Of a stretch of DNA of 64,000 bases, positions 1 to 64,000 are shown piece after piece. The translations under genes and the position numbers were made by a program. Origin of the DNA: an uncultured Pseudohongiella sp. (GTDB lineage: Bacteria > Pseudomonadota > Gammaproteobacteria > Pseudomonadales > Pseudohongiellaceae); the NCBI GenBank assembly GCA_951812715.1, contig OX638323.1, positions 1,776,577-1,840,576 on the forward strand. The letters run 5' to 3'. The notes under the pieces are model-generated. The model was not told where the DNA came from and did no database searches. It saw only the letters and a program-made list of their open reading frames with translations. Position 1 is the first letter of the stretch; the number at the start of each line of letters is the position of its first letter.

Positions 1-102
1 AACGCTCGGCCGTGACCGATTGCAGGGACTGCCCGAACAGGGCCGGCGCGGCAAGCAGCAACAAGGCCGCCGACAATAAGTATCGCGAAAAGCTTTCCAG
101 GT
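1..102 (-). CDS. 5' end of an exported protein gene running off the left edge (partial)
   Basis: Reverse-strand ATG at 102-100 followed by MRLHLESFSRYLLSAALLLLAAPALFGQSLQSV, a signal-peptide-like stretch. Only 34 codons are visible and there is no clear SD. Confidence 0.3.
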
Positions 103-143
103 GGAGTCTCATTCACTGGCTCATGGCTGCGGAAACCGGGCAA

Positions 144-2768
144 TTAAACCACGCGGCGCAGAACCGTCAAGGGGCTGGTGTTGACCACCTTGCGAGTGGA
201 GTTTACGCCGAGGAAGGCGATGATCATGGCGCCCAGGATCGGCCCGGCCAGCCAGACCCAGTAATGCAAGTTGAATTCCTGCTCGAAAACCTGCTCCTGC
301 AGATAGAACAATCCGGCTTCCGCGCCAAGGGTGGCGATTACCCCGGCAACAATGCCAATGAAGGAAAATTCGATCAGCAAGGAGGTCAGAATCAGTTTGC
401 GCCCCGCGCCAAGGGTACGCAGGATCGCATTTTCGTGAAAGCGCTCGTCGAGACTGGCGCTGACGCAGGCAAGCAACACCAGAGCCCCTGCTATCAGCAC
501 CAGGACGAAGATCAGTTCGATGGCGGAAGTCACCTGGTCGATGATGTTCTGTATCTGCTCAATCAATGCATCGACCTCCACGACCACGATGGTGGGGAAC
601 TGCCGGATGAGATCGTTCAACACCAGTTTCTGTTCGGTTTCGAGCAGCACCGTGGACAAAAACGTTGCGCCGAGATGATCGATGGTGCCCGGCGAAAATA
701 TGATAAAGAAATTCGGCTGCATGTTGTCCCAGCGGACCGAGCGGAAGTTGGCGACTTCGGCGCTGACGAACTGCTGGTTGATCTCGAATTCCATCATGTC
801 GCCGATTTCGATATCCAGCCAGTCGGCATATTCCTCGTCAACCGACACCAGACCCGGCCTGGAATTCTCTTGCCACCAGTCGCCGGCGGTGACGCGGTTG
901 TCCGCGGGCAGATCCGTTGCCCAGGTCACCTGGCGGCGGCTGAGGCGCCCCCGCACCCGCCGACCCTCGGCGCCAGCCTCTGCTCCGGAACCGGGCGCGG
1001 CGTCCGCGGTGGTTGTATCTTCCATCCGGTTGTTCTCCGCCAGAGACGCGCCGCGTTCTTCCTCGCCAAGCTCGCTTTCGGGATCGGGTTCACTGCCGTT
1101 GATGGTCCGAACGCGGGCGCTGATTAGCGGATAGAAGGCATTGGAGTCGACCTGGTTTTCGCTGAAGAAGTCTTCGATGCCCTGCACTTGGGAACCGGTG
1201 ATATTCATCATGAAATGATTGGGGGTATTTTCCGGCAGTTGCGCCTGCCAGTCTTCGATCAGGTCGGTGCGCAGCAAGCTCAGAATCAGCAGCGACATGA
1301 GCGTGGCCGAGAACACCATGACTTGCAGCACGTTCTGCCGGCGCCTTCTGCGCACCGCGGTCATGGCCAGCTTCCAGGCATTGCCGGCCTTCATCCCCGC
1401 CGAGCCGCTGGATGTCAGGAACAGCAGGGAAATCAACGACAGAATCAGCCCGGCGCCGGCGACTCCGACAACCAGCAGCGATGTCAGCACCAAGTCTTGA
1501 CTGTACCAGAAAATCAGGAAGATGCTGCCGCCGATTCCGAATGCGTAGGGTACGCGGTCGCTGAATCGCGTTTGGGTCAAATCCCTGCGCAGCACCCGCA
1601 AGGGCGGTGTCTCCCGCAACGCGAGCAAGGGCGGCAGCGCGAAGGAAAGCAGGCAGATGAATGCGGTCATGGCGCCGACGACGAAAGGCTCGGAGCCAGG
1701 CGGAGGCAAGTCGACCTGCAAGCTCGCCCGCAAGGCGCGCAGGATGCCTTCATGTACCAGGTAGCCAAGCATGGAACCGAGCAGCACCGCTAGCGCCGCC
1801 AGTTTCAACTGGATCAGCAAATAGATCGCGCTGATGCGGCCCGAGGTGCAACCGAGCGTTTTCAATATCGCGACGTAATCGTAATGGCGCTCACTGTAGC
1901 GCCGGGCGCTCAAGGCGATCGCCAGGCCGGCAAGCAGCACGGCGAACATCGATCCCAGCAATAGATAACCTTCGGCCCGGTCCAGCGCCTCGGCGACTTC
2001 CTCGCTTTCCTCGCGCACATCGCGGATGTAGTAATTGCCATCGAAAGTGTCGCGCACCCACTGTTCGAATTCGTCGAGCTGGTCGAAATCATCGTGAGAA
2101 AAAAGGGAACGATAGCTGACCCGGCTGCCGAGCTGGACGACATTGGTGGCGGCGACATCGTCCATATGCAACATCAGCCGCGGTCCGGCATTATCGACGA
2201 TGCCGCCCTGGCCCCGATCGGGCTCGGCGATGATTACCGCGCCCACGGTCAATTCGGTTTCGCCGACAAATATCGGGTCGCCAACTTGGACTCCGAGCGC
2301 CGGCAGCGCGCGCGATTCCAGCCAGACCTCGCCCGGCGGCGGACCATTGGTTACCGGCGCGCCGCGGGTAAAAGGCTGCAAGGTCGTGATCACTTCGCCG
2401 CGCAGGGGGTACTCATCGGTTACCGCCTTGGCGGCGACCAGCATATTGCCATTGTCCGAAAACGCCATCGAAGTGAAGGACAAGGTACCGGCGGTGCGGA
2501 AGCCGCGCCTGACGGCCTCGGCATTAATCTCGGCCGGCGCCGGCTCGCGGGTATGCATCACGCGGTCGGCAGCCAGCATATTGGCGGATTCCAGCAGCAG
2601 GGCTCTTTCCAGCCGGTCGGTAAACAGCGCAATGCCAGTGACCGACGTTACCGCCAATACCAGTGCGAGAAACAGCAGTCGCAATTCGCCCCCGCGCCAG
2701 TCGCGCCACATCAGGCGCCAGGATACGGCCAGCAAATTGCGCGGGCTTGAGCTCGCGGCGTCAGGCAT
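144..2768 (-). CDS. ybbP: FtsX-family ABC transporter permease, YbbP-like (two FtsX modules, ~874 aa)
   Basis: 874-aa ORF with multiple hydrophobic helices. Its start overlaps the stop of the upstream ABC ATPase by 8 nt. Sits in the conserved tesA / ybbA-ybbP divergent arrangement. Confidence 0.8.
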   Translation of the reverse strand: MPDAASSSPRNLLAVSWRLMWRDWRGGELRLLFLALVLAVTSVTGIALFTDRLERALLLESANMLAADRVMHTREPAPAEINAEAVRRGFRTAGTLSFTSMAFSDNGNMLVAAKAVTDEYPLRGEVITTLQPFTRGAPVTNGPPPGEVWLESRALPALGVQVGDPIFVGETELTVGAVIIAEPDRGQGGIVDNAGPRLMLHMDDVAATNVVQLGSRVSYRSLFSHDDFDQLDEFEQWVRDTFDGNYYIRDVREESEEVAEALDRAEGYLLLGSMFAVLLAGLAIALSARRYSERHYDYVAILKTLGCTSGRISAIYLLIQLKLAALAVLLGSMLGYLVHEGILRALRASLQVDLPPPGSEPFVVGAMTAFICLLSFALPPLLALRETPPLRVLRRDLTQTRFSDRVPYAFGIGGSIFLIFWYSQDLVLTSLLVVGVAGAGLILSLISLLFLTSSGSAGMKAGNAWKLAMTAVRRRRRQNVLQVMVFSATLMSLLILSLLRTDLIEDWQAQLPENTPNHFMMNITGSQVQGIEDFFSENQVDSNAFYPLISARVRTINGSEPDPESELGEEERGASLAENNRMEDTTTADAAPGSGAEAGAEGRRVRGRLSRRQVTWATDLPADNRVTAGDWWQENSRPGLVSVDEEYADWLDIEIGDMMEFEINQQFVSAEVANFRSVRWDNMQPNFFIIFSPGTIDHLGATFLSTVLLETEQKLVLNDLIRQFPTIVVVEVDALIEQIQNIIDQVTSAIELIFVLVLIAGALVLLACVSASLDERFHENAILRTLGAGRKLILTSLLIEFSFIGIVAGVIATLGAEAGLFYLQEQVFEQEFNLHYWVWLAGPILGAMIIAFLGVNSTRKVVNTSPLTVLRRVV

Positions 2769-3450
2769 GGGCAGCTACCGCGGCGGTTTCCTCACTTTCG
2801 ATCTCGCCGGCAGCCAGCTTGACGATACGTCCGCATTTGCGCGCCAGCCGTTCGTCGTGGGTCACCAGCACCAGGGTGGTGTCGAATTCCCGGTTCAGTC
2901 CGAACAGCACATCAATCACCTTGCCGCCGGTGGCGGTATCGAGATTACCCGTGGGCTCGTCGGCAAACAGCACCCGCGCTCTGGTGGCGAACGCCCGGGC
3001 GATGGCTACGCGCTGCTGTTCGCCGCCGGAAAGCTGGCTGGGATAATGGTGCCAGCGATCCGCCAGTCCGACTCGGCCGATCAGTTCGCGCGCCTTGGCG
3101 CTGGCGCCGGGATCGCCTTTCAGTTCGATCGGCAGCATTACGTTTTCGAGCGCGGTCAGGCTGGGCAGCAATTGAAAGGTCTGGAATACGAAACCCACGG
3201 TTCGCGCGCGCAGCAGCGCGCGCTGTTCCTCATCCATGGCCGAGAGCTTGTGGCCGTCAAGCCAAATATCGCCGGCGGTGGCGGTATCGAGCCCCGCCAT
3301 TAGGCCAAGCAGGGTCGACTTGCCCGAACCGGAAGCGCCGACGATGGCCACCGACTCACCGGTTTCGATGTACAATCCAACGTCATTGAGGATGGTTAAT
3401 TCGCCTTCGCTGGTTGCAACGCGTTTGGTCAATCCTGCAATGCGGATCAT
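2761..3450 (-). CDS. ybbA: ABC transporter ATP-binding protein, YbbA-like
   Basis: Walker A GASGSGKSTLLGLMAGLD, signature LSGGEQQRVAIARAF, Walker B LFADEPTGNLD. Start chosen at MIRIAGLTKRV (ORF in track extends to 3504). Confidence 0.9.
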   Translation of the reverse strand: MIRIAGLTKRVATSEGELTILNDVGLYIETGESVAIVGASGSGKSTLLGLMAGLDTATAGDIWLDGHKLSAMDEEQRALLRARTVGFVFQTFQLLPSLTALENVMLPIELKGDPGASAKARELIGRVGLADRWHHYPSQLSGGEQQRVAIARAFATRARVLFADEPTGNLDTATGGKVIDVLFGLNREFDTTLVLVTHDERLARKCGRIVKLAAGEIESEETAAVAAHA

Positions 3451-3588
3451 GTTTTCGCCGCCGGTTTGCCACCTTGAGGGGCAGTCATTATAGTGCATAC
3501 GCAAGTACGGTTCCGGTTACCCTCCCTCTTACGCAACTTGGGCCGGAACCGGTTCAATGCAACGGGGAAAGTCCTGATTCCGCCATCC

Positions 3589-4224
3589 ATGCGCCCGAAC
3601 ATAGCCAGACTAATCATCCTGTTTGCCGTATTCCTGTGTCAGGCCATCCCGGCCATGGCCCAACAGCGCAATTTGCTGGTCTGGGGCGACAGCCTCAGCG
3701 CCGCGTTTGGCATGCGGGAAGAACAGGGCTGGGTGCAGTTGCTGTCCGAGCGCATCGCACGGGAATTTCCCGATTATCAAGTCATCAACGGTAGCGTCAG
3801 CGGCGAAACCACTACCGGCGGACTCGAGCGCCTGCCGGCGATGCTTGCGGAATACCTGCCTGAACTGGTCATTCTCGAACTCGGCGGCAACGACGGCCTG
3901 CTCGGCATCCCGGTGGACGCCATCCGCCGCAATCTCGACGCAATGATTCGCCTGATCGAAGCGAACGGCGGACGCGTGCTGTTGGCGGGTATCCGGATTC
4001 CGCCCAATTATGGGCCGCGCTATACCGAGCCATTTCACGAGAATTTCTTCAGCCTCGCTGAAGAGCACGAACTGCCGTTGCTCCCCTTTCTGATCGAAAG
4101 CATCCCGGAAGTCCCGGAACTGATGCAGAACGACGGCATCCACCCGGTAGCCAAAGCCCAGCCCATCGTGCTCGAAAACGTCTGGACGGTGCTTGAGCCG
4201 ATGCTGCTTGAGCCGGACGGCTAA
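3589..4224 (+). CDS. tesA: SGNH/GDSL arylesterase, acyl-CoA thioesterase I / lysophospholipase L1
   Basis: Signal peptide, then LLVWGDSLSAAFGM (GDS block), ELGGNDGL and DGIHP blocks. Divergent from ybbA as in E. coli. Start chosen at MRPNIARLIILF. Confidence 0.9.
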   Translation: MRPNIARLIILFAVFLCQAIPAMAQQRNLLVWGDSLSAAFGMREEQGWVQLLSERIAREFPDYQVINGSVSGETTTGGLERLPAMLAEYLPELVILELGGNDGLLGIPVDAIRRNLDAMIRLIEANGGRVLLAGIRIPPNYGPRYTEPFHENFFSLAEEHELPLLPFLIESIPEVPELMQNDGIHPVAKAQPIVLENVWTVLEPMLLEPDG

Positions 4225-5507
4225 TCCGTGGTCGCGGACGGAATTCCTTTATCCGCCTCGCCAATGGTCCCGTTCTGCAACCGTATCAGCAGGAAAGCCG
4301 AAGCAAGGTTGCACAGTCCCATGACGATTAGCGCGAGGTTGTAATCACCGGCAATGTCGTAATACAAGGCCACGAGCACTGGACCTACGGCGGACAGGCC
4401 AAAGGAAAACGGCAGGGCCATGCTGCGTACCGAACCCAGATAGCGGCGGCCGAAGAAGGAGGCCCAGATTACTTCCTGCAGCGGCAACATGCCGCCCCAG
4501 CCAACCCCCATGATCAGGAAGCCGGCGTAGACCAGAAAGTCCATCCGGATGGCGATCGTCAACACTATGAATATCACCGAAAGCCCGGTAATTACGGCCC
4601 CCACCGCGGTAAGCAACATGGGCTTGAAGCGATCGATCAGCAGTCCCCAGAACGGCTTGCTGAAAAACGCCGGCAGTGAAGCCAGCGGCACCATGCTCGC
4701 GGCAACCAGACGCGAATATCCGGCGTCGGTCAGCAGCGGAATCGTTTGCAGCAACATTACCGTGATCGAGATCTGGAACAGGCCGAAAGCGACGACCAGA
4801 ATGTAGAACTCGCTCGTGCGCATGGCCTGGGCGCGAGTCATGGAACGCGCGAAGTCCGCATGGGCGGCCGCGCCATGGCCCTGCTCAAGTTCCTTCTGCG
4901 TCTTGCCGTCGGGAAACAGTCCGTAATCCTCCGGCCGGCGACGCGCGACCGCCGCCATCGGCAAGGCGCAGCACAAGGTAATTAGGCTCAGAATCCGCCA
5001 GGATTCCCGCCAGCCGTAGTTGTCCACCAGAAAGGCGGCTAACGGCTGCATGACAATGCCGGCGCCCGAGATTCCCATGGCGGCCAGGGATACCACCCAG
5101 CCGCGCCGTTCGACGAACCATTTGCCGAGGGAGACATTGATGACAAGGTTGCCGATCATGGCGCTGCCGATTGTAAGAATAACGCCATTGAACAGCAGCC
5201 ATTGGGGCAGGGTCTGGATCAGGCTCAAGCTGTACAGCGTCGCCGACATCAACAGCGCGCCGGCAAAAATGAAGGGCCGACCGCCCCAGCGATCGATCCA
5301 GGCGCCGATCACGAAACCGGTGAAGGCGACCATCAGTTGCCCCAGCGAACGCGAGGCGCTGAATTCGGCCCTGGTCCAGCCGAACTCGTCGTTCATCGGC
5401 ACCATGAAGGCTCCCGCGACGTAGTTCGACATGCCCACGGCGATGAACTGTGTGACCAGACCGGCGACAACGATCCAGTATCCGTAGTAAATGCGCCGAC
5501 CTTTCAC
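4221..5507 (-). CDS. MFS transporter (oxalate/formate-antiporter-like N-terminus)
   Basis: About 12 hydrophobic segments. N-terminus RRIYYGYWIVVAGLVTQFIAVG is typical of this MFS group. GTG at 5507 chosen; the track ORF extends to 5792, which seems too long. Confidence 0.75.
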   Translation of the reverse strand: MKGRRIYYGYWIVVAGLVTQFIAVGMSNYVAGAFMVPMNDEFGWTRAEFSASRSLGQLMVAFTGFVIGAWIDRWGGRPFIFAGALLMSATLYSLSLIQTLPQWLLFNGVILTIGSAMIGNLVINVSLGKWFVERRGWVVSLAAMGISGAGIVMQPLAAFLVDNYGWRESWRILSLITLCCALPMAAVARRRPEDYGLFPDGKTQKELEQGHGAAAHADFARSMTRAQAMRTSEFYILVVAFGLFQISITVMLLQTIPLLTDAGYSRLVAASMVPLASLPAFFSKPFWGLLIDRFKPMLLTAVGAVITGLSVIFIVLTIAIRMDFLVYAGFLIMGVGWGGMLPLQEVIWASFFGRRYLGSVRSMALPFSFGLSAVGPVLVALYYDIAGDYNLALIVMGLCNLASAFLLIRLQNGTIGEADKGIPSATTD

Positions 5508-5658
5508 ATGCTGACACTTCCGGGGAGATGCGAGGATTCTAGTGCATCTGATCGGCGACCCCAAAATGCGTGATGGCCGAGCCGCGAAACGATCCTGCCG
5601 CGCATCCTCATACTCCGCCGCCGCGCGAGAATATTGACGCCAATTCGCGGAAGAGCTG

Positions 5659-5913
5659 ATGCAATCCTTCAAGGAAGCGCTTGCCCATGCAAAAGGAGAA
5701 GGTCCGGCGATTGTTCGCGAATTCCCCACACCGCGTGAGGTTCGTGAAAGAATTCGGCTATCCCAGTCGGAAATGGCGCCGCTGATGGGCATGAGTCTTT
5801 CAGGCTATCGTAAATGGGAACAGGGGGAGAGAAAGGTAAGTGGCCCCGCGGCCAATTTATTGCAAGTGATCGCTAAAGAACCGCAAGCGGTGATACGAGC
5901 TTTGCGCATGTGA
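5659..5913 (+). CDS. XRE-type HTH protein, COG2944/HigA-MqsA-like antitoxin homologue (orphan)
   Basis: RLSQSEMAPLMGMSLSGYRKWEQGERKVSGPAANLLQVI matches the HTH_XRE antitoxin pattern (lsQ-eFA-llGvs-tv--WEqGrr-P-g-a--LL). An in-frame stop lies 8 codons upstream of the ATG. No toxin ORF is adjacent. Confidence 0.6.
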   Translation: MQSFKEALAHAKGEGPAIVREFPTPREVRERIRLSQSEMAPLMGMSLSGYRKWEQGERKVSGPAANLLQVIAKEPQAVIRALRM

Positions 5914-5951
5914 ATTGCCAGTTGGATCGGCCCCGCGGGGCGCAGGAAGGT

Positions 5952-6680
5952 TCAACTGTTACAAATCGCCAGGTAGCGGGAGATTACCTGTTCCACGCCG
6001 TGTTCGAGGCATTCGACTATGAGGGCGTGGCCAATAGATACTTCGAGGACGCTTCCGATTTCGAGGAAACGGGCCAGATTATCGAGATTCAGATCGTGGC
6101 CGGCATTGACGCCGATGCCTGATTCCATCGCCCTGGCGGCCGCCGCGCGATAGCGGTCGAGCACTTCGGCTTGATCCGGCCCGCCGAACGCCTCGGCGTA
6201 TTCTTCGGTATATAGTTCAATGCGGTCGCAGCCCGCGGCGGGCGCGTGTTCGGCCATGGCGGCCGAAGGGTCGAGAAACACACTGCTGCGTACGCCGACT
6301 TGGCGCAGGAGCGAAGTCACATCCCGCAAGAGTTTAAGGTTTTGGGGAATGTCCCAGCCATGGTCCGACGTGATCTGGTCGGGCGCATCAGGCACCAGGG
6401 TGCATTGGTCCGGCTTGACGTCTTCGATCAGCGCGAGGAATTCAGGCGAAGGGTACCCTTCAATGTTGAATTCGACATCGGAATAATCGCCGAGCATCTC
6501 GCGCAATTGGTATACGTCGCCGCGGCGGATATGGCGCTCGTCGGGCCGCGGGTGCACGGTGACTCCGCGCACGCCGAGGCCGATCACGCGGCGGGCGAAG
6601 TCGGTCACACAGGGATAATCGCGTCCGCGCGAGTTGCGCAACAGGGCGATCTTGTTCAGATTGACGCTTAGCCGGGTCAT
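5952..6680 (-). CDS. pdxJ: pyridoxine 5'-phosphate synthase
   Basis: N-terminus MTRLSVNLNKIALLRNSRGRDYP and ~240 aa length fit PdxJ. 4-nt overlap with the upstream hydrolase gene. Confidence 0.85.
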   Translation of the reverse strand: MTRLSVNLNKIALLRNSRGRDYPCVTDFARRVIGLGVRGVTVHPRPDERHIRRGDVYQLREMLGDYSDVEFNIEGYPSPEFLALIEDVKPDQCTLVPDAPDQITSDHGWDIPQNLKLLRDVTSLLRQVGVRSSVFLDPSAAMAEHAPAAGCDRIELYTEEYAEAFGGPDQAEVLDRYRAAAARAMESGIGVNAGHDLNLDNLARFLEIGSVLEVSIGHALIVECLEHGVEQVISRYLAICNS

Positions 6681-7471
6681 GCATCGTGCCTGTTCTTGGC
6701 AAGAAAGTGTTCGATTGCCTCAAGGGAAGCCTGGGGCTGCTCGACATTCAACCAATGCCCGGCGTCCGGCAACAATTGTATCTCGGCGGCTGGAAACAGG
6801 CGGCGAATCTCCAACTGATGGTCGAATTGCAAATAAACGGACCTTTCGCCGAACAGAAACAGCGCGGGGCCGCTAAACGATTCCGAGGCTTCGGGTGCGC
6901 TCGCCAAGGCTGCCAGATTGGCTTCGATGGCGGACAGATTCAAGCGCCAGCGATAACCGCCATGCGTTAGCCGTTCCAGATTGGTCAAAAGGAAATTCCG
7001 CACCTGATCTTCGGGAACGGCGGCGCGCAAGCGCTCATCCGCCTCGGCTCTGCTGTTCATTCGGCGCACCGGCAGATTCAGCATCGCGCCGAGCGCCGGA
7101 TGCCGCGCCGCTATCGACGACACGCCGTAATCCACCGGAGCAATATCCGCTACCACCAGCTTGCCGACTCGCTCAGGCTCGGCAAAGGCCAGTTGCATCG
7201 CCACCTTGCCGCCCATGGAATGACCGAGCAGATGGCAGTTTTCAATGCCCCGCGCATCGAGCCATTCACCGACGTCGGCGGCCATGACCACATAATTCAT
7301 ATGTCCGTCATGGGGCGAGGCGCCGTGATTGCGCAGATCCAGGCCGTATACGGCGTAGCGCTCCGCCAGCCGCTTGGCGTGCCAGCCCCAATTGGCATGA
7401 CTGCCGAACAGTCCGTGCAGAATCAGCAGCGGCTCGCCTTCCGCGGAATATTGGCGGTGGTGGAGCCGCAT
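6677..7471 (-). CDS. alpha/beta-fold hydrolase (YbfF-like esterase)
   Basis: LLILHGLFGSHANWG oxyanion region, nucleophile elbow GHSMGGKVAM, C-terminal DAGHW. Confidence 0.8.
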   Translation of the reverse strand: MRLHHRQYSAEGEPLLILHGLFGSHANWGWHAKRLAERYAVYGLDLRNHGASPHDGHMNYVVMAADVGEWLDARGIENCHLLGHSMGGKVAMQLAFAEPERVGKLVVADIAPVDYGVSSIAARHPALGAMLNLPVRRMNSRAEADERLRAAVPEDQVRNFLLTNLERLTHGGYRWRLNLSAIEANLAALASAPEASESFSGPALFLFGERSVYLQFDHQLEIRRLFPAAEIQLLPDAGHWLNVEQPQASLEAIEHFLAKNRHDA

Positions 7472-7480
7472 CGCTCAGCC

Positions 7481-7592
7481 GCGCAAGCTCCGATTCAATC
7501 GGAGCTTGCGCGCGCTAAAGTGAAGCGCCACCGAATTCGATGGCGTACGCCTTCGAATTCGCGAGCAAAACAAAGCCACGCTTTTGTTTTGC
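7481..7592. repeat. three consecutive stem-loops (REP-like or terminator candidates) between bcp and the hydrolase gene
   Basis: Hairpin 1: gcgcaagctccga/tcggagcttgcgc, perfect 13-bp stem (7481-7511). Hairpin 2: cgaattcga/tcgaattcg (7532-7561). Hairpin 3: gcaaaacaaag/cttttgttttgc (7565-7592, one bulge). No clear T-tract follows any of them on the minus strand. Confidence 0.5.
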
Positions 7593-7620
7593 GACAATGA
7601 AAATTTCAAGGAGAAAATTT

Positions 7621-8100
7621 TCACAGAGAATCGAGCACTTCGAGAACGTCTTGGTGATGGGTTTTGGTTTTTACCTTGTTCATGACATGAGCGATGGTCC
7701 CATCCTTGTCGATGACAAAACTGATGCGATTTACGCCCATATATTCCCTGCCCATGAACTTCTTCAGTCCCCAAACGCCGTAGGCTTCGGCAATGGCGTG
7801 ATCTTCATCGGCCAGCAAAGTGAAATTAAGTTCTTCCTTCTCTTCGAACTTCTTCAGCCGCTTGACCGGATCCGGACTGACGCCGATGGCGACGGCATCG
7901 CGCGCCGCAAGCCCCTCGCTCGAATCTCGCAGCCCCTGAGCCTGCACCGTGCAACCCGGCGTCATGGCCTTGGGATAGAAATAGAGCACAACACGCGACT
8001 TGCCGGCAAAATCCGCCAGACTAACCGTGTTTCCTGCCTGATCCGACAAACTAAATTCGGGCGCCTTGTCGCCCTTTTGCAATGTGGTCATGGAGAGCAT
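7621..8100 (-). CDS. bcp: thiol peroxidase / peroxiredoxin Bcp
   Basis: VVLYFYPKAMTPGCTVQAQ contains the peroxidatic Cys motif. 159 aa. Confidence 0.9.
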   Translation of the reverse strand: MLSMTTLQKGDKAPEFSLSDQAGNTVSLADFAGKSRVVLYFYPKAMTPGCTVQAQGLRDSSEGLAARDAVAIGVSPDPVKRLKKFEEKEELNFTLLADEDHAIAEAYGVWGLKKFMGREYMGVNRISFVIDKDGTIAHVMNKVKTKTHHQDVLEVLDSL

Positions 8101-8156
8101 ATTCCTGAATTAAAATTGTGCTGCATTATACCGGCAAGCAGGTATGATTCACGCTA

Positions 8157-8861
8157 ATGGATTCCAGTCCCCGCTCCATCGTAGTGCTGACCGGCGCCGG
8201 CGTTTCGGCCGAATCCGGCATTCGCACTTTCCGCGCCGCGGAAGGTTTGTGGGAGGAACATCGGATTGAAGACGTGGCTTCGCCGATCGGCTTCGCGCGC
8301 GATCCGCATCTGGTGCACGATTTCTACAATCAGCGCCGGCGGCACTTGCAGCGCCCGGATATCAAGCCCAATGCCGCCCATTTTGCGCTGGCCGAATTCG
8401 AGCGGAACTTTGGCGGCGAATTCCTGCTGGTCACTCAGAACATCGACGATCTGCACGAGCGCGCCGGCAGCCGCGAGCCGCGGCACATGCATGGCGAGAT
8501 GCTGAAGATTCGCTGCGAATATTCAGAGCGAGTATTCGACAACCGCGAAGATGTCTTCCCCGAGACCGTATGCTCCTGTTGTGGACGACCGGGCAGGCTG
8601 CGTCCAGATGTGGTGTGGTTTGGCGAAATGCCGTTCCACATGGATGAAATTTTCAACGCGCTTGCCGCTTGCGATCTGTTCCTCGCCATCGGAACTTCGG
8701 GCAATGTCTATCCCGCGGCCGGCTTCTACCAGGCCGCCAAGGCCGGCGGCGCGCGGACCGTGGAATTGAACCTCGAACGCACGGGCAGTAGTTTCGACCA
8801 CGGCCACTACGGACCTGCCACCGAGATCGTGCCCCGATACTTCGAACAAATTCAATATTGA
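8157..8861 (+). CDS. cobB: NAD-dependent protein deacylase (Sir2 family)
   Basis: [29 protein letters not shown], zinc ribbon C..C...[22 protein letters not shown]. Confidence 0.9.
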
Positions 8862-9235
8862 CAAGCTGAAGCAGGGCGGGTGCGAGTCCACTATTATTTG
8901 CCTGGCTGGTTAATATTAGCCCCTGCATTAGGTTACTGATGGAGCAAATTCTTGCCGGCGCATCCGCGATGGATCTGGCGTTCGCCAACCGGACTATGAA
9001 AAACATTCGCGAGAACCCGCGCGCAGCCGAGCGCGACCTTGGCCGCGCTTCCGCAAACAAGTTTGGATTACGACTCGCTGACTTGACGGCGGCGACTCGA
9101 TCGATATTTGACTCGTTTTCCGGTTCGAGAATCAGCATGGCGAAAACACGCCGGACAGGAAATCGGGGTCAGTTATAATTCCCGGAAAAGTCGGCTTGGC
9201 GGTGGCTGTCTTGCCCGGCGCGATAACGGAGTGAA

Positions 9236-10390
9236 GTGATGAGATGGTTGAAGTTAATCGGCATAGGCTTGGTCGCACTGCTTGTGGCGCTGGTGACTGC
9301 CGGCGGCGCATTGTTTTTCTTTACTTCGCCGGAAAGGCCGGTGGAAGGTTCGGCGAGCCGGGCCTGGCTGGACAACCGCGAGTACGCGGTCGGCCGAGCC
9401 GATGTGGTATTTGTCGATGCAAGCCGGCCCACCAGCGAAAACCGCGGAGTGCCCGGCAAGCCCGAACGAACGTTTCCGCTGTCGGTCTGGTATCCGCGCG
9501 ATGTGGACGGACGCCTGCCGCTGATTATTCACAGCCACGGCATCCTTTCGAGCAGGACCGAACTGGAATATGCGGCCGCGCACCTTGCCGGCCTGGGCTA
9601 TATCGTGGCGGCGACCGATTATCCGCTGACTTCGGGCAACACCGAAGGCGGCGCGAATGCCCTCGATGTCGTGAACCAGCCGGCGGACATCAGCTTTCTG
9701 ATCGACTCCTTGCTGGCCTGGCCGGAAGATGAGCGACCCTTCGCCGCGGCGCCCGACCCGAACCGAATTGGCCTGAGCGGCTATTCGCTTGGCGGCCTGA
9801 CGAGTTATCTGGCCACTTACCACCCGCGCTGGCGCGACCCGCGTATTCGCGCCACGGCGGCTATCGCGGGGCCGTCTACGGGATTCACTGCACAGTTCTT
9901 TGCCAATAGCGACGCGCGATTGCTGTCCATCGCCGCCACGGCGGACGCATTGATCGATTTTTCAAGCAACGGCGCAACCATGACCGAACGCGCGCCCGAC
10001 AGCAGCCTGCTGGTGATCGAAGGCGGCTCGCATCTTGGCTTCGTCGGCCTCGCTGATCCGGCATTCCGCTTCATGAGCAATCCTGACGGCATCGCCTGCA
10101 ACGCGGTGCTTGGCGTGCTCGACGATCAGAACAGCGTGGATTACAACATATTCGGCGATATGAGCGACGGCGTGGATATCAGCCTGGCAAGCCCTGATAT
10201 CTGCGCCGATATGCCGCCGCCCGAAGCTATCCATCCTGGCCGCCAGTTGATGATCAACCAGATCGCGATGACGAGTTTCTTCGAGTCGGTTTTCGCGCCA
10301 GAACCCGAGCGCAGGGAGCAGGCCTGGGAGCAACTATCGGTGCATCTGCCGGCGGATTTCGCCGAAGCATCGGTCGCCACGAATCGCTAG
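9236..10390 (+). CDS. membrane-anchored alpha/beta hydrolase (PAF-acetylhydrolase/dienelactone-hydrolase-like)
   Basis: N-terminal TM LIGIGLVALLVALVTAGGALFFF, nucleophile elbow GYSLGG, HSHG motif. Confidence 0.65.
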   Translation: MMRWLKLIGIGLVALLVALVTAGGALFFFTSPERPVEGSASRAWLDNREYAVGRADVVFVDASRPTSENRGVPGKPERTFPLSVWYPRDVDGRLPLIIHSHGILSSRTELEYAAAHLAGLGYIVAATDYPLTSGNTEGGANALDVVNQPADISFLIDSLLAWPEDERPFAAAPDPNRIGLSGYSLGGLTSYLATYHPRWRDPRIRATAAIAGPSTGFTAQFFANSDARLLSIAATADALIDFSSNGATMTERAPDSSLLVIEGGSHLGFVGLADPAFRFMSNPDGIACNAVLGVLDDQNSVDYNIFGDMSDGVDISLASPDICADMPPPEAIHPGRQLMINQIAMTSFFESVFAPEPERREQAWEQLSVHLPADFAEASVATNR

Positions 10391-10484
10391 CGTCGTGTCA
10401 TGCGCCCAAATCAAAAACCGCCGAGGCGATTTTCCGGTTGGATGCAATTTTGCCGACCTGGCAAGAGACGCGAGACTACCTTCT

Positions 10485-12800
10485 CTAGAGCCGGAAGCGA
10501 ATGGATTCGGGCAAGCGGCAGGAACGGTCGTCGCATAGCTGGATTCGCAAGCACAATTCCGCACTGGCGATAAACGCATCCACCCGGCCGGCCGGCGAAG
10601 GGCTAACCGGAAGCAATTTGACGCGAATTTCCACCTCGCCTTGCACAATCTCGACGTTCTCTCCGACCGGCGGAGCGAGCTTCCCTCGATCACCTTTGCA
10701 GTGCATATCCCCCAAGCGCCAATTTGCTTCACTTTCCGCCAAAGTGAGCGCCAGCGGCTCGAATTCGCCGCCGGCCCGGCCCGGTGCGGTGACATGCCAG
10801 CCGGGAGCGATCAGCAGGCGGACAAACAGCGAGTGATCTCCGTTTTCCACTACCCTGCGCGCCAGCATTCGCGCCCGGCCTGCTCCCGCGGTCTGCATGA
10901 ATTCGATTCCAGCGGAATCCCAGGCGCTGATCACCCGTAGCAGCGATGGGTGTCCCACGGGATTGGCGTTGACCGCCGCCGCCAGTTCGCGAAAACAGGC
11001 GGCAATTCGTCCACTATCGAATGCCGAGGCGTCCGCTTCGGGCAACAAGGCCACATGGCGGTTAAGGCCGATCATGCATTCCAGCGCCGTGGCGACCGGC
11101 GAAATCTGAGCGCCGTCGGTAGCGTTTCGCGAGCGGATTAATTGCGGTCCGGGCGTATTGCCGGGCGCGAGATAAAAGCAGTTCGATTCCGCATCGAAGA
11201 ACCGCGCCAGCGCCTGCTTCATCAACATCGCGGACTGTTGCAGATATTCGAGCTTGCCGGTCACGGCGGACAATTGCAGCAGCGCCAGGGCGAAATTCGC
11301 GTAATCTTCAAGTTGCCCGTCGATGGATGAAGATCCGGCCAGCCAGATGCGCTGTAGTCCGCCGTCAGTATCGGCATTGCTTTGCCACAAATGGCCCGCC
11401 GCCTTTTCCGCGGCGTCCAGCCAGTCGGCGCGATCCATGGCCCAGGCCGCCTGGCAGAGCGCGAAAATCATGGCGCCGGTCCAGCCGGCTATCACCTTGT
11501 CGTCACGCAGCGGCGGCTCCCGTTTCGCGCGCCTCTTGCGCAACCGTAGCAGAATAGCGTCGAGCGCGGCGCCGGTTGCGCCTTGCGGGAATGGCGCGCT
11601 CAAATGCAGGATGTTGGCGCCTTCGAAATTGCCCGTTGCGCTGACTCCGTAATAGCGGATCAGCAATTCGAGTTCCTCTTCGTCGAGCAATCCCTTGAGT
11701 TCCTCCATGCTCCAGACGAAGAACACCCCTTCGCGGCCTTCGCTGTCGGCGTCGGTCGCCGAGCAGAAGCCGCCTGCGGGCAATTGCATTTCGCGCACCA
11801 CGTAGTCCAGTGTCTGTTCGACCACGCGCCGGAAGAATGGATTGCCGTTGAGCTGCCAGGCTTGCAGATAGGCCGGTGCGAGTTGGGACTGGTTGTACAG
11901 CATTTTCTCGAAATGCGGCACGAGCCATTGCGCATCGACGCTATAGCGGTGGAAGCCGCCACCGACGTGGTCGTAGATTCCGCCCATTGCCATCTGCCGC
12001 AAACCGCGCTCGGCGAACTGGAACGCGCGCCGGTCCCGGGTGCGCCGGGCGCGGTCTAACGCCAATAGCAGCAACGGCTCCTGAGGAAACTTGGGGGCGC
12101 CGGCAAGGCCGCCGAGTTCTTCGTCTTCGCGCTCGTAAAGCGCTTGCAAGGTCTTTTCCGGCAAATCCTCCGCCAGCGGCAGCGGCGTCTTGCGTTCGGC
12201 GAGAATAAGCCCGATCGAGCGATGCAAGCTGGCGGCGCTGCGCTCGATTTCGTCGTAGCGCGAAGTGAATACGCTTTGAACCTGTTCCAGCAAGGCGATG
12301 AATTGTCCTGGCGGAAAATAGGTCGCGCCGAAAAAAGGCCGTCCGTCCGGCAGCAGGAAATTTGACATCGGCCAGCCGCCATGACCGCTCAGGCATTGCA
12401 CACCGGTCATGTAGACCTCGTCGATATCGGGATATTGCTCCCGGTCCATCTTCACCGAAATGAAATGCCGGTTCAGCGCTTTCGCGACTTCGACGTTGTC
12501 GAAGCTCTCGACTTCCATGACATGGCACCAATGGCAGGTCGAATAACCGATGGAAAGAAACACCGGTTTGTTTTCCGCTTTCGCGACTTCGAACGGCAAC
12601 TCGCCCCAGGCGTACCAGTTCACCGGGTTATGCGCGTGCTGCAAGAGATAGGGCGAATCTTCCAGGATCAGCCGGTTGATGAAGATGGCCCGGCCGGTTT
12701 CGTCGAGATGTTCGGTGCGCTTGTCGTAGCGCCCTTCTTTGGCCGCTTCCGCCGCGCGCAACTGGCGCTCAAGCTCGGAATTCTGGGTCGTGTCGGTCAT
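10485..12800 (-). CDS. thioredoxin-domain protein, YyaL/DUF255 family with six-hairpin glycosidase-like body
   Basis: [30 protein letters not shown] and [12 protein letters not shown] are hallmark DUF255 motifs. 771 aa with an extra C-terminal region. Confidence 0.8.
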
Positions 12801-12895
12801 CGCCCCGCCAGTGTAGCACCCTTTCCCCGCGCCATTGTGGCGTCAGTCGGATTGCTGTAACTTGCCGGTCAGGGATCAGCGAAAACCGGACTGAA

Positions 12896-14668
12896 ATGCC
12901 TCTGCGGACTACTGCTTCGAGAAGGGATTTCCTTAAGGGCTCGGCCGCCTTGGCCGGCGCATCGGTACTTGCCGGCTGCGAGAGCGCGGCGCCCCCGTCC
13001 GTTGCGACATATACCCGAATTCCCACGCTCCATCCGCAACACAACGAGCGCACCCGGGGGTGGTTGCGCTATTTGTGGCAGAAGGCGACCACGCCCGACG
13101 ACTGGAGTTATGGCGGCGAGGAACCGCATCCCTGGTGGGATCAGTACACCGTTCCGCCGCTGTTGAGCTATCCGCGCTTCGATTTGTCCGACTCCAGCTA
13201 TGCGATATTGCTGATGGCGGACCAGACTCCGGCCTGGCGCGAGGTCTACACCCGGATCATGGACGAACTTGCGACCCGGCATACAGCTTATTGGGCGGCG
13301 ATTGATTGGAACACCTTCATCGGGCCAAGCCCGGACCGGCAAAACTATCCCGATGCCCTGATGCAGCAATGGCCGGAACGGGTGCGCGGCAATTACGACG
13401 CTCCCGGCTGGACCGCCAACGGCGTCGAGCCCTGGGGACTTGATCCAGACCCTATCGGCGCCACCGGCAACCTGTTCTTCCGCGGCTGGCTGAACCTGGT
13501 GCTGAGCATCTACAAGTACGTCTCCGGCAACGACAAATGGGAGCAACCCTGGCTGGTAGCGGGCTACGAGAACGAACATTTCGAGTGGACCCAGCCCAGG
13601 ATCGTCGATTACCTGCGCCGGCAATACACCGATCAGCCTGAAGGTCCGCATTGCGAGAACACCAAGATCTGGCCATATTGCAATTCCGCGGCGGGACTAG
13701 GCATCTACTTGTCTGACCAACTCGGCGGCCGCCCCGCCCATGGCGTATTCGAGAACTGGGTGGAATTCTGCCGCGACAACTACATGGGCATTAACGACCG
13801 CAATCAGATCGAATGGATGACGAGCTATTACGACCCGATCGAGAATTTCAAGGTCAATGGGTCGGGAGCGGGTGGGGCCGGCGTCGCCTTTCATCTGCTG
13901 CCACAATCACCGGAACTTGCCACGCGGATATACGAGTCGTTGGTCGAATCGCTCGGCTGGAGCGACCCTCGGCGGCAGATCCAGCCGAGCATACCGGGCC
14001 TGATCATTGCCAGGGCGCTCGGCGACAACACCGTAATCGAGCGGCTTACAGCGGCGGCGGAGCGTGAATACGATCCACGCTGGTTCGGCGAAGACATGAG
14101 TCGTTTCGGCTGGTGGTTCAATCTCGACGAACCCTGGCCCCGAGGCCAGCGCAGCGCTCAGATGATGGTCAACGAAATCGGCGAAGGCGACTGGATCACA
14201 GCCTTCCAGGCGAATCATCTGGATAAGTACGCCGCGCCCACGGTGGAAGGCGTGGATTTCCCCAATCTTGGCATTTGTCAGGCCTGGAATGACAAGGAAA
14301 GTGGTGTGTTGTACGTCTCCACTTATGCCGCCGACCCTTCCCGCCGCGGCGAGGCGTCGAGCTACCGCATCGCCAATTTGCCCGATTCCGCCAAGGCCGT
14401 GGTGCTGCAGGACGGCGCTGCGCTCGAAGTCGAAGCAGCCGATGCCAACAGCATTATCGTGCGCAGCGACATCGACAATCATCGACTGCAGATCTACACC
14501 GGCTGGTTTGGCCAGCAAGTCGCGGTGCGTCCCGAAGCCGAAGCCGCACCCGCGGCAGCCGTCGGCGTCAGCGTTACGCGCAAGACCGCGGACGAAAACG
14601 CCAGGACCGCCGAGGCGGTGATGCTCAGTGGTTCGGCAGGTTGTCCTTGTTGCGTTGGTGCTGCTTGA
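12896..14668 (+). CDS. Tat-exported lipoprotein of unknown function
   Basis: Twin-arginine signal plus lipobox SRRDFLKGSAALAGASVLAGC. Trp-rich 590-aa body. Ala-rich tail ending GSAGCPCCVGAA. Confidence 0.6.
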   Translation: MPLRTTASRRDFLKGSAALAGASVLAGCESAAPPSVATYTRIPTLHPQHNERTRGWLRYLWQKATTPDDWSYGGEEPHPWWDQYTVPPLLSYPRFDLSDSSYAILLMADQTPAWREVYTRIMDELATRHTAYWAAIDWNTFIGPSPDRQNYPDALMQQWPERVRGNYDAPGWTANGVEPWGLDPDPIGATGNLFFRGWLNLVLSIYKYVSGNDKWEQPWLVAGYENEHFEWTQPRIVDYLRRQYTDQPEGPHCENTKIWPYCNSAAGLGIYLSDQLGGRPAHGVFENWVEFCRDNYMGINDRNQIEWMTSYYDPIENFKVNGSGAGGAGVAFHLLPQSPELATRIYESLVESLGWSDPRRQIQPSIPGLIIARALGDNTVIERLTAAAEREYDPRWFGEDMSRFGWWFNLDEPWPRGQRSAQMMVNEIGEGDWITAFQANHLDKYAAPTVEGVDFPNLGICQAWNDKESGVLYVSTYAADPSRRGEASSYRIANLPDSAKAVVLQDGAALEVEAADANSIIVRSDIDNHRLQIYTGWFGQQVAVRPEAEAAPAAAVGVSVTRKTADENARTAEAVMLSGSAGCPCCVGAA

Positions 14669-14892
14669 TTGGTTTACAGATGACTTCCCTGGCGCGACTC
14701 TTTAGTTTCTCCAACCCCCAGTCTCGACATCCTTGTCAAGCCGTTCTGTCCTCAAAAAGCTGAGCTTCGTCGACTGCGCCGACCGAGCCTCGCTGCTGTT
14801 GCGCGGGAGCAGCTTGACCGCTGGCCTAGCGCAGCGGTTCATGGCAGAATCGCGGCTCTAATTTTCCAAGCCTAATGATTGAGGATACTCAG

Positions 14893-15705
14893 ATGCTGAA
14901 ACGTTTAATCTGGTTGTTGCTTCCCGCGTGTCTGCTCGGCTTTACGCTGACCGCGCAAGCGCAATTCACGCTGGAAGAGTTGATTGTCGGCGATCACCGC
15001 AGCGAGGCGAACATCGCCCGCAATGAATTTCGCAATCCGGTGGAGACACTGGAATTCTTCGGGCTGCGCCCGGATTCGACGGTCATCGAAATTCACCCGG
15101 CCGGTGGCTGGTACACCGAAGTAATCGCACCCTACGTGCGGGACCAGGGCAGATTCTACGCCGCGCATTTCTCACCCAACTCGACATCCGCGGGCCAGCA
15201 ACGCTCCTTGAATGGGTTCGAGGACAAGATGGTCGCACGTGACGACCTGTACGGGCGCGTCACGGTTCGCCATCTCCTTCCCCCCCATGAAATTGCGATC
15301 GCACCGGCGGAAAGCGCCGATCTGGTGATGACTTTCCGCAATGTCCATAACTGGATCATGGCCGGACAGGAAAACGAGTTTTTTGAAGCCTTTTATGCGG
15401 CGCTGAAGCCCGGCGGCGTTCTGGGAGTCGTGGAACACCGCGCCCTACCTGACGCCGGCATGGAAGTCATGGAAACCACGGGATACGTCACCGAAGCCTA
15501 CGTCAAGGAAATTGCCGTAGCAGCGGGATTCGAGTTTGTGGAGTCTTCCGAGATCAATGCCAATCCGAAGGATCCGACAGTTCATCCCAGGGGCGTGTGG
15601 ACTCTGCCTCCCTCTTATCGCCTGGGAGATACGGACCGGGACAAGTATATGGCTATCGGCGAAAGCGACCGCATGACGCTGAAGTTCGTCAAGCCGGCCA
15701 ACTGA
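14893..15705 (+). CDS. secreted class I SAM-dependent methyltransferase-like protein
   Basis: SD gaggat 8 nt before ATG 14893. Signal peptide MLKRLIWLLLPACLLGFTLTAQA. LKPGGVLGVVEH block typical of COG4798-type methyltransferases. Confidence 0.6.
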   Translation: MLKRLIWLLLPACLLGFTLTAQAQFTLEELIVGDHRSEANIARNEFRNPVETLEFFGLRPDSTVIEIHPAGGWYTEVIAPYVRDQGRFYAAHFSPNSTSAGQQRSLNGFEDKMVARDDLYGRVTVRHLLPPHEIAIAPAESADLVMTFRNVHNWIMAGQENEFFEAFYAALKPGGVLGVVEHRALPDAGMEVMETTGYVTEAYVKEIAVAAGFEFVESSEINANPKDPTVHPRGVWTLPPSYRLGDTDRDKYMAIGESDRMTLKFVKPAN

Positions 15706-15771
15706 TCCACATACCAACACTGTTTCCCTGATTAGCGGCGCCGATGATTTCATCGGCGCCGGAGTTTGAAT

Positions 15772-16377
15772 ATGAAACTGGAATACCATTTCGATTTCGC
15801 CAGTCCCAACTGCTACTACTCGCACAAGGCCATCCCGGAAATCGAACGGCGTACCGGCGAGACCTTCAACTATGTTCCGATTCTGCTGGGCGGGGTTTTC
15901 AAATCTACCAACAACCGCTCGCCGATGGAGCAATTCGCCGGCGTCCGCAACAAGCCTGAATACAACGCCATCGAGACTGAGCGTTTCGTCCGCAAGCACG
16001 GCATCGCCGATTTCCACATGAATCCGCATTTCCCGGTAAATACCCTGCATCTCATGCGCGGAGTTGTTTTCGCCAAGGGGCGGGACTACTTCGAATCCTA
16101 CGTGGATGCGATGTTTTCCTGCATGTGGGAGCAGGGCTTGAACATGGCGGACCCGGCGGTAATCGCCAAGGCGCTGGAGGATGCGGGGTTGCCGGCGCAA
16201 GACATCATCACGGGTTCCCAGAACCCTGAAGTCAAGTTGGCGCTGATAGAAAATTCCAATACTTCTGTCGAACGTGGCAGCTTCGGAGCGCCCACGTTCT
16301 TCGTCAACGATGAAATGTTCTTCGGCAAAGACAGATTGCGGGAAGTGGAAGAAGAGATTCTCTCGGCGAAGAAATAG
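15772..16377 (+). CDS. DsbA-family 2-hydroxychromene-2-carboxylate isomerase-like protein
   Basis: MKLEYHFDFASPNCYY N-terminus, FGAPTFFV and FFGKDRL C-terminal blocks. SD ggag 7 nt upstream of ATG 15772. Confidence 0.8.
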   Translation: MKLEYHFDFASPNCYYSHKAIPEIERRTGETFNYVPILLGGVFKSTNNRSPMEQFAGVRNKPEYNAIETERFVRKHGIADFHMNPHFPVNTLHLMRGVVFAKGRDYFESYVDAMFSCMWEQGLNMADPAVIAKALEDAGLPAQDIITGSQNPEVKLALIENSNTSVERGSFGAPTFFVNDEMFFGKDRLREVEEEILSAKK

Positions 16378-16387
16378 ACTTCGAACG

Positions 16388-16601
16388 GAGCCGCGAGGGG
16401 GAGGGCCTCCGCGCTTAATTTCGCCTCGACATCCATGTCGAGGCTCAAATCGGGTCGTCGTCGCTTTGAATCCAGTCGCCGAGCACAGCTCGGCACCGTT
16501 CCGGCTGCGCTCGAAGCTAAAGCTTCGAATGCACTTGCCTCCACCCATCCATGGCACGCGCCGGCTCCCACGACGCGCAGAGGCCCTCCCCCTCACGGCT
16601 C
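16388..16601. repeat. 214-bp element bounded by 27-bp terminal inverted repeats (MITE-like, or a large structured convergent-terminator region)
   Basis: Left gagccgcgagggggagggcctccgcgc (16388-16414). Right gcgcagaggccctccccctcacggctc (16575-16601) is its reverse complement at 25/27 positions. Internal hairpins cctcgac..gtcgagg, gccgag..ctcggc, tcgaagct..agcttcga. Confidence 0.5.
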
Positions 16602-16621
16602 CTTACCTGGTGCTGAATCCT

Positions 16622-17422
16622 TTATCTAGTGGCCTCGATCAACAGGTTTTTGAGTGGTTCGAACAGGACCTGATTGGCTATGACGATGTCTTCGTTGTGG
16701 AATTCGGGGTGGGCTCCCGGCGGCAATTCGGAAAAATGGCCGTATTGGGCGCCCGCCTCTCTTGCTATCAATCCGGCAGCGGCGAAGTCCCACAGGCTGA
16801 GGGTTTCGTAGAAGCCATCCAGGCGGCCGCAAGCCACCCAGCAGATGTCCAGGGCCGCCGAGCCGAGGCGGCGAATGTCGGCGCAGTTGTGTAGCACGGC
16901 GTCCAGTCGCTGGATCAGTGGTTTTAAACCTGTCTTCCGGTAGGGAAAGCCGGTGGCGATCAGGGCTCGAGAGAGTTCGGTTTCCTTGCTGACGCTGATC
17001 GTCTTGCCGTTCAAGAATGCGCCCTGGCCGCGAAGCGCGCTGAACATCTCGTCGGTAAAGGGGTTGTAAACCACTCCCAGTTCGATGTGGCCATCTTTTG
17101 CCAGGGCAATGGAGACTGCCGATTGGCTGTGGCCGTGGGCAAAATTCACGGTGCCATCGATGGGGTCGACGATCCATACCGGTTGTGGCAGTAGATGCAC
17201 GTCGGCCAAATCTGGTGAGGATTCTTCCGAAAGAATCAGGTGTTCGGAGAATTCTCGCCCGATGCGTTCGCAGATCAGGCGGTCGGCATTCAGGTCGGCT
17301 TGCGTGACCAACTCCTTGCCCTGCTTGAACTCTCTGACAAGTCCGGCCTTTTGTTGTTCTTTCACGATCAGGCGGCCGGCTTCCCGGGCGAGCTCGCGGG
17401 CGAATTCCAGCAGTTTTTCCAT
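16622..17422 (-). CDS. inositol monophosphatase family protein (SuhB-like)
   Basis: LSEESS, WIVDPIDGTVNFAHG and WDFAAG motifs. 266 aa. Confidence 0.85.
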   Translation of the reverse strand: MEKLLEFARELAREAGRLIVKEQQKAGLVREFKQGKELVTQADLNADRLICERIGREFSEHLILSEESSPDLADVHLLPQPVWIVDPIDGTVNFAHGHSQSAVSIALAKDGHIELGVVYNPFTDEMFSALRGQGAFLNGKTISVSKETELSRALIATGFPYRKTGLKPLIQRLDAVLHNCADIRRLGSAALDICWVACGRLDGFYETLSLWDFAAAGLIAREAGAQYGHFSELPPGAHPEFHNEDIVIANQVLFEPLKNLLIEATR

Positions 17423-17569
17423 CCTTTATCTCCTGACGTTTTCCTGTGGAATTCGAATGGCTGTTGATCAAACCCCGACTTTGGCAGGTCCGGCTTGGTT
17501 CTTCCCTGAGCTTGCGCTACCTTGGGTCCGGCATTATAACCGTGCCGGCAAGGCGGAGCGGAACAACGC

Positions 17570-18907
17570 ATGACGGAACAGGGTAAGAAGCTGATTTATG
17601 GCTGGGGACGTTACCCCATGGCCGAGGCGCGGCTGTCGGAACCGGCCGATGTAGACAGCTTGCGCGCCGAACTCGAAGCAGATTCACTTGCTGCCTGCAT
17701 CGCCCGCGGCAGTGGCCTGAGTTATGGCGACAGCGCGCTGGCGGGAGAGGTCATCAGCAGCCTCGGTCTGCGTCATGTTTGCGAACTCAATCCCGCGACT
17801 GGAGTTTTGCGCTGTGCTTCCGGTCTGAGTTTGGGCGAAGTTTTGAGCAAAATCGTGCCCAAGGGCTGGTTTCCGCCGGTCTTGCCGGGTACCGCCATGG
17901 TCAGCATCGGCGGGGCGGTCGCGGCGGACATTCACGGCAAGAACCATCACCGCGACGGCAGTTTCTGTGATCATGTGATCAAACTGACGCTTATGCTGGC
18001 TGACGGGGAGGTCGTGCATTGCGGGCCATCCCAACGTCCGGAACTGTTCCGGGCAACCTGCGGCGGCATGGGCCTGACCGGCATCATTCTCGAAGCCGAG
18101 CTGCAACTGGTCCCGATCACCAGTTCGACGATGATTGCCCGCTCGCAACCCGCGGCCGGACTCGATGAGTGTTTTGAGTTGCTCGAAGTGCATGAACAGG
18201 CGCGTTACTCAGTTGCCTGGCTCGACTGCCTCGCACGCGGGCCGCGCATGGGGCGCGGCATTGTCCATCTCGCCGAACACGAGGTCGGCGGCGAATTGCG
18301 CAATCGCGACCGCCTGGGTCTGCGGGTTCCGTTCACGACGCCGGGAAAGTTGCTCAATCGCCACAGCCTGTCGCTATTCAATTCCGCTTATTTCCGCTGG
18401 CAAAACTTTCGCGCGGGCAGAAACCGTCTGGATCAAAACGGGTATTTTTTCCCACTTGACCGCATCCGCGACTGGAACCGCCTGTATGGGGCCGCGGGCT
18501 TTCTGCAATATCAGTTTGTATTGCCTGCCGAAGCAGGCCGCGACGGCATCGCAACCGTGCTGCGGCGGGTAAGCGACGCCGGCAAGGGCTCCTTTCTCTC
18601 GGTGCTGAAAAAGATGGGGCCGGCCAACGGCAACCTGCTTTCCTTTCCCGCCGCCGGTTATACCCTCGCGCTGGATTTTCGCCGCGAAACGTCGCTGTTC
18701 CCGCTGCTCGATCAACTCGACGCCATCGTGCTCGATCATGGCGGACGCATCTATCTGGCCAAGGACGCGCGCATGAGCGAGACTGTGTTCAAGGCAGGCT
18801 ATCCGGACTGGGAACGATTTCTGGCCATCAAACAGCGGGTTGACCCAAGCATGCGTTTTCGCTCGGCGCAATCCGACCGCATCGGCCTGACGGGGCTTGG
18901 CGCATGA
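17570..18907 (+). CDS. FAD-binding oxidoreductase, DprE1-like (decaprenylphosphoryl-ribose 2'-oxidase family)
   Basis: GWGRYP, RGSGLSYGDSAL and GGAVAADIHGKNHH blocks. 445 aa. 4-nt overlap with the following SDR gene, as in dprE1-dprE2 pairs. Confidence 0.7.
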   Translation: MTEQGKKLIYGWGRYPMAEARLSEPADVDSLRAELEADSLAACIARGSGLSYGDSALAGEVISSLGLRHVCELNPATGVLRCASGLSLGEVLSKIVPKGWFPPVLPGTAMVSIGGAVAADIHGKNHHRDGSFCDHVIKLTLMLADGEVVHCGPSQRPELFRATCGGMGLTGIILEAELQLVPITSSTMIARSQPAAGLDECFELLEVHEQARYSVAWLDCLARGPRMGRGIVHLAEHEVGGELRNRDRLGLRVPFTTPGKLLNRHSLSLFNSAYFRWQNFRAGRNRLDQNGYFFPLDRIRDWNRLYGAAGFLQYQFVLPAEAGRDGIATVLRRVSDAGKGSFLSVLKKMGPANGNLLSFPAAGYTLALDFRRETSLFPLLDQLDAIVLDHGGRIYLAKDARMSETVFKAGYPDWERFLAIKQRVDPSMRFRSAQSDRIGLTGLGA

Positions 18908-19638
18908 ACATACTCATTTTCGGCGCCACATCGGCGATCGCCGCGGCGGTAGCGGCGCGTTATGCCGCTGCCGAAAATCGCTTCTACCTGATTGCCCGCA
19001 ATGATGAAAAGCTGACGGCATTGCGTGAGCGCTTGACCGAGTCCGGCGCCGGCGAAGTGGAGACCGCGCAAGCCGACCTGATTCGATTCGAGGAACATCC
19101 CGCATTGATCGAAGCCGCTTTCACCCGGCTGCAATCCGTCGATCTTGTACTGATTGCTCATGGAACCCTGCCTGACCAGAAGCGTTGCGAGCAGGACGCG
19201 GAAGCCGCGCTCGAAGCGCTGAGCGTGAACGGGCTTAGCCCAATCTCACTTCTCACCGAACTGGCGCCGAGGATGCGCGAACAGGCGCACGGTACGCTCG
19301 CGGTAATCACTTCGGTTGCCGGCGACCGCGGCCGGCCTTCGAATTATGTCTATGGTTCGGCCAAGGCCATGGTTTCGGCCTACCTGCAAGGGCTGCGCGG
19401 CAAATTGCATGGCGCGGGGGTAAATGTCATCGATGTACGACCCGGCCTGGTGGACTCGCCCATGACCGCGCATCTCGAGAAAGGTCCGCTGTTCGCCACG
19501 CCGGACCGAGTCGCCGGCGGCATCGTCCGCGCCGTGGCCCGCAACAGGCATACGGTCTACGTACCGGGCTGGTGGCGCATCGTCATGGCCATCGTGCGAT
19601 GGCTGCCCGATACGATCTTCAAGCGGCTGGATTTCTGA
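18904..19638 (+). CDS. short-chain dehydrogenase/reductase, DprE2-like partner
   Basis: ILIFGATSAIAAAVA (TGxxxGxG-type), YxxxK as YGSAKA. Translationally coupled to the FAD oxidase. Confidence 0.7.
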   Translation: MNILIFGATSAIAAAVAARYAAAENRFYLIARNDEKLTALRERLTESGAGEVETAQADLIRFEEHPALIEAAFTRLQSVDLVLIAHGTLPDQKRCEQDAEAALEALSVNGLSPISLLTELAPRMREQAHGTLAVITSVAGDRGRPSNYVYGSAKAMVSAYLQGLRGKLHGAGVNVIDVRPGLVDSPMTAHLEKGPLFATPDRVAGGIVRAVARNRHTVYVPGWWRIVMAIVRWLPDTIFKRLDF

Positions 19639-19643
19639 ACGGC

Positions 19644-20141
19644 ATGCACATCCGCGAAGCGACCGATAGGGATTTCAAGCAGATCTGGCCGATTTTCAGC
19701 ACCATCGTGGCCGCTGGCGACACCTACGGCTTCGATCCCGACACGAGTGAAGATGAAGCCCGGCGACTCTGGATGGAACTGCCGCGCAAGACTTTTGTGG
19801 CCGAACAGGACGGCAAGATCCTCGGCACCTACTATCTGAAATCCAACTTCGACGGGCCAGGCGCGCACGTCTGCAACTGCGGTTATATGGTCGCCCCCAC
19901 CGCCCGCGGCCAGGGGCTCGCCACCGCCATGTGCCGACACTCCGAGCAAATCGCGCTCGAACTCGGCTACCAGGCCATGCAATTCAATTTCGTCGCCGCC
20001 AGCAACGAAGGCGCCGTCCGATTGTGGGAAAGCCTGGGCTTCGAAGAAGTCGGCCGCCTGCCCAAGGCGTTCCGGCATCCCGCGCTAGGCCATGTGGACG
20101 CCCTGGTAATGTACAAGTTGCTGGCGCCGGCCGGCAGGTGA
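19644..20141 (+). CDS. GNAT family N-acetyltransferase
   Basis: ARGQGLATAM acetyl-CoA P-loop-like block, NEGAVRLWESLGFEEVG. Start at MHIREATDRDF (ATG 19644). Confidence 0.8.
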   Translation: MHIREATDRDFKQIWPIFSTIVAAGDTYGFDPDTSEDEARRLWMELPRKTFVAEQDGKILGTYYLKSNFDGPGAHVCNCGYMVAPTARGQGLATAMCRHSEQIALELGYQAMQFNFVAASNEGAVRLWESLGFEEVGRLPKAFRHPALGHVDALVMYKLLAPAGR

Positions 20142-20243
20142 GCGGTCAATAGATGCATCGCCGTTTGCATCGGATAACTCTTCCGCATTTTTGCAAGGAG
20201 TTTCTCCAGCGTATCGATACCGAAAGCATGGCAGTCTGCATCG

Positions 20244-21047
20244 GTGCTAGTATTCCGCATCGTGAATCTGCAGTTGAATATTCGCCTAGCTTCCGGTTAC
20301 CAAAGCGCGAGTCAGAAAGCCCGTGTGGTTACGGAAGACTGGTTCTCAAAAAATTTTTACTGTCCCGCGTGTCAATCGGGTAAAGTTCACTCTCTTAGAG
20401 CAAATGCGCCGGTTCTGGATTTCAATTGTTCGGCTTGTTCGGCTACGTACCAATTTAAGAGCAAAAAAGGATCCTTTGGTGGCACGGTTACAAACTCGGC
20501 TTATCAAAAAAAGATCGAAGCAATCCAAAACGGAAATGCACCCCACTACGCTTTTCTTCAATACTCAAACCTCGATTGGCAGGTAAAGAAACTTTTTCTC
20601 GTCCCGGGGCATTTCTTCACGCCTGCCCTGATTGCACGCAGGAAACCGTTAGCGTCATCGGCCCGTAGGGCGGGCTGGGAAGGATCCAACATATTGCTTA
20701 CAAAACTTCCTGAAGACGCAATTATCGAAGTGGTAACCAATGGCGTGCCAAGAAATACTTCAGCAGTTCGTGATGAATGGTCCAAGTTTCGTTTCCTACA
20801 TACAGATAAGCGCACACTAGGAGGTTGGGGGGCCGCCGTTTTACTATGTGTGAGGGAGATGGTTCACCAGACGCAAAGCCCAGTCTTTTCGCTGGATGAA
20901 GTCTACATGCACAGCACGAACGCTCTGGCCGAGCAGTACCCCAATAACAACAACGTGAAAGCAAAGATTCGCCAGCAACTGCAAGTCCTGCGGGATGCTG
21001 GCATATTGACGTTCCTATCACCCGGACATTATGAGATCGTTGGCTGA
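20244..21047 (+). CDS. DpnI-like (type IIM, GmATC-directed) restriction endonuclease homologue
   Basis: Collinear with DpnI as I recall it. SQKARVVTEDW; Zn ribbon CPAC...CSAC; PVLDF...YQFKSKK (PD-(D/E)XK region); RRKPLASSARRAGWEGSNILL; C-terminal wHTH VKAKIRQQLQVLRDAGIL. Visibly lower GC than the flanks. Confidence 0.8.
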   Translation: MLVFRIVNLQLNIRLASGYQSASQKARVVTEDWFSKNFYCPACQSGKVHSLRANAPVLDFNCSACSATYQFKSKKGSFGGTVTNSAYQKKIEAIQNGNAPHYAFLQYSNLDWQVKKLFLVPGHFFTPALIARRKPLASSARRAGWEGSNILLTKLPEDAIIEVVTNGVPRNTSAVRDEWSKFRFLHTDKRTLGGWGAAVLLCVREMVHQTQSPVFSLDEVYMHSTNALAEQYPNNNNVKAKIRQQLQVLRDAGILTFLSPGHYEIVG

Positions 21048-21400
21048 CCGATTCCTACCGACAAAGATCCAGATTCCCGAATAATTCGAGTTGCAGCGCC
21101 AGCTTCAGCTACTATCCCCATCGGGCTTTTCGAGAGTCTGAGGTTCCGACAGTAAAAATTAGCCGGAACAGACACGCGGGAGATAACAAACCATGGGACA
21201 GCCATGCAGGGCTCTCGGCCGGGATTGTTGGCTAACCCATTCCTACCGACAAAAATCCAGATTCCCGAATAATTCGAGTCGTAGCGCGCGCTTCAGCTAC
21301 TATCCCATTTGGGCTTTTTTCTGGAGCCCGAGGCTCTGACCATCAGTTTAAGCCGGGACAGTAACACGGGAGGCAAATCATGTATCTGACAATCGCGCAA
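21035..21400. repeat. ~188-bp tandem direct repeat (2 copies), each carrying a gene-end-like motif, spacer, SD and ATG
   Basis: Copy A starts gagatcgttggctgaccgattcctaccgacaaagatccagattcccgaataattcgag (21035). Copy B starts gggattgttggctaacccattcctaccgacaaaaatccagattcccgaataattcgag (21223). Both continue through cttcagctactatccc...gggctttt...agccgg(a/g)aca...acgcgggag before an ATG. Confidence 0.8.
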
Positions 21401-21700
21401 GACGGCGGCGAGGTTGTGCGCAACCATCGGGTGGGGCGTCTAATCGCCAATCTGTTGCTTGAGAAGACGGGCGAGAAAGCCAGGGACGATATTGGAATTC
21501 TGACCAATGACGAGGATCTTGTTTTCACCGAACTACCGCTGGAGGAGCGCGAGAGGCTCTCGGCAAAAGTCGACCAGATTTGGGGGGACTTGATCGTGGC
21601 GCTCGAAGACGCCAGAAAGGGCTTCCATGTCGATCTAGGCGGCCCACCAGCGGTGGGCACAATCGAAGCCGAGGTATATGACGAGGACATGCCATGGTAA
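21380..21700 (+). CDS. hypothetical acidic protein (106 aa)
   Basis: ATG preceded by gggagg SD inside repeat copy B. No recognisable motifs. Confidence 0.4.
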   Translation: MYLTIAQDGGEVVRNHRVGRLIANLLLEKTGEKARDDIGILTNDEDLVFTELPLEERERLSAKVDQIWGDLIVALEDARKGFHVDLGGPPAVGTIEAEVYDEDMPW

Positions 21701-21792
21701 TGATTGGCACAGAACTGGAATTTTCGCGATTTCGGGCTAGTGACTCGGGCAGCATTGTGTGTGTTCTGTTGACAGCCCTGCCCGCCATCCCC

Positions 21793-21990
21793 CCATGTTG
21801 GTCCCGGCGTACACCGAAAACTATCGCGCTCGCCTTTCGTCCATACCGATAACGCTGCAGACGGTTGACAGCATTACCGGCGAAGGCGAAGTCTTTCTAA
21901 CGCTTGAAGGCAATAAGTTTACGGTAAAGGAATCTTCGGCGGTATGAGCACGGTCGCCACCGTGGCGCATCTGTAAAACGAACCTCAGGC
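21793..21990 (+). pseudogene. decayed paralogue of the CHRD-domain gene at 22659-23096
   Basis: YTENYRARLSSIPITLQTVDSITGEGEVFLTLEGNKFTV parallels QTETYRARLSPMPTTPQTVDSITGEGEVLLSLEGNMLTV. After a frame change, GMSTVATVAHL then a stop parallels GMSTVATVAHLHNGP. The signal peptide is missing. Confidence 0.8.
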
Positions 21991-22118
21991 TCATCCAGGT
22001 CAACGAACTAAATTTCGCGAAAATTTGTACCTGCGCCGCCCGGCGGTCTACGCTTGTTGCAGGAGGCATTGCCGGTCCAGGCAAGCCGGTCCGGGAACGG
22101 AATTGGACGGGAGAGGAG

Positions 22119-22466
22119 ATGGGAATGAACTGGGAACCGGTCGTATCTTTTTCGAAGCAGAATACATTGTTCGGCATTACACTGCTGGTGCTGCTGTATT
22201 TCGGCAACGGCCTGAGCAATGACATTGCTCGAGTGGACGACAGAATCGATAACATTGACGACAAGATCGACATCATCGACGGGAGGATCGATAGCATAGA
22301 AGGCAGGATCGATCGCATCGAAGCCAGGATCGATGGTATCGAAGGCAAGATTGATCTGCTCAGGCGGGAAATGTATCAGGAACATACGGAAATGCGGGCA
22401 TCCATAGCGGGTTTGAGTGAACGGCTGGGACGAGTCGAAACGGCAATCGCAATACCCGGCTGCTGA
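22119..22466 (+). CDS. N-terminally membrane-anchored coiled-coil protein with six perfect-register heptads
   Basis: TM LFGITLLVLLYFG, then DDRIDNI DDKIDII DGRIDSI EGRIDRI EARIDGI EGKIDLL. 115 aa. Confidence 0.55.
   Translation: MGMNWEPVVSFSKQNTLFGITLLVLLYFGNGLSNDIARVDDRIDNIDDKIDIIDGRIDSIEGRIDRIEARIDGIEGKIDLLRREMYQEHTEMRASIAGLSERLGRVETAIAIPGC
22236..22361 (+). repeat. 6 x 21-bp in-frame tandem repeat encoding the heptads
   Basis: gacgacagaatcgataacatt / gacgacaagatcgacatcatc / gacgggaggatcgatagcata / gaaggcaggatcgatcgcatc / gaagccaggatcgatggtatc / gaaggcaagattgatctgctc. Six GATC sites lie in the last five units. Confidence 0.9.
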
Positions 22467-22658
22467 TCCCTCCCGGCCGCAGAGATCCCTGATCCAAGCA
22501 CGGCGTGCGCAATACGCCAGCCCTCTCGAATTCATGGAATTGTTCCGGCCATTCAAGGGCGGCGCTTGTGCCGCGTGGATAGCCGGCCGGGCCAATTCTG
22601 TACGTTCGCCGCGCAGTGTTCTAACATCGGGCCTGTTTTTTAACAGGAGATAATCAAC

Positions 22659-23096
22659 ATGCCGGCTCGCAGCATTTGCCAGATCCTGTTGACGATTCTA
22701 CTCATGGTTCCCGTGTTGGTCTGGGCGCAGACCGAAACCTATCGCGCCCGCCTTTCGCCCATGCCGACCACGCCCCAGACGGTGGACAGCATCACCGGAG
22801 AAGGCGAAGTCTTGCTGTCGCTGGAAGGCAATATGTTGACTGTCAGCGGGACTTTCGACGGCATGAGCACGGTTGCCACCGTGGCGCATCTGCATAACGG
22901 CCCGCCGGCTCAGCCCGGCCCGGCGGTGCATCAGCTCGTGGTCACCGCCGCCACCGGCGGTGAGATCAGCGGCGAAATCGAATTGACCGACGAGCAGGTC
23001 GAAGCGCTGCGCGCCAATTCGCTCTACTTGCAGATCCATAGCGAAGGCAATCCTGCCGGCGAGTTGCGCGGCTGGATTTTCGCTCGCGCCGAGTGA
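22659..23096 (+). CDS. secreted CHRD-domain protein
   Basis: Signal peptide ILLTILLMVPVLVWAQ. VAHLHNGPPAQPGPAV and LYLQIHSEGNPAGELRG blocks are typical of CHRD. Confidence 0.75.
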   Translation: MPARSICQILLTILLMVPVLVWAQTETYRARLSPMPTTPQTVDSITGEGEVLLSLEGNMLTVSGTFDGMSTVATVAHLHNGPPAQPGPAVHQLVVTAATGGEISGEIELTDEQVEALRANSLYLQIHSEGNPAGELRGWIFARAE

Positions 23097-23196
23097 TCCA
23101 GGGTTTCGCCGTCAAGCCAACGTGACAGCGATGAGACTGGTTACGATTTGCCCACTCTCCATGCGATTCCGGTGAGCAAATGATGAGGACTGGACG

Positions 23197-25317
23197 ATGA
23201 TGGATTTCCGCAAGATCTGGATTGCCGGCGGCGGCGCATGCCTCTTGTTCGCGGCTTGCGCGCCCCGGGACAGCGCTCCGGAACAAGCCGCGGAAGCTGA
23301 ATTGATTTTCACCGCCCAGGCCGAAGCCGGCGCGGCGGCCTACACCGCCAATTGCGCCGCCTGTCATGGCGCCGAACTCGAAGGCACAATTCTCGGCCCT
23401 TTGCTGATCGGGCAGTCTTTCGTCCGGCGTTGGGGCACACAGACTCCGTCCCTGCTGCTCGGCAATATCCAGTCCAATATGCCTCCTGGCGGCGCCGGCA
23501 ACATGACCGATGAGGACTATCTCAATATCGTCGCCCACATGCTGGCGATGAACGGTGTCGACAGTGTCAGCAATGCGCTCACTAGAGCCAGCGATTTCGT
23601 CATTGCAGAGAATATTTCGCGCGTCGTGGCTTTGCGCCGGCCCCCGGAGCCGCCGGCGCCCCAGGGACTTACCGTGGCCGGTAATACCGAAGACTTCGTT
23701 CCTTTCGCGCCACTTACCGCGGAAATGCTGCGCGATCCCGATCCGGCCGACTGGCCGATGCACCGGCGCAATTTTTTCGGCCACAGTTACAGCCCGCTCG
23801 ATGAGATCAGTACGGAAAACGTCGCCGGCTTGAGCCTGGAATGGGTCTGGAACATGCACGAAGGCGATTCCGAACCGGCGCCGCTGGTATATAACGGCAT
23901 CGTCTACCTGATCAATCCGGGCAATGTGATTCAGGCCCTCGACGGCAAGACCGGCGAGTTGATCTGGGAGCATTGGACTGGCCCGGCCAATCGTCAGGAC
24001 ATGCGCAATATCGCCATGTACGAAGACAAGATCATCCAGGCCACTACCGATGCCCGGCTGGTGGCGCTCGACGCCCGCACCGGCGAGCAGGTGTGGGAGA
24101 CGGTCATTGCCGACAACAGCAAGGGCTTTGCGAATTCAAGCGGACCCATCGTAGCCGACGGCATGGTGATTTCGGGGCTGGCCGGCTGCGCCCGCTATAT
24201 CCCGGAAGACTGTTTCGTCAGCGCCTACGACGCCGACAACGGCGAATTGCTCTGGCAGTTCGAAACCATTGCCGAGGCGGGCCAGCCCGGCGGCGATACC
24301 TGGGGCGGCCTGGACGACCTGTTCCGCGCCGGCGGCGAAACCTGGATCACCGGCAGTTACGATCCGGAATTGCGGCTCACTTATTGGGGCACCGCCCAGC
24401 AGAAGCCCTGGGTTCCCGTCAGCCGCCACATGACGATCAACGACGTCGGCCTGTTCACCAACGCCACCATCGCGGTGAACGTGGATTCCGGCGAACTCGA
24501 CTGGTATTTCCAGCACGTGCCGGCGGAAGCGCTGGATCTCGATGAAGTATTCGAACGGGTGCTGATCGACCGCGGCGAGGAGAAATTCGTCTATTCCATT
24601 GGCAAGCACGGCATCCTCTGGAAGAACGACCGCGTCACCGGCGAGTTCAGCGGCTTTACCGAAACAGTCTTCCAAAACACCTTTACCCATATCGATCCAG
24701 AAACCGGCGCGGTGACCTATCGTGAGGACATCCAGAACGCGCAACTGGATGAGTGGACCTCGGCCTGCCCGAGCAGCGCCGGCGGCAAGGACTGGCATTC
24801 AATGACGTATCACCCGCCATCGGGATTGATCGTCGCGCCCTTGAGCCAGACCTGCCTGGAAAACGCCGCGCGCGAAGTCGCGCTGGTGCAGGGTGGCGGC
24901 GGGCTGGCGGCGAGTCGCAAGTTCTTCGAGATGCCCGGCACCGACGGCAATCTGGGCAAGGTCGGCGCCTATCACGCCGATACGCTGGAAGAGGTCTGGG
25001 CTCACGAGCAGCGCGCTTCGCTGCATACGGGCACAATTTCGACCGCGGGCGGCCTAGTCTTCGTCGGCGACCTCGACCGGCGTTTCAAAGCGTTCGATAT
25101 CGAAACCGGGGAAATTCTCTGGCAGACTCGCCTGGGCACCTCGGTGCAAGGTCATCCGGTGTCCTTCGCCATCGACGGCAAGCAATACATCGCCGTCACC
25201 ACGGCCCTCGGCGGCACCAGCCCGCGCACCGTGCCCGGCGTCATCGCAACCGAGATCACCTATCCGCGCTGGGGCAACGCGATCTACGTGTTTTCATTGC
25301 CCGAAGGCGTCCATTGA
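23197..25317 (+). CDS. lipoprotein: N-terminal c-type cytochrome domain fused to PQQ-dependent dehydrogenase beta-propeller
   Basis: Lipobox LLFAAC, haem motif CAACHG, then ~600 aa with repeated W-containing propeller blades (GELIWEH, GEQVWET, GELLWQF, GEILWQT). Confidence 0.75.
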   Translation: MMDFRKIWIAGGGACLLFAACAPRDSAPEQAAEAELIFTAQAEAGAAAYTANCAACHGAELEGTILGPLLIGQSFVRRWGTQTPSLLLGNIQSNMPPGGAGNMTDEDYLNIVAHMLAMNGVDSVSNALTRASDFVIAENISRVVALRRPPEPPAPQGLTVAGNTEDFVPFAPLTAEMLRDPDPADWPMHRRNFFGHSYSPLDEISTENVAGLSLEWVWNMHEGDSEPAPLVYNGIVYLINPGNVIQALDGKTGELIWEHWTGPANRQDMRNIAMYEDKIIQATTDARLVALDARTGEQVWETVIADNSKGFANSSGPIVADGMVISGLAGCARYIPEDCFVSAYDADNGELLWQFETIAEAGQPGGDTWGGLDDLFRAGGETWITGSYDPELRLTYWGTAQQKPWVPVSRHMTINDVGLFTNATIAVNVDSGELDWYFQHVPAEALDLDEVFERVLIDRGEEKFVYSIGKHGILWKNDRVTGEFSGFTETVFQNTFTHIDPETGAVTYREDIQNAQLDEWTSACPSSAGGKDWHSMTYHPPSGLIVAPLSQTCLENAAREVALVQGGGGLAASRKFFEMPGTDGNLGKVGAYHADTLEEVWAHEQRASLHTGTISTAGGLVFVGDLDRRFKAFDIETGEILWQTRLGTSVQGHPVSFAIDGKQYIAVTTALGGTSPRTVPGVIATEITYPRWGNAIYVFSLPEGVH

Positions 25318-25496
25318 CCCGATTGGACCAAAGCAGCATTTCCGCCTTGCTTCGACATAAACCCCACTGAATCGGACAGCCGTGGCGGCCTGCGTGTATA
25401 ATGCCGCCACATCTACATGAATTCTCCCTCCAACAAGTTCGCTGCAAAGGCGACCGGCAAATCTGCTTCCCGAGACGCCATGGACGAAGTTTCCAA
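25196..25496 (+). repeat. direct repeat copy 1 (last ~120 nt of the PQQ-dehydrogenase gene + intergenic + first ~80 nt of rnr)
   Basis: Collinear with 28009-28309 at a constant offset of 2813 nt, with roughly ten mismatches by eye. Confidence 0.9.
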
Positions 25497-25584
25497 GGCC
25501 GCCGCCATCAGCCGTTATCTGATAGCCCGTTACGGAGATAAATCGACGATCCACGGCCCTGGAATGCCTGGAGTTGCGCGCTAA
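25417..25584 (+). pseudogene. duplicated rnr 5' fragment reading into foreign DNA (chimeric 55-codon ORF)
   Basis: MNSPSNKFAAKATGKSASRD matches the first 19 of 20 residues of rnr at 28230 (R-D here, R-E there). It diverges after about codon 26 and stops at 25582-25584. Confidence 0.8.
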
Positions 25585-25702
25585 AGAGGACGAATGGGTA
25601 TGCTATGTTTACTTCCTGGTTCGACCCAAGAAGCATCGCCGCAACGAGGCATCGCAACTGTGATCGTCGTTCACGTCACTGCGGCGCGTTTCGTTCGTGA
25701 CG

Positions 25703-26410
25703 TTACAGCAGCGTCGCGAGCAGCTGCTCTACATCGGCGTAGATATCATCTGACTTCATGACGAGTCCGTCCACCATTAGGCGAAACTGTTTAGCCTTGG
25801 TGAACCACACAAACTCGGTATAGCTTTTGCCACTAGGCGCTTTGAATGCGCGATAGATCATCGGATAACCATTGACGTACGAATCAATGGTCTCGCTGGG
25901 TATTTGATAGTGGCTCCCGGCAGCCACATAGTCGTACTCCTCGAGAATCACTCGCCCAACATCCGGTAGCGTAAACAGACGGACGAGCCCAGTCCAACCA
26001 CCGTCTACAAACCCCCCGGCTGTCCTCACCCCATCCAGTCTTCCGCTCGCAAGCATCGTTCGGGTGACAGATGACGGTACAACACGCAGCACGTTAAGCA
26101 ACGACTCGACGTCCGGCATGGTTTTCACTACGGGAGAAGACGCTCCGAATGCCCGCTCAACAGAGGAAGCCTTTTCTTCGTCGACCTCAATCCATCCGAG
26201 GGTTTTCTGCTGCTCGATGAACGATCGCAGTGTCGCTTCTTGCAGACTTCGCGACGCTCCCGTTACGGCCGGCAGGACTTCAACATGGCCCGGTTTCTCT
26301 TCACCTGTGGCGATCGGATTTGAGGGCCTGCTGACTTGCCCAAGCACGGCACTCGAAAGCCCAACAACGATTAGCGAAATACAGATCAAAACAATTCGTG
26401 GATATTGCAT
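25703..26410 (-). CDS. hypothetical secreted protein (inside the foreign insert)
   Basis: MQYPRIVLICISLIVVGLSSAVLGQ signal/anchor. Lower-GC region. No recognisable motifs. Confidence 0.5.
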   Translation of the reverse strand: MQYPRIVLICISLIVVGLSSAVLGQVSRPSNPIATGEEKPGHVEVLPAVTGASRSLQEATLRSFIEQQKTLGWIEVDEEKASSVERAFGASSPVVKTMPDVESLLNVLRVVPSSVTRTMLASGRLDGVRTAGGFVDGGWTGLVRLFTLPDVGRVILEEYDYVAAGSHYQIPSETIDSYVNGYPMIYRAFKAPSGKSYTEFVWFTKAKQFRLMVDGLVMKSDDIYADVEQLLATLL

Positions 26411-26446
26411 AGCAGTCTCCTCAAGCAGAATGCGCATGCGGCGCAC

Positions 26447-26915
26447 CTACCACTGCGTGATGTTACAGGTCGTGGCGAACGTAAGACCCAGGAAAACGGT
26501 CATGCCCATATATGGATCAAACCAATAGTGCGCGCCGTGCGCATGCCATTCTGGAAACGCATGCGTATCGCCGGCATATGAGCGCCATGTGTAGTCCAAA
26601 TTGTCGATCTCATAGTGCATTCCATTCCAATTGGAGCCATCGGCAAGAGCATATCCCCCCTTATTAATTATGGACTGTCGAGGTTATCAGCCAGCGATCG
26701 GTTCCGTCCAACTGATTCCACGAAACGCTCTCATTCATGTAGATGCCGAGCCACGGAATATAGGGCAGCGTGATGCCGCAGTTGGCCAAACTAAACCAGC
26801 TCAGCACAGCATGTGCGGGAATCGTTGCACCGGTTGCAAACAGCAAAAAGAAAGCTGCACGAACAGTCAGTTTCTTTGGCACGGTATTTTCCTTCTCCAA
26901 ACAAAACCGCATCAA
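26447..26915 (-). pseudogene. possible frameshifted gene for a small aromatic-rich exported protein
   Basis: Frame 1 (26915-26664) gives signal peptide KKLTVRAAFFLLFATGATIPAHA and stops at taa taa. A second frame, open from ~26690, continues IINKGGYALADGSNWNGMHYEIDNLDYTWRSY...GLTFATTCNITQW to the stop at 26449-26447. The two frames overlap by ~25 nt. Confidence 0.3.
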
Positions 26916-27044
26916 TCCGCTTGGGATCGACCCCTTTTATCACACAGATCGCGGTGAGCGTAACGTATATACGGAGTAGCCAAAAGGGAGAGCCTTGTCC
27001 AACGAGACATGAGCCTGTAGCGTGGTATCCGGGATCATCGGAGC

Positions 27045-28008
27045 ATGATCGTGACATTACAGACTGAACGGGTTCGTACGCTGGAGGATGCGCGTGCGTT
27101 TCTGACGGGCAGTCAGGCGCTGGATTTCAATGGTGTGGACCGCGAGGCCAGCTACGATCTGGTGCGCCGCGCACTGGTCCGTCTCCACTATGATCGGCTG
27201 AGCAAACGGGACAACGGCCTGGTCAAGCGCTTCCTGGAGAAAATCACGGACTTTTCGCGGGCGCAGGTGACGCGCCTGATCGCGCAGCACCGGGCAACGG
27301 GCCGGATCGAGGACCGCCGTGGCAAGTCGCCGGCCAAACCGTTCCGGCGGCGCCACACGGACGCGGACATTCGCCTGTTGTAGCGGGTGGACAAAGGCTT
27401 GGACAGCATGTCCGGCCCCGCGACGCGGGCGGTGCCGCGGCGGCAATACCGGATTCATGGAGACAGCCGTTTCGAGCGGCTCTCGGGCTTGTCCAACGGG
27501 CGCCTGTACAAGCTGCGCAAGTCCCGCGCCTACCGACTGGTGCGCAAGCGCTGGGACCGTACCCGACCGAACCCGGAGGCCATTGGCGATCAGCGAAAGC
27601 CGGACCCGCGCGGCCGGCCGGGCTGGTTGCGCGTGGACACCGTGCACCAGGGCGATCTGGACGGCGCCAAGGCACTGTATCTAGTCAATCTGGTGGACAG
27701 CGTGACCCAATGGGAGCATGTAGCCGCCGTGGAGGCGATTTCGGAATGGTTCCTGCTGCCGGCGCTGGAGGAGTCTCTGGCGGGGTTTCCCTTTCGGATC
27801 CAGGGCTTCCATGCCGACAATGGTTCGGAATACATCAGCTGCCGCGTCGCCGGTTTGCTCGACAAACTGCATGTTGGGGAGTTCACCAAGTCGCGGCCGC
27901 AACGCAGCAACGACAACGCGCTGGTCGAGGGCAAACATGCCGCGGTGGTGCGCAAGTGGCTTGACTGTGACCATATTCCCCGCCGTTTCGCCGGTCGCGT
28001 CAATCGAT
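27045..28008 (+). mobile_element. degraded IS-type rve (DDE) transposase/integrase gene: in-frame TAG and 3' truncation
   Basis: N-terminal HTH-like part (27045-27380). In-frame TAG at 27381-27383. Catalytic core follows with RVDTVHQGD, FHADNGSEYIS and NDNALVEGKH. The ORF then reads into the duplicated PQQ-dehydrogenase 3' end (ALGGTSPRTVPDVIATEITYPRWGNAIYVFSLPEGVH). No terminal inverted repeats were found. Confidence 0.75.
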
Positions 28009-28309
28009 TCACCACGGCCCTCGGCGGCACCAGTCCGCGCACCGTGCCCGACGTCATCGCAACCGAGATCACCTATCCGCGCTGGGGCAACGCGATCTAC
28101 GTGTTTTCATTGCCCGAAGGCGTCCATTGACCCGATTGGACCAAGGCAGCATTTCCGCCTTGCTTCGACATTAACCTCACCGAATCGGACAGCCGTGACG
28201 GCCTGCGTGTATAATGCCGCCACATCTACATGAATTCTCCCTCCAACAAGTTCGCTGCAAAGGCGACCGGCAAATCTGCTTCCCGAGAGCCCATGGACGA
28301 AGTTACCAG
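28009..28309 (+). repeat. direct repeat copy 2 (PQQ-dehydrogenase 3' fragment + intergenic + true rnr start)
   Basis: See copy 1. Includes the TGTATAAT extended -10-like box at 28208-28215. Confidence 0.9.
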
Positions 28310-30044
28310 CGCGGCCGGCGACGGTCGCCCGGAACTTGAGGCCGCCATCCTTGCTCACGAGATTCCTTTCGAGTGGCTGGCAGCGGTCACTCGCGAAGCT
28401 GCCCGACTGGGGAAAAAGGTCAAGGCCGGAGAGTTGAAACAGCGTCTCGATCTGCGCGGCATTCCCTTTGTGACCATCGACGGAGAGGACGCCCGGGATT
28501 TCGATGATGCGGTTTTTGCCCGCCGCGAAGACTCCGGGGAATGGTCCTTGTACGTCGCCATCGCCGATGTATCGCATTATGTGGCCGTGGCGGGCGCGAT
28601 CGATGAGGAAGCAAGCCGGCGCGGAACCTCGGTGTATTTCCCGGGCCACGTCATTCCGATGTTGCCGGAAGCGCTTTCTAATGAACTGTGCTCGCTGAAA
28701 CCGCGAGTGGACCGGCTCGCCCTCGTCTGCGAAATGCGAATCGCGGCGGATGGCGAAATGCTCGAATACCGCTTTCATGAAGCGGTAATCCATTCCCATG
28801 CCCGTCTCACTTACACCGAGGTGGCGGGCATGGCGCCGGCGGCGTCGGCCGACCCGGAAGACAGACGCAGGCGCAAGACACGGCAGCGATACGCGGCGCT
28901 TATCGGACAACTGGAAAATTTGTACGAATTGTTCGGGCTTTTGCAGCGGCGCCGGGCCAATTCCGGTTCGATGGAGTTCGAGACCATCGAGACCCGCATC
29001 GTCCTTGACGCCAATCACAAAGTGCGTGAAATCGTTGCTGTTGAGCGCAATGACGCACATCGCCTGATCGAGGAATGCATGCTATGCGCCAATGTGGCGG
29101 CGGCGCGTTTATTGCGAGAGTCCGGCCTACCCGCGCTGTACCGCGTGCATCAGGGTCCCGATGAGGAGAAACTCGCTGACCTGCGGGAATACTTGCGCGG
29201 CCTTGGCCTGACTCTGCAAGGCGGCGATCAGCCCCGGCCGGCGGATTATCAGCGCCTGCTGCGGCAGCTTGCCGGCAGGCCGGACCGGCCGCTGTTACAG
29301 ACCTTGCTGATCCGATCGCTCTCCCAGGCGGTTTATCAGCCGGAAAACATCGGCCATTTCGGATTGAATTTCCCCGAGTACAGCCATTTCACTTCACCCA
29401 TCCGCCGCTATCCGGATCTGCTCGTGCATCGGGCCATACGCTATCTGATCCGCAGCCGGGCTCACCCCGGCGCCCGCGCCGTGGACGATGCGCCACGGAT
29501 ACCGCGGGCCAAAATCTATCCCTACAACCGCTTCGCGATGGAAGCACTTGGCGAATCGAGTTCCCAAGCCGAGCGCCGAGCCGACGCCGCGGGCTATCTG
29601 GCGGTCAACTGGCTCAAATGCGAATACATGCGCGATCATGTCGGCGACGACTTCGAAGGCATCGTCAGCGCCGTGACCGGTTTCGGCCTGTTCGTGCATC
29701 TCAAGGACATCTACATCGATGGACTCGTACACATCAGCAATCTGGGCAATGATTTCTACAATCACGACCCCGTGCAGCATTTCCTCGAAGGTGAGCGCCA
29801 CGGCGTGATTTACCGGCTCGGCGACAGCGTCAAGGTCCAGGTGATCAGCGTGATTCCGGAAGAACAAAAGATCGACCTGCGAATCGCGGATCAGCAGGAG
29901 CATGCGGATCGCATCGACTCCGGGAAAGGGCGTCGTCGCGGCGGCAAGGCCGGCGGAAAGCGGTCAGGACATCCGCGCCGCAATAGTCGGCCGGCGCCGG
30001 GCGGCGCCGCACGCCGGGACAAATTCGGGCGCCGCCGCAAATGA
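28230..30044 (+). CDS. rnr: ribonuclease R (RNB + S1 + basic tail), lacking the usual N-terminal HTH/cold-shock domains
   Basis: HEIPFEW, DLRGIPFVTIDGEDARDFDDAVFA, VYFPGHVIPMLPE, GHFGL..YSHFTSPIRRYPDL, S1 block FEGIVSAVTGFGLFVHL, tail GKGRRRGGKAGGKRSGHPRR. Followed by rlmB with a 4-nt overlap. Confidence 0.9.
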   Translation: MNSPSNKFAAKATGKSASREPMDEVTSAAGDGRPELEAAILAHEIPFEWLAAVTREAARLGKKVKAGELKQRLDLRGIPFVTIDGEDARDFDDAVFARREDSGEWSLYVAIADVSHYVAVAGAIDEEASRRGTSVYFPGHVIPMLPEALSNELCSLKPRVDRLALVCEMRIAADGEMLEYRFHEAVIHSHARLTYTEVAGMAPAASADPEDRRRRKTRQRYAALIGQLENLYELFGLLQRRRANSGSMEFETIETRIVLDANHKVREIVAVERNDAHRLIEECMLCANVAAARLLRESGLPALYRVHQGPDEEKLADLREYLRGLGLTLQGGDQPRPADYQRLLRQLAGRPDRPLLQTLLIRSLSQAVYQPENIGHFGLNFPEYSHFTSPIRRYPDLLVHRAIRYLIRSRAHPGARAVDDAPRIPRAKIYPYNRFAMEALGESSSQAERRADAAGYLAVNWLKCEYMRDHVGDDFEGIVSAVTGFGLFVHLKDIYIDGLVHISNLGNDFYNHDPVQHFLEGERHGVIYRLGDSVKVQVISVIPEEQKIDLRIADQQEHADRIDSGKGRRRGGKAGGKRSGHPRRNSRPAPGGAARRDKFGRRRK

Positions 30045-30790
30045 GCGCGCCGCCCCTGATCTTCGGACTGCATGCGGTTGGCGAAGTGTTAAACCGCAAG
30101 CCATCGGCAGTGCGCGAACTGCTGCTGCAAAAAGGCCGCGCGGACCGGCGCCTCAACACTTTGCGCGAGCGCGCGAGCAAACTGGGCATAGCCTGCCGGG
30201 ACCTCGACAAGCGCGAACTCGACGCCCTTGCACCGGGTGTGCATCAGGGCGTCGTGGCATACCTGGCGGACGAGGCGGACACTCCTGCTCTCGATGAGCG
30301 TGGATTGTTGAATTTGTTGCCTACGCTGGGCAATAACGCGTTTGTTCTGGTGCTCGACTCGATTACCGACCCGCACAATCTCGGCGCCTGTCTGCGCTGC
30401 GCCGACGCCGCCGGAGTCGATGCCGTTGTCGTTCCCGCCAACAATTCCGCGCGGCTCAATGCTACCGTGCGCAAGGTCGCCAGCGGCGCCGCGGAATCCG
30501 TTGCCGTAGTCTCCGTAACCAATCTCGCGCGTTTTCTCGACCGGCTCAAGCAGGCGGGAATCTGGATTGTCGGCGCCGACGAAAACGCGCCGGTTTCCAT
30601 TTTTCAGCAGGACCTGACCGGACCTGTCGCTCTGGTGCTCGGCGCCGAAGGCAAGGGCATCCGCCGTTTGGTCCGGGAACAATGCGATTACCTGGTAGCG
30701 ATCCCCATGACCGGTTCGTTAAGCAGCCTGAACGTCTCCGTGGCCGCCGGCATCTGTCTGTTCGAAGTGGTCCGCCAGCGCGGCGCATGA
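30041..30790 (+). CDS. rlmB: 23S rRNA (guanosine-2'-O)-methyltransferase
   Basis: SpoU/TrmH motifs ITDPHNLGACLRCADAAG, LVLGAEGKGIR, IPMTGSLSSLNVSVAAGI. Conserved rnr-rlmB linkage. Confidence 0.9.
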   Translation: MSAPPLIFGLHAVGEVLNRKPSAVRELLLQKGRADRRLNTLRERASKLGIACRDLDKRELDALAPGVHQGVVAYLADEADTPALDERGLLNLLPTLGNNAFVLVLDSITDPHNLGACLRCADAAGVDAVVVPANNSARLNATVRKVASGAAESVAVVSVTNLARFLDRLKQAGIWIVGADENAPVSIFQQDLTGPVALVLGAEGKGIRRLVREQCDYLVAIPMTGSLSSLNVSVAAGICLFEVVRQRGA

Positions 30791-30801
30791 CGCCGCCGGG
30801 C

Positions 30802-30830
30802 TTGCATCCTTGCGGCGCTTTCACTAGAAT
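30802..30830 (+). promoter_or_regulatory. candidate sigma70 promoter of the rpsF operon, followed by a leader hairpin
   Basis: TTGCAT (30802-30807), 17-nt spacer, TAGAAT (30825-30830). Leader hairpin gcgcgaagc-atg-gcttcgcgc at 30842-30862. SD gaaggag before ATG 30933. Confidence 0.5.
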
Positions 30831-30932
30831 CCCCGGACTTTGCGCGAAGCATGGCTTCGCGCCGCAAATCAACTCCTTGCCTTACCACGGCGGCGCCCGC
30901 CGGTTGGAAGGCGTAAACCGGAAGGAGTCTCA

Positions 30933-31619
30933 ATGAGACACTACGAAGTCGTATTTCTGGTGCATCCCGATCAGTCCGCGCAAGTGCCCGGCATGGTCGA
31001 GCGCTACAGCCAGCTTATCGCCGACAGTGGCGGCCAGGTCCACCGCACCGAAGATTGGGGCCGGCGCCAACTTGCCTACCCGATCAACAAGATTCACAAG
31101 GCGCACTATATTCTAATGAACGTCGAATGCGACCAGGAAGCATTGCACGAACTGGGTTCCCTGTTCCGCTACAACGATGCGGTGATTCGCGATTTGTTCA
31201 TTAAGAAGCAGGAAGCAATCACCGGGGAATCCCTGATTCTCAAGGGCGAGCGCGAGTCTCGGGAGCGCAAGGCGCGAGCCGAGCAGCGGCGCAAGTTGAG
31301 GGATCAGGAAACCGCGGCCCAGAAGAAAGCGGAAGATAAAGTCGAAGAAATATCGGCGGGGGATACCATCGAAACCCAGGCGCCAGGTGAGGAAGCCGAG
31401 GCTGCCGTGGAAGCCGCGCCGGAACAGCCGGTAGCCGCCGAAGAAGTTGCCGAAGAGGCGCCGGAATCCGTGGAGCCGGCGGCTGAAGCGGCGCCAGAAG
31501 AAGAGGCGGCGCCATCCGAAGAAGCCGCGGAAGCGGAGGAGAAGCCCGCGAAGAAGCCGGCTCGGAAAACCACTAAGAAGGCTGCGGAAAAATCCGTCGC
31601 TGAAGATTCGAAAGAGTGA
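30933..31619 (+). CDS. rpsF: 30S ribosomal protein S6 with a ~95-residue acidic Ala/Glu/Pro-rich C-terminal extension
   Basis: [25 protein letters not shown]...[17 protein letters not shown] is canonical S6. The tail begins around [16 protein letters not shown] and runs to ...[30 protein letters not shown]. Confidence 0.9.
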
Positions 31620-31701
31620 TTGAACGGCGCCGCGGTCCGCAACGATTGTGCGGTCGGCAGCAGAGTATCAGACAGCAGACCATACGGCAGGAACCAACAG
31701 A

Positions 31702-31932
31702 ATGAGTCGATATTTCCGGCGGCGCAAATTTTGCAAATTTACCGCTGAAGGCACCAAGGAGATCGATTACAAGGATCTGGAGACCTTGAAAGCGTATATC
31801 TCCGAGACCGGGAAGATCATTCCCAGCCGCATCACCGGCACCAAGGCGCGTTACCAGCGCCAGTTGGCGACGGCGGTCAAGCGCGCGCGGTATCTGGCGC
31901 TAATTCCATATTCGGACAGCCACCAGGTATAG
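31702..31932 (+). CDS. rpsR: 30S ribosomal protein S18
   Basis: [47 protein letters not shown]. 76 aa. Confidence 0.95.
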
Positions 31933-31938
31933 AAAATC

Positions 31939-32769
31939 ATGCTGCGCGGCCTTGCCGAATTCGTAATGGCAGGACGCAGGCAGTCCGTGCTGGCGATTGT
32001 CCTGCTAAGCCTGGCGCCACTGTTGAATCTACTGACGCCGGCGCTGCTGGCGATGGTCACTATGCGCAAGGGTCTGGCGGCGGGGTCGCTGCTGTTGCTC
32101 TGGGCGCTTTTGCCGGCAGGCTTCTGGCTGTTGCTGGGAGGTGCGCTACCGCTGCTGATACTGCTGGGAGTCTTCGCGCTCGCCGGCGTATTGCGTACTT
32201 CGGAATCCTGGCAAAGCGTGATGCTCGCGGGGATCGGTATTGGCGCCATGCATGAGATCTATCTGCGCGCACAGCCGGCAGTACTGAATCTGTATTTCGA
32301 GCAGTTGGAATTATACGTCCAGGCCAACAACCTGGAAGGCATAGTGCTGGATGACCTGCGGCAGGTATTGATCACGATGATCGCCGCGATCTTTATGGCG
32401 CTGTCGATAGCGGTGCTGATGCTGGGACGGTCGATGCAGGCGATGTTGTACAACCCCGGCGGGTTTCGGCAAGAATTCCATGCTTTGCGGATCAGTCAAA
32501 GCGTAACGCTGGGCCTGGTCGGACTGATCTTGCTGACCAACCTGATCGAAGGCCTGCCGGAGTCCTGGATTTTCTATCTGGCGGCGCCGTTTGCGTTTGC
32601 CGGACTGGCCCTGGTTCACGCGCTGGTGGCCTGGAAGAACGCATCGGTCGTGTGGCTGGTGGCGATGTACGTGTTGTTGATTTTTCCCACCATGGTGTAT
32701 TTGCTGATCCTGGTGGCGATCATTGACAGTTGGTATGACTTTCGCTCGCGCTTGCCGAAGAGCAGTTGA
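31939..32769 (+). CDS. polytopic inner-membrane protein of unknown function (conserved position between rpsR and rplI)
   Basis: Six or more hydrophobic helices. Same slot as the hypothetical membrane gene in pseudomonad-type rpsF-rpsR-x-rplI-dnaB clusters. Confidence 0.65.
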   Translation: MLRGLAEFVMAGRRQSVLAIVLLSLAPLLNLLTPALLAMVTMRKGLAAGSLLLLWALLPAGFWLLLGGALPLLILLGVFALAGVLRTSESWQSVMLAGIGIGAMHEIYLRAQPAVLNLYFEQLELYVQANNLEGIVLDDLRQVLITMIAAIFMALSIAVLMLGRSMQAMLYNPGGFRQEFHALRISQSVTLGLVGLILLTNLIEGLPESWIFYLAAPFAFAGLALVHALVAWKNASVVWLVAMYVLLIFPTMVYLLILVAIIDSWYDFRSRLPKSS

Positions 32770-32798
32770 ATGGAGCGAGTCGAATTGAGGAATTTGCG

Positions 32799-33428
32799 AT
32801 GAACGTTATTCTGCTGGAAAAAATTGCCAAGCTCGGCGATATCGGCGAAGCCGTCAAGGTCAAATCCGGTTACGCGCGGAACTTCCTGTTCCCCAAAGGC
32901 AAGGCTGTGCCCGCGACCAAACTGAATCTGGACGAGTTCGAGCAGCGCCGCACGGAACTGCTCGCCGCCCATAACGAAAAGATCGCCCACGCCCAAAGCC
33001 GGGCCAGGAAACTGGTTGATCTGGCCATCGCCATCGAAGTCAACGCCAGCGACGAAGGCCGCCTGTTCGGTTCGGTCACGGCTCGCGAAGTCGCCGAAGC
33101 GGTCAACGAAAAGGCCGGCAGCGACCTGGTCAAGGCCGAGGTGATTTTGCCCGGCGGCTCCATCCGCCAATGCGGCGACTATGAAGTTACGGCCGATCTC
33201 GGTTTCGAAGTTACCGCTACCTTCGCCCTGTCGGTCTTCAGCCCCAACGCTCCCGCCAATGTTGAAGATGCAGCGGAAGATGCCGAGGCAAGCGCGGCGG
33301 ACATAGCGGAAGCAGCCATAATGGACGATGCTGAAACAGCGGCCGCGGCGGGCGAAGTGGAAGCAGCGGCAACGGACGATGCCGAAGCAGACGCCGCGGA
33401 TGAAGTGAAAGCAGATGCGGCTGGGTAA
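32799..33428 (+). CDS. rplI: 50S ribosomal protein L9 with a ~60-residue acidic Ala/Asp/Glu-rich C-terminal extension
   Basis: MNVILLEKIAKLGDIGEAVKVKSGYARNFLFPKGKAVPAT is canonical L9. Tail ANVEDAAEDAEASAADIAEAAIMDDAETAAAAGEVEAAATDDAEADAADEVKADAAG. Confidence 0.9.
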   Translation: MNVILLEKIAKLGDIGEAVKVKSGYARNFLFPKGKAVPATKLNLDEFEQRRTELLAAHNEKIAHAQSRARKLVDLAIAIEVNASDEGRLFGSVTAREVAEAVNEKAGSDLVKAEVILPGGSIRQCGDYEVTADLGFEVTATFALSVFSPNAPANVEDAAEDAEASAADIAEAAIMDDAETAAAAGEVEAAATDDAEADAADEVKADAAG

Positions 33429-33753
33429 TTCAGGCATAGGTAACTGCATCCCCGGCGTCTCCAATGCATCGAGTTCGCTTTTCTTGCTCAATTTTTAGAT
33501 CAGGCCCGTCGGAAACGGCAAATTTTCGGCGATAATCGTGCCAGCGTGGGTAGGTAACGAGTGCGCGAGGCCCAATGTTCCCGACAGTATTTACCGCGAA
33601 AAGTCAGACATCGCCGAATTGCCTGAACGGTTGGTTATCCCCTCTGTCTTTGTAGTACACTGCTTTTGCGGCAGAAATTTTCGTGTCGCTGTATCTAATT
33701 GATAAATAAAAGATTTATTCAAAGGTACGCGGGCACCGCAAGCGCCGCCCGCA

Positions 33754-35193
33754 ATGCCGCCGGAAATCCAGATCATGGCAACCGCAGCGCAGCAATTCCC
33801 GGATTCGGCGGAAATCTCCGGACAACGGCAACTCAGTGTTCCTCCCCATTCCCGGGATGCCGAGCAGGCGGTAATCGGCGGTCTGATGCTCAGCGGCGAA
33901 GCCTGGTACGACACCTCCGAAGTGATACAGCCCGGAGATTTCTACCTTCCCGAACATCGGCAAATCTACCAAGCCATCGAGGATCTGGCCAAGGAGGGCA
34001 AGCCCATCGATTTGATCGCGCTGGCGGATCTGCTGATTGCCCGAGGAAAACTGGAAGCCGCTGGCGGCGCAGACTATCTCGGCGATCTCGCGGAAAATGC
34101 CCGCGGAACCGCGAATTTGCGTCATTACGCGGAAATCGTTCGGGACCGGGCAATACTGCGCAAGCTGATCAGCGCCGGCAACAAGATCATCGACAATTGC
34201 TACAACACCGAAGGCGCTCCAGTTGAAGACATTCTCGACCAGGCTGAAAAGCGGATATTCGGCATCGCCGACGATCGCCCGAAGGACAAAGGGCCGGAAG
34301 CGCTCAATCCCCTGCTGACCGAGGCAGCCGATCGTATCGATGAGTTGGCGGCATCCGGAACCGAACATACCGGCCTGCCCAGTGGTTTCATCGATTTGGA
34401 CCGGTTGACCTCGGGCTGGCAGCAATCCGATCTCATCGTGGTAGCGGGCCGGCCATCCATGGGCAAGACGGCGTTCGCGATGAACGCGGTGGAACATGCG
34501 ATTTTGCATCAAGACTTGCCGGTGCTTGTGTTCAGCCTTGAAATGCCCGCGCAAAGTCTGGTGTTTCGCATGATTTCTTCAGTTGGCCGCATCGATCATT
34601 CCAGGATTCGCGTCGGCAAGTTGACAAAAGAGCAATGGCCGAAACTGAAAACAACAATGGCCCAATTGAAGGACAAGCCCTTGTACATAGACGACAGCTT
34701 CGGACTTTCCCCCACCGATATGCGCGCCCGGGCGCGCCGCCTTTGTCAAGCGCATGACACCGGCCTCGGTCTCATCGTAGTCGACTATCTGCAGCTCATG
34801 CACCTGAAAGGCACGTCGGAAAACCGGGTCGGCGAGATTTCGGAGATTTCCAGGTCCATGAAATTGATGGCGCGGGAATTCGAATGTCCGGTGATGGCGT
34901 TGTCGCAATTAAACCGCGGTCTGGAGCAAAGGCCGAACAAGCGGCCGATCATGTCGGATTTGCGCGAGTCCGGCGCCATAGAACAGGATGCCGACCTGAT
35001 ACTTTTCCTGTATCGCGAAGAAGTCTACAAGAAGGAAGACACTAAGGAAGAGGACAAGGGTATCGCCGAGGTCATTATCGGCAAACATCGAAACGGCGAG
35101 ATAGGCACGGTGAAACTGAGCTTTCTACACAATCTCACCAAGTTTGAAAATCTCGCCAAGCAGGAAGATGTTTATCGATACTCCGGTCCTTGA
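33754..35193 (+). CDS. dnaB: replicative DNA helicase
   Basis: PPHSRDAEQAVIGGLML N-terminus, Walker A AGRPSMGKTAFAMN, IVVDYLQLM, SQLNRGLEQR, DADLILFLYRE. Confidence 0.95.
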   Translation: MPPEIQIMATAAQQFPDSAEISGQRQLSVPPHSRDAEQAVIGGLMLSGEAWYDTSEVIQPGDFYLPEHRQIYQAIEDLAKEGKPIDLIALADLLIARGKLEAAGGADYLGDLAENARGTANLRHYAEIVRDRAILRKLISAGNKIIDNCYNTEGAPVEDILDQAEKRIFGIADDRPKDKGPEALNPLLTEAADRIDELAASGTEHTGLPSGFIDLDRLTSGWQQSDLIVVAGRPSMGKTAFAMNAVEHAILHQDLPVLVFSLEMPAQSLVFRMISSVGRIDHSRIRVGKLTKEQWPKLKTTMAQLKDKPLYIDDSFGLSPTDMRARARRLCQAHDTGLGLIVVDYLQLMHLKGTSENRVGEISEISRSMKLMAREFECPVMALSQLNRGLEQRPNKRPIMSDLRESGAIEQDADLILFLYREEVYKKEDTKEEDKGIAEVIIGKHRNGEIGTVKLSFLHNLTKFENLAKQEDVYRYSGP

Positions 35194-35209
35194 ACGTATC
35201 TCCCCAATC

Positions 35210-36346
35210 ATGGAATCTTCCCAAAGAGCCTGGGCCACCATCGACCTCACGGCCTTGCGCCACAATCTCAATCGCGTGCGCGAACTTTGTCCCGAGGCCG
35301 GCATCATCGCCGTGGTCAAGGCCGACGCCTATGGTCATGGCATGGCCGAATGCGCGGCTGCCTTGCGCGATGCCGAGGCCGGCATCCGCGGTTTCGCGGT
35401 AGCAACCCTGGAAGAGGCCCGGCGTTTGCGGCAACTCCAGCCGGACTTGCCCATCCAGTGCCTGAATGGCTTCCGCGACCGCGGCGGGTTACAGGACTGC
35501 GCCCGCCTCGACTTTGAGCCGGTGTTGCACGAAGAGCGCCAGTTGCGCTTGCTGCGTGAATTCCAGATGGAGTCAAACCGGCGCCTGACGATCTGGCTGA
35601 AACACAATTCCGGCATGAACCGGCTTGGGATGCCCGCTGAAACCTGTCTGGCCGCCGGCAGGCAGTTCGGCAAGCGCAAAGACCTGGAAGTCCGCCTGAT
35701 GTCGCATCTGGCCTGGGCCGACGACCTGGAAGATCCGGGCTCGGCGGCTTTCACCCAGGAGCAATTGCTGGCTTTCGAGAATTTGTATCGGGAGCTTGCC
35801 TCCGAACTCGGCGCGCCGCCGCCGAGCAGCATGTCGGCTTCCTCCGGTGTTCTGTGCCTGCCCGACGCCCACTACGATTTCGTGCGTCCCGGCATCATGC
35901 TTTATGGCAGCTCGCCGCTGGCCGGGCGCAGCGCCGCGGATCTCGATCTGCTGCCGGTAATGACTTTGCGAGCCCGGCTGCTTGCGGTGCGCGAAGTCAA
36001 AGCGGGGGAGGCAGTCGGCTATGGCGCCGCCTGGCGCTTTCCCCGGGATACGCGCATGGGCGTGATTTCCATCGGCTATGCGGATGGATATCCACGGTCC
36101 GCGGTCAACGGTACGCCGGTGCTGGTGGCGAGCGGCGGCGGTTTTGCGCGCTGCAAGCTGGTCGGCCGCGTATCCATGGACATGATTACCGTGGACCTTG
36201 GCGAACTTGATGGCGTGGAACCCGGCAGCGAGGTCATCCTTTGGGGCGCGGGACTGGATGCCGACGAAGTGGCTTCCCGCGCCGGTACTATCGCTTATGA
36301 ATTGTTCACCCGGGTCACCGCGCGGGCGCCGAAACAATACAACTGA
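35210..36346 (+). CDS. alr: alanine racemase
   Basis: PLP-lysine block AVVKADAYGHG, VSMDMITVD, YELFTRV. Start chosen at MESSQRAWATIDL. Confidence 0.9.
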   Translation: MESSQRAWATIDLTALRHNLNRVRELCPEAGIIAVVKADAYGHGMAECAAALRDAEAGIRGFAVATLEEARRLRQLQPDLPIQCLNGFRDRGGLQDCARLDFEPVLHEERQLRLLREFQMESNRRLTIWLKHNSGMNRLGMPAETCLAAGRQFGKRKDLEVRLMSHLAWADDLEDPGSAAFTQEQLLAFENLYRELASELGAPPPSSMSASSGVLCLPDAHYDFVRPGIMLYGSSPLAGRSAADLDLLPVMTLRARLLAVREVKAGEAVGYGAAWRFPRDTRMGVISIGYADGYPRSAVNGTPVLVASGGGFARCKLVGRVSMDMITVDLGELDGVEPGSEVILWGAGLDADEVASRAGTIAYELFTRVTARAPKQYN

Positions 36347-36357
36347 CGGATTCACCC

Positions 36358-37740
36358 TTGGCCAAAACAAAAACCGCCTTCGTCTGCAGTGACTGCGGCG
36401 CCGACTACGCCAAATGGCAAGGCCAATGCAGCGCCTGCAATGCCTGGAACACCCTGGCGCAATTCAATCCGGGTACGGCCGAAGGCGGCCGCGCCGGGCA
36501 CAGGCAGGGCTATGCCGGCGCCCGGAGCGAAGTGACGCAACTGGCCGATATCGATCATACCGAACTGCCGCGTTTCGCCAGCGGAATCAGCGAACTCGAC
36601 CGGGTCCTGGGCGGCGGGCTGGTGCCGGGTTCGGTAGTGCTGATCGGCGGCAATCCGGGCGCGGGCAAGAGCACTTTGCTGTTGCAGGTAATGTGCCTGT
36701 TGGCCCGGCAAGGCCGGCAGGCGCTGTATGTCACCGGGGAGGAATCCCCGCGGCAGATAGGCATGCGCGCCCGCCGACTGCAATTACCACGGGAGAATCT
36801 CAATCTGCTTGCGGAAACCGGCGTCGAACAAATCCTGCAAGCCGCCAGCCGCCACGCGCCCGAATTGCTGGTGGTGGATTCCATCCAGGTAATGTACAGC
36901 GCGGAACTGCCATCGGCCCCCGGTAGCGTCACCCAGGTGCGCGAATGCGCGGCTTACCTGATCCAGTACGCCAAACAGGCCAACACGGTGCTGTTCCTGG
37001 TCGGACATGTGACCAAGGAAGGCAATCTCGCCGGGCCCAAGGTGCTTGAGCATATGATCGACTGCTTCATCATGCTCGAAGGCGGCAACGAGTCGCGTTA
37101 TCGCATTTTGCGCGCGCACAAGAACCGCTTTGGCGCGATTAACGAACTCGGCGTTTTCGCCATGACGGAAACGGGTCTGAAGGAAGTGCGCAATCCTTCC
37201 GCCATCTTTCTCGCGCGCGCCGAAGAAGAAGCGCCGGGTTCGCTCGTGGTCGCTTTGTGGGAAGGCACGCGGCCGCTGCTAGTGGAGATCCAGGCGCTGG
37301 TGGACGCCAGCCAACTCGGCAATCCGCGCCGGGTGGCGGTGGGTCTGGAACATAACCGGCTGGCCATGTTGCTAGCGGTGCTGCATCGTCATGGCGGGCT
37401 GTTCATGGCCGATCAGGATGTGTTCGTGAACGTGGTGGGCGGAGTCAAGGTCACCGAGACCAGCGCCGATCTGGCCCTGCTGCTGGCCGTGGTGTCCAGC
37501 TTCCGCGACCGGCCCTTGCCGAAAAATCTGGTGGTGTTCGGGGAGATTGGGCTGGCGGGTGAAATCCGGCCGGTTCCCGGCGGTCAAGAGCGCCTGCGGG
37601 AGGCGGCCAAGCATGGTTTTCGCCATGCCATCGCGCCCAAGGCAAACGCGCCGCGCGGTTCCATCGCGGGATTGAAGGTCCATGCGGTGAGCAATGTGTC
37701 CCAGGCACTGGAGGCTGTTGCGTCGCTCGACGCCGAATAG
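36358..37740 (+). CDS. radA: DNA repair protein RadA/Sms
   Basis: Zinc ribbon CSDCGADYAKWQGQCSACNAWNT, Walker A GGNPGAGKSTLLLQ, KNRFG motif, Lon-like C-terminal domain. TTG start. Confidence 0.95.
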   Translation: MAKTKTAFVCSDCGADYAKWQGQCSACNAWNTLAQFNPGTAEGGRAGHRQGYAGARSEVTQLADIDHTELPRFASGISELDRVLGGGLVPGSVVLIGGNPGAGKSTLLLQVMCLLARQGRQALYVTGEESPRQIGMRARRLQLPRENLNLLAETGVEQILQAASRHAPELLVVDSIQVMYSAELPSAPGSVTQVRECAAYLIQYAKQANTVLFLVGHVTKEGNLAGPKVLEHMIDCFIMLEGGNESRYRILRAHKNRFGAINELGVFAMTETGLKEVRNPSAIFLARAEEEAPGSLVVALWEGTRPLLVEIQALVDASQLGNPRRVAVGLEHNRLAMLLAVLHRHGGLFMADQDVFVNVVGGVKVTETSADLALLLAVVSSFRDRPLPKNLVVFGEIGLAGEIRPVPGGQERLREAAKHGFRHAIAPKANAPRGSIAGLKVHAVSNVSQALEAVASLDAE

Positions 37741-37803
37741 CAACCGCGACCTCTCGAATTTTCCCATTTGACGAGGCAAAACCCTTGCCGCGCCGAGCGA
37801 TCC

Positions 37804-39144
37804 TTACGCGGGAGCGTTGTCGAAATCTTCCTTGATGGTGCGGGCGCTCCAGTAATAGTGCACGGCGCACCAGATGTTTACCAGCACGGTGATTGCCATG
37901 GCGTAGCGCAAGGCGTCAACGCCGAAGGAAGGCTCAAGCGCGTCACTGACGAAACCGGTGATCATCGGGCCGAGTCCGAGACCGATCAAGTTGAGCACGA
38001 ACAGCAGCACCGCCGTGCCCATGGCGCGCATGCGCACGCCTACCAGGAATTGTGTCGAGGCCAGGCAGGGCGCCAGGTACCAGCCGCCGCAAAATACCGG
38101 CAGCAGGTAGGAATAGGCGGCAATATAGCCGCTCGGCATGATGAGCAAGGTGTTCAGCGCGAATGGAATCGCGATCACGGTGGAAATTAAGGGAATCCAG
38201 ATATACCAGGTCTTATCCCCGGTCTTTTTCGACATGCGATCCGACACCCAGCCGCCGAAATAGGTACCCGCAAGGCCGCCGATGCCGGCGATCAGGCCGT
38301 AGTACCAGCCGATGTCGATGGTCGGCATGCCGTGCACGCGGCCGAGAAACAGCGGCATGAAATTGCCCATGCCATAGGTGACAAAGGCATGCAGCGCGCA
38401 GGCAAAGGACAGGTGACGAAAGGATTTTCGCTGCCAGAGAAAGCCCAGCACCCGGAAAAACCCCGGCGGCGCCGCGTCGCGGCGCGCTTCCGCCATGCCC
38501 CGGGGCGGTTCCTTGATGATGAGCCGCACCAGAACGGCAAGTAGCAAACCGGGAAGCCCTACTGCCACGAATGCCGTTCGCCAGTCGAACACCTCCACCA
38601 GATAGGCGCCGCCAACCGTGCCAACGAGAATGCCGCCATAGACGCCGAGCGAATAGACCGAAAGCGCGGTGGCGCGCTGCTCAGCGGGGAAAATATCCGA
38701 GACGATCGAATGGGCCGGCGGCGAACCGCCCGCTTCGCCGACCCCGACGCCGAATCGCGCCAGGAACAACTGGCCGAAACTCTGCGCCGCGCCGCATAGC
38801 GCCGTCATCACGCTCCAGACGGTAACCGCCAGCGCGATGATGTTGCGCCGATTGCCGAGGTCGGCCCAGCGTGCGATAGGAATGCCCAGCGTGGTGTAAA
38901 TGCAGGCGAAGGCAAGACCCGACAGCATGCCGAACTGGCCGTCGCTGAGTTGCAGATCTTCAATAATGAATTCCGCCAGGACATTAATGACCTGGCGGTC
39001 GACGAAATTGGAAACGTAGACTACGGTAAGCAATCCCAGCACGAGGTAGCGATACCAGCGTCTGTTGTATGCTTCGACGACCGCCCGCCGTGGGTCAGCC
39101 GGTGCGGCGCCAGCTTCGATCTTGCCCGCAATGCCATTGCTCAT
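37804..39144 (-). CDS. MFS transporter (spinster-like)
   Basis: 12 predicted TMs. Motif-A-like GIPIARWADLGNRRN. Confidence 0.8.
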   Translation of the reverse strand: MSNGIAGKIEAGAAPADPRRAVVEAYNRRWYRYLVLGLLTVVYVSNFVDRQVINVLAEFIIEDLQLSDGQFGMLSGLAFACIYTTLGIPIARWADLGNRRNIIALAVTVWSVMTALCGAAQSFGQLFLARFGVGVGEAGGSPPAHSIVSDIFPAEQRATALSVYSLGVYGGILVGTVGGAYLVEVFDWRTAFVAVGLPGLLLAVLVRLIIKEPPRGMAEARRDAAPPGFFRVLGFLWQRKSFRHLSFACALHAFVTYGMGNFMPLFLGRVHGMPTIDIGWYYGLIAGIGGLAGTYFGGWVSDRMSKKTGDKTWYIWIPLISTVIAIPFALNTLLIMPSGYIAAYSYLLPVFCGGWYLAPCLASTQFLVGVRMRAMGTAVLLFVLNLIGLGLGPMITGFVSDALEPSFGVDALRYAMAITVLVNIWCAVHYYWSARTIKEDFDNAPA

Positions 39145-39211
39145 AATGCCGGGCCTTCATGTTTCCTTGCGCCAGCTGCGGCACAAACGCAGCTTGGCCG
39201 GATGAAAGCAC

Positions 39212-40513
39212 TTATTCCCGAGCAAGTCTATGAATCAATACCGCGCTAAGCGCCGCGCGCTCAATCAGGGAGCTGACTCTGCCCTCCTCGCGGTTCGAAT
39301 GGGCGCCCGTGCCGGAGATTCCCAACGAATCGAGCGTCGGCAGGCCCATGGCCTGTGTCAGCGAGCCGTCGGTGCCGCCGCCGGAATCGGTAATGCCGAT
39401 TTCCTGGCCGAGCAAGCGGCCGATGGCAATGGTCTTGTCGAGCAGATAGTCGGATTCCGGCGTCGGAATCTTCGGCGGCCGATGCAAATTGACATAGCTT
39501 TCAGTGGTGATTTCGCCGCCGTCCACCGGATAGCTGTAAACGCGGTCGAAGATTTCCGCCCAGCGCGCAACCGCGTCGACGCCTTGCTCGCGCTGCGGAT
39601 AGCGCAGATCTATCAACGCCTCGGCGCAGGGGGAAACGGTATTGCGCGCCTCACCGCCGTTAACCACGCCGACATTGACGGTCACGCCGGACTCATAGTC
39701 GGTCATGTTCTCGATTTCAACGATCTTGTAGGCCAATTCCTTGATCGCCGAAAGGCCTTGTTCGTGCGCCCCGCCGGCATGGGCGGCGCGGCCATGGACG
39801 ACCAGACGGGCTTGGCCGATGCCCTTGCGCTGGCGCGTCATGGTGTCGGCGCCCGAGGACTCGTAGACCAGGCCCCAGTCATGGTTGAGGGCTTCTTCTT
39901 CCAGATACTGGCGGGAAGTAAGCGAGCCCATTTCCTCATCGCTGTTCAGCAATACCGTGATGGCGGCGGCGTCGAGGGCGCCGGCTTCAGCCAGCGCCTT
40001 CAGCGCATAAAGCATTACCACCAGCCCGCCGTGCATGTCCGCCACGCCGGGTCCAAACATGGTGTCGCCTTCGCGGCGAAATGTCTGAAATGGGCTGTCT
40101 GGAGGAAACACCGTATCAAGATGGCCCATCAGCAACAGTCTGCTGCCCGAGCCGGGGCGGCGCGCGAGCAGATGATCGGTGAGGTCGACGGTATAATCGC
40201 TGCCGGGGCAACTCGGCATCTCGATCAGCGCTCCCGGCAGCCGGCTCGTGCTGAAACCGAGCTGTCGCAGCTCCTGATCGAATATCGCGGCGACGGCGTC
40301 AACGCCAGCGCTGTTCAGGCTGCCGGAATTGATATTGATGATGCGCTCCAGTAGCGCCAGCATTTCATCTTCCCGGTCGTCCAGCCAGGAGATCATCGCC
40401 CGTTCTTCAGCGCTGATGCCCGGTTCCACCGGCTCCTGCGCCAGCGCCAAGGCGCCGCAGAGAATCAGCCAGAAACATGCAGGGATTCGAAGGGTTGCAG
40501 TCATGGTGTTCAT
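39212..40513 (-). CDS. secreted M20-family metallopeptidase (glutamate carboxypeptidase G2-like)
   Basis: Signal peptide. LLLMGHLDTVF, NSDEEMGS and the dimerisation-domain pattern are typical of M20A. Confidence 0.8.
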   Translation of the reverse strand: MNTMTATLRIPACFWLILCGALALAQEPVEPGISAEERAMISWLDDREDEMLALLERIININSGSLNSAGVDAVAAIFDQELRQLGFSTSRLPGALIEMPSCPGSDYTVDLTDHLLARRPGSGSRLLLMGHLDTVFPPDSPFQTFRREGDTMFGPGVADMHGGLVVMLYALKALAEAGALDAAAITVLLNSDEEMGSLTSRQYLEEEALNHDWGLVYESSGADTMTRQRKGIGQARLVVHGRAAHAGGAHEQGLSAIKELAYKIVEIENMTDYESGVTVNVGVVNGGEARNTVSPCAEALIDLRYPQREQGVDAVARWAEIFDRVYSYPVDGGEITTESYVNLHRPPKIPTPESDYLLDKTIAIGRLLGQEIGITDSGGGTDGSLTQAMGLPTLDSLGISGTGAHSNREEGRVSSLIERAALSAVLIHRLARE

Positions 40514-40843
40514 TCCTATTAATTGCCGAAGCTGTCAATAAACAAGATCCGATGGCTCATTTTCCAGCCATCTTGCGTTCGCCGCCAACTGATCCGGTAT
40601 ATGCCGGAACCGCGGATTATCGGAGCTGTATTTTCAGCGGTCTGCTGGGCGATAAGCGCCGGGTTCTCTGTAACCGCGTCATTTTCCCCGCGTTCAACAA
40701 AACGTATACCGGACATGTAGCGCCGGGATCGCCGGTCGGCCAGCCGGTCATTGTTGACCTGGCGGCTTTCCGCATTATGCCCGGTTTAGCGGGACTTGTA
40801 GTAACTGTCCCGCGTCTGGTTCCGGCCTGAGCGCCTCCAATAA

Positions 40844-42142
40844 TCAGTTGGCGGCGGCGCCGCGGCGCAATGTATTGAGGCCCTTCAGCAGGTTCAGCGC
40901 TTCATTGAGCGGATAGTCGCTGGTAAGCAATTCAGCGGCGGATACCAGCGGCGCGACGTTTTCTTCGGCGCCGTTATCGTTGGCGAGACTTCCCGGCAGG
41001 TCGGCTTCCGCGAACCGGGTGACATTGCGCGAGCGGCGCGTGACGAATGCCTCTTCCACCACGATATCGGGTTCAATACCCTGGGCCTGGATCGAGCGGC
41101 CGTCGGGAGTGTAATAGAGCGAAGTGGTCAGTTTGATCGCACGCCCGCCGTCGAGCGGCAGCACCGATTGCACCGAACCCTTGCCGAAACTGCGGGTGCC
41201 CATGACGACGGCGCGGCCATGATCCTGCAATGCGCCGGCGACAATTTCCGAAGCCGAAGCCGAGCCGCCGTTGATCAGCGCCACCAGCGGCAGTTCCGGA
41301 GCGACGGTTTCCGCGGTTGCGAAATATTCCGTTGCCGCCTCCCGCAGACGGCCCTGGGTATAGACCACGCGGCCGGAATCGATGAAAGTGTCCACCACCT
41401 CCACCGAAGCTTGCAATACGCCGCCAGGATTATTGCGCAGGTCGAGCACGATGCCTTTCAGTTCCGCGTCCTCTTCGAGCAGGCGGGCGACTTCGTCCTG
41501 AAAGTCCTGACCGGTGCCGAGCTGGAATACTGGAATCCGTAAATAGGCATAACCTGGTTCCAGCAAGCGGCTGCGCACGCTGCTGACGGAAATGATCTCG
41601 CGGGTGATTTCGAGATCGAATGGCTCCAGTCCGTCCCTGGAAATCGTGATGGTCACCGGGGATCCGGGCTCGCCGCGCATATGATTGGCCGCATCAGCGG
41701 GCAACATGTCCCGCACGGGTTGATTATCTATAGCAATTATCAAGTCTCCGGCGCGTACACCGGCGCGGTCGGCGGGTGTATCGTCAAGCGGCGCGATCAC
41801 CAGGATATTGCCGTTTTCCTGGCCCACTTCCACGCCGAGCCCGCCGAATTCACCGGAAGTCGTCTCCTGCAAGGTTTCGAAGTCCCGGCCGTCGACAAAG
41901 GCCGAGTGGGGATCGAGATTCGCGAGCATGCCGCGAATGGCATTTTCGAGCAGTGTGCGGTCGTCGACCTCTTCGACGTAGGACATGCGGATGCGGTCCA
42001 GCGCTTCGGTGAACAGGCGCACATCGTCCAGCGGCAGCGGCAGCGGCAGCGGCTCTTGCTGGGCCGGCACAGTCCCGGCGCAGGCCAGCAGGGCGCAGGC
42101 CAGCGCGAATCGTTCAATGCGTATTCTGATCATTATGCTCAT
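40844..42142 (-). CDS. S41 carboxy-terminal processing peptidase
   Basis: PDZ region GGLGVEVG, LDLRNNPGG, catalytic region NGGSASASEIVAGALQD and GKGSVQ. Confidence 0.9.
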   Translation of the reverse strand: MSIMIRIRIERFALACALLACAGTVPAQQEPLPLPLPLDDVRLFTEALDRIRMSYVEEVDDRTLLENAIRGMLANLDPHSAFVDGRDFETLQETTSGEFGGLGVEVGQENGNILVIAPLDDTPADRAGVRAGDLIIAIDNQPVRDMLPADAANHMRGEPGSPVTITISRDGLEPFDLEITREIISVSSVRSRLLEPGYAYLRIPVFQLGTGQDFQDEVARLLEEDAELKGIVLDLRNNPGGVLQASVEVVDTFIDSGRVVYTQGRLREAATEYFATAETVAPELPLVALINGGSASASEIVAGALQDHGRAVVMGTRSFGKGSVQSVLPLDGGRAIKLTTSLYYTPDGRSIQAQGIEPDIVVEEAFVTRRSRNVTRFAEADLPGSLANDNGAEENVAPLVSAAELLTSDYPLNEALNLLKGLNTLRRGAAAN

Positions 42143-42255
42143 TCCTCGCGCGGACTACAGCTCAAGCGCAACCGCCAATAGTTCCAGTTTATATCGGGAT
42201 TGGCAATCAAATCTGTTAGAATCCCGCCCCTTGCCTTTCCGCCACGCCTTGTCCC

Positions 42256-44142
42256 ATGGAGCTAGTTGAAGAGAAACTGGATGAGCACCATCTCGACGAA
42301 CGCGAGGTGGTGGACGTTGTAGTGCGCTTCGCTGGAGATTCCGGTGACGGCATGCAATTGACCGGCTCGAATTTTACCCTGGCGACGGCGCTCTACGGCA
42401 ACGATCTTTCCACCTTCCCCGATTTCCCGGCCGAAATCCGCGCGCCAGTGGGAGCGACTTTCGGCGTCTCGGCCTTTCAGATCTATTTCGGTTCGGAAGA
42501 CGTTACCACCGCCGGCGATGCGCTGGACGTGCTGGTGGCGATGAACCCGGCCGCGCTGACCACCAATCTTGCCAATGTGGTCGATGGCGGCCTGATCATT
42601 GCCGACCGCGGCGCCTTTACCGCGAAAAATCTGGCCAAGGCCAGCTATGGCGCCAATCCGCTGGACGATGGATCGCTGGCTGGATATCGGCTGCTGGATA
42701 TCGACATTTCCTCCCAGGTGCTTGCCGCCGTCGAGCCATTCGGGCTCGGCCACAAGGCCAGCCTGCGTTGCAAGAACATGTGGACCCTGGGCCTGGTCAT
42801 GTGGCTGTTCGATCGCGACCGGGGCGCCACCATAACAAGCCTGGAAACCAAATTCTCGAACAAGCCGGAAATCGCCAAGGCCAATATCGCCGCCCTCAAC
42901 GCCGGCCACGCCTTTGGCGAGACCGCTGAATTGCCTTCCGGCATACACGTGTACCGCGTACCGAAAGCACAGTCGGCGCCGGGCATATATCGCAATGTTA
43001 CCGGCACCCAGGCGTTGGCCTGGGGATTGCTGGCGGGAACCGAACTCGCCGACATCGACATGCTGTTTGCTTCTTATCCGATTACGCCCGCGTCCAGTCT
43101 GTTGCACGAGCTTTCCAGGCACGGGGATTTCCGCGTCAGCGCCTTTCAGGCCGAAGACGAAATCGCCGCGATATGCACCGCCATTGGCGCGTCGTTCGCC
43201 GGCTCCCTTGGCGTGACTTCAAGCGCCGGCCCCGGCATTGCCTTGAAGTCGGAAGGAATGTCGCTGGCGATAGCGACCGAATTACCCCTGGTAATTGTAG
43301 ATACCCAGCGCGGCGGACCCTCGACCGGGTTACCGACCAAGACCGAACAATCGGATCTGGACATGGCGCTATACGGCCGTCACGGCGATACGCCCTTGCC
43401 CGTCATCGCGCCGGCCACGCCGCCGGAGTGTTTCGACATGGCGCGGGAAGCCGTGCGTCTGGCTATTCGCTATATGACTCCGGTCATGCTGCTGTCGGAC
43501 GGCTATCTGGCCAATGCCGCCGAGCGCTGGAAAATTCCCCAGGTAGAAGACTTCAAGCGAATACCGGTCAAGTACGCGGAAAACGCAGCGGATTTCAGTC
43601 CGTCCAATCGCGACTCCGCAACCCTGGCGCGGACCTGGGCGCGGCCCGGAACGCCGGGAATGGAACATCGCATCGGCGGCATCGAGAGTAATTACGATAC
43701 CGGCGATATCTCATACGATCCGGCCAATCATCAGAAAATGACCGATTTGCGGGTCGGCAAGGTGGCCGGCATAGCCGATGACATGCCCTTGCAGGGCGTC
43801 GACCTGGGTAACGATGTAGGCAAACTGGCGGTAGTAGGCTGGGGCTCCACCTATGGCGCCATTCACCAGGGCGTCAAACGCGCCCGGCTCGAAGGTCTGG
43901 ATGTTGCGCATATCCACGTGCGTTATCTGAACCCGCTGCCGCGTAATCTCGGCGAACTGCTGCGCCGTTTTGACGCGATCCTGATTCCGGAGATGAATAC
44001 CGGGCAATTCGCGCGCCTGTTGCGCGCGGAGTATCTGCTTGACGCCGAAAGCCTGAGCAAGGTCTCCGGCCAGCCATTCAAGATCGGTGAAATCCTGGCG
44101 GCGATCCATTGCGAATTCCGCCAACTGGAAGCGGCATCATGA
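42256..44142 (+). CDS. korA: 2-oxoacid:acceptor (ferredoxin) oxidoreductase, alpha subunit
   Basis: 628 aa. RFAGDSGDGMQLTG, YPITPAS, QAEDEIAA. Coupled to the beta subunit with a 4-nt overlap. Confidence 0.85.
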   Translation: MELVEEKLDEHHLDEREVVDVVVRFAGDSGDGMQLTGSNFTLATALYGNDLSTFPDFPAEIRAPVGATFGVSAFQIYFGSEDVTTAGDALDVLVAMNPAALTTNLANVVDGGLIIADRGAFTAKNLAKASYGANPLDDGSLAGYRLLDIDISSQVLAAVEPFGLGHKASLRCKNMWTLGLVMWLFDRDRGATITSLETKFSNKPEIAKANIAALNAGHAFGETAELPSGIHVYRVPKAQSAPGIYRNVTGTQALAWGLLAGTELADIDMLFASYPITPASSLLHELSRHGDFRVSAFQAEDEIAAICTAIGASFAGSLGVTSSAGPGIALKSEGMSLAIATELPLVIVDTQRGGPSTGLPTKTEQSDLDMALYGRHGDTPLPVIAPATPPECFDMAREAVRLAIRYMTPVMLLSDGYLANAAERWKIPQVEDFKRIPVKYAENAADFSPSNRDSATLARTWARPGTPGMEHRIGGIESNYDTGDISYDPANHQKMTDLRVGKVAGIADDMPLQGVDLGNDVGKLAVVGWGSTYGAIHQGVKRARLEGLDVAHIHVRYLNPLPRNLGELLRRFDAILIPEMNTGQFARLLRAEYLLDAESLSKVSGQPFKIGEILAAIHCEFRQLEAAS

Positions 44143-45125
44143 ACCAGCCGAACCTGACGCTGAAGGATTTCGCCTCGGACCAGGAAGTGCGCTGGTGCCC
44201 CGGCTGCGGTGACTACGCCATTCTGAAAACGGTACAGAAGTTGCTGCCGACGCTGGGCCGGCCACGGCAAAACCAGGTATTCGTTTCCGGCATCGGCTGT
44301 TCGTCCCGTTTTCCGTATTACATGAACACTTACGGCTTCCATACCATACACGGCCGCGCGCCGGCCATCGCCACCGGCGTGAAACTGGCGAATCCGGAGC
44401 TCGACGTTTGGGTCATCACCGGCGACGGCGACGGATTCAGCATCGGCGGCAATCACATGATTCATACCTTGCGCCGCAATGTGGATCTGCAAGTGCTGGT
44501 GTTCAACAATGAAATTTACGGCCTGACCAAGGGTCAGTATTCACCCACTTCAAGACTGGGTACGCGTTCGCCTTCGTCTCCCGGCGGCTCCATCGATTCG
44601 CCCCTTTCGCCATGCGCGGTTGCCCTGGGCGCGGGCGGCGGCTTTATCGCGCGCTCGATCGACACCCATGCCAGGCATCTGTCGCGGGTACTGGGTGACG
44701 GACATGCCCACAAGGGCACGGCCTTTGTCGAAATCCTGCAGAATTGCCCAATTTATAATGATGGGGTGTTCGAGGAGGTAAAAGACCGCCAGACCGCGCC
44801 GGATTTTCGGGTGGAAGTCGAGCATGGCAAGCCGGTGGTATTCGGCAAGGAGAATGAGAAGGCGATACGCCTCGACCGCGACAGCCTGACGCTGGAAGTC
44901 GCGCCGGCGGCCGCGGACGACGTACTCGTGCACGACGAGTCCAATCTCGCGCTCGCGCAATTGCTCGCGGCCATGAGCGGGCCGGAGTTTCCGATTGCCA
45001 TCGGCGTGCTTTACCGGCGGCCACAGCCGAGCTTTGACGAACAATTCGAACGCCGCAAGGGCAAGTCCCGCGAAGGCAATCTCGGCGCGCTGCTGCACAG
45101 CGGCAATACCTGGACGGTTACCTGA
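44139..45125 (+). CDS. korB: 2-oxoacid:acceptor oxidoreductase, beta subunit (TPP-binding)
   Basis: RWCPGCGDYAIL, GIGCSSRFPYY, GDGDGFSIGGNH, NNEIYGLTKGQ. Confidence 0.9.
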   Translation: MNQPNLTLKDFASDQEVRWCPGCGDYAILKTVQKLLPTLGRPRQNQVFVSGIGCSSRFPYYMNTYGFHTIHGRAPAIATGVKLANPELDVWVITGDGDGFSIGGNHMIHTLRRNVDLQVLVFNNEIYGLTKGQYSPTSRLGTRSPSSPGGSIDSPLSPCAVALGAGGGFIARSIDTHARHLSRVLGDGHAHKGTAFVEILQNCPIYNDGVFEEVKDRQTAPDFRVEVEHGKPVVFGKENEKAIRLDRDSLTLEVAPAAADDVLVHDESNLALAQLLAAMSGPEFPIAIGVLYRRPQPSFDEQFERRKGKSREGNLGALLHSGNTWTVT

Positions 45126-45273
45126 TCAGAGTCAGGCGAGCTGCCGGTTGACCAGTTCCCGGAATATTCCACCGGCTTCCGCCAATTCCTCGAATGAACC
45201 GCATTACGCGACTTTTCCGGCCCGCATGACCTAGATTCGATCGGCCTGCCCCGGGGGCGGTCCGCGAACGAGC

Positions 45274-46737
45274 ATGGAACGGGGCCTCGATTTGTCTGAT
45301 AATCCGATATTAGCCAACCCGCCGGTCCAGGGGCGTCAATGGAGTAAAACAGGACAGAACGTGAGTTTGTCGGATCTCCTCAGCGAACGCTCCATTCATA
45401 TCCGGATGAGTTCGGCTTGTACGGCCCAGCGGTCGGACTGCGGAAGGTTTCTCGCTATCGTTTCCGATAAGTTTCCCGAACTCCGTCTCACGAAATGGAC
45501 CCAAGTTTTCGAATTGGCCAACTCGCGGCTCAATGAGGGAGCGCCGCTGGTGGAACTTCGCGATTGCGTGCTCACTTCCGGCGACGACCGACAGGCCGCG
45601 GCCTACCTTGCTCAGATCGAGAGATTGTGCAGGGTCGGGCTGGTCGAGTTCCCGCTAGTCGATGACGAAGAAGAAGTTGCGGTTATCGCGCCGCAGCAGG
45701 AATCCTATATTCCGTCCCTCGCGCCGCGGATGCCGGATACGGCATTCGTGTTGCATCGCTTTGCTTGCCTGCGCCGAGATGGTGAGGCTTGGCTTGCCGA
45801 ATCACCGCTCAGTGGCGCGCGCTTCCGGTTCGTCGATCTCGACGCACTGGACCGACCGCTCGTTCGCCGGGCTCTCGCCGCCGCGGGATTTCTCCAAGCC
45901 GGTCGCCCGGAAGAAGATGTGCAGGGGCATACGCTGGCGCACTGGGAGTTTCATGATCTCATCTATCACACCCACAGCCGCAGAGGTTGGCACCATGATC
46001 CGAGCGGACCACAATGTCCGCTGATCGGCCTTGTCGAACCGGAGCCGGTCCGGCGCCCTGAGTGGCCCGGCGCCATCGTTTCACTTCCGCGCGCAGCCGA
46101 CGCGGGCGGAGAGGCTTGCTCCGCGATCCTGGAACGGCGTCGTTCCGAGCGTGACTTCGACGACAACAACCCGATCTCGATCATCGAACTTGGCGGTCTG
46201 CTCGACCGCGCGGCGCGCTCGCGCTCGTCCCTGGCAGGTTCCGTGCAGGATTCTTCCGGCAAGACCGCGCCGTTCGAAGGGGCCCAACGACCGTATCCAA
46301 GCAGCGGCGCCATCCATGAACTTGAGATATATCCCGTTGTCCACCTGTGCGATGGCCTCGACTCCGGCTTGTATCATTACGATTCATGGCGTCATGCCCT
46401 CGTGCGCATCCCGGCTGACGACGCGGATGTCGCCCGGCTGCTGCGGTACGCGAAAATCGCGATCAGCGCACCGGGAAACCCGCAAATCGTGCTTGCCATT
46501 GCCGCTCGATTTCCACGGGTGTTCTGGAAGTACAAGTCAATCGGATACGGCAATATTCTTCGCAACACCGGTGCGCTTTACCAGTCGCTTTACCTGGCGG
46601 CGACGGAAATCGGACTTGCCGCCTGCGCGGTCGGATCGGCCGATGCCATGCTGTTCGCCCGCATCACGGGCCTCGATCCGTTTATCGAGGGCTCGGTGGG
46701 AGACTTCGTCATCGGCAGCAGGCGCGGGATCGGTTGA
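45274..46737 (+). CDS. SagB/ThcOx-type FMN dehydrogenase (azoline oxidase) with a long N-terminal extension
   Basis: RFACLRRDGEAWLAESPLSGARFRF (SagB N-domain pattern), RRSERDF, QRPYPSSGAIHELEIYPVV, GYGNILRNTGALYQSLYLAATEIGLAACAVG. The true start is uncertain. Confidence 0.8.
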   Translation: MERGLDLSDNPILANPPVQGRQWSKTGQNVSLSDLLSERSIHIRMSSACTAQRSDCGRFLAIVSDKFPELRLTKWTQVFELANSRLNEGAPLVELRDCVLTSGDDRQAAAYLAQIERLCRVGLVEFPLVDDEEEVAVIAPQQESYIPSLAPRMPDTAFVLHRFACLRRDGEAWLAESPLSGARFRFVDLDALDRPLVRRALAAAGFLQAGRPEEDVQGHTLAHWEFHDLIYHTHSRRGWHHDPSGPQCPLIGLVEPEPVRRPEWPGAIVSLPRAADAGGEACSAILERRRSERDFDDNNPISIIELGGLLDRAARSRSSLAGSVQDSSGKTAPFEGAQRPYPSSGAIHELEIYPVVHLCDGLDSGLYHYDSWRHALVRIPADDADVARLLRYAKIAISAPGNPQIVLAIAARFPRVFWKYKSIGYGNILRNTGALYQSLYLAATEIGLAACAVGSADAMLFARITGLDPFIEGSVGDFVIGSRRGIG

Positions 46738-46757
46738 CCGCCTCGGCAGCCCGCCAC

Positions 46758-49682
46758 TCAAGTGAGTTGGCGTTTTACCAGATCTTGAAAAATGCCGCCG
46801 ATTTCCATGAGTTGTTCGAAGGATCCGCTTTCCACGACTTTCCCGGCCTGCATCACATAGATACGGTCGGCCTGTTCGAGAGTGGAAAGGCGGTGCGCGA
46901 TGACGATGCGGGTCGAGGTGAGCGCGGCGAGGTTTTGCATGACCTGTGCCTGGCTTTCGTTGTCGAGCCAGTTGGTGGCTTCGTCAAGCAGCATGATGTT
47001 CGGGCTGCGAGTCAGCGAGCGGGCGATGGTGACGCGCTGGCTTTCGCCGCCGGACAATACCGACCCGCTGGTGCCCACCGGCGTCAGCATGCCCATGGGC
47101 ATGGCTTTGATTTCCCGGTCGATTCCCGCGACTTCGGCGGTTTGCCAGACTTCCTCGGTGGTCGCCCCCTCGTGGTGGACGACGATATTGTCCCAAAGGT
47201 CTTGCGGGTGTAGTTGCACCGACTGTGGAACGGTTCCGATTTTTCGTCGCACCTGTTTGAGGTTCAGGTGGCGAAGGTCGCGGCCATCGTAATACACAGC
47301 CCCCGCGGTCGGCTGCTCAAGCCCGAGGGCGAGCTGAAACAGCGTACTCTTGCCGGCGCCGGATTCACCGGCAATGGCAATGAATTCCCCCGGACGAGCG
47401 TGAATGTTGACATCGTCCAGAATGAGCGGCCCATCTGGATCATAGCGGAATGAAATATGGTCGAACTGAACCTCGCCGCCGAGATGTTCAAAAGATTCGC
47501 CTTCCGTGGCTGACTCGGGAATTACGGCAAGCAGCGGCCGGATTTGCTCAAGACTGGGCGACATGGCGGCAATCGCGCCGAAGGACTCGCCTAACCGGGC
47601 CGCCGCGGTCTGGAAGGTAATGTATACCGTGTAGACCACGAGAAAATCCCCCACCGGCAGCGCGCGGTCGCCGGTGGCGGATACCGCGAGTAGCAATACG
47701 GCGCCGGTGAGAAGGGGAAGCGCCGCGCCGAAGGCCTGCAAGTGACCTTCGAGCGCGCCGAGTTCGAGTTCTGCCCGCTTCTGGTCGCGAAAATCCCGCG
47801 CCCAGATCGCGAAGGCCGAACCTTCGGCGCTTTCCACGCGCAATTTTGCGATGCCGTTGATGATCTGGAACAGTCTGCCGATTACCTTGCGCGCCGCGGC
47901 GAGCATGCGCTGGTAGGGCGCGGTTTGCCGCAATCCAATCAGTAGTATCAGCAATAACGAAGCGAGACTGAAGGCGAGAGCGATGAGTCCAAGCGTGTGG
48001 TCATAGATGAAAATAAGGCCAAACACAGGCAGCAGGAAAATTACCGACAATATGCTGTCCACGACAACTCCCTGCACTCCGTCGCGCAGGTTTTGAAAGG
48101 TTATTCCCCGCATAGCGAGATCCCCCGCCGGATAGCGGCGCAACACCCCCGCCGGCAGGCGCAGCAGGCGATCCCAGAACGCGGCTTCGATGCGTGCAGC
48201 CGAACGTCCTTCCAGCCGCATCATCGCCGTGCCTTGCAGCAGATGCAGCAAAGCGCCGAGCAGGCCGAAGCCCGCCAGCGCCGCCGCCACCGCGTAAACC
48301 GCGCCAGGGGTTCCGCCTTGCATGACATGGTTCGCCGCGAAACCCAGCGCCAGCGCCGGCAATAGCTTGATCAGCCCCGCCGGCAATCCGCTCAGCACCA
48401 GCCGCAACAAGTCACCGCCCGAGCCATGGAGGCCGATGCGCAGCAGGTCGCGGATATCCGCGCTTCCCGGCGGCAAGGGCCGGTAGAACATCCAGGCTTC
48501 CTCTTTCAAAGCGGCGGCCCGCTCCGCGGTAACCGGGACGCTGCGCCTGCTTGACGGATCGATTTCCCGGTAGCGCCCCGCGGCGCCGGGAACCAGGGCG
48601 ACTGGCTGGCTGTCCTCGGCGCGGAATGCGAGCATCGCATTGCTGTCGCCCAGCCACCATTGATCTTCGGCTTTCAGTTTGATCCGCCGGGTGCGAACCC
48701 CGGAAGCGTCGAGTATGTCTGCCAAGCGCAGGGGAGTTTCCAACGCGGCTGACCGCCGCGGAATGCGAAACTCGATCCCTTCCTTGCGGCCTACGATACG
48801 CATGGCTTCCGCCAGCGCCGCGTCGGCGTCTTCGGCCTCTTCTTCCGTCGGCAAGTCATAGATATTGAAAAGCCGGCGCCTGGCCGCCGCTTCGTCCCGG
48901 CGGCGGCTGCTCGCCCGGGCTCGTTCGAGATTGGCTGAATCGACTACGGCCAGCCGCCGGTTGAGACGCTCAAGCGCGTATGCAACTTGGTGAAACATGG
49001 CCAGGGCCGGTAGCAGCAGACCTTGTTCGGAAAGCTGCCCGGATGATTTCGCCGTGACTTCCGTCGTCCGGAACAAGGTGAGCCAGTTTGCCTGGGTCAA
49101 GGGAATCAGACCTTCCCCGCCGCCATTCTCTCCGGTTAATTCAGCGCCATCGATCAGATCCATGAACAGACTGGCGCCGCGCGGCGGCTGGGATACCCAA
49201 ACCACGCCGCTCCGCACGGCAAGTGTGCCTGGATTGTAGTTTCGCGCGGCGCCGGGAGTCGCCAAACCGTCGGAGCGCGGATGGTGGGTTACAAAGCGGG
49301 ACAATGCGCCGACGAGGTCGGTCAGCCAGTTGTCCACCTGTGTCGCGAGTTCGGCGGCGTCGGCCCCGGCGAGCGCGGACACCGGCAGCCGTTTAAGCAC
49401 GGTGCCAGGCAAACCCTTGGCGATGAGGCTCAAGGTGGTGTCTTGCTCGTCCGGCGCGACGCCCGGCAGGAGTCTGCCGGGCGTCGCGCGCAGCAAATGT
49501 TGCGGCGCAGCCTGTTCCACGCCGCCCTCGAACTCCACCAGAAACAGATCGACGGCGCCCTTGTCGATAAGCCAGATACAATCCGGATCGTCGAGCGTTA
49601 TCGGCAGATTGCCGGCGCAAGGAACGGCAACGCCGTCGCGTGCGGCGAGTTCGGAAATCGATATGTATTGCGCGTCAGACAT
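46758..49682 (-). CDS. NHLP/NHLM-bacteriocin-system ABC transporter permease/ATPase (second subunit; N-terminal cNMP-binding-like domain)
   Basis: 974 aa. N-terminal beta-roll-like region CIWLIDKGAVDLFLVEF. Six-TM ABC domain. Walker A GESGAGKSTLFQL, signature LSGGESQRVTIARSL. 4-nt gap to the C39 ABC gene. Confidence 0.8.
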   Translation of the reverse strand: MSDAQYISISELAARDGVAVPCAGNLPITLDDPDCIWLIDKGAVDLFLVEFEGGVEQAAPQHLLRATPGRLLPGVAPDEQDTTLSLIAKGLPGTVLKRLPVSALAGADAAELATQVDNWLTDLVGALSRFVTHHPRSDGLATPGAARNYNPGTLAVRSGVVWVSQPPRGASLFMDLIDGAELTGENGGGEGLIPLTQANWLTLFRTTEVTAKSSGQLSEQGLLLPALAMFHQVAYALERLNRRLAVVDSANLERARASSRRRDEAAARRRLFNIYDLPTEEEAEDADAALAEAMRIVGRKEGIEFRIPRRSAALETPLRLADILDASGVRTRRIKLKAEDQWWLGDSNAMLAFRAEDSQPVALVPGAAGRYREIDPSSRRSVPVTAERAAALKEEAWMFYRPLPPGSADIRDLLRIGLHGSGGDLLRLVLSGLPAGLIKLLPALALGFAANHVMQGGTPGAVYAVAAALAGFGLLGALLHLLQGTAMMRLEGRSAARIEAAFWDRLLRLPAGVLRRYPAGDLAMRGITFQNLRDGVQGVVVDSILSVIFLLPVFGLIFIYDHTLGLIALAFSLASLLLILLIGLRQTAPYQRMLAAARKVIGRLFQIINGIAKLRVESAEGSAFAIWARDFRDQKRAELELGALEGHLQAFGAALPLLTGAVLLLAVSATGDRALPVGDFLVVYTVYITFQTAAARLGESFGAIAAMSPSLEQIRPLLAVIPESATEGESFEHLGGEVQFDHISFRYDPDGPLILDDVNIHARPGEFIAIAGESGAGKSTLFQLALGLEQPTAGAVYYDGRDLRHLNLKQVRRKIGTVPQSVQLHPQDLWDNIVVHHEGATTEEVWQTAEVAGIDREIKAMPMGMLTPVGTSGSVLSGGESQRVTIARSLTRSPNIMLLDEATNWLDNESQAQVMQNLAALTSTRIVIAHRLSTLEQADRIYVMQAGKVVESGSFEQLMEIGGIFQDLVKRQLT

Positions 49683-49686
49683 CGTT

Positions 49687-51909
49687 TCAAGCTGTTTTGA
49701 CCAATTTGTGGTAGACGCCGTTTTCGTCCTTCATTAACTCGTCGTGAGTGCCGCGCTGCACTTTGGCGCCCTTGACGAGAACGATAATCTCGTCACAGTC
49801 TCGCACCGTGCTCAAGCGGTGGGCGACGATCAGGCAGGTGACCCCGCGGCGCCGCAAGGCGTTATCGACCAATTCCTCGGTCGCGGCGTCAAGGGCGCTG
49901 GTCGCCTCGTCAAGGACAAGTACCGTGGGATTGCCGACCAGCGCGCGGGCGATTTCCAATCTTTGCCGCTGGCCGCCGCTGAAATTCACGCCGCCTTCCT
50001 CGACCGGCGCCGCGTAGCCGAGTGGACGGTGCAAAATGTCTTCGTGAACGCTGGCATCCCGGGTTGCGGCGCTAATGGCCTCATCGGGAATCGCCGGATT
50101 CCAGAGGGTGATGTTGTCGCGCACGGTCCCGGAAAAAAGCACTACGTCTTGATCGACCACGGAAATGGAACGTTGCAAGACTTCTTCCGGAATCTCGTGC
50201 CGCGGTTTTCCGTCGAACAGGATTTCCCCTGACCAGGGCTGAATGAGTCCCGCGACGAGGCGCGAGACCGTCGACTTGCCGGAGCCGCTGGAACCCACGA
50301 TGGCAACCCGCTGCCCCGGCTTGATCACCAGATTAAAATCCTCGATCAGCGGTGGTTTGCTCTTGTTGTAACCGAAAGTTACGTTGCGAAGCTCGACCTG
50401 ACCGGTAAGCTGCAGCCGCCCCTTGAAAGTGGGCAGGGAATCCGCCTGTGGATTGCGGCGCGTGAATACCGGATCTTCGGCGGTCCTGGTTATGTCTTCC
50501 AGGCGGTGCAAATCTGATTCGATGGCCTGGCGCTTGTCGGCGAACTCGACGAAGCGCCCCACCGGCGCCAGGAACATCATCGCCAGAATGTAAAATCCCG
50601 CCAACGCGCCCAGGGTAATATCGCCTTCGAGTACCCGGCCCACACCGAACGCCAGGATAATCGCGCCGGCCAGCATCGACATCAGACCCGGCAGTGAGGT
50701 GTTGACGTATCCCAGTTCGGCATAGCCCTTGCGGGCATCGAGTTCGAGCGCCTGTTGACCCGACCAGCGCGCGAAGTAACGATCATCGGCCGCCACCATG
50801 CGCAAGTTGTCAGCGTAGTTCAGCATCTGCATGCCGATGCCGAGCAGCAATCCCTGTTCCCGCCGCATCGCATCCGCGCGGACGGAGCGTAGTTTCTTGA
50901 TGAAATGCGCCAGCACGGCATTGACCGCGGCCAGCGCCAGCACGATCAGCCCAAGCCAGATATCGTATAACAGCATGGCGGCCAGAAACACCAGGCTTGC
51001 CGCCATATCGATTATCAGCACAATAAACTGTTCGGTAAGGTTTTTCGCGATTCTGTCGATGGCCGAAACGCGGTCGGTCAGGTCGCCGACCAGCCGATGA
51101 TTGAAAAACTCCACCGGCAGGCGCAGCAACCGGGAAAAACCGCGGCTGTATCCGGCAATCGAAATCCTCGTCGATAGTCGCTTCAACAAACGATGTTTCA
51201 GCAAGGAAAGCAGATAGGCCAGCAAGCCGGCGCTACCCAGCAGAACCGCCGTCATGAGGCCCCAAGGTTGCTGGTTGATCAGCACATGGTCCACGAAGAC
51301 GCTCACCGAGGCGGGCGCCGCCAGCGCTAGCAAGGCCAGCATCAAACCGCAGACGAACGCTCCGGCGAGCCCATCCCAGGTCCCACCCAGCCAGACTCGC
51401 GCCTGCTTCAGCAAGCCGGGGCGTTCGCCGCCGGCCTTGAAGTTCTCGCCACGCTTCAGCCGCAGCGTGATTCTGCTGTAGCCCTTGTTGAATTCTTCCG
51501 TGGTAACCCGGCGTCTGCCAGTGGCGGGGTCGTTCAGATAGAGGTGATTTTCGTCATAGCCTTCCAGAACTACGAAGTGACTGTATTGCCAAAACAGGAT
51601 CGAGGGCAGCGACAATCGCTTGAGCATTTCGGTATTCACGCTCAGACCGCTGCACTCCAGCCCATAATGCCGCGCGGCGCGCAGGATGCCGGCCGCGCTT
51701 GAGCCGTCTCGGCTTACCTCGCATCTTTCGCGCAATTCCGTTAGCGGAATCCAGCGCCCAAAATGGGCCAGAACGCTTCCCAGGCAGGCGGCGCCGCATT
51801 CCGAGGCGTGCATCTGCAGCAGAATCGGCGTCTTTACCCTTTGCCTGTGCGGCTTGGAAGCGGCTCCTTTCGATTGGCTTGCTCGCGAGCTCGAACCGAC
51901 TGCAGACAT
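49687..51909 (-). CDS. NHLP-family bacteriocin export ABC transporter with N-terminal C39 peptidase domain
   Basis: C39 catalytic region QMHASECGAACLGSVL, SHFVVLEGY, LNDPA. Walker A GSSGSGKSTVSRL, signature FSGGQRQRLEIARAL. Its start abuts the stop of the adaptor gene. Confidence 0.9.
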   Translation of the reverse strand: MSAVGSSSRASQSKGAASKPHRQRVKTPILLQMHASECGAACLGSVLAHFGRWIPLTELRERCEVSRDGSSAAGILRAARHYGLECSGLSVNTEMLKRLSLPSILFWQYSHFVVLEGYDENHLYLNDPATGRRRVTTEEFNKGYSRITLRLKRGENFKAGGERPGLLKQARVWLGGTWDGLAGAFVCGLMLALLALAAPASVSVFVDHVLINQQPWGLMTAVLLGSAGLLAYLLSLLKHRLLKRLSTRISIAGYSRGFSRLLRLPVEFFNHRLVGDLTDRVSAIDRIAKNLTEQFIVLIIDMAASLVFLAAMLLYDIWLGLIVLALAAVNAVLAHFIKKLRSVRADAMRREQGLLLGIGMQMLNYADNLRMVAADDRYFARWSGQQALELDARKGYAELGYVNTSLPGLMSMLAGAIILAFGVGRVLEGDITLGALAGFYILAMMFLAPVGRFVEFADKRQAIESDLHRLEDITRTAEDPVFTRRNPQADSLPTFKGRLQLTGQVELRNVTFGYNKSKPPLIEDFNLVIKPGQRVAIVGSSGSGKSTVSRLVAGLIQPWSGEILFDGKPRHEIPEEVLQRSISVVDQDVVLFSGTVRDNITLWNPAIPDEAISAATRDASVHEDILHRPLGYAAPVEEGGVNFSGGQRQRLEIARALVGNPTVLVLDEATSALDAATEELVDNALRRRGVTCLIVAHRLSTVRDCDEIIVLVKGAKVQRGTHDELMKDENGVYHKLVKTA

Positions 51910-52461
51910 TCAAGTTCTTCCAGGTCCCAGGAGTGAAACAGGTGAATATTCACCCAGGGTGACGACGATTCTGCATTCCGATCCATCCACCGCGGATTCG
52001 CTGATGTCTTCGCCAAGCGAGATTCCCAGCCGGTGCATAGCCGCGGGCGCCGCGGCGGTTTGCCATTGCATCCCGCCGGAGTCGGTAACGGCGGCGATTG
52101 AGGCTATCTCGCCGACAACCCGCAATCCTTCTCCGTTAACGCCGGAAAGCTCTAACGCAGTTGTCATTCCGGGCTCGAGCATTTGCGCGATGTCCCGCTC
52201 GAGCCAGATCATGGACTGCACCGTCCGGCCCGTGGCGGCCGGATCTCCGGCAGCGGCAACCAGCACGCCGTCGAGAGCGACGCTGCGTGTTACGCTCCCC
52301 AGGAACAGCCATCCGGCAAGCGCGAGCAAGGTTAATCCGCATGCCGCGACGAGCAGGCGTTCACGGGGCGTGGTGACTGTAAGCAGCCGGTCGAGTTGCT
52401 CCCGCTCCTCCTTGGCCTCCGCGACGATTTCGTGGAATGGTTCAAAAGGATCTGCAAACAC
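51910..52461 (-). CDS. HlyD-family (NHLM-type) secretion adaptor lacking the coiled-coil hairpin (183 aa)
   Basis: EQLDRLLTVTTPRERLLVAACGLTLLALAGWLFLGSVTRSVALDGVLV fits the N-terminal consensus of NHLM-system HlyD proteins as I recall it. The C-terminal part LEPGMTTALELSG...VVGEIASIA...CRIVVTLGEYSPVSLL fits the barrel end. The middle alpha-hairpin is absent. Confidence 0.65.
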   Translation of the reverse strand: MFADPFEPFHEIVAEAKEEREQLDRLLTVTTPRERLLVAACGLTLLALAGWLFLGSVTRSVALDGVLVAAAGDPAATGRTVQSMIWLERDIAQMLEPGMTTALELSGVNGEGLRVVGEIASIAAVTDSGGMQWQTAAAPAAMHRLGISLGEDISESAVDGSECRIVVTLGEYSPVSLLGPGRT

Positions 52462-52516
52462 TTTGTTATCCGTTTACTTGATAAAAAATTATTATAGGGC
52501 CGCAAACAAAATAATT

Positions 52517-52546
52517 TCGACATTCTACGACACGAAGACTTAATAT
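52517..52546 (+). promoter_or_regulatory. candidate sigma70 promoter for the precursor gene in the AT-rich divergent intergenic region
   Basis: TCGACA (52517-52522), 18-nt spacer, TAATAT (52541-52546). Strong SD aaggag at 52592-52597, 7 nt before ATG 52605. Confidence 0.3.
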
Positions 52547-52604
52547 AGTTAACAGAATCAATGTGTGATTCTAGGGCATTGTTGAACGGAAAAGGAGAAA
52601 GCTA

Positions 52605-52859
52605 ATGAGAAACGGCAACGAGGCATTGGATCAAATTGTCGAAAAATCCACACTGGATGCGGATTTCAGACAAAATCTGCTGGCAGATCCAAAAGCCACT
52701 ATTTGTAAGGAATTGGGAGTTACGCTTCCCGATTCGATGACTGTCAAGATTCATGAGAGCGACATGCAGACGGTGCATCTTGCATTGCCGCCAGCCATGG
52801 ATCTCACTGACGAACAGCTCGAAGCTGTCGCGGCTGGCCTTTGCTGCTGCGGTTGGTAG
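52605..52859 (+). CDS. NHLP (nitrile-hydratase-leader-peptide) family RiPP precursor; predicted core LCCCGW
   Basis: LDADFRQNLLADPKATICKELGVTLPDSMTVKIHESDMQTVHLALPPAMDLTDEQLEAVAAG matches the NHLP leader consensus, including the VLPP block and the eeLeavaGG-type cleavage motif. Six residues follow. Strong SD and a downstream terminator. Confidence 0.85.
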   Translation: MRNGNEALDQIVEKSTLDADFRQNLLADPKATICKELGVTLPDSMTVKIHESDMQTVHLALPPAMDLTDEQLEAVAAGLCCCGW

Positions 52860-52880
52860 ACTGAATCGCCGACGAGCGAC

Positions 52881-52920
52881 AAATGCGGGCGCGAAACAAG
52901 CCGCGCCCGCATTTTCTCTT
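52881..52920. terminator. rho-independent terminator between the convergent precursor gene and the 369-aa ORF
   Basis: aatgcgggcgcg-aaacaagc-cgcgcccgcatt, a 12-bp GC-rich stem, followed by ttttctctt. Confidence 0.7.
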
Positions 52921-52984
52921 CGCGGGAACCGCTTTCGTCACCGCTACGGTGGCGAAGGCAGTCTTGTGACTTTTTCGGCTGAAT

Positions 52985-54094
52985 TCAAGGCGCGACCGCT
53001 CCGGAAAGCACCATGAACACATAGGCCTTTGCCTGTCGGAGCCGATTTTTGGATATGGTCAGTTTTATGTGGTGAATGCCGCGCAGCATCACGTAGCGCC
53101 CGGATTTCGCAAACAGCGGAGTCGGTTTTGATATCCAGTCGGCAAGTGCGGCGACCTTTTCCGGAATTACAATATCCTCATGGCGCAAGGCTTGCAGGAA
53201 CGGATTCCAATCGGTCAGGCCATCGAGCCAATATTCCGAATCTTTGCTATGTCTCTCCCTCACAATCAGCGTAAGGCCGAGCGTTGACCCGAGACCCTTT
53301 TCCAGCACATCGATATTCGCCCCGATCTCGATAACATTCACGCGTTTCCCGAAGCGTACAATCGTGGAATCGACGGCTGAAACCTGACCCGGCCAACCAG
53401 TGTTTTCGAGCCAGGCGCATATTGCTTGCCGCGATTTGAATCCCATGACCGCCAGACGGATTGCCCGCGAGCGAGACGGGAATACACCGAAAGACTCCAT
53501 GCGCGTATCCTCCGGCTGCGCCAGGTAAACCCGTTCGACGTTCTCCCGTTCGGCGTCATTCGTCTCCCAGCCTACGCAGGAAACGAGCGCGTCGATCACC
53601 GTGCCGGCATCGTTCGCCCGGCCTCCGGCGCCGATAATCGGACGTTCGCGGGGTATCAGGAACATACCCGGAAGCGGAGATTCGCCACCCCGGGCAGTGC
53701 CAATGTCATATTCCAGCATCAACTTGCGACCGACAATTTTGCGCAGAGATGAGTTTTCGGCATCGATTTGCCGGCACAGCCGCGTGATCGCGTTCGCGGT
53801 CTCGTCCGTCCGCGCCCGTTTCCGGAAATACGCTGCCGACCTGCTTCCGCTCGCCAGCGAGATGCCGAAATCCGCCTCCGGCCTGCTCGTATGCAGCGGC
53901 AATTCGAAGCCGAACGGAAGGGCGGCCATTGTGATAGGAAGGTTCCGAGCGCATTCGAGTATGCCTTCCCATTCCGGGTCTCCGATCAGAACCGGCGAAA
54001 TCCGGTTGCGAAAGTGCCCCAGCAAGTCGCCCATGGCGCCGCCCTCTTCGGCGAGCCGGTCCTCGGTTAGCGCGACTGCTTCGTCGCTTTGCAT
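52985..54094 (-). CDS. hypothetical protein in the RiPP operon (candidate tailoring enzyme; family not recognised)
   Basis: 369-aa ORF co-oriented with the cyclodehydratase and the leader-fused gene. Repeated paired-strand-like segments: LMLEYDIG, AIRLAVMGF, VIEIGANIDV...LGLTLIV, IHHIKLTIS...AKAYVFMV. Confidence 0.55.
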   Translation of the reverse strand: MQSDEAVALTEDRLAEEGGAMGDLLGHFRNRISPVLIGDPEWEGILECARNLPITMAALPFGFELPLHTSRPEADFGISLASGSRSAAYFRKRARTDETANAITRLCRQIDAENSSLRKIVGRKLMLEYDIGTARGGESPLPGMFLIPRERPIIGAGGRANDAGTVIDALVSCVGWETNDAERENVERVYLAQPEDTRMESFGVFPSRSRAIRLAVMGFKSRQAICAWLENTGWPGQVSAVDSTIVRFGKRVNVIEIGANIDVLEKGLGSTLGLTLIVRERHSKDSEYWLDGLTDWNPFLQALRHEDIVIPEKVAALADWISKPTPLFAKSGRYVMLRGIHHIKLTISKNRLRQAKAYVFMVLSGAVAP

Positions 54095-54176
54095 ATTCGG
54101 TTTCCTCGGACAACCGCGAGCGCCGAACTGAAATCGACTTCCGCGCTCAATGATGGATCGATTCGATAGAGAAGGA

Positions 54177-55481
54177 TCATCGACCTGCCAGGATTTCGAC
54201 GAGACGCTCCAAAGCTTCGATGCAAAACGCCGAGGTCACGGCTTCGGAGCCATGCCCTATCCGCCCCGCCACACCCCATTTCATATGCTGGTCGCCAAAC
54301 GCGAGCAGCTCCGGCCAACTGCCGTCCTGACGTTGCGAGCCCATTAATACTTGCGCCAGGCGTTTCGCGTCGACGCTCTCAAGAGCTCCAATATTATAGA
54401 GCGCCGACACTGCTTGGGCAGTCCCGAGGATGTTGCCAAATTCTCCCTTGTCATCGCTTAAGCCCAGAATGCGATCCGCCAGTATCGGGCGCAGCCGTTC
54501 GAGCGCGGGCCGCGCGCGACTCATGGCGCGGGCGGCCGCATAGTAGATCGCGACCGTATCGGGATACCATTTTGACGAACCTTCAAGCTTGCCTTCCGCG
54601 ATCAAGGCCTCCAGCCATCGTTGAGCATCCCTGGTTTCGGGATAATCGCCCAGGTAAGCAATGACGTTCGCATTAACGACGGGGTCGGCTTCTATACGAA
54701 AGGGCGGCGCGACGTCGGGTTCGTCCTCCGCGTGCAACCAGGTCATGAATCGGCCCTCTTCGTCGCGGTTCTCAAGCATTTGCGAAACGTTCCTTCTCAG
54801 CGAAATCCAGGGGTGAGTCCCGATGACCAGCGAACAGAGCGCGGCGCTGTCTAGATCCAGGGGCAGATGGCGGTAATAGCGCCACAACCCGGGATATTCG
54901 ATGGTGTCGACAAGATACGCCTTGGTTGCGGCGCACATGGCCCTGGCCCGCGCTTCATCGCAACTTTCGAGAGCAAGGACGCAAAAAGCCGAAATAAAGG
55001 GGGGTTTTTCGTAATGCCGCGGAATGTCCGGGTCAGCCGTATTGAACCGCACACAGCGCCAGGCCCCGTTCTCGTCAATGGTCGATTCCAGGAACTCCAG
55101 ACCGCGGCGGATACTTTCCCTGCCCGCTTTTGCAAGTGCTTCGGGTGTAGCTACGCTTGCTCGGGCTATCGTCCTGTCGACTGAGTGGGGACGAAGAGGC
55201 GGCGCGGGGTCGTACATCGTTTTGCGAAGAAAATCTAGCGATGTGGTACCGGCTTTTGCCGCCTCCCGTTCCGCGGCGCTGAATTTGCCGCGCGGCGGGA
55301 GCACCAGATGTGTCGCGTTGCAGGTTTCCTCATGCACATGAATTTCGTGATCTTCGGCCAGCATCACGCCGAGTTCCTTCTCGATCGCTTCCCTGGGATT
55401 CGCGATAAGGCGTTGACGAAATTCGCTGTCTTCGCCGGCTTTCGATAAGAGAGACTCTACTGAATCGATGCGCTTCTTCAT
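54177..55481 (-). CDS. NHLP leader-like domain fused to a prenyltransferase/squalene-cyclase-repeat (alpha/alpha toroid) domain
   Basis: N-terminal ~78 aa (EDSEFRQRLIANPREAIEKELGVMLAEDHEIHVHEETCNATHLVLPP...EREAAKAG) aligns without gaps with the precursor leader. The C-terminal ~365 aa carries QW-type repeats IDENGAWR, NRDEEGRFMTW, SDDKGEFG, QRQDGSWP. ATG at 55481 chosen (ggaaaag 4 nt upstream); the track ORF starts at a TTG at 55517. Confidence 0.75.
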   Translation of the reverse strand: MKKRIDSVESLLSKAGEDSEFRQRLIANPREAIEKELGVMLAEDHEIHVHEETCNATHLVLPPRGKFSAAEREAAKAGTTSLDFLRKTMYDPAPPLRPHSVDRTIARASVATPEALAKAGRESIRRGLEFLESTIDENGAWRCVRFNTADPDIPRHYEKPPFISAFCVLALESCDEARARAMCAATKAYLVDTIEYPGLWRYYRHLPLDLDSAALCSLVIGTHPWISLRRNVSQMLENRDEEGRFMTWLHAEDEPDVAPPFRIEADPVVNANVIAYLGDYPETRDAQRWLEALIAEGKLEGSSKWYPDTVAIYYAAARAMSRARPALERLRPILADRILGLSDDKGEFGNILGTAQAVSALYNIGALESVDAKRLAQVLMGSQRQDGSWPELLAFGDQHMKWGVAGRIGHGSEAVTSAFCIEALERLVEILAGR

Positions 55482-55575
55482 TGACTTTTCCAATTTCAAC
55501 CGCTCCCAGGCGCCCAATTCGCGCGGTAAATACTGTTCCGGTTCATATTGCCCCGCCGATATTCATATCCACTTC

Positions 55576-57969
55576 TCAAGCGATTACCGGCATGGGATTG
55601 AGTTCGGCCTCCGCCAGCGGACTCTTTCGCAGGCCCATGTCAACCGGAACCTGGTACAGTCGACCCGGCGCGAGTCTTTCCCAGAAATGGCGCATGCCGG
55701 GCACGATCACCCGCACCACGGGCATGCCGATATCGGGCCGTGTCTGATCGAGCACTAGCAGTTCCATGCCTTTGGCTTCGACCAGCCCCCGGCAATATTC
55801 GACGTCATCGCGGGCGTCCGTCGATTCGATGAGCGGATAATCCCGCGCCTGGCGCATTGGCGCTTCGGCCGGCGCCAACCAGGAGCAATCGGACAGTCGC
55901 GCTGTTTTCCACCACCATAGCGCAAGCGGGTCGTCGATCATGGGCTTGGCATTGTGGCTGCCGGGGCGATTGCCGGGCCGCGGCAGCCAGGTCAGGCACT
56001 GGTTCAATTCGCAGATCGCCCGCTGGGCGGCGATCTTCGGGTCGGCGTGGGCGCCGGCGCCGTAAATTATGTCTTCGGTTTCCGCGTCCGGCCTGCGCGA
56101 GAGCGCGACGAAAGTTGGAATGCAGATATCCGAGGTGACATCGAGCAGCCAAACTTCTCTTTCGCATTGGGCGTAATACTCGGCGGCCGAAGCGAGGTAC
56201 CGGTCGTTGAAACTGGCAAGATCGACCATCGGCGCCCGCAGCCGGTTGTACCACCAGATAGCGAAGGCATCGCGTTCGGCCAACTCATAAAAGCCTTGCA
56301 GGATCGCCTCTTCACGGGTGTTGCCGGCGGCGCAGCCGTTGGAATCGGCGAACAGGTCGAATTTTCCGCGTTGTTCGGGCGCCATGCTGTAAAGCATCGA
56401 TGTCGGCAGATAGCGATGCCGCTGGCTGGAAAGCGACCAGACCGGCGTCCAGTCGATTTCGGCATCGGGATCGAGGCGCGGTGGTATGACATTATATGGG
56501 TGTCCCTTGGCATTGATGCTCGCGGCGTTGTCGAGTTGGGTTTCGCTGAACAACTGAACTTCGTTGGGATGGATTGCCGCCGCCTCATCGGCGAAATCGC
56601 TGAAGCTCTTGCAGGTACGAATTTCCTCGCCATGCAAGGCGCCCGAGTATCGCTCCACCGCCTCGCAAAGCGCGCTGACTTCGGATTGTTCTCTGGTGCT
56701 GCCCTTGCCGGCGCTCTTGCTGCGCAAGCTGCGCCGCAGCGAACTCAGTTTGCGGCTACGCATTCCCAGATTGCTGCCGGCCCAATAAACATGCAGCCAG
56801 GAATCGGTTTCGTCGGTGGTGCGCGTCAGCCAGGTAACGACGCCACTGACCGGGCTGACGAGGTGACGGTATTTCGCCAGCGTAACTTCCGGCGCCACGG
56901 TGCGCGCGCCGCCGCTGTTGCTGACGGCCTTGGGGCTTGCTTGCAGGCGCGGCGGTACCGGCGGCCGATCCGGGCGATAAAGCGCTTCGTCGCCACAGGC
57001 CCGACATTGCGGCCGTCGCATTACCCGATGCCGCGAACTCTCGAAACGGCCGGTATTGAGCGTCAGCGCGTGCTCGTGAATCGGGGCCTCCTCGCCGAGC
57101 ACGACCCATTTGACGATTTCCGCGGCGATCAATCCATAGAGCGCGTCGATCACCGCCGGTTCCCGGGCGAAGGGCTTGAAGGCTGCCTCCTCGCCGCCCA
57201 GGTTACGCAGAAAATTGTGCACTTCCTGGTGGGCGCGCAGGCGGTAACTCAGACAGGCCCAGCAGGGGCCTTTCCCGTCCGCGTGAAAGACGGGACCGAA
57301 CAGCGGCTGAATGCCCCAGGGCCGAACAAGCATCCAGGGCGCCCCGGTTTCGAGCTGGCGCCCGTTCACTTCCGCGAAGCGCTCCTTCAGATAATCCGCG
57401 CAGACAATGACGCTGAGCTTCGGATCCTGATTTCCCACAACCGCGCCGCTTGACTCAAGCCTTGGGATCAGGCGGTCGTCGTCGCCGGATACCGCGATTC
57501 GCGATTCCGCCAATTGCTGCTCGACCCAGCGCGGCGACGCGCCAAGCGACGACCAATAGGCCGCCCGATCCGCATCCATGCCATGATCGGCGGAAAGCAC
57601 ATAGCCCTTGGTGGAGAGCGAGGCCAGCGCCGTGAGCACATCCGCGGCGGCATGGCTGGCTTCAAGCGCGGCAATGATTTCGCCTTGCGCGCGCCGGCCG
57701 TCGAGCAGCGGCAGCAGGTCGCAATACAAGCCGCCATGCAACAGGGTATTGAAAGTCTCGGAAACGAGCAGTGTCTGCTGTTCGCCGATGACGTGAAAGC
57801 GCAAGTGGGGAGCGAGCGCGGGGAGTTCGACCAAGCCCTGATCGGCTGGGGTGATTCTCCTCAGTATTCCACCAGAGGATCTCGATTCCGTTTGGGTCCG
57901 CACCTGAATATTCCGCGCCGGCTTAACTAGGTATTCTCTGAAAAATTCCAGTCCAGTCGCGGAGCGCAA
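55576..57969 (-). CDS. fused TOMM cyclodehydratase (E1-like leader-docking domain + YcaO domain)
   Basis: 797 aa, the size and architecture of PatD/TruD-type fused enzymes. N-terminal LRFHVIGEQQTLLVSETFNTLLHGGLYCDLLPLLDGRR resembles the docking-domain consensus. The C-terminal half is YcaO-like and ends NPMPVIA (Pro-rich C-terminus). TTG start is uncertain. Confidence 0.8.
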   Translation of the reverse strand: MRSATGLEFFREYLVKPARNIQVRTQTESRSSGGILRRITPADQGLVELPALAPHLRFHVIGEQQTLLVSETFNTLLHGGLYCDLLPLLDGRRAQGEIIAALEASHAAADVLTALASLSTKGYVLSADHGMDADRAAYWSSLGASPRWVEQQLAESRIAVSGDDDRLIPRLESSGAVVGNQDPKLSVIVCADYLKERFAEVNGRQLETGAPWMLVRPWGIQPLFGPVFHADGKGPCWACLSYRLRAHQEVHNFLRNLGGEEAAFKPFAREPAVIDALYGLIAAEIVKWVVLGEEAPIHEHALTLNTGRFESSRHRVMRRPQCRACGDEALYRPDRPPVPPRLQASPKAVSNSGGARTVAPEVTLAKYRHLVSPVSGVVTWLTRTTDETDSWLHVYWAGSNLGMRSRKLSSLRRSLRSKSAGKGSTREQSEVSALCEAVERYSGALHGEEIRTCKSFSDFADEAAAIHPNEVQLFSETQLDNAASINAKGHPYNVIPPRLDPDAEIDWTPVWSLSSQRHRYLPTSMLYSMAPEQRGKFDLFADSNGCAAGNTREEAILQGFYELAERDAFAIWWYNRLRAPMVDLASFNDRYLASAAEYYAQCEREVWLLDVTSDICIPTFVALSRRPDAETEDIIYGAGAHADPKIAAQRAICELNQCLTWLPRPGNRPGSHNAKPMIDDPLALWWWKTARLSDCSWLAPAEAPMRQARDYPLIESTDARDDVEYCRGLVEAKGMELLVLDQTRPDIGMPVVRVIVPGMRHFWERLAPGRLYQVPVDMGLRKSPLAEAELNPMPVIA

Positions 57970-58159
57970 CTCCGCGCCGTCCGGGCCGCGCTCGAAGCCG
58001 CGCTTCGAAACCGCTTGCCCCCATCCATTGATTGTTCATTGCCGCATAGCGAGTGTGAGCTTGTTTTCTCCCGAGTTCAATGGCCCGCCCCATCGAATTC
58101 GGCGGCAGATCCTTGCGCCGCGCGGAAGCTCTGATTGAATCAAAACTTGCCTGGATTCT

Positions 58160-60559
58160 TCAGGCGCGTACGCCAAGAGCTTCGATTTCGGCGGCGGCGC
58201 GGAATGCGGTTGCGGCAACCGCCACATTCAGCGCATCGAAATTCTCATGACCGCATGCGCTCGCGACAAGCGCCTTGATTTTCGCAGCCGAGGAATTGAC
58301 GTCGAAGCCCTCATCGCCGATCAAACACACAATGCCCTGCAAATCCCGGCACATGGCGGCAGCTTGCGCGAGCGATTCGGCGCCCGCGCTTTCGAACACG
58401 CTTGCCGCGCTCGGCTCTGAATCTTCGATCTTGCCTCCAGCGCCGGTTATTTGAAGATAACGCGCGGTTCGCTCAATATCGTCGAGTCCGCCGCGCATGG
58501 CTGCAAACGAAGTCACGCCCGGTTCCGGAGCGTCTTCGGGCAGTTGGCGCAATTCGGCCATCAGCGCGTCGTTTCTACTCCAGCCGTCGAGGATTTCGCG
58601 CCGAACCTCGGCAAAACGGCTGCCCAAATTCGAGTCACCGGATTCGAACGCGCAACGCGCCCTGCTCAGGTCGGGAACTTCTTTCGGCGCCGCGCTACGA
58701 TAAAGTTCGGCGAGGTCGCAAAGCGGAAGCGCCAGACAGGACTTCGAATCGCTCGGCATCGGCGAGAAAAGCAGGCTTTCCTGGGTCAGATCGGAAAGGA
58801 TTTCGCGAAAGCGCTTGCACAGGTGTTCGTTTTCGCCCGCCCGCCAACCGTCATGGACAAACAGGATATCCACCGTGGCGCCGGGATGGACCTCGCGGCT
58901 GGCCAGATCTCCGAGGAAGATCGCCGCTATGCCGCCTTCGCGCAACGGACCGCGCCGGTCGACGAAGTCCGCCACCACGGCGGAAAGCACGGTCGTGATC
59001 GAAGCTTCGGCGAGATTCGACAAGGCGGCTTTCGCTTCGGCCGGAGACAGGTTTCCGCGCACGGTGTGCATGCCGATCTGAAACGCCCGGTCGTTTGACC
59101 AGTTGCGCACGATTTCGGCGGTTTCCCTGGCATCGGCCACGGGAATCTCGGCGATCTGGCTCTTCATTTCCTGAACGTCCATTTCGCGAGTCCAATACAG
59201 CCGAGTCAATCCGCGCCGCGCGATCGATTCGGATTCAGGGTCGGGTCCGAATCCCTTCGGCAGGTCGAGATCGGTGAATTCGCGTTCGGTCAGGTTGTCG
59301 AGCAATTCCGGATTGCGTTCGATCCATTTGGCGAGCCGCGGAGCGGCGCCGAAAATCTCGACGATCGCGTCGAAAGCTTCTGGACGCGACGCCGAAACCG
59401 GGCTGTCGTAGGCGCTCCAGTCGTCGATCTCGGGATAGAAATACTTGCGCCATTGGTCGACAATGGGGTCCATTTTTGCAAACCATCGCTTCGGCCGCAG
59501 CACGAGATTCATCATGTCGCCATAGGTTCCCGGCAAATGCGGCGATTCCTCGGGGTTACAATTCTGCAGCAGCGGAAATTGCCGGCTCGCGACCGCGTGA
59601 TGGTCCGCGTGGCGCTGCATGTTGAAGAACAGCCAGTTACTGAACTTCCAGTCGGCGCTCCAGGAATGACGCGGCATCACCTTTTCCCAGCGACCGTTCG
59701 CCAGCCGCACCCGGCGCAGTCCGTAATGTTGCAGGTAGTTGCTGATCTTCATCGAAAACACGCAACTGAACCCGAGCGCCGCGAAAACAAGCACGGCCCA
59801 AATGCCTCCCATTAGGAAAACCAGGCCGTACCAGAACGCCATATAGGCGCCATAGCGCCAGAACGGATTGCTCAAGTGCCAGATCGGCAGGCGCCGCCGC
59901 GCCAGACGCTCTCCGGCGACTTTCCAGGAGCCGGTGAGATTGCTGATGATCTCCTTGGGGAAATAACTCCAGAAACTCTCCCCCCTGGGCGCCGATCCTA
60001 CGTCGTGAGGCGTGCCGACCTGGGCATGGTGGATATAGATGTGTTCGGTGGAATATTGCGGGTAGGAGGCGGATGCGAGCAGCAATTCCCCCAGCCGCCG
60101 TTCCCAAGAGGTCCGCCGGTGAATCATTTCGTGGCCGACGATGAAGACCGCCTGTGCTTCTACAGTCAGGATAATTGCCAGTAATACGTCTTCCCAGACC
60201 GCGAAAGGATTGGCGACCAGGATCTGCCACATGCCGAAGATGAGCGTCGGGGGCCAGAGTAACGCCCAGGCCCACGCGGGCAGATTGTGCCAGAGCAGGC
60301 GGCGTTCCGGTGTCCTGGCCGGGTCCATGTTGCGGCCGTCGAGTCCCATCACCCGGTCGATCATGCCGTTGCCACTCATGAAAAAGAGAAACGGCGGCAA
60401 CAGCCACCAGCCGCCGTAAATCGAGGCGGCAACAATCAGCGGGAAAATTCCCAATGGCAGGTAATGCGGAAGCGCATTAAAAATCGACGGCTCGATCAGT
60501 TTGGGAATGTCAGCGTTTTGCGGGCCTGGGCCGCCCGGTGTGATCGTATCTTGTGGCAT
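58160..60559 (-). CDS. fusion protein: AlkB-type membrane di-iron hydroxylase + GlnE-like nucleotidyltransferase module
   Basis: N-terminal half has the His boxes HEMIHRR, EHIYIHH, NYLQHYGL, QRHADHH of the alkane-1-monooxygenase family. The C-terminal ~400 aa resembles one adenylyltransferase repeat of GlnE (FLGDLASREVHPGATVDILFVHDG). Confidence 0.7.
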   Translation of the reverse strand: MPQDTITPGGPGPQNADIPKLIEPSIFNALPHYLPLGIFPLIVAASIYGGWWLLPPFLFFMSGNGMIDRVMGLDGRNMDPARTPERRLLWHNLPAWAWALLWPPTLIFGMWQILVANPFAVWEDVLLAIILTVEAQAVFIVGHEMIHRRTSWERRLGELLLASASYPQYSTEHIYIHHAQVGTPHDVGSAPRGESFWSYFPKEIISNLTGSWKVAGERLARRRLPIWHLSNPFWRYGAYMAFWYGLVFLMGGIWAVLVFAALGFSCVFSMKISNYLQHYGLRRVRLANGRWEKVMPRHSWSADWKFSNWLFFNMQRHADHHAVASRQFPLLQNCNPEESPHLPGTYGDMMNLVLRPKRWFAKMDPIVDQWRKYFYPEIDDWSAYDSPVSASRPEAFDAIVEIFGAAPRLAKWIERNPELLDNLTEREFTDLDLPKGFGPDPESESIARRGLTRLYWTREMDVQEMKSQIAEIPVADARETAEIVRNWSNDRAFQIGMHTVRGNLSPAEAKAALSNLAEASITTVLSAVVADFVDRRGPLREGGIAAIFLGDLASREVHPGATVDILFVHDGWRAGENEHLCKRFREILSDLTQESLLFSPMPSDSKSCLALPLCDLAELYRSAAPKEVPDLSRARCAFESGDSNLGSRFAEVRREILDGWSRNDALMAELRQLPEDAPEPGVTSFAAMRGGLDDIERTARYLQITGAGGKIEDSEPSAASVFESAGAESLAQAAAMCRDLQGIVCLIGDEGFDVNSSAAKIKALVASACGHENFDALNVAVAATAFRAAAEIEALGVRA

Positions 60560-60679
60560 AGCGTCTACCCGCCAGCTTGAACTGCTTTTATTGTTTACGG
60601 ATTATGTTAACTACAGACCAGGATCAGTGCAATTCCGGCGGGTCACCGAGAACAGGTAACAGCGCCCGGGAACCGGCCG

Positions 60680-61141
60680 CTAACCAGGACTTGCTCGGAG
60701 CGGGTCGAGCCGCAGAAAACGGCGCGGCGGAAACCCGGTCATGAATTTGAATACCAGGCCCGCACTATAGATTTCAGCGACGCGATCGAGTTCATCACCG
60801 CCGAGCGGCACGGCAATATAGGGTTGCGGTTCGCCGCCGATTGCGGTCGCGACTTCGACTTGCGGTCGTTCGATGGCATGGCCGTACCATTGCCGCGGCC
60901 AATGATTCGCCGCCACGTAGATGCTGCCGTCGATGTCTCGCCGCGAGATTACGCGCTCATGGGGGCTGCCGCTATCGTCGGTCGTGATGATGACAATACT
61001 GTCGCCGCCGCTTGGTTGGAAATAGCCGAGCATCGACTCGAACGCGACAACTAACAGTACATATGCCGCCGCCATGACGATGGCGATGCGGATCCAGCGT
61101 GACGTATCGATTGCCATCTTGTTCCTCCCGAAGGTCATCAT
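60680..61141 (-). CDS. membrane-anchored hypothetical protein (possibly DUF385/deazaflavin-nitroreductase-like fold)
   Basis: TM IRIAIVMAAAYVLLVVAF, then a segment IYVAANHWPRQWYGHAIERPQVEV weakly reminiscent of DUF385. Confidence 0.35.
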   Translation of the reverse strand: MMTFGRNKMAIDTSRWIRIAIVMAAAYVLLVVAFESMLGYFQPSGGDSIVIITTDDSGSPHERVISRRDIDGSIYVAANHWPRQWYGHAIERPQVEVATAIGGEPQPYIAVPLGGDELDRVAEIYSAGLVFKFMTGFPPRRFLRLDPLRASPG

Positions 61142-61221
61142 AATAGGTCAGCATTCCACATTCCATGTAGTAGTTGTTTTTGCTAGTCTGACTGGACTTT
61201 TCCTTAAGCCTGGATTCGAAC

Positions 61222-61944
61222 TTGGCGCGTAAACAGCCTCAACCGCCCGCGCGCGACGGTGAGCGCGAAGCGCAGCCAGCCAATCCCGGCCGGCGTAATC
61301 TGCTCAAGGGCGCCGGCGTGGTCGGCGCGGCGACGCTTGGCGGCGGCGGCAGGTTGATTGCCCAGCAGACTCCACCCGCGCCGAACGCGGCGCCACCGGT
61401 TCGCGAGGCGCTCGAAACGCTTACCGCGGCCGAAGTCGAGACCCTGGAAATTATCTGCGATTGTCTCATCCCCGCGGATGAGAACGGCCCCGGCGCCCGC
61501 GAGGCGCGCGCGGCGCACTATATCGACCGGGCGCTGGCGGGTCCCGATGCCGATGACCTCGAAGCCTTTCGCATCGGCCTTGCCGCGATCGAGGATTATG
61601 CGCGCAACGTCACGGGCAAGCCTTTTGCACTTCTGATCCGCGACCGGCAGGAATCGATCCTGCTGGCCTTGCAGCAGAACAAGCTCGACGGATTCATGCC
61701 AAACGGCGCCGGGTTCTTCAATTTGCTGCGCGATCACACGATCAACGGCGCCTTCAGCGACCCCTACTATGGCGGCAATCGCGATTTCGTCGGCTGGGAC
61801 ATGATCAGATATCCCGGCGTTCGCATCGGGGCAAGCGAGCGCGAGGTCGAACTCGGCGCCGCCTTGCCGCCCAATCACCAGTCCGCATACGACTATCGGC
61901 CCTATACCAAGACCGGCGGTCAGGGAGGGGCGAATCGTGCCTAG
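61222..61944 (+). CDS. gluconate 2-dehydrogenase subunit-3-family protein (Tat signal)
   Basis: GRRNLLKGAGVVGAATLGG twin-arginine-type signal. 8-nt overlap with the GMC flavoprotein gene, the usual pairing. TTG start uncertain. Confidence 0.65.
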   Translation: MARKQPQPPARDGEREAQPANPGRRNLLKGAGVVGAATLGGGGRLIAQQTPPAPNAAPPVREALETLTAAEVETLEIICDCLIPADENGPGAREARAAHYIDRALAGPDADDLEAFRIGLAAIEDYARNVTGKPFALLIRDRQESILLALQQNKLDGFMPNGAGFFNLLRDHTINGAFSDPYYGGNRDFVGWDMIRYPGVRIGASEREVELGAALPPNHQSAYDYRPYTKTGGQGGANRA

Positions 61945-63643
61945 GCGGCTCGAAGGCGCCGATGTCGTCATCGTCGGCCTTGGCGCCGCCGGTGGCGTTG
62001 CATCCCTGCCGCTGGCGGACGCGGGATTGAAAGTCATCGGTCTGGAAGCCGGCGGCTGGCTCGGTCCGCGGGATTTCGGACCCGACGAATTGCGCAACAA
62101 CTATCGCAACTGGCCCCAGGCGGTGCAGAAGTGCGCCGGCGAGGCGCCGACCGTGCGCGCCACGGCATCGGAGCGCGCCGTGCAAGGCGGGCATCCGATG
62201 ATGAATGCCGTCGGCGGCACTTCCATGCATTACTGGGCACAAAGCTGGCGACTCAATCCCTGGGATTTCCGGGTAGTTTCCGCCACTCGCCAGCGCTACG
62301 GCGCCGGCCGCATCCCAATCGGCTCCACGGTCGAAGACTGGCCGCTCAGCTACCAGGAACTCGAACCTTTCTACGATCAGGTCGAACACACCGTCGGCGT
62401 TTCCGGTCAGGCCGGCAACGTACAAGGCGAGCTGGACCGGCGCGGCAATATCTTCGAAGGCGAACGCAGCCGGCCCTATCCCATGCAGCCCTTGCGCGCT
62501 TCGCCGTTCACCGAATTGATGGGCGCGGCGGCAAGGCGGCTCGACTGCAATCCCTTTCAGGGGCCGGCCGCGATCGTCACCGAAGCCTATGACGGCCGCC
62601 CGCCCTGCCAATATCACGGTTTCTGCAGCCGCGGCGGCTGCCATGTCAGGTCGAAAAGCTCAACCGCGTTCACTGTCATACCCAAGGCGCTCGAGACCGG
62701 CAACCTGCAAGTCGTTCCCTATGCCCGGGTGACCCGCGTCGTCACCGGCGGCGACGGCCGCGTGGCCGGAGTCGAGTACGTAAAAGGAAGCGAACATTTC
62801 TTCCAACCCGCGCAAGTAGTGTTGTTGGCCGGTTACACATACGAGAACGCGCGCCTGCTATTGTTGTCGACTTCGGCCGCATTCCCCAACGGATTGGCCA
62901 ACAACGCCGGCCAGGTCGGACGGCATTACCTGAGCCACCACCAGGGCGCGCCGGTGACCGCATTGTTCGACCGCGACCTGCACAACTGGTATGGCTTGCC
63001 GGCCCAGGGCGTCGCCATCGACGAATGGGCCGACGATAATTTCGATCACAGCGATCTCGACTTCATTGGCGGCGCCAACTTGTGGGTGCATACCGACCGC
63101 CGTCCGATCAGCGCGGCGCGCATGAGCACTTTCGGCCTAACCAGCCGCAACTGGGGTTCGCAATGGAAGGCCTTTATCATGCAAAACGCCGATCGCGGCA
63201 ACTCCTCGTATATCCAGAAAACCACCTTGCCTTACGAGGACAACTACCTCGACCTGGACCCGCAAGTGAAAGACCCCTTCGGCCAGCCGGTGATTCGCAT
63301 CACCGCGCGCTATCACGAGAACGAACTACGTATCGCGCAATTCGCCCAGGACAAGATGGAACAGTGGTACCGCGCAGCCGGCGCCATCAAGGTTATCCGT
63401 TCGGGCCTCGGAAACGCCATGGGCGCATCCACTCACGCCTATGGCGGAACCCGTATGGGCGATGACGCGGAAACCAATGTCGTCGACCGCTGGGGTTTCT
63501 GCCACGAGGTTCCCAATCTCGGCATCGTCGGCGCTTCGGTGATGGGCACAAGCGGCGCCCGCAATCCGACCTTGACTGCCCAGGCGCTGTCCTGGCGCAC
63601 GGCGGACTATCTGGCTAACAACTGGCTATCGGTGGCGGGATAG
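61937..63643 (+). CDS. GMC-family FAD oxidoreductase (gluconate 2-dehydrogenase flavoprotein-like)
   Basis: ADVVIVGLGAAGG dinucleotide fold. C-terminal HAYGGTRMG and NLGIVGASVMGTSGARNPTLT blocks. Confidence 0.85.
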   Translation: MPRRLEGADVVIVGLGAAGGVASLPLADAGLKVIGLEAGGWLGPRDFGPDELRNNYRNWPQAVQKCAGEAPTVRATASERAVQGGHPMMNAVGGTSMHYWAQSWRLNPWDFRVVSATRQRYGAGRIPIGSTVEDWPLSYQELEPFYDQVEHTVGVSGQAGNVQGELDRRGNIFEGERSRPYPMQPLRASPFTELMGAAARRLDCNPFQGPAAIVTEAYDGRPPCQYHGFCSRGGCHVRSKSSTAFTVIPKALETGNLQVVPYARVTRVVTGGDGRVAGVEYVKGSEHFFQPAQVVLLAGYTYENARLLLLSTSAAFPNGLANNAGQVGRHYLSHHQGAPVTALFDRDLHNWYGLPAQGVAIDEWADDNFDHSDLDFIGGANLWVHTDRRPISAARMSTFGLTSRNWGSQWKAFIMQNADRGNSSYIQKTTLPYEDNYLDLDPQVKDPFGQPVIRITARYHENELRIAQFAQDKMEQWYRAAGAIKVIRSGLGNAMGASTHAYGGTRMGDDAETNVVDRWGFCHEVPNLGIVGASVMGTSGARNPTLTAQALSWRTADYLANNWLSVAG

Positions 63644-63704
63644 GATTCCCGCATGGCGGATAGTAAAGCGAGCAACTGGACGTTCGTGGCGGGGTAGGGA
63701 TTTC

Positions 63705-64000
63705 ATGCCGACATTAATGCAGAACCGGCAACATGCCGTGGCGTTCATCGTCGTCCTGGTGCTGCTCGAATCCATCGGCTTTGGCATCATTTTGCCGGTC
63801 ATGCCGCAACTGATCATGGGTCTGGCCGATGTTTCGCTTTCCCGCGCCTCGGCCATCGGCGGCTATCTCATGTTCACCTATGCCGCCGTGCAGTTCTTCG
63901 CCGCGCCCGTTCTCGGCGCCATGGGCGACCGTTTCGGGCGGCGGCCGATTCTGCTTTACACCTTGCTTGCCCTGAGCCTGGACTACCTGCTGATGGCCTT
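63705..64000 (+). CDS. MFS transporter, TetA/TCR-like (partial, runs off the right edge)
   Basis: Hand translation MPTLMQNRQHAVAFIVVLVLLESIGFGIILPVMPQLI...GAMGDRFGRRPILLYT contains MFS motif A (GxxxDRxGRR). Confidence 0.75.
   Translation, partial: MPTLMQNRQHAVAFIVVLVLLESIGFGIILPVMPQLIMGLADVSLSRASAIGGYLMFTYAAVQFFAAPVLGAMGDRFGRRPILLYTLLALSLDYLLMA

Follow-up and report, generated by a model that had tools for sequence, protein, structure and literature searches.

What kind of biosynthetic locus lies between positions 45274 and 60559 of the window, the whole 64,000-nucleotide stretch of DNA analyzed, and how much of it is peculiar to this genome? An earlier note on this DNA had described an azole-forming (YcaO plus SagB) RiPP locus with an NHLP precursor and NHLM-type paired ABC exporters, and this description is supported. 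All the open reading frames it listed are present where it had placed them. HMM searches uphold its family assignments for the NHLP precursor, the fused E1-like/YcaO protein, SagB, the C39-ABC and the second ABC. The features are as follows.

45274-46737, plus strand: SagB-type FMN azoline dehydrogenase, 487 aa, with a ThcOx-like N-terminal part (TIGR03605, PF00881, PF22767)
46758-49682, minus strand: NHLM-type ABC exporter subunit 2, a permease/ATPase without peptidase domain, 974 aa (TIGR03797, PF00664, PF00005)
49687-51909, minus strand: C39-peptidase ABC exporter, 740 aa (TIGR03796, PF03412)
51448-51831, minus strand: C39 domain of this exporter (PF03412)
51910-52461, minus strand: short membrane-fusion-like adaptor, 183 aa (TIGR03794 over the first ~50 residues only)
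52462-52604, no strand: divergent intergenic region with sigma-70-like hexamers on both strands
52605-52859, plus strand: SrpE-type NHLP (proteusin) precursor, 84 aa (TIGR03793, 72.5 bits against a cutoff of 50.9)
52839-52856, plus strand: precursor core LCCCGW, preceded by EAVAAG
52885-52920, plus strand: terminator-like hairpin, GCGGGCGCG-loop-CGCGCCCGC then ATTTTCTCTT (direct sequence reading)
52985-54094, minus strand: 369-aa protein, predicted ABBA (PT-barrel) aromatic/indole prenyltransferase (AF2 model and Foldseek)
54177-55481, minus strand: leader-fused class II terpene-cyclase-like protein, 434 aa, ATG at 55481 (TIGR03793, AF2, Foldseek)
55248-55481, minus strand: NHLP leader paralogue, residues 1-78 of this protein (TIGR03793, BLASTP)
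54180-55145, minus strand: alpha/alpha toroid, residues 113-434 (AF2 model)
54846-54857, minus strand: D209-L-D211-S motif of the toroid
54315-54335, minus strand: QxxxGxW motif of the toroid
55576-57969, minus strand: fused wHTH/E1-like (leader-binding)/YcaO cyclodehydratase, SrpC-type (PF21084, TIGR03882, TIGR03604, PF02624)
58160-60559, minus strand: AlkB-type membrane di-iron oxygenase fused to a GlnE-like C-terminal region (PF00487, 96.5 bits; PF03710, 33 bits)
59450-60559, minus strand: AlkB domain, residues ~1-370 (PF00487)
58163-59449, minus strand: GlnE-like C-terminal region (PF03710)

For the leader-fused toroid protein, homologues at 72-87% identity number more than 1000, and its relatives are encoded in 298 stretches from GTDB species genomes. 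We inspected 80 loci drawn from these relatives, to which all related-locus counts refer. Each of the 80, across many bacterial lineages, has the gene set of this locus in one version or another; the genes travel together and are not scattered. With all window proteins searched against the 80 loci by tblastn, the conserved set comprises the adaptor, both ABC proteins, the leader-fused toroid, the AlkB::GlnE-like protein, the YcaO protein, the 369-aa protein and the precursor. This is the gene set of the srp (sponge-derived RiPP proteusin) family, whose published gene cluster comes from sponge-symbiont bacteria (PMC10858898, PMC10286304, bioRxiv 10.1101/2023.06.09.544420). Shared with srp clusters are the precursor leader and L-C-C-C...W core logic and, all at ~65-85% identity, the fused YcaO, the paired exporters with short adaptor, the leader-fused toroid, the AlkB::GlnE-like protein and the 369-aa protein. 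What had been called an unusual combination is thus mostly the architecture that a large, already published family conserves; the short core, short adaptor, leader-fused toroid and 369-aa protein are standard srp features, one extra Gly aside. The earlier note had missed the srp family as well as the absence of its characterized brominase.

The limits of the locus also change. It had been taken as self-contained in 45274-57969 with the AlkB-fusion gene as its border, but most of the 80 loci have that gene as a conserved part of the cluster (68-81% identity, or 45-62% in a second type). Since it co-travels with the cluster, the unit is 45274-60559. Nor is an insertion supported, as no flanking repeats and no GC shift were found at the locus and the chromosomal neighbors are the same in four of four close relatives. 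We consider this unit to be a rare variant form of the srp family with the maturation order proposed below, at a probability of roughly 0.6.

The window copy belongs to a rare subclade with an LCCCGW core, a SagB and no SrpI brominase. Its precursor is 63-85% identical to the SrpE-type precursors in loci carrying one. The leader is formed by residues 1-78 and ends in AAG. Where srp has LCCCW, the window core has one extra Gly. The published core occurs in 60 of the 63 loci with a precursor read, while LCCCGW occurs in one of them and in two among the 120 precursor clusters listed. Gene order differs too, being AlkB-YcaO-fusion-369aa in the window and fusion-AlkB-YcaO-369aa in srp. Upstream of the precursor, the divergent region noted before as AT-rich has 33% GC, compared with 60% for the window, and contains an AAGGAGA ribosome-binding site. 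Downstream, the terminator described earlier reads as a GC-rich hairpin with a run of mostly T behind it; a consensus scan did not list it.

Domains of the cyclodehydratase are PF21084 at residues 53-124, TIGR03882 at 210-378 (139.5 bits), and TIGR03604 (286 bits) and PF02624 (321 bits) at 420-794. Its start is ambiguous (TTG at 57969 or GTG at codon 23), and it is 63-84% identical across related loci. By homology, the fused E1-like/YcaO protein would bind the precursor leader and convert the three consecutive Cys of LCCCGW to thiazolines; the activity of canonical SrpC on LCCCW has been shown experimentally by others (PMC10286304, PMC10858898). SagB scores 147.5 bits with TIGR03605 (cutoff 78.4), and its true start may lie further downstream, relatives being called as 455-458 aa. 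Previously regarded as a defining part, SagB is an atypical gene here, without a homologue in 79 of the 80 loci. It is specific to the subclade, with homologues in one related locus (L062) and in L081-L083. Given its presence, thiazoles are expected here, compared with the thiazolines reported for srp; this flavoprotein would oxidize the thiazolines. A Trp halogenase (PF04820) is encoded in 49 of the 80 loci. Srp clusters have the Trp-6 brominase SrpI, whereas neither SrpI nor a Trp halogenase was found in the whole 64-kb window (tblastn best E 0.26). Unlike for canonical srp, no Trp-6 bromination is therefore expected.

As in TOMM and linear azole systems (SagBCD, microcin B17, plantazolicin), an E1-like/YcaO protein and SagB would act on Cys of a leader-bearing precursor. 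The window differs from these in its very short core, NHLP leader and NHLM-type export, and in three additional conserved enzymes predicted to be of lipid/terpenoid type. It is unlikely that the product is a plain linear azole peptide of the TOMM/LAP bacteriocin kind, a tris-thiazole hexapeptide from the action of YcaO and SagB, released by cleavage and exported, with the toroid, the 369-aa protein and AlkB standing outside maturation or serving immunity or regulation. In its favor, the core TOMM families and those for export all occur with good scores, and SrpC with SrpI sufficed for modified peptides in published srp experiments (PMC10286304, PMC10858898). Yet the three extra genes match YcaO in conservation (65-87% identity, many lineages) and in tightness of linkage, which is not expected of dispensable passengers, and they are predicted to fold like enzymes of small-molecule biosynthesis.

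Those folds bear directly on the two proteins formerly set apart as non-standard extras, which are predicted to be a prenyltransferase and a terpene cyclase. For the 369-aa protein, which probably corresponds by position to srpD in the published cluster, no Pfam family matched and profile searches against PDB sequences found nothing. Its AF2 model (pLDDT 74, pTM 0.79) has five beta-beta-alpha-alpha repeats, though three of five models were poor. Compared with the PDB by Foldseek, 60 matches reached E<=1e-3, and aromatic prenyltransferases account for all 50 matches listed. The best are PriB, 5-DMATS and IptA, with E values of 8e-7 to 2e-5 and TM scores of 0.54-0.56; overall, the TM scores behind the assignment are 0.54-0.58. 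Within the family, Asp, Arg, Lys, His and Tyr residues, mostly on predicted strands, are near-invariant in an alignment of 30% mean column identity. From this medium-confidence model, we infer that the protein folds as an ABBA indole prenyltransferase. Distant homologues (L086, L087) recur beside precursors in other NHLP/C39-ABC clusters, a further point against a plain azole peptide, and the L086 precursor core contains a Trp. Another homologue (L085), which shares ~26% identity with the protein in the window, is encoded immediately after a Fus-like toroid (E 3e-32). In a contig-edge fragment (P0364), a cyclase C-terminus (E 3e-8) continues into a 369-aa-type domain (E 1e-36); this apparent fusion is the sole example found, and its neighbor is a HAD hydrolase with no RiPP context. 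In the srp-variant reading, the 369-aa protein and the toroid suggest that the core Trp would be prenylated and cyclization would come next. The cluster showed no gene for a prenyl-diphosphate synthase.

The toroid protein does carry the NHLP domain reported before (TIGR03793, 51.2 bits). Its residues 1-78 align without gaps to the precursor (BLASTP, 35% identity, E 3e-16), and in the AF2 model of the protein (pLDDT 76) residues 79-112 form a low-confidence linker. Foldseek matched it best to AsDMS/drimenol synthase (E 3e-11) and MstE (E 4e-9), then to small SHCs, SHC and OSC. Like MstE and bacterial drimenol/drimenyl-diphosphate synthases, its best structural matches at E 3e-11 to 1e-8, it is a single beta-gamma-less toroid of ~320 residues with an acidic motif ~105 residues in and a QW motif. 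It differs in its ~15-20% identity, its DLDS in place of the canonical DxDD (or DxDTT), its N-terminal NHLP domain and its presumed substrate, a peptide-bound isoprenoid. Prenylated aromatics are substrates for cyclization by MstE. The model thus points to a class II terpene cyclase of the MstE/drimenol-synthase type bearing a full leader copy. It would protonate and then cyclize the peptide's isoprenoid. The leader copy might serve for docking to the leader-recognizing machinery or for activation in cis, the weakest step of the proposal.

The toroid could instead be a client of that machinery: a second "precursor", cleaved at the conserved (A/T)G78, with a ~350-residue cargo leaving through the C39-ABC system, or a decoy or immunity protein that blocks leader-binding sites or ties up the product. 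The gapless leader alignment, with the same small-residue-plus-Gly end at the same position, the invariant G78, A75, R72 and E71, and the linker-like, low-confidence residues 45-109 are consistent with this. Class II cyclases need no cofactor and so could work outside the cytoplasm. We nevertheless hold such a role to be improbable, as positions -4/-7 of the double-glycine motif are Ala/Arg in the fusion as against Ile/Val and Leu in precursors, and the DLDS and QxxxGxW residues of an active cyclase are invariant (28 sequences). Very improbable is a LanC-like or protein-prenyltransferase-beta-like enzyme that S-alkylates or S-prenylates the Cys thiols of LCCC. Both enzyme types are alpha/alpha toroids, the core is rich in Cys, and GGTase/FTase beta subunits match weakly (sequence-profile E 0.65, Foldseek E 3e-3). 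Class II cyclases match far better (Foldseek E 3e-11 to 1e-7), no LanC-type protein is among the 50 Foldseek matches listed, and sequence comparison reached a solved structure only at the QW-motif region of SHC. In the canonical system, moreover, all three Cys are consumed by cyclodehydration (PMC10286304).

The AlkB domain matches the alkane monooxygenase of PDB entry 8f6t (E 3.8e-47) and retains its His boxes (HEMIH 143-147, HIYIHH 173-178, NYLQHYG 274-280, HADHH 317-321). In the GlnE-like region, the conservation profile shows that the nucleotidyltransferase core is not conserved. In the srp-variant reading, the membrane AlkB-type di-iron enzyme might oxidize the lipid part, a role that is a guess.

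Given conserved genes that resemble those for a Trp prenyltransferase, a terpene cyclase with a fused leader and an oxygenase of AlkB type, the product, still undiscovered, may combine a peptide with a terpenoid. We know of no srp cluster with a known product, and only thiazoline formation and bromination have been published to our knowledge. The primary srp paper is reportedly that of Nguyen et al. (J Am Chem Soc 2021). What is new here are the predicted prenyltransferase and cyclase assignments, which may already be published or contradicted (JACS 2021, Hubrich et al. 2024). As summarized in PMC13290415, citing Hubrich et al. (Chem 2024), the prenyltransferase-cyclase maturases NctPC and ChrPC place a cyclized geranylgeranyl on a RiPP Trp, giving RiPPs that bear polycyclic isoprenoid moieties. 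By that summary, they share with the window a proteusin-type context, a Trp acceptor, an ABBA-barrel prenyltransferase without sequence similarity to cyanobactin prenyltransferases and an MstE-like monodomain class II cyclase. In the window, each activity would have a predicted protein of its own, and the fusion partner of the predicted cyclase is a copy of the precursor leader.

Judging from its family, the C39-ABC would cut after AAG and export a small lipidated azole peptide with the second ABC and the short adaptor. Of the earlier HlyD-type assignment of the adaptor, what stands is the N-terminal TIGR03794 match together with its position upstream of ABC1, which is conserved in related loci; the score is 25 bits against a cutoff of 156, and the protein has no match in Pfam or PHROG. 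Among the cluster genes, its conservation is the lowest (38-51% identity in canonical loci, 64-75% in the subclade). The C39-ABC scores 838 bits with TIGR03796, slightly below the 853 cutoff, and 116 bits with PF03412. ABC2 (TIGR03797, 686 bits, slightly below 709) matches over residues 288-973, has an N-terminal extension of ~287 aa without family match and is 64-80% identical across related loci. The tight spacing described for these genes is correct, with 0 nt between adaptor and ABC1 and 4 nt between ABC1 and ABC2.

The locus belongs, with a probability of about 0.95, to the srp family of sponge-derived RiPP proteusin clusters, known since 2021. In srp clusters the precursor SrpE has the core LCCCW, the YcaO protein SrpC forms three thiazolines, and the flavin-dependent SrpI is a brominase acting at C6 of the C-terminal Trp (PMC10286304, PMC10858898). 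Such clusters are reported to be ubiquitous, to occur in many phyla, and to be highly transcribed in sponges (bioRxiv 10.1101/2023.06.09.544420; PMC9426513).

Features of the srp-type locus and its borders in the window.
42256-45125, plus strand: korA/korB-like genes (ORF listing, translation)
45274-46737, plus strand: SagB-type protein, 487 aa (TIGR03605, 147.5 bits, cutoff 78.4)
46758-49682, minus strand: second ABC transporter (ABC2), 974 aa (TIGR03797, 686 bits, cutoff 709)
49687-51909, minus strand: C39-ABC transporter, 740 aa (TIGR03796, 838 bits, cutoff 853; C39 peptidase PF03412)
51910-52461, minus strand: adaptor, 183 aa (TIGR03794, 25 bits, cutoff 156)
Between the adaptor and the 84-aa ORF: intergenic region, 143 bp, 33% GC
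52605-52859, plus strand: precursor ORF, 84 aa, ending in EAVAAGLCCCGW (TIGR03793, 72.5 bits, cutoff 50.9)
After the 84-aa precursor ORF: GC-rich hairpin, then a T-rich stretch (read by eye)
52985-54094, minus strand: 369-aa protein (no NCBIfam or Pfam match)
54177-55481, minus strand: leader-fused toroid protein (the fusion), 434 aa with the ATG taken as start (TIGR03793, 51.2 bits; weak squalene-hopene cyclase signal)
55576-57969, minus strand: YcaO protein, about 797 aa (TIGR03882, 139.5 bits; TIGR03604, 286 bits; PF02624; N-terminal winged helix PF21084)
58160-60559, minus strand: AlkB-like fusion, 799 aa (PF00487, 96.5 bits)

The SagB, NHLP leader, YcaO/E1-like and C39 assignments made in the earlier note were all borne out by NCBIfam and Pfam. 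TIGR03604, TIGR03882 and TIGR03605 score above their cutoffs and the core contains CCC, as in a TOMM/LAP cluster, where YcaO (D), E1-like (C) and SagB-type dehydrogenase (B) proteins go with a Cys/Ser/Thr-rich core. The NHLP/NHLM export signature, reportedly set out by Haft et al. in 2010, is a TIGR03793 precursor with a TIGR03796/TIGR03797 ABC pair and a TIGR03794 HlyD protein. Both transporters match the models of the claimed NHLM-type pair but score slightly under the equivalog cutoffs. The adaptor, claimed to be of HlyD type, falls far short of the TIGR03794 cutoff and matches that model in its first ~50 residues only; the protein has 183 aa against 421 model positions. A PHROGs search with this short adaptor gave no match. 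Genes in the exporter operon are 0 and 4 nt apart, and those in the other minus-strand operon 82-190 nt. ABC2 begins with an extension (residues 1-287) for which there is no Pfam or NCBIfam model, and its length of ~974 aa is kept across related loci. The 5' part of its gene contains, ~200 nt downstream of the start, a perfect inverted repeat whose 16-nt arms enclose a 4-nt loop (GCGCGACGCCCGGCAG / CTGCCGGGCGTCGCGC, 49454-49489). The hairpin 3' of the precursor was not among the results of a consensus terminator scan, and an Rfam scan of 44000-62000 (E<=0.1) returned no RNA family.

The fusion has more than 1000 homologues of equal length at 72-87% identity, nearly all unnamed. When GTDB was scanned with each species represented by one genome, 298 stretches proved to encode a relative. 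We retained 80 loci for comparison, from MAGs of many lineages. They are labeled as Alpha-, Gamma- and Deltaproteobacteria, Nitrospirales, Binatia, Bryobacterales/Terriglobia/Vicinamibacteria, Gemmatimonadota (Palauibacter, Longimicrobiales), Nitrospinota, Thermodesulfobacteriota, and others. The literature assigns the srp family to sponge microbiomes; among the related records, all MAGs, a sponge is named in one title only (Spongia_Bin9). By tblastn with every window protein, a single conserved set emerges from the 80 loci: the adaptor, both ABC transporters, the fusion, the AlkB::GlnE-like protein, the YcaO protein and the 369-aa protein, with the precursor on the opposite strand to the rest of the conserved set. 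The accessory set (fusion, AlkB-like protein, 369-aa protein, ABC pair and adaptor) is entirely present in the window; its members are 64-87% identical to those of the closest loci and 38-81% identical to those of the 80 loci as a whole. The YcaO protein is of the SrpC type, 63-84% identical to those of related loci, and the precursor leader is of the SrpE type (63-85%). An LCCCW core is found in 60 of the 63 loci with a readable precursor.

The usual srp gene order is fusion, AlkB, YcaO, 369-aa protein, precursor. The published letters C (YcaO) and E (precursor) agree with this order, which probably makes the fusion srpA, the AlkB gene srpB and the 369-aa gene srpD. Some SrpE-type precursors (P0415, P0421, P0429 and others) carry a precomputed match to PF27793.1, so Pfam may already have a family devoted to these peptides. 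One MAG has two srp-type loci ~2 Mb apart on contig CBDBZU010000004.1 (L015 and L016), and the second copy encodes a precursor with LSCCW in place of the LCCCW core. Together with LCCSW in another locus (L029), this is natural Cys-to-Ser variation of the core.

The AlkB::GlnE-like gene, taken in the earlier note as the outer boundary of the locus, is instead a conserved member of the cluster. In most loci it is 68-81% identical to the window protein and adjoins the fusion or YcaO genes; the rest have a second type at 45-62%. The unit therefore extends from 45274 to 60559.

Within the srp family the window copy is a rare variant. Its core, LCCCGW, was read in one of the 63 precursor-bearing loci. 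Besides the window, only L062, L081 and L083 have it; with L082 they are the close relatives of the window copy. Among the best 120 precursor clusters, 114 have LCCCW, four LSCCW and two LCCCGW. A SagB homologue was found in only one of the 80 loci, L062, and also in L081-L083. The order AlkB, YcaO, fusion, 369-aa protein is rearranged relative to the usual one. A halogenase (PF04820, 160 bits) lies within the flanks examined in 49 of the 80 loci. In the 64-kb window a halogenase tblastn gave no match (best E 0.26), leaving the locus without an SrpI counterpart. It found none in the L062 stretch either, and the called genes of L081-L083 contain no halogenase domain. A halogenase may not be obligatory for srp membership, because in a published survey only 66 of 191 srp precursors were co-located with one (bioRxiv 10.1101/2023.06.09.544420). 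Given the SagB protein and the missing halogenase, we predict that the window subclade makes thiazoles rather than thiazolines, without bromine. With its extra Gly, its SagB and no brominase, the variant offers a natural comparison for structure-activity work.

The 369-aa protein is predicted to form a barrel of five alpha-beta-beta-alpha repeats. Twenty-eight homologues underlie its AlphaFold2 model (pLDDT 74, pTM 0.79), which shows five beta-beta-alpha-alpha units. Foldseek against the PDB gave 60 matches at E<=1e-3, and all 50 of the matches listed are ABBA (PT-barrel) aromatic prenyltransferases. The top matches are PriB, the 5-DMATS SCO7467 and the 6-DMATS IptA (E 8e-7 to 2e-5, TM 0.54-0.56). 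These leaders are bacterial tryptophan dimethylallyltransferases; AmbP3, NphB, EpzP and fungal DMATS rank below. The protein and 10 distant relatives had no Pfam or NCBIfam match, Trp_DMAT, PTase_Orf2 and the cyanobactin prenyltransferase included. A phmmer search with the protein had no match, and neither a 28-sequence nor an 89-sequence profile found a prenyltransferase among PDB sequences. Among the fold and sequence searches with this protein, the fold comparison is thus the sole informative line. The family is broad, with 661 representatives at E<=1e-3, mostly of 340-400 aa, in a full-library profile search. Nearly invariant in an 89-sequence alignment are D75, D130, R208, R213, K313, H342, K344 and Y358, most on predicted strands. 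This pattern would fit a diphosphate-binding barrel interior, and the conserved basic and Tyr residues are suggestive only. Prenylation of Trp by the pathway is, by a narrow margin, the outcome we favor.

The toroid of the fusion is predicted to have the alpha/alpha toroid fold of class II terpene cyclases. The AlphaFold2 model has a pLDDT of 76, mostly 85-96 in the toroid and low at residues 45-109. The best Foldseek matches of the toroid are AsDMS, a drimenol synthase (E 3e-11), and MstE, a meroterpenoid cyclase with a single domain (E 4e-9). Small myxobacterial SHC-like cyclases come next, then SHC (1e-6) and OSC; protein prenyltransferase beta subunits do not appear before E ~3e-3. A sequence search with the toroid against the PDB hit the SHC QW-motif region alone (E 0.16). 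The invariant Q383-x3-G387-x-W389 aligns with that region. About 105 residues into the toroid is an invariant D209-L-D211-S, followed mostly by T/A-T. Unlike the canonical DxDD (or DxDTT) of class II terpene cyclases, the putative acid motif here is D-L-D-S. Residues 1-78 align without gaps to the precursor leader (35% identity, E 3e-16), and both end in a small residue and Gly at position 78. At -4 and -7, hydrophobic in the double-glycine recognition motif, the fusion has Ala and Arg. We consider the chances that a leader-fused class II cyclase carries out a cyclization to be evenly balanced. Such an enzyme would be a testable natural case of one possibly using its leader in cis.

The fusion and the 369-aa protein occur together in essentially every complete locus among the 80. 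A homologue in L085, sharing ~26% identity with the 369-aa protein of the window, immediately follows a Fus-type toroid (E 3e-32). A distant relative, P0364, starts at a contig edge with the C-terminal ~73 residues of such a toroid (E 3e-8) and continues into a domain of the 369-aa type (E 1e-36). This protein is apparently a fragment of a cyclase-prenyltransferase-like fusion. On its contig (L084, 1-2066) the fragment is followed by a HAD-family hydrolase, with no RiPP genes within the 4 kb covered. HAD domains occur in bacterial drimenol synthases, which this neighbor recalls, so some members of the 369-aa/cyclase family may act on free terpenoids. Distant homologues of the 369-aa protein are also found in other NHLP/C39-ABC clusters, L086 (with a Trp in the core) and L087. 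L086 (860-12273) is a different NHLP cluster, its homologue having 27% identity. It encodes in order HlyD (415 aa), C39-ABC, ABC2, a 104-aa NHLP precursor (core AGAENCEWGHDHHDEYHVPLGGP), the 369-aa homologue, a deaminase-domain protein, a WelO5-type Fe/2OG halogenase-like protein and a 461-aa protein of unknown function.

For prenylation with cyclization, other RiPPs offer a precedent from 2024. As relayed in PMC13290415, NctPC and ChrPC attach and cyclize geranylgeranyl on Trp of RiPPs, one proteusin included (Hubrich et al. 2024). These maturases are fused prenyltransferase-cyclases, which the pairing of the 369-aa protein and the toroid mirrors.

The N-terminal ~370 residues of the AlkB-like fusion match PDB 8f6t (E 3.8e-47) and contain the His-box motifs HEMIH, HIYIHH, NYLQHYG and HADHH; the AlkB domain is highly conserved overall. 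By sequence this part is a genuine membrane oxygenase of the AlkB di-iron type, and an isoprenoid chain is the obvious candidate substrate. Among 36 homologues the GlnE-like region is well conserved at 370-520, and segment 540-600 is the least conserved of the protein. A catalytic GlnE-type nucleotidyltransferase role for the C-terminus was rejected, the core motif not being conserved: the window has VDILF where GlnE has the DxD of its G-x-(S/G)...D-x-D catalytic core. We read the GlnE-like C-terminal region as a putative non-catalytic domain, because its core (540-600) is unconserved and three of the four close relatives have a shorter version of the region. The ORF has 799 aa in the window and L083 and was called at 676 aa in L081 and L082, and tblastn coverage in L062, L081 and L082 ends at residues 656-665. 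The last ~130 residues (58163-58560) thus appear dispensable or divergent.

Taken together, these genes suggest a six-step pathway whose outline we think is probably right. The YcaO protein would begin with leader-dependent cyclodehydration of the three Cys, by analogy with canonical SrpC, for which others have shown the reaction experimentally (PMC10286304, PMC10858898). SagB would then oxidize the rings to thiazoles. The ABBA-fold protein would prenylate the C-terminal Trp, as its fold, context and the apparent fusion suggest, and the leader-fused class II cyclase would cyclize. AlkB oxidation, a speculative step, might follow. Finally, judging from their families, the C39-ABC, ABC2 and adaptor would cleave after AAG and export the peptide.

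We know of no srp cluster product found so far. Our tentative reading, to which we give somewhat under even odds, is that srp clusters, the most widespread RiPP clusters in sponge microbiomes, make no simple brominated azoline pentapeptide; the product would instead be a Trp-prenylated, cyclase-processed and AlkB-oxidized peptide-terpenoid lipopeptide, made by a split prenyltransferase/cyclase pair with a leader-carrying cyclase. If this hybrid reading is true, the window holds a thiazole-forming, bromine-free version of the pathway, and the leader-carrying cyclase is a natural counterpart of engineered leader-enzyme fusions. Should the accessory genes indeed encode enzymes of these three kinds (Trp prenyltransferase, terpene cyclase, AlkB oxygenase), the mature product would be a small lipidated azole peptide, and chemists would learn which masses and extraction conditions to use. 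The 2024 finding of cyclized-isoprenoid RiPPs would then extend to a very large, ecologically important family. A 2025 survey describes the srp accessory genes as 'several genes of unknown function' (PMC11832590). A limited literature search found no assignment of them; earlier publication is possible.

The locus had also been described as inserted between korAB and the AlkB-fusion gene. A recent insertion is unsupported, because there are no notable flanking direct or inverted repeats and no GC shift, and cluster GC tracks the GC of the host flanks (r = 0.85, 65 loci). The ~75% protein identity across distant lineages argues that the srp cluster spread horizontally at some past time. Of the four nearest relatives, L083 has 99% nucleotide identity and L081 and L082 have ~86%; the fourth, L062, is a Pseudomonadales MAG. 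In each of them the cluster has the gene order of the window, adjoining the same GMC-oxidoreductase/gluconate-2-dehydrogenase genes. On the other side is korB in L081-L083, the three stretches reaching far enough. Genes for a DnaB helicase, a RadA-like protein and RNase R/RNB lie upstream (33754-37740 and 28230-30044), and the window is therefore ordinary chromosome, not plasmid or phage. At a distance of 30 kb from the cluster, a plus-strand gene at 12896-14668 encodes a 590-aa protein that matches the linalool dehydratase/isomerase family (PF18566, E 2e-11).

Follow-up and report, generated by a model that had tools for sequence, protein, structure and literature searches.

An SrpE-type proteusin precursor with an LCCCGW core, in an srp cluster where a predicted azoline oxidase takes the place of the usual brominase

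The closest described systems

The srp ("sponge-derived RiPP proteusin") clusters, which encode CCC-core proteusins of sponge symbionts, were reportedly described by Nguyen et al. in JACS in 2021. They are borne by many bacterial lineages of marine sponge microbiomes, no gene of the cluster is transcribed more highly in sponges than that of the precursor, and a co-located halogenase has been found for only 66 of 191 srp-like precursors (bioRxiv 10.1101/2023.06.09.544420). In the chemistry published for SrpE, the YcaO protein SrpC turns the three Cys of the LCCCW core into thiazolines, SrpI brominates the C-terminal Trp at indole C6 in a leader-dependent manner and accepts a residue inserted before this Trp, and the core has been excised by LahT150 (PMC10286304, PMC10858898). 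SrpC is sluggish and yields partly modified mixtures in E. coli (PMC10286304). In the literature found, the original 2021 paper aside, no mature srp natural product is described.

The window, by which we mean the whole 64-kb stretch of DNA analysed, carries a cluster that resembles the srp system in its precursor (a leader 67% identical to that of SrpE, the L(X)4L motif, then AG and L-C-C-C-...-W-stop) and in its genes for a YcaO protein, a C39-peptidase ABC exporter (ABC1), a second ABC protein (ABC2), a short HlyD-like protein, two proteins of 369 and 434 aa and a desaturase-GlnE fusion, which are found in both. These proteins are 42-67% identical to those of L002, a canonical halogenase-bearing srp locus, and the accessory genes recur at 56-83% identity in canonical loci. 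The window cluster differs by an additional Gly in the core, by an added SagB gene, by the missing SrpI brominase and by the absence of any MMPL transporter from the window. The YcaO, SagB, C39-ABC and second ABC genes that the original prediction had placed around the precursor are all present. The GC content stays near 0.6 throughout the cluster, with no compositional sign of recent transfer.

The Mpr system of Methylovulum (MprE/MprC/MprD) also combines an NHLP leader with a YcaO protein and an azoline oxidase to give azol(in)e products (PMC10286304, PMC12455567), and MprC/MprD can act on an LCCCW core when their own leader precedes it (PMC10286304). It differs in its leader family, which is not interchangeable for the YcaO step, and in its longer and diverse cores; PT-barrel and cyclase genes have not been described for it. 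Cyanobactin pathways, with their PatD/TruD-type heterocyclase, ThcOx/CyaGox oxidase and F-type PT-barrel prenyltransferases, offer another parallel: YcaO action on Cys, FMN-dependent oxidation to thiazole, PT-barrel prenylation of aromatic residues and a very short core. Their leaders are short, however, their proteases are the subtilisin-like PatA/PatG and their products are usually macrocyclised, whereas the window cluster is predicted to have an NHLP leader and an additional class II cyclase, to rely on a C39-ABC protein for cleavage and export, and to yield a linear product. For the guidance of Trp prenylation by a long structured leader, the precedents are PalX/PalQ, where the C-terminal Trp of an NHLP precursor is prenylated (PMC10853753), and MppE/MppC, where Trp-5 of a Nif11-leader lanthipeptide is geranylated (PMC12715784). 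Both lack YcaO chemistry and a terpene cyclase, and the fold of PalQ is of the ComQ/isoprenoid-synthase type instead of a PT-barrel.

The precursor gene, its leader and its core

The precursor gene occupies positions 52605-52859 of the forward strand and encodes 84 aa, MRNGNEALDQIVEKSTLDADFRQNLLADPKATICKELGVTLPDSMTVKIHESDMQTVHLALPPAMDLTDEQLEAVAAGLCCCGW, whose C-terminus reads AAG|LCCCGW before the stop codon. The strong Shine-Dalgarno sequence announced for this ORF is there, AAGGAG at 52592-52597, 7 nt before the ATG. In the AT-rich divergent intergenic region on its 5' side, a promoter-like TCGACA-18-TAATAT (52517-52546, forward strand) is a consensus match only; the consensus scan gave three promoter-type sites where 0.7 were expected from shuffled sequences. 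Downstream, between the convergent precursor and PT-barrel genes, RNA folding gives a perfect, G+C-rich 13-bp hairpin at 52881-52914 (forward strand), followed by the U-rich tract UUUUCUCUU, with a dG of -33.5 kcal/mol and a z of -4.7 against shuffles. Folding agrees with the earlier claim that the precursor has its own terminator, and this hairpin is likely to be the terminator of the precursor/PT-barrel gene pair, although the simple consensus scan missed it, its T-run being partly paired within the stem.

The leader comprises residues 1-78 (52605-52838, forward strand) and ends in ...LTDEQLEAVAAG. It had been called a full NHLP-type leader, and the precursor exceeds the cut-offs of both relevant models, the NHLP leader model TIGR03793 (72.5 bits against 50.9) and Pfam NHase_alpha, PF02979 (30.3 bits against 27.2). 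The recognition motif L(X)4L is present as LTDEQL (52803-52820, forward strand), against LTEEQL in the published SrpE. In an alignment of 121 sequences, E70, Q71, E73, A74, A77 and G78 are invariant, L72 is kept in 120, and position 67 is I, L, V or M. The junction with the core, LTDEQLEAVAAG|L, follows a double-glycine-type pattern: AG occupies -2/-1, and positions -4, -7 and -12 are hydrophobic. The whole precursor is 67% identical and 89% similar to SrpE (E 3e-43; comparison sequence from the supplement of PMC10858898). By sequence it is an SrpE-type precursor and a member of the already published srp family, and the system is not new.

The core (52839-52859 with its stop codon, forward strand) reads LCCCGW and stops at once, as had been noted from the sequence. 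Such a short core could in principle be an artefact, the gene having been cut short by an early stop codon or the ORF being spurious, and its unusual shortness is all that speaks for this reading. Homologous clusters matching the precursor at E<=1e-3 number 432, which places the gene far beyond chance. Among these, the 120 that were listed have 83-84 aa and identities of 68-87%, and every one ends in L(C/S)CC(G)W-stop; this common end point shows that the core is not truncated. The homologue comparison gave no longer core, the usual one, LCCCW, being even shorter. The precursor also passes a curated HMM cut-off, and the gene is intact in the near-identical strain L033 (99.1% nucleotide identity). 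We regard a truncated or spurious core as practically negligible.

The same alignment confirms that the CCC core is conserved, the first Cys being sometimes Ser: the consensus over the 121 sequences, L-(C/S)-C-C-(G)-W-stop, keeps Leu, the second and third Cys and Trp invariant, and LCCSW variants occur in two further loci. Compared with the published LCCCW, LCCCGW has one extra residue before the Trp and keeps the Leu, the three Cys, the Trp and the stop in register. This Gly results from a 3-nt in-frame insertion confined to a small subclade (2 of the 120 listed clusters); the halogenase-bearing srp locus L008 also has an LCCCGW core.

YcaO, SagB and the three cysteines

The SrpC homologue is a fused RRE/E1-like and YcaO cyclodehydratase encoded at 55576-57879 on the reverse strand (TIGR03604, 286 bits; TIGR03882, 139.5 bits; Pfam YcaO, 320.7 bits), which also contains a winged-helix domain. 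It is 66% identical to its counterpart in the canonical srp locus and 81-83% identical to those of the LCCCGW loci. By analogy, what had been foreseen for this precursor (an NHLP leader cleaved after AG by a C39-ABC protein, YcaO heterocyclisation of the three Cys and a tiny product) would be essentially what has been demonstrated experimentally for the srp family.

The original prediction had also considered that the Cys might stay free, the peptide acting as a thiolate metal binder, a role that could also fall to the whole 84-aa protein. Three adjacent Cys would suit such a role, and NHLP leaders derive from the metal-binding alpha subunit of nitrile hydratase. Yet a dedicated YcaO cyclodehydratase is found in every sufficiently long locus surveyed, and the cyclodehydration of these very Cys has been shown experimentally (PMC10286304, PMC10858898). 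Moreover, the natural core variants, LSCCW and LCCSW, exchange Cys only for Ser, which is likewise cyclisable and is a poor ligand of soft metals. Ser as the sole substitute fits heterocyclisation and makes a metal-thiolate role very improbable.

What is new in the window copy, as judged from gene content, is that a predicted thiazoline oxidase replaces the usual brominase. The SagB/ThcOx-type FMN azoline oxidase is encoded at 45427-46737 on the forward strand, its start being set by homology within an ORF that opens at 45274. It scores 147.5 bits with TIGR03605 (cut-off 78.4), its top PDB matches are the CyaGox structures 5lq4 and 8pz5 (E 6e-49), and its FWKY segment, which includes the Lys-Tyr pair, falls on the FWKY of CyaGox. 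For the brominase, two SrpI homologues gave no tblastn match at E<=1e-3 across the 64-kb window, so that the C-terminal Trp would not be brominated in this cluster. The missing SrpI does not exclude family membership, since the halogenase, through which the family was discovered, is not universal in srp clusters: it is missing within about 10 kb in 12 of the 27 surveyed loci, the window included, that keep the YcaO/cyclase side.

The SagB protein would probably oxidise the thiazolines to thiazoles, a function deduced from its presence, and the product is likely to be a non-brominated tris-thiazole. The thiazolines might instead be retained as in canonical SrpE, SagB being a passenger or acting elsewhere and the product a tris-thiazoline. 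Such an outcome agrees with the published srp chemistry, which gives thiazolines (PMC10286304, PMC10858898), and with the distribution of SagB, which is absent from all 22 surveyed loci with LCCCW, LSCCW or LCCSW cores. The gene lies, moreover, at the cluster edge, convergent to ABC2 and adjoining a decayed ABC2 fragment, a position that suggests a late insertion. Among the surveyed loci, SagB is found only with the LCCCGW core (in the window, L033, L005 and L013). A scan of metagenome contigs for further LCCCGW loci gave a single 1.4-kb contig, so that the association of SagB with this core rests on four loci from two or three lineages. Against the retention of thiazolines, both independent sister loci, L005 and L013, have SagB in the same position (about 76% identity), and the protein exceeds its model cut-off and keeps the Lys-Tyr segment of active azoline oxidases; the related MprC/MprD pair (YcaO and azoline oxidase) also takes the LCCCW core to thiazol(in)es (PMC10286304). 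We thus consider a tris-thiazoline product unlikely, though the strongest of the alternatives weighed here, and prefer the tris-thiazole.

The GMC oxidoreductase encoded at 61937-63643 was considered as a thiazole-forming enzyme of the ThaO/TheO type. Its pairing with a gluconate-2-dehydrogenase subunit spoke against it, as did its distribution: where gene calls were listed, its gene is confined to the close relatives L005, L006 and L033 and is not in the canonical L002. It was therefore set aside.

Predicted terpenoid enzymes, the C-terminal Trp and export

The CCC-core proteusins and their YcaO and brominase chemistry have already been studied, so that the precursor itself adds little. Beyond it, what appears new (the 2021 srp annotation aside) is that two neighbours annotated as hypothetical look like a Trp prenyltransferase and a terpene cyclase. 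The first, of 369 aa (52985-54094, reverse strand), has a predicted PT-barrel (ABBA) fold: the AF2 model (pLDDT 81.5, pTM 0.84) contains five aabb repeats, and its best 50 Foldseek PDB matches are all ABBA prenyltransferases (E 2.5e-6 to 7e-5, TM 0.39-0.55), including 5- and 6-DMATS, PriB, IptA, TleC and NphB, at identities of 9-14%. It has no match in Pfam or NCBIfam, including Trp_DMAT, PTase_Orf2 and the cyanobactin F-type. An exhaustive profile search for its family collected 667 representatives. The 31 close and 20 distant or longer relatives examined gave no Pfam or NCBIfam match that would lead to known prenyltransferases, and the latter 20 showed no informative fusion. As no family matches at the sequence level, we term this protein PT-barrel-like and place it outside the existing families.

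The gene for the 369-aa protein is present in every sufficiently long srp locus surveyed, and a distant homologue occurs in an NHLP cluster that lacks a YcaO gene and has a Cys-free core, SNDQWTDYSNW, also ending in Trp. The predicted fold and this linkage make the 369-aa protein a candidate that probably prenylates the C-terminal Trp; the cluster itself contains no prenyl-diphosphate synthase. The Trp had earlier been treated as a bystander of the azole chemistry, a view that has to be given up, since this residue is brominated in canonical clusters (PMC10286304) and a conserved PT-barrel-like gene adjoins the precursor.

The second neighbour, of 434 aa (54177-55481, reverse strand), combines an N-terminal NHLP-like domain (residues about 8-80; TIGR03793, 51.2 bits) with an alpha/alpha barrel resembling class II terpene cyclases. 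The best Foldseek matches of its model are drimenol synthase (9m7d/9mhs; E 4e-10, rmsd 3.7), then MstE, small SHCs, SsDMS, SHC and OSC, and Pfam SQHop_cyclase_C scores 25.3 bits, just below its cut-off of 26.1. In a profile alignment, the motif D209-L-D211-S falls on the wild-type DLDTT and on the DLNTT of the D333N mutant, D211 matching the residue altered in the D333N structure; D209, L210, D211 and S212 do not vary among 32 sequences. The best structural counterparts of the C-terminal domain are the monodomain class II cyclase MstE (merosterolic acid) and the class II domains of AsDMS and SsDMS (drimenol and drimenyl-diphosphate synthases), and their catalytic-acid motif aligns with it. MstE acts on a polyprenyl chain already borne by an aromatic ring, and its cyclisation of this chain is the type of reaction proposed here. 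The identities are only 15-21%, however, and none of these enzymes has an NHLP leader-like domain or a known peptide substrate. A CaaX/Rab-type prenylation of Cys or a LanC-like thioether formation by this barrel was also considered and dropped, because beta subunits of protein prenyltransferases appear only at Foldseek ranks 47-50 (E about 1e-2, TM 0.32-0.33), against 4e-10 for class II terpene cyclases, and LanC is absent from the matches. The cyclase and PT-barrel genes are still adjacent in L035, at about 28% identity.

From the predicted folds, the motifs and the gene linkage, the model we propose for the two proteins is as follows. The PT-barrel-like protein would probably target the Trp, its action replacing bromination in the window cluster or adding to it in canonical clusters, and the class II terpene cyclase may cyclise the attached prenyl chain, its own NHLP leader-like domain perhaps joining the same assembly of enzymes and precursor. 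These models suggest a mature product that would be a Trp-prenylated, cyclised peptide-terpenoid hybrid. Extended to the srp products as a whole, that of the window included, the proposal that a new PT-barrel family polyprenylates the Trp and that the class II cyclase cyclises the chain on the peptide is a tentative one, to which we give somewhat less than an even chance. If true, it would be the first RiPP pathway with a terpene cyclisation, as far as the literature found shows, and it would give an identity to the so far cryptic product of gene clusters that rank among the most widespread and most strongly expressed of sponge microbiomes.

Export would be ensured by the genes on the other side of the precursor, all on the reverse strand. 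ABC1 (49687-51909) is a C39-peptidase/permease/ATPase exporter (Peptidase_C39, 115.9 bits; TIGR03796, 837.6 bits, slightly under the equivalog cut-off of 853.3) and the presumed leader protease. ABC2 (46758-49682) is an NHLP-type bacteriocin export permease/ATPase (TIGR03797, 685.6 bits, just below the equivalog cut-off of 709.4), 64% identical to that of the canonical srp locus. The HlyD-like protein (51910-52461) has only 183 aa, of which residues 21-71 alone match TIGR03794; as homologues of 173-183 aa exist in 14 other surveyed loci, the comparison identifies it as a conserved short form and not a truncated one.

The presence of the C39-peptidase ABC exporter and of the double-glycine-type pattern before the core bears on another reading, in which the end product would be the full-length, folded 84-aa protein with a lipidated C-terminus, a small prenyl-anchored protein. 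Its Trp at the extreme C-terminus, as in prenylated proteins, the structured nature of NHLP leaders (PMC10858898, PMC12537861), the very high transcription of the precursor (bioRxiv 10.1101/2023.06.09.544420) and the unusual conservation of the leader (median pairwise identity 83% across several phyla) would all agree with such a protein. Recognition by four to six enzymes explains this conservation equally well, however, and both the exporter and the cleavage pattern argue for removal of the leader; we hold an anchored protein to be quite improbable and retain the cleaved peptide.

The complete pathway would thus run as follows. The 78-residue leader would dock the SrpE-type precursor onto the tailoring enzymes, and the fused RRE-YcaO protein would cyclodehydrate the three contiguous Cys of LCCCGW to thiazolines, a step shown for SrpE. 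The SagB/ThcOx-type FMN oxidase would probably oxidise these to thiazoles, probable prenylation of the Trp and possible cyclisation of the chain would follow, and the C39-peptidase ABC exporter would finally cut after ...EAVAAG and export the modified hexapeptide. With these reservations on the single steps, we hold this scheme with good confidence. From the brominase-free LCCCGW/SagB subclade one would expect a natural tris-thiazole form of the srp product that carries no halogen, SagB may supply the poorly behaved SrpC-type YcaO with a cognate oxidase, and the PT-barrel-like and leader-fused cyclase genes, both of which recur across the srp clusters, give a testable proposal for the fate of the C-terminal Trp.

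A last gene found in nearly all srp loci (58160-60559, reverse strand) encodes a membrane FA_desaturase/AlkB-like di-iron domain fused to a GlnE-like domain (FA_desaturase, 96.5 bits; GlnE, 33.4 bits). The protein is 56-79% identical across loci, possibly acts in oxidative tailoring, and its translation displays the histidine boxes HEMIHR, EHIYIHH and QRHADHH.

The precursor and its short core

The precursor gene (52605-52859, + strand; 84 codons; translation MRNGNEALDQIVEKSTLDADFRQNLLADPKATICKELGVTLPDSMTVKIHESDMQTVHLALPPAMDLTDEQLEAVAAGLCCCGW*) is preceded by the Shine-Dalgarno sequence AAGGAG (52592-52597, +), 7 nt ahead of the ATG. Its product reaches 72.5 bits against the NHLP leader model TIGR03793 (curated cut-off 50.9) and is also above the Pfam NHase_alpha cut-off. 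Downstream lies a G+C-rich hairpin with a perfect 13-bp stem (52881-52914), then UUUUCUCUU; a simple terminator scan did not flag it, although RNA folding shows it at -33.5 kcal/mol (z = -4.7 versus shuffles). The original prediction of an 84-aa ORF with a strong Shine-Dalgarno sequence, an NHLP-type leader and its own terminator is thereby confirmed.

The string LCCCW leads to the literature on the "sponge-derived RiPP proteusin" (srp) clusters, and the window precursor is 67% identical and 89% similar (E 3e-43) to the leader of the published precursor SrpE, whose sequence was taken from the supplement of PMC10858898. It is a new member of this published family and does not represent a novel type of system. 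The core of SrpE is -LCCCW; the YcaO protein SrpC cyclodehydrates its three cysteines to thiazolines, the flavin-dependent SrpI brominates the C-terminal Trp at indole C6 in a strictly leader-dependent manner via L(X)4L, and the C39-type peptidase LahT150 can cut out the modified core (PMC10286304; PMC10858898; PMC12537861). According to a metatranscriptomic study, the 252-bp precursor genes greatly exceed all other genes of the srp clusters in transcription in sponges, and a halogenase is found near only 66 of 191 precursors (bioRxiv 10.1101/2023.06.09.544420). For the family it has been shown that the three core cysteines undergo cyclodehydration guided by the leader, that the terminal Trp is modified in a leader-dependent manner and that a C39-type peptidase can excise the core at its AG motif, and the biochemical reading first given to the precursor, heterocyclisation of the cysteines and C39-type cleavage, was essentially right. 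The double-glycine recognition pattern consists of hydrophobic residues at -4, -7 and -12 and an AG-type pair at -2/-1; the sequence before the window core, hydrophobic at these three positions and with AG at -2/-1, fits it. The related loci belong to MAGs labelled Gammaproteobacteria/Pseudomonadales, Alphaproteobacteria/Paracoccaceae, Thermodesulfobacteriota and Acidobacteriota.

Among 5.8 billion protein clusters searched, 432 are related to the precursor, and 120 of these were listed (68-87% identity, 83 aa in nearly all). The truncation of a longer core by a premature stop is very unlikely, since all 120 end at the equivalent place, right behind ...EA(I/V)(S/A)AG followed by L(C/S)CC(G)W. 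The family norm is a five-residue core, shorter than that of the window, whose LCCCGW results from a one-codon Gly insertion. The last 15 columns of the family alignment are nearly invariant (median pairwise identity across the full protein, 83%), and, as judged from these alignments, this short form of the core is real and maintained across the family. Of the 120, 114 carry LCCCW, 2 LCCCGW and 4 LSCCW, the last being the core of loci L021 and L029; two further loci (L030, L031) carry LCCSW. Cysteine is therefore exchanged in the natural variants only for Ser, itself cyclisable, and never for a non-cyclisable residue. This fits heterocyclisation and not metal binding, and makes the alternative initially offered, a free tri-Cys acting as a thiolate metal binder, very unlikely. 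The variants with Ser at the first or third position come from MAGs of Paracoccaceae, Thermodesulfobacteriota and Pseudomonadales.

A cluster with a SagB gene and without brominase

The neighbours predicted for the precursor were all found: a SagB-type dehydrogenase (45427-46737, +), two NHLP-type ABC exporters (46758-51909, -), namely ABC2 (46758-49682) and the C39-peptidase exporter ABC1 (49687-51909), and a fused RRE-YcaO (55576-57879, -). ABC1 and ABC2 score slightly under the NHLP-exporter equivalog cut-offs (837.6 versus 853.3 and 685.6 versus 709.4 bits), and ABC2 has an N-terminal extension of ~290 residues outside the coverage of the TIGR03797 model.

In a comparison of the window with 32 related loci, the genes for the precursor, a 369-aa protein, a 434-aa protein, the YcaO and ABC2 were present in all loci of sufficient length, a fusion of FA_desaturase/AlkB-like and GlnE-like domains in nearly all, and the brominase in 18 of the 32. 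By tblastn, the whole 64-kb window contains neither a brominase, in contrast to the brominase-bearing srp loci, nor the MMPL transporter present in some related loci. Furthermore, the window differs from the canonical srp clusters with a five-residue core by the extra Gly and by the SagB gene, which is missing there. Among the surveyed loci, this gene occurs solely alongside the LCCCGW core, in the window, in its sister strain L033 (99.1% identity) and in L005 and L013, where it lies in an equivalent position with about 76% identity to the window copy; none of the 22 surveyed loci with five-residue cores has it. In the case of the LCCCGW lineage L008/L010, a brominase is present. The extra Gly is therefore compatible with SrpI, in agreement with the published tolerance of this enzyme for a residue inserted ahead of the Trp, LCCCAW being accepted (PMC10286304).

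The SagB protein matches TIGR03605 (147.5 bits) and the cyanobactin oxidase CyaGox (E 6e-49), with whose FWKY its own FWKY segment lines up, and is on these grounds a good candidate azoline oxidase. It would oxidise the thiazolines to thiazoles, and the product of the window cluster would be a non-brominated, contiguous tris-thiazole. Between SagB and a 2-oxoacid:ferredoxin oxidoreductase beta gene lies a decayed second copy of the end of the ABC2 gene, ~39 codons long (45126-45251, -; 70% identical, two in-frame stops). It is common to the window and L033, is missing from L005 and L013, and was probably left behind by the rearrangement that introduced SagB. GC content across the cluster does not point to a foreign island.

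The desaturase-GlnE fusion (58160-60559, -) is a membrane protein with the AlkB-like histidine boxes HEMIHR, EHIYIHH and QRHADHH, and its gene adjoins the YcaO gene in nearly all srp-type loci. In the 183-aa 'HlyD-like' secretion protein (51910-52461, -), the match to the NHLP HlyD model (421 positions) is limited to the first ~50 residues; a short form of it (173-183 aa) in 14 other surveyed srp-type loci indicates that the protein is not truncated but a separate, short adaptor. Downstream of the fusion gene, a protein of ~140 aa with no annotated family (60680-61117, -) is shared by L026 and the LCCCGW loci (71-86% identity) and was undetected in the remaining srp loci. On the flank of the cluster, a gene for a gluconate-2-dehydrogenase subunit-3-like protein accompanies one for a GMC oxidoreductase (61222-63643, +); a recent study reports that GMC oxidases (ThaO/TheO) generate thiazoles in RiPPs (PMC13083261). 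Among the loci with listed gene calls, this pair is confined to the close relatives L005, L006 and L033 and missing in the canonical, brominase-bearing L002, and is therefore probably unrelated to the cluster.

Two barrel proteins and a peptide-terpenoid proposal

The 369-aa protein (52985-54094, -) has no Pfam or NCBIfam match, and its family comprises about 940 database clusters, all annotated as hypothetical only (667 representatives at 50% clustering). Its AlphaFold2 model (pLDDT 81.5, pTM 0.84) consists of five alpha-alpha-beta-beta repeats, and its best 50 PDB matches are all ABBA/PT-barrel aromatic prenyltransferases, mostly acting on indole/Trp (5-DMATS, 6-DMATS, PriB, IptA, TleC, MpnD, AmbP3, NphB; E 2.5e-6 to 7e-5, TM 0.39-0.55). 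Neither a profile search nor Pfam on distant members gave a sequence-level bridge to known prenyltransferase families. Many Arg, Lys, Tyr and His residues on or beside the predicted strands are invariant.

The 434-aa protein (54177-55481, -) combines an N-terminal NHLP-like domain (TIGR03793, 51.2 bits) and a C-terminal alpha/alpha barrel. The former lacks L(X)4L and reads TG-TT (family consensus TG-AA) where AG-L would mark the cleavage site; it may serve co-assembly, either with the precursor or with the RRE of the YcaO protein. Homologues are mislabelled 'nitrile hydratase subunit alpha' in some databases. The best structural matches of the barrel are class II terpene cyclases, the drimenol synthase AsDMS first (E 4e-10, rmsd 3.7 Å), then MstE, small SHCs, SsDMS, SHC and OSC; matches to protein prenyltransferases are far weaker, and no LanC is among them. 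The invariant HLPxDLDS of the domain profile aligns onto NFPDDLDTTS of drimenol synthase, and D211 of the family aligns with the Asp that is mutated in the inactive D333N crystal structure.

The predicted folds, this one motif and the gene linkage suggest that the PT-barrel protein would prenylate the terminal Trp of the precursor and that the 434-aa cyclase would then cyclise the attached prenyl chain, a reaction analogous to that of MstE, which cyclises the chain on an aryl-polyprenyl substrate. Leader-guided Trp prenylation has precedents in PalQ (PMC10853753) and MppC (PMC12715784). In the literature covered, which does not include the original JACS 2021 description, no srp cluster was linked to prenylation or terpene cyclisation. 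Could the still cryptic srp products be Trp-prenylated, cyclised peptide-terpenoid hybrids? This proposal is testable and, together with the SagB-bearing, brominase-less LCCCGW subclade, it gives the locus its worth, the precursor alone being of low to moderate value.

In the distant locus L035 (PT-barrel member 28% identical), the cyclase-domain gene is still directly upstream of the PT-barrel gene. In the likewise distant loci L037 and L038, two to three PT-barrel paralogues, a JmjC/cupin enzyme and C39-ABC exporters belong to a different NHLP cluster, without YcaO or cyclase. The L037 precursor (L037 7195-7464, -) reads ...LSEAELTGVAGG followed by SNDQWTDYSNW; this core lies between GG and the stop, contains no Cys, two Trp and one Tyr, and ends in Trp like the srp cores. 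The cluster, which also includes L037 3185-4633 and 9001-10095 and is seen in L038 too, possibly represents a family of proteusins with multiple prenylation and hydroxylation.

Follow-up and report, generated by a model that had tools for sequence, protein, structure and literature searches.

The open reading frame at positions 54177-55481 (minus strand) of the window, by which we mean the whole 64,000-nucleotide stretch of DNA analysed here, encodes an NHLP-like leader domain fused to an alpha/alpha toroid that looks like an acid-type (class II) terpene cyclase. From sequence comparisons, structural models and analogy with known maturases, we think it reasonably probable that in this srp-type proteusin cluster the prenyltransferase/cyclase maturase is split into two proteins, of which this one is the cyclase. 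Together with its neighbour, the cyclase would probably add a cyclised lipid to the final Trp of the precursor peptide. Few biosynthetic clusters of sponge microbiomes are shared as widely as the srp clusters, whose end product is cryptic. The genes of the cluster in the window are as follows:

45274-46737, plus strand: SagB-family azoline dehydrogenase
46758-49682, minus strand: second ABC exporter subunit (NHLM_micro_ABC2)
49687-51909, minus strand: C39-peptidase ABC exporter (NHLM_micro_ABC1)
51910-52461, minus strand: short 183-aa protein resembling the N-terminus of HlyD, exporter accessory
52605-52859, plus strand: NHLP precursor of 84 aa, with the Trp-terminated core LCCCGW at 52839-52856
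52985-54094, minus strand: 369-aa protein, predicted ABBA (PT-barrel) aromatic prenyltransferase and putative partner of the cyclase
54177-55481, minus strand: NHLP::class II terpene-cyclase-like fusion protein of 434 aa
55576-57969, minus strand: fused leader-binding/YcaO cyclodehydratase of 797 aa, SrpC type
58160-60559, minus strand: 799-aa protein with a membrane FA_desaturase-type domain and a GlnE-type nucleotidyltransferase-like domain, a conserved cluster member

The fusion gene and its srp-type cluster

Judged from sequence comparison, the NHLP::toroid fusion is genuine and under selection. The initial annotation had proposed an in-frame fusion of a second NHLP domain to an alpha/alpha toroid of the terpene-cyclase/prenyltransferase type, and this architecture was borne out by profile searches and an AlphaFold2 model. 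The mechanically called ORF starts at TTG 55517; the ATG at 55481 that had been taken as the start is backed by homologues of 432-434 aa opening with MKK. More than 1000 homologues were found in total, and the 120 of them that were listed were all ~433 aa long with 99-100% coverage; identity across these and the 80 loci described next was 67-77%. Two independent contigs carry the identical 434-aa protein, and the same continuous ORF was present at 80 genomic loci, whose host genomes are sponge symbionts of many phyla. The two contigs, the 120 listed full-length homologues and the 80 intact loci rule out an assembly or frameshift artefact, against which the initial annotation had cautioned. Orthologues in related srp-type loci were 67-87% identical to this ORF, and the mean pairwise identity among fusions was higher in the toroid (0.79) than in the NHLP nucleus (0.70).

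The srp biosynthetic gene clusters (BGCs) form a family that was described from sponge microbiomes (Nguyen et al., JACS 2021; PMC10858898, PMC10286304). The published proteusin cluster comprises the precursor SrpE with the core LCCCW, the YcaO enzyme SrpC and the brominase SrpI, and the work presented covers azoline formation and bromination only (PMC10858898, PMC10286304). SrpC converts Cys residues of SrpE to thiazolines (PMC10858898) and was reported to be poorly active on its own in Escherichia coli (PMC10286304). The srp accessory genes have been termed "several genes of unknown function" (PMC11832590), and the srp literature searched assigned no function to the fusion gene.

By its sequence, the locus belongs to the srp proteusin cluster family as a variant. 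As in srp, an NHLP precursor whose tiny core is of the Cys3-Trp kind is accompanied by a fused YcaO enzyme and a C39-ABC pair, and the srp accessory genes, fusion orthologues included, are conserved. The locus is syntenic with 80 loci, and in related loci the genes run in the order HlyD-like, C39-ABC, ABC2, fusion, desaturase-GlnE, YcaO, 369-aa protein and precursor. If the srp letters track the arrangement most often found in related loci, we infer that the ORF would be named SrpA. However, the locus also departs from srp in several respects. Its core is LCCCGW, whereas the srp core is LCCCW, which was found in 60 of 65 related precursors. The srp family has the Trp-6 brominase SrpI, and a Trp halogenase occurred in 42 related loci, whereas no brominase was detected in the 64-kb window (best E value of 2.9 in tblastn with a related-locus halogenase). 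Furthermore, SagB adjoins the cluster here and was not found in the 80 other srp-type loci.

The toroid domain and its class II cyclase relatives

The fusion protein was divided into the following parts and motifs, all on the minus strand:

55248-55481, minus strand: NHLP-like domain, residues 1-78
55146-55247, minus strand: linker, residues 79-112, with a conserved SL(E/D)FLRKT..DPAPP element
54180-55145, minus strand: alpha/alpha toroid, residues 113-434, like the beta domain of class II terpene cyclases
54840-54857, minus strand: DLDSAA, residues 209-214, degenerate DxDD-type general-acid motif
54315-54335, minus strand: QRQDGSW, residues 383-389, QW-type motif with Q383, G387 and W389 invariant

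The linker was modelled with low confidence and is the least conserved region of the protein. The AlphaFold2 model (pLDDT 85.5, pTM 0.81, mostly >90 over residues 113-433) contains an alpha/alpha toroid, the fold anticipated in the initial annotation from four repeat motifs. All four are present: IDENGAW at residues 135-141, NRDEEGRFMTW at 238-248, SDDKGEFG at 342-349 and QRQDGSW at 383-389.

Class II cyclases matched the toroid in Foldseek with E values from 1e-11 to 1e-8. The best match was AsDMS (E 3e-11), followed by 8pak, 6ij1, 8paj and MstE, for which the target-normalised TM was 0.65-0.71. Drimenol synthase was matched over its full length by the profile of the family (E 2.4e-20), which also matched AstC, MstE and the single-domain cyclases 8paj and 8pak. 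Protein prenyltransferase beta subunits ranked 47th or lower in Foldseek, with E ~1e-3 (1.5e-3) and TM 0.27-0.35, and the Pfam Prenyltrans score of the toroid was 0.021. The cluster encodes no protein-prenyltransferase alpha subunit, and neither Foldseek nor profile searches returned a LanC match to the toroid. Assignment to a protein prenyltransferase beta subunit or a LanC-type toroid was ruled out by the Foldseek and profile ranking.

The statement that the ORF has no DxDD motif is literally correct, but DLDSAA is a homologous, degenerate form of this motif, whose fourth position is Ser rather than Asp. Asp211 was invariant in 112 of 112 aligned homologues; Ala213 is unique to the ORF studied here, with Thr or Ser in orthologues. 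When the family motif PPDLD(D/S)T was aligned on PDDLDTT of AsDMS, Asp211 fell on the general acid D323, the middle Asp of D-x-D-(T/S/D) (DxDT in AsDMS itself). The initial annotation had considered a protonation-type class II cyclase unlikely, and this view finds no support in the profile and Foldseek results or in the alignment of Asp211 with D323. Protonation-initiated cyclisation is predicted by homology for the toroid.

The toroid shares with AsDMS, AstC and MstE a single alpha/alpha barrel and a QW motif, but its identity to them is only 16-23%. The toroid protein has no HAD domain, and of the AsDMS diphosphate-binding residues R368, R370, R415 and Y416, only R368 appears, as we read the alignment, to have a counterpart (R262). 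The predicted substrate of the toroid, a peptide-bound isoprenoid, is another difference. A likeness to MstE is that the prenyl chain which MstE cyclises sits on an aromatic ring, not on a diphosphate. Three further residues, C216, C420 (both invariant or almost so) and H223 (nearly invariant), are specific to the family and set it apart from AsDMS, AstC and MstE.

These three residues could form a metal site and the precursor core is rich in Cys, as would be expected if the toroid were a Zn-dependent, thiol-alkylating protein of the LanC or protein-prenyltransferase kind acting on Cys; the same alternative includes a non-catalytic binding, immunity or decoy protein. We regard it as improbable. 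Class II cyclases lie far above prenyltransferase beta subunits in the Foldseek and profile searches, which leaves the Cys prenylation suggested in the initial annotation unsupported, and there is no LanC match. Cores of sister clusters include AYY and ...DW, which have no Cys, and srp Cys residues go into thiazolines (PMC10858898). Finally, a decoy or immunity role, another of the earlier suggestions, is unsupported because the catalytic general-acid Asp is invariant.

A metagenome scan for toroid relatives, with an alignment of eight sequences as query, yielded mostly loci with distant soil toroids (24-36% identity) beside glycosyltransferases or sulfotransferases, with no RiPP genes. Since distant toroids occur in such glycan contexts, fold-level homology alone does not fix the substrate. 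We treated the soil toroids as a different subfamily and drew no support from them.

The 369-aa neighbour and a proposed split prenyltransferase/cyclase pair

The 369-aa protein is predicted, from its structural model, to be the prenyltransferase partner of the cyclase. It had no Pfam or NCBIfam match, and a sequence-only PDB search with its family returned nothing even at E 10, so that the fold search alone was informative. The model is a (beta-beta-alpha-alpha)x5 barrel, and all of the top 50 Foldseek matches were aromatic prenyltransferases, with Trp prenyltransferases first, although the model is of moderate quality (pLDDT 77, TM ~0.55 to known prenyltransferases). R208, R213, H342, K344, K356 and Y358 vary little or not at all across divergent relatives, and most of them lie on barrel strands.

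Homologues of the 369-aa protein were found beside nine of ten close stand-alone toroids, with overlapping stop and start codons of the two genes in five of those nine. The two families also occur fused in a single polypeptide, in both orders (P0225, P0268, P0217 and P0260), whereas here they are separate polypeptides. The fused proteins are annotated only as "hypothetical protein". Precursors near the toroid relatives are of the NHLP or Nif11 type. Trp occurs in nearly all of the associated cores and is the last residue of many (LCCCW, LCCCGW, ...DW, ...NW, ...SGW, YGMMWG); the core of one related cluster, AYY, is free of Trp.

A close parallel is offered by the prenyltransferase-cyclase RiPP maturases NctPC and ChrPC, reported in 2024 (Hubrich et al., Chem; summarised in PMC13290415 and PMC13647313). 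As described in PMC13290415, NctPC joins an ABBA-type prenyltransferase to an MstE-like cyclase domain and geranylgeranylates Trp before cyclising, and ChrPC combines the same cyclase domain with a prenyltransferase of another fold. Likened by this description, NctPC and ChrPC would share with the present pair a prenyltransferase and an MstE-like class II cyclase that act on Trp of NHLP/Nif11-type precursors. The window likewise holds a PT-barrel neighbour, linked to the cyclase by co-occurrence (9/10) and by fusions elsewhere, and an NHLP precursor whose core LCCCGW ends in Trp. NctPC and ChrPC are bifunctional, as described there, and homologues of both genes studied here also occur as prenyltransferase-cyclase fusions in both orders. 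Unlike these enzymes as described, the pair in the window is split, its cyclase begins with an NHLP domain, and the cluster is predicted to make azol(in)es as well. The initial annotation knew of no described system with this architecture. That holds for the NHLP::cyclase fusion itself, which we did not find described in our literature search, but not for srp BGCs or the 2024 maturases.

In the proposed pathway, the NHLP leader of the 84-aa precursor would be bound and the YcaO enzyme would make thiazolines from the three Cys of LCCCGW, which SagB would probably oxidise to thiazoles. The C-terminal Trp may then receive an isoprenoid, probably of C15 or C20, from the 369-aa PT-barrel protein, as suggested by the fold of this protein, its linkage to the toroid and the precedent of NctPC and ChrPC. 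By homology, Asp211 of the toroid would protonate the distal C=C of the isoprenoid and lead to its cyclisation, and the C39-ABC exporter would cut after AAG and export the product. No isoprenyl diphosphate synthase gene was found in the cluster, nor did anything in the window match the synthase-like domain of one homologue. If the proposal is true, the predicted srp product would be a lipidated, polycyclic terpenoid-peptide rather than a small azoline peptide, and different masses should be sought in sponge extracts. It may also help explain the poor reconstitution with SrpC and SrpE only.

The N-terminal NHLP-like domain

The initial annotation had aligned the N-terminus of the ORF to the precursor leader without gaps and at about one-third identity, and BLASTP agreed (27/78 identical, 35%, E 3e-16, residues 1-78 of both). 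The blocks said to be common to both, FRQ-L-A-P, KELGV, HL-LPP and A-G, are all present. TIGR03793 (leader_NHLP) matched residues 7-65 with 51.3 bits, a borderline pass of the 50.9 cut-off, and Pfam NHase_alpha matched with 4.9e-6. The AlphaFold2 model of the NHLP nucleus has three helices (residues 7-17, 19-27 and 29-37; block-averaged pLDDT 82-86) and, with low confidence, a beta hairpin at 48-60 (strands 48-53 and 56-60).

C39 domains of double-glycine leaders use positions such as hydrophobic -4 and -7. They also bind L(X)4L (PMC12715784). Where the precursor has L(X)4L...AAG, the fusion has the diverged tail FSAAEREAAKAG, with F(X)4R in place of L(X)4L, the second Leu being replaced by Arg. 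In the orthologue consensus, position -4 has changed from Ile to Ala, -7 from Leu to Arg and -2 from Ala to Thr. The would-be cleavage site is AKAG in this ORF and ARTG in the orthologue consensus, compared with VAAG in the precursor. NHLP leaders have L(X)4L, hydrophobic residues at -4, -7 and -12, and a short core. The fusion lacks L(X)4L and the hydrophobic residues at -4 and -7, and its AKAG is followed by a folded domain of 356 residues. With the C39 motifs lost from the sequence, export or cleavage of the fusion by the C39 transporter is therefore unlikely.

This bears directly on an earlier proposal that the toroid is a protein-sized cargo, sent to the C39-ABC exporter, cut after AKAG and secreted. 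The leader-like part does end in AKAG, akin to the VAAG of the precursor, and exporter genes adjoin the fusion gene. However, we now consider the proposal very improbable, as the C39 positions are lost (ARTG, Ala at -4, Arg at -7, F(X)4R), the catalytic Asp is invariant, and leader-less orthologues in sister clusters appear to do the same job as stand-alone proteins. To our knowledge, no transporter of this class is on record as exporting a folded toroid of 40 kDa.

We propose instead that the NHLP-like domain is a copy of the leader in which the three-helix nucleus has been kept and the motifs for the YcaO RRE, the brominase and C39 have been lost. It would be neither substrate nor export signal. 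Our guess is that it serves as a partner-docking module and tethers the cyclase to the prenyltransferase or the YcaO dimer within a maturase complex.

A more specific version places the domain in one RRE site of the YcaO dimer, where it would keep the enzyme leader-activated or set the cyclase beside the core that the other subunit holds. NHLP leaders engage the RRE of YcaO enzymes in folded form, at two sites per dimer (PMC12455567). All NHLP::toroid fusions seen were in srp-type clusters, with YcaO present wherever the flanks were reached, while sister clusters with stand-alone toroids had no YcaO and their toroids no NHLP domain; this correlation probably reflects a single evolutionary event. 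The reported poor activity of SrpC alone (PMC10286304) and the leader-only NHLP ORFs found in a related cluster are also consistent with a dock or activator. However, MprE7 binds the RRE of its YcaO enzyme MprC through the alpha1 face of the leader and L(X)4L (PMC12455567), and both determinants are altered in the fusion: the alpha1 helix, the least conserved part of the domain, has only ~2 of 14 residues in common with the cognate precursor, and L(X)4L has become F(X)4R. Moreover, the fusion NHLP shows no cognate covariation with its own precursor leader (30.4% cognate versus 30.6% non-cognate identity). Docking on the cyclodehydratase, as put forward in the initial annotation, is possible but weakened by the differences in the alpha1 face and L(X)4L, and we hold it to be unlikely.

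Taken jointly, the two propositions that srp peptides are more than brominated azoline pentapeptides, being lipopeptides with a cyclised isoprenoid on the C-terminal Trp, and that the cyclase recruits itself via a domesticated copy of the substrate leader form a tentative and rather doubtful claim. If true, the NHLP::cyclase is a natural case of a RiPP leader domain reused within an enzyme. It would bear on the part that structured NHLP leaders play in organising multi-enzyme maturation, and would be relevant to engineering leader-guided prenylation and cyclisation.

In engineered leader-enzyme fusions, the leader is placed on a LynD-type cyclodehydratase or a lanthipeptide synthetase. As in these constructs, the leader here is covalently joined to a predicted maturase. 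The engineered fusions keep the leader recognition motif and activate their own enzyme, whereas the motifs are lost in the present fusion. Another difference is that toroid homologues in sister clusters occur without any leader domain.

Fusion ORF and its gene neighbourhood

The in-frame fusion of an NHLP leader to an alpha/alpha toroid, proposed in the initial annotation, was confirmed. The 434-aa ORF (54177-55481, -) is present in the window, and its ATG at 55481 is favoured over an upstream TTG since homologues of 432-434 aa start with MKK. Its N-terminal part matched the 84-aa precursor (52605-52859) with 27/78 identities (35%) and no gaps (BLASTP, E 3e-16), and residues 7-65 scored 51.3 bits against the NCBIfam leader model TIGR03793 (leader_NHLP; cut-off 50.9). 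All four (D/E)xxGxW/F motifs named previously are present. Pfam matches comprised NHase_alpha and, weakly, SQHop_cyclase_C (1e-5) and Prenyltrans (0.021). An assembly or frameshift artefact is excluded, because the identical protein occurs on two independent contigs, the ORF is uninterrupted in 80 genomic loci, and all 120 among the matches listed, out of more than 1000 homologues, are full-length.

Neighbours of the fusion ORF in the window
45274-46737, +, SagB dehydrogenase
51910-52461, -, short HlyD-like exporter accessory protein
52605-52859, +, NHLP precursor with core LCCCGW (52839-52856)
52985-54094, -, 369-aa protein without a family match
58160-60559, -, FA_desaturase::GlnE-like protein of 799 aa
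Also neighbouring: a fused leader-binding/YcaO cyclodehydratase and two NHLP-type ABC exporters, of which one carries a C39 peptidase domain

The fusion ORF shares 67-77% identity with its orthologues in the 80 related loci, whose titled records are all MAGs. These loci are labelled as Deltaproteobacteria, Binatia, Nitrospirales, Gamma- and Alphaproteobacteria, Acidobacteriota, Gemmatimonadota, Nitrospinota and others; many isolate names are consistent with sponge symbionts, as are taxon names including Poriferihabitaceae and Ca. Palauibacter. The loci share a conserved gene set, most commonly in the order HlyD-like, C39-ABC, ABC2, fusion, desaturase-GlnE, YcaO, 369-aa protein and precursor. 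The precursor core is LCCCW in 60 of 65, and a Trp halogenase of 433 aa is present in 42 of 80 loci. In the sponge-derived RiPP proteusin (srp) pathway, SrpE has the core LCCCW, the YcaO protein SrpC forms three thiazolines, and SrpI brominates the terminal Trp (PMC10858898, PMC10286304). The cluster in the window is a variant srp cluster. Its core is LCCCGW instead of the usual LCCCW, no Trp halogenase was found across the 64-kb window, unlike in canonical srp, and it is adjoined by SagB, which was found in none of the 80 other loci (10-kb flanks). The additional srp genes have been described as "several genes of unknown function" (PMC11832590). If the srp letters A-I track the commonest gene order, we infer that the fusion ORF would be SrpA and the 369-aa protein SrpD.

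Several further features of these clusters were observed. The 799-aa protein combines a membrane FA_desaturase/AlkB-type di-iron domain (122-344) with a GlnE-like nucleotidyltransferase region (~466-785); it is kept beside the fusion or YcaO gene in 59 of 80 related loci and could tailor a lipid moiety. The HlyD-like protein has only 183 aa, its match to the NHLM_micro_HlyD model (421 residues) is confined to the first ~50 residues of that model, and such short forms (184-297 aa) recur in related clusters. Two srp loci carry second precursor genes with cores WCCCGN (L070:18603-18851) and WCCCGQ (L078:18450-18668), in which Trp opens the core instead of closing it. Often, srp clusters are flanked by an MMPL/RND transporter with a sterol-sensing domain (27 loci, e.g., L080:1756-4104), a LolA-like protein (20 loci, e.g., L066:17742-18716) or a DUF1302-like protein (11 loci, e.g., L007:17651-18880). 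These neighbours, all absent from the window, would suit the handling of a lipidic product.

Toroid and its putative prenyltransferase partner

An exhaustive search among 50%-identity representatives returned 513 toroid relatives at E <1e-10, most of them stand-alone proteins of ~320 aa matching residues 110-430 at 30-47% identity. Against solved structures, the toroid-family profile matched the class II cyclase domain of the drimenol synthase AsDMS over its full length (E 2.4e-20); other full-length matches were AstC, the 345-365-aa single-domain "squalene-hopene cyclases" 8paj and 8pak, the prenylcyclase 6ij1 and MstE. The family motif PPDLD(D/S)T sits on PDDLDTT of AsDMS, whose general acid is D323 in a DxDT motif; in class II cyclases the DxDD motif is variable and the middle Asp alone is strictly conserved (PMC12232559). 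In the fusion this motif reads DLDSAA (residues 209-214), with D211 invariant in 112/112 aligned fusions and stand-alone proteins. Fusions have DLDS(T), while stand-alone toroids have DLDDT (78/90) or DLDS (12/90); Ala at 213 was seen only in the window's sequence. The AlphaFold2 model of the fusion (pLDDT 85.5, pTM 0.81) retrieved AsDMS first in Foldseek (E 3e-11), followed by 8pak, 6ij1, 8paj and then MstE, with target-normalised TM of 0.65-0.71. From the profile, motif and Foldseek evidence, therefore, the earlier fold assignment was right, but its dismissal of a protonation-type cyclase was not borne out. Cysteine prenylation, suggested on the grounds that protein prenyltransferase beta subunits share this fold, is unlikely, as these subunits appeared far down the Foldseek list (E ~1.5e-3, TM 0.27-0.35). 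Across the whole toroid family, there is little or no variation at C216 and C420, and H223 is almost invariant; AsDMS differs at the positions matching the two cysteines (by eye from the HMM alignment). These three residues may form a metal site or serve a structural role.

The 369-aa protein is a predicted ABBA aromatic prenyltransferase. Its AlphaFold2 model (pLDDT 77, pTM 0.81) has five beta-beta-alpha-alpha repeats, and the top 50 Foldseek matches were all ABBA aromatic prenyltransferases, led by the bacterial Trp/indole enzymes PriB, 5-DMATS and IptA (E 7.5e-7 to 1e-5, TM ~0.55). R208, R213, H342, K344, K356 and Y358 are invariant or nearly invariant in very divergent family members and lie mostly on barrel strands, the pairs H342/K344 and K356/Y358 being spaced i/i+2; E64, E128 and D130 are also conserved. 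Inward-pointing basic and Tyr barrel residues are the usual diphosphate-binding arrangement of ABBA prenyltransferases.

The cluster type was described in 2021 as srp, and a precedent for the enzyme pairing followed in 2024. As summarised in PMC13290415, the maturase NctPC combines an ABBA-type prenyltransferase domain with an MstE-like cyclase domain; it attaches a geranylgeranyl chain to Trp, which it then cyclises. ChrPC joins a trans-IDS-like prenyltransferase domain to the same kind of cyclase domain, and the product is called steromaze in PMC13647313. The architecture types found here match these descriptions. In the literature searched, we found no link between srp clusters and prenylation or cyclisation chemistry, and no description of a split prenyltransferase/cyclase pair within srp clusters or of an NHLP::cyclase fusion; the terms prenyl, isoprenoid and terpene cyclase are absent from an extensive sponge-peptide review of 2025. 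We know of no experiments on any fusion orthologue. The cluster contains no isoprenoid-supply gene.

Clusters with stand-alone toroids

Ten contexts of stand-alone toroids close to that of the fusion (40-57% identity) were inspected. A homologue of the 369-aa protein was near nine of them (HMM E 1e-25 to 1e-100), and in five of these nine the stop codon of the prenyltransferase-like gene overlaps the start codon of the toroid gene. Both families also occur in one polypeptide in either order (prenyltransferase first in P0225, P0268 and P0217; cyclase first in P0260). The two genes are functionally linked. Other toroids are fused to a different N-domain with a weak Trp_DMAT match (P0188), to an isoprenyl-synthase-like domain with DDxxD motifs identified by eye (P0184), or to a P450.

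These clusters carry NHLP or Nif11 precursors and C39-ABC exporters, with P450s, JmjC and CmcJ/NvfI oxidoreductases as common tailoring enzymes; no YcaO was found in the close clusters inspected. Nearly all of their short cores include Trp, often in the final position (SSWNCSCRTC, ...WDDW, ...ADW, ...RDW, ...RNW, ...SHSGW, YGMMWG, FGMMWG), the sole Trp-less core seen being AYY. A distant subfamily (24-36% identity; metagenome loci L096-L171, mostly soil) keeps the motif DLDDTA and sits with glycosyltransferases, sulfotransferases and ABC ATPases and has no RiPP genes around it. A prenyltransferase-like partner or an NHLP gene accompanies none of 75 such distant homologues; the RiPP association holds for the close clade only.

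In two NHLP clusters, a CmcJ/NvfI-family oxidoreductase lies directly beside the toroid gene (L081:8988-10007, L086:6981-7916), and the locus with core AYY (L082) has two P450s. Another cluster, L085, contains leader-only NHLP ORFs (L085:1085-1336, L085:9971-10186): one (83 aa) stops exactly at the ...AAG cleavage motif without a core, another (71 aa) after ...LVLPPVAGS. Such ORFs might supply leader domains that act in trans, or be precursor genes in decay.

NHLP part of the fusion

In the fusion model, the NHLP part has helices at 7-17, 19-27 and 29-37 (block-averaged pLDDT 82-86), together with a hairpin of lower confidence, which is consistent with the nucleus reported for the MprE7 leader (PMC12455567). 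Mean identity among 57 orthologues was 70% for the nucleus, 61% for the linker and 79% for the toroid, versus 78% for true precursors; the 70% of the nucleus indicates that the NHLP domain is under constraint.

The precursor consensus is ...LPPDPN-I-TEEQ-L-EAISAG followed by the core LCCCW, while that of the fusion is ...LPPRSK-F-SEAE-R-EAARTG-AASLEFLRKTLHDPAPP. In the fusion, Arg takes the place of the second Leu in L(X)4L, -4 is Ala for Ile, -7 is Arg for Leu and -2 is mostly Thr. The SrpI brominase, YcaO RRE domains and C39 domains all make use of L(X)4L (PMC10858898, PMC12455567, PMC12715784), and YcaO binding and its specificity further depend on the alpha1 helix (PMC12455567). Alpha1 of the fusion has only ~2 residues in common with that of the precursor and is the least conserved stretch of its NHLP domain. 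Cognate covariation was not detected (30.4% identity to the own precursor vs 30.6% to foreign precursors).

Export of the toroid as a protein-sized cargo of the C39 transporter had been one proposal; with -4 Ala, -7 Arg and the loss of L(X)4L in the consensus, the NHLP part is unlikely to be a C39 substrate or export signal. A leader-mimic decoy or immunity function is also unlikely. Docking through the leader may hold in modified form, but the NHLP part would not be a faithful leader mimic for YcaO, as both L(X)4L and alpha1 differ from the precursor. Other maturases grip the folded NHLP nucleus (PMC12537861, PMC12715784), and the predicted structure suggests that the fusion keeps a nucleus of this kind. 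Docking onto the prenyltransferase or another surface of the complex is our most economical guess. The NHLP part was 45% identical to the precursor of L082 and 35% to the srp precursor in the window (corresponding figures for L081, 43% and 41%), and the L082 likeness hints at an origin from a precursor gene of a stand-alone-toroid cluster.

A hairpin strand of the NHLP part (residues 42-51; 55329-55358, -) is a strongly conserved His/Glu-rich segment, EDHEIHVHEE, where the precursor has DSMNIKVHES. E46, H48, H50 and E52 of the fusion would share one face of this strand.
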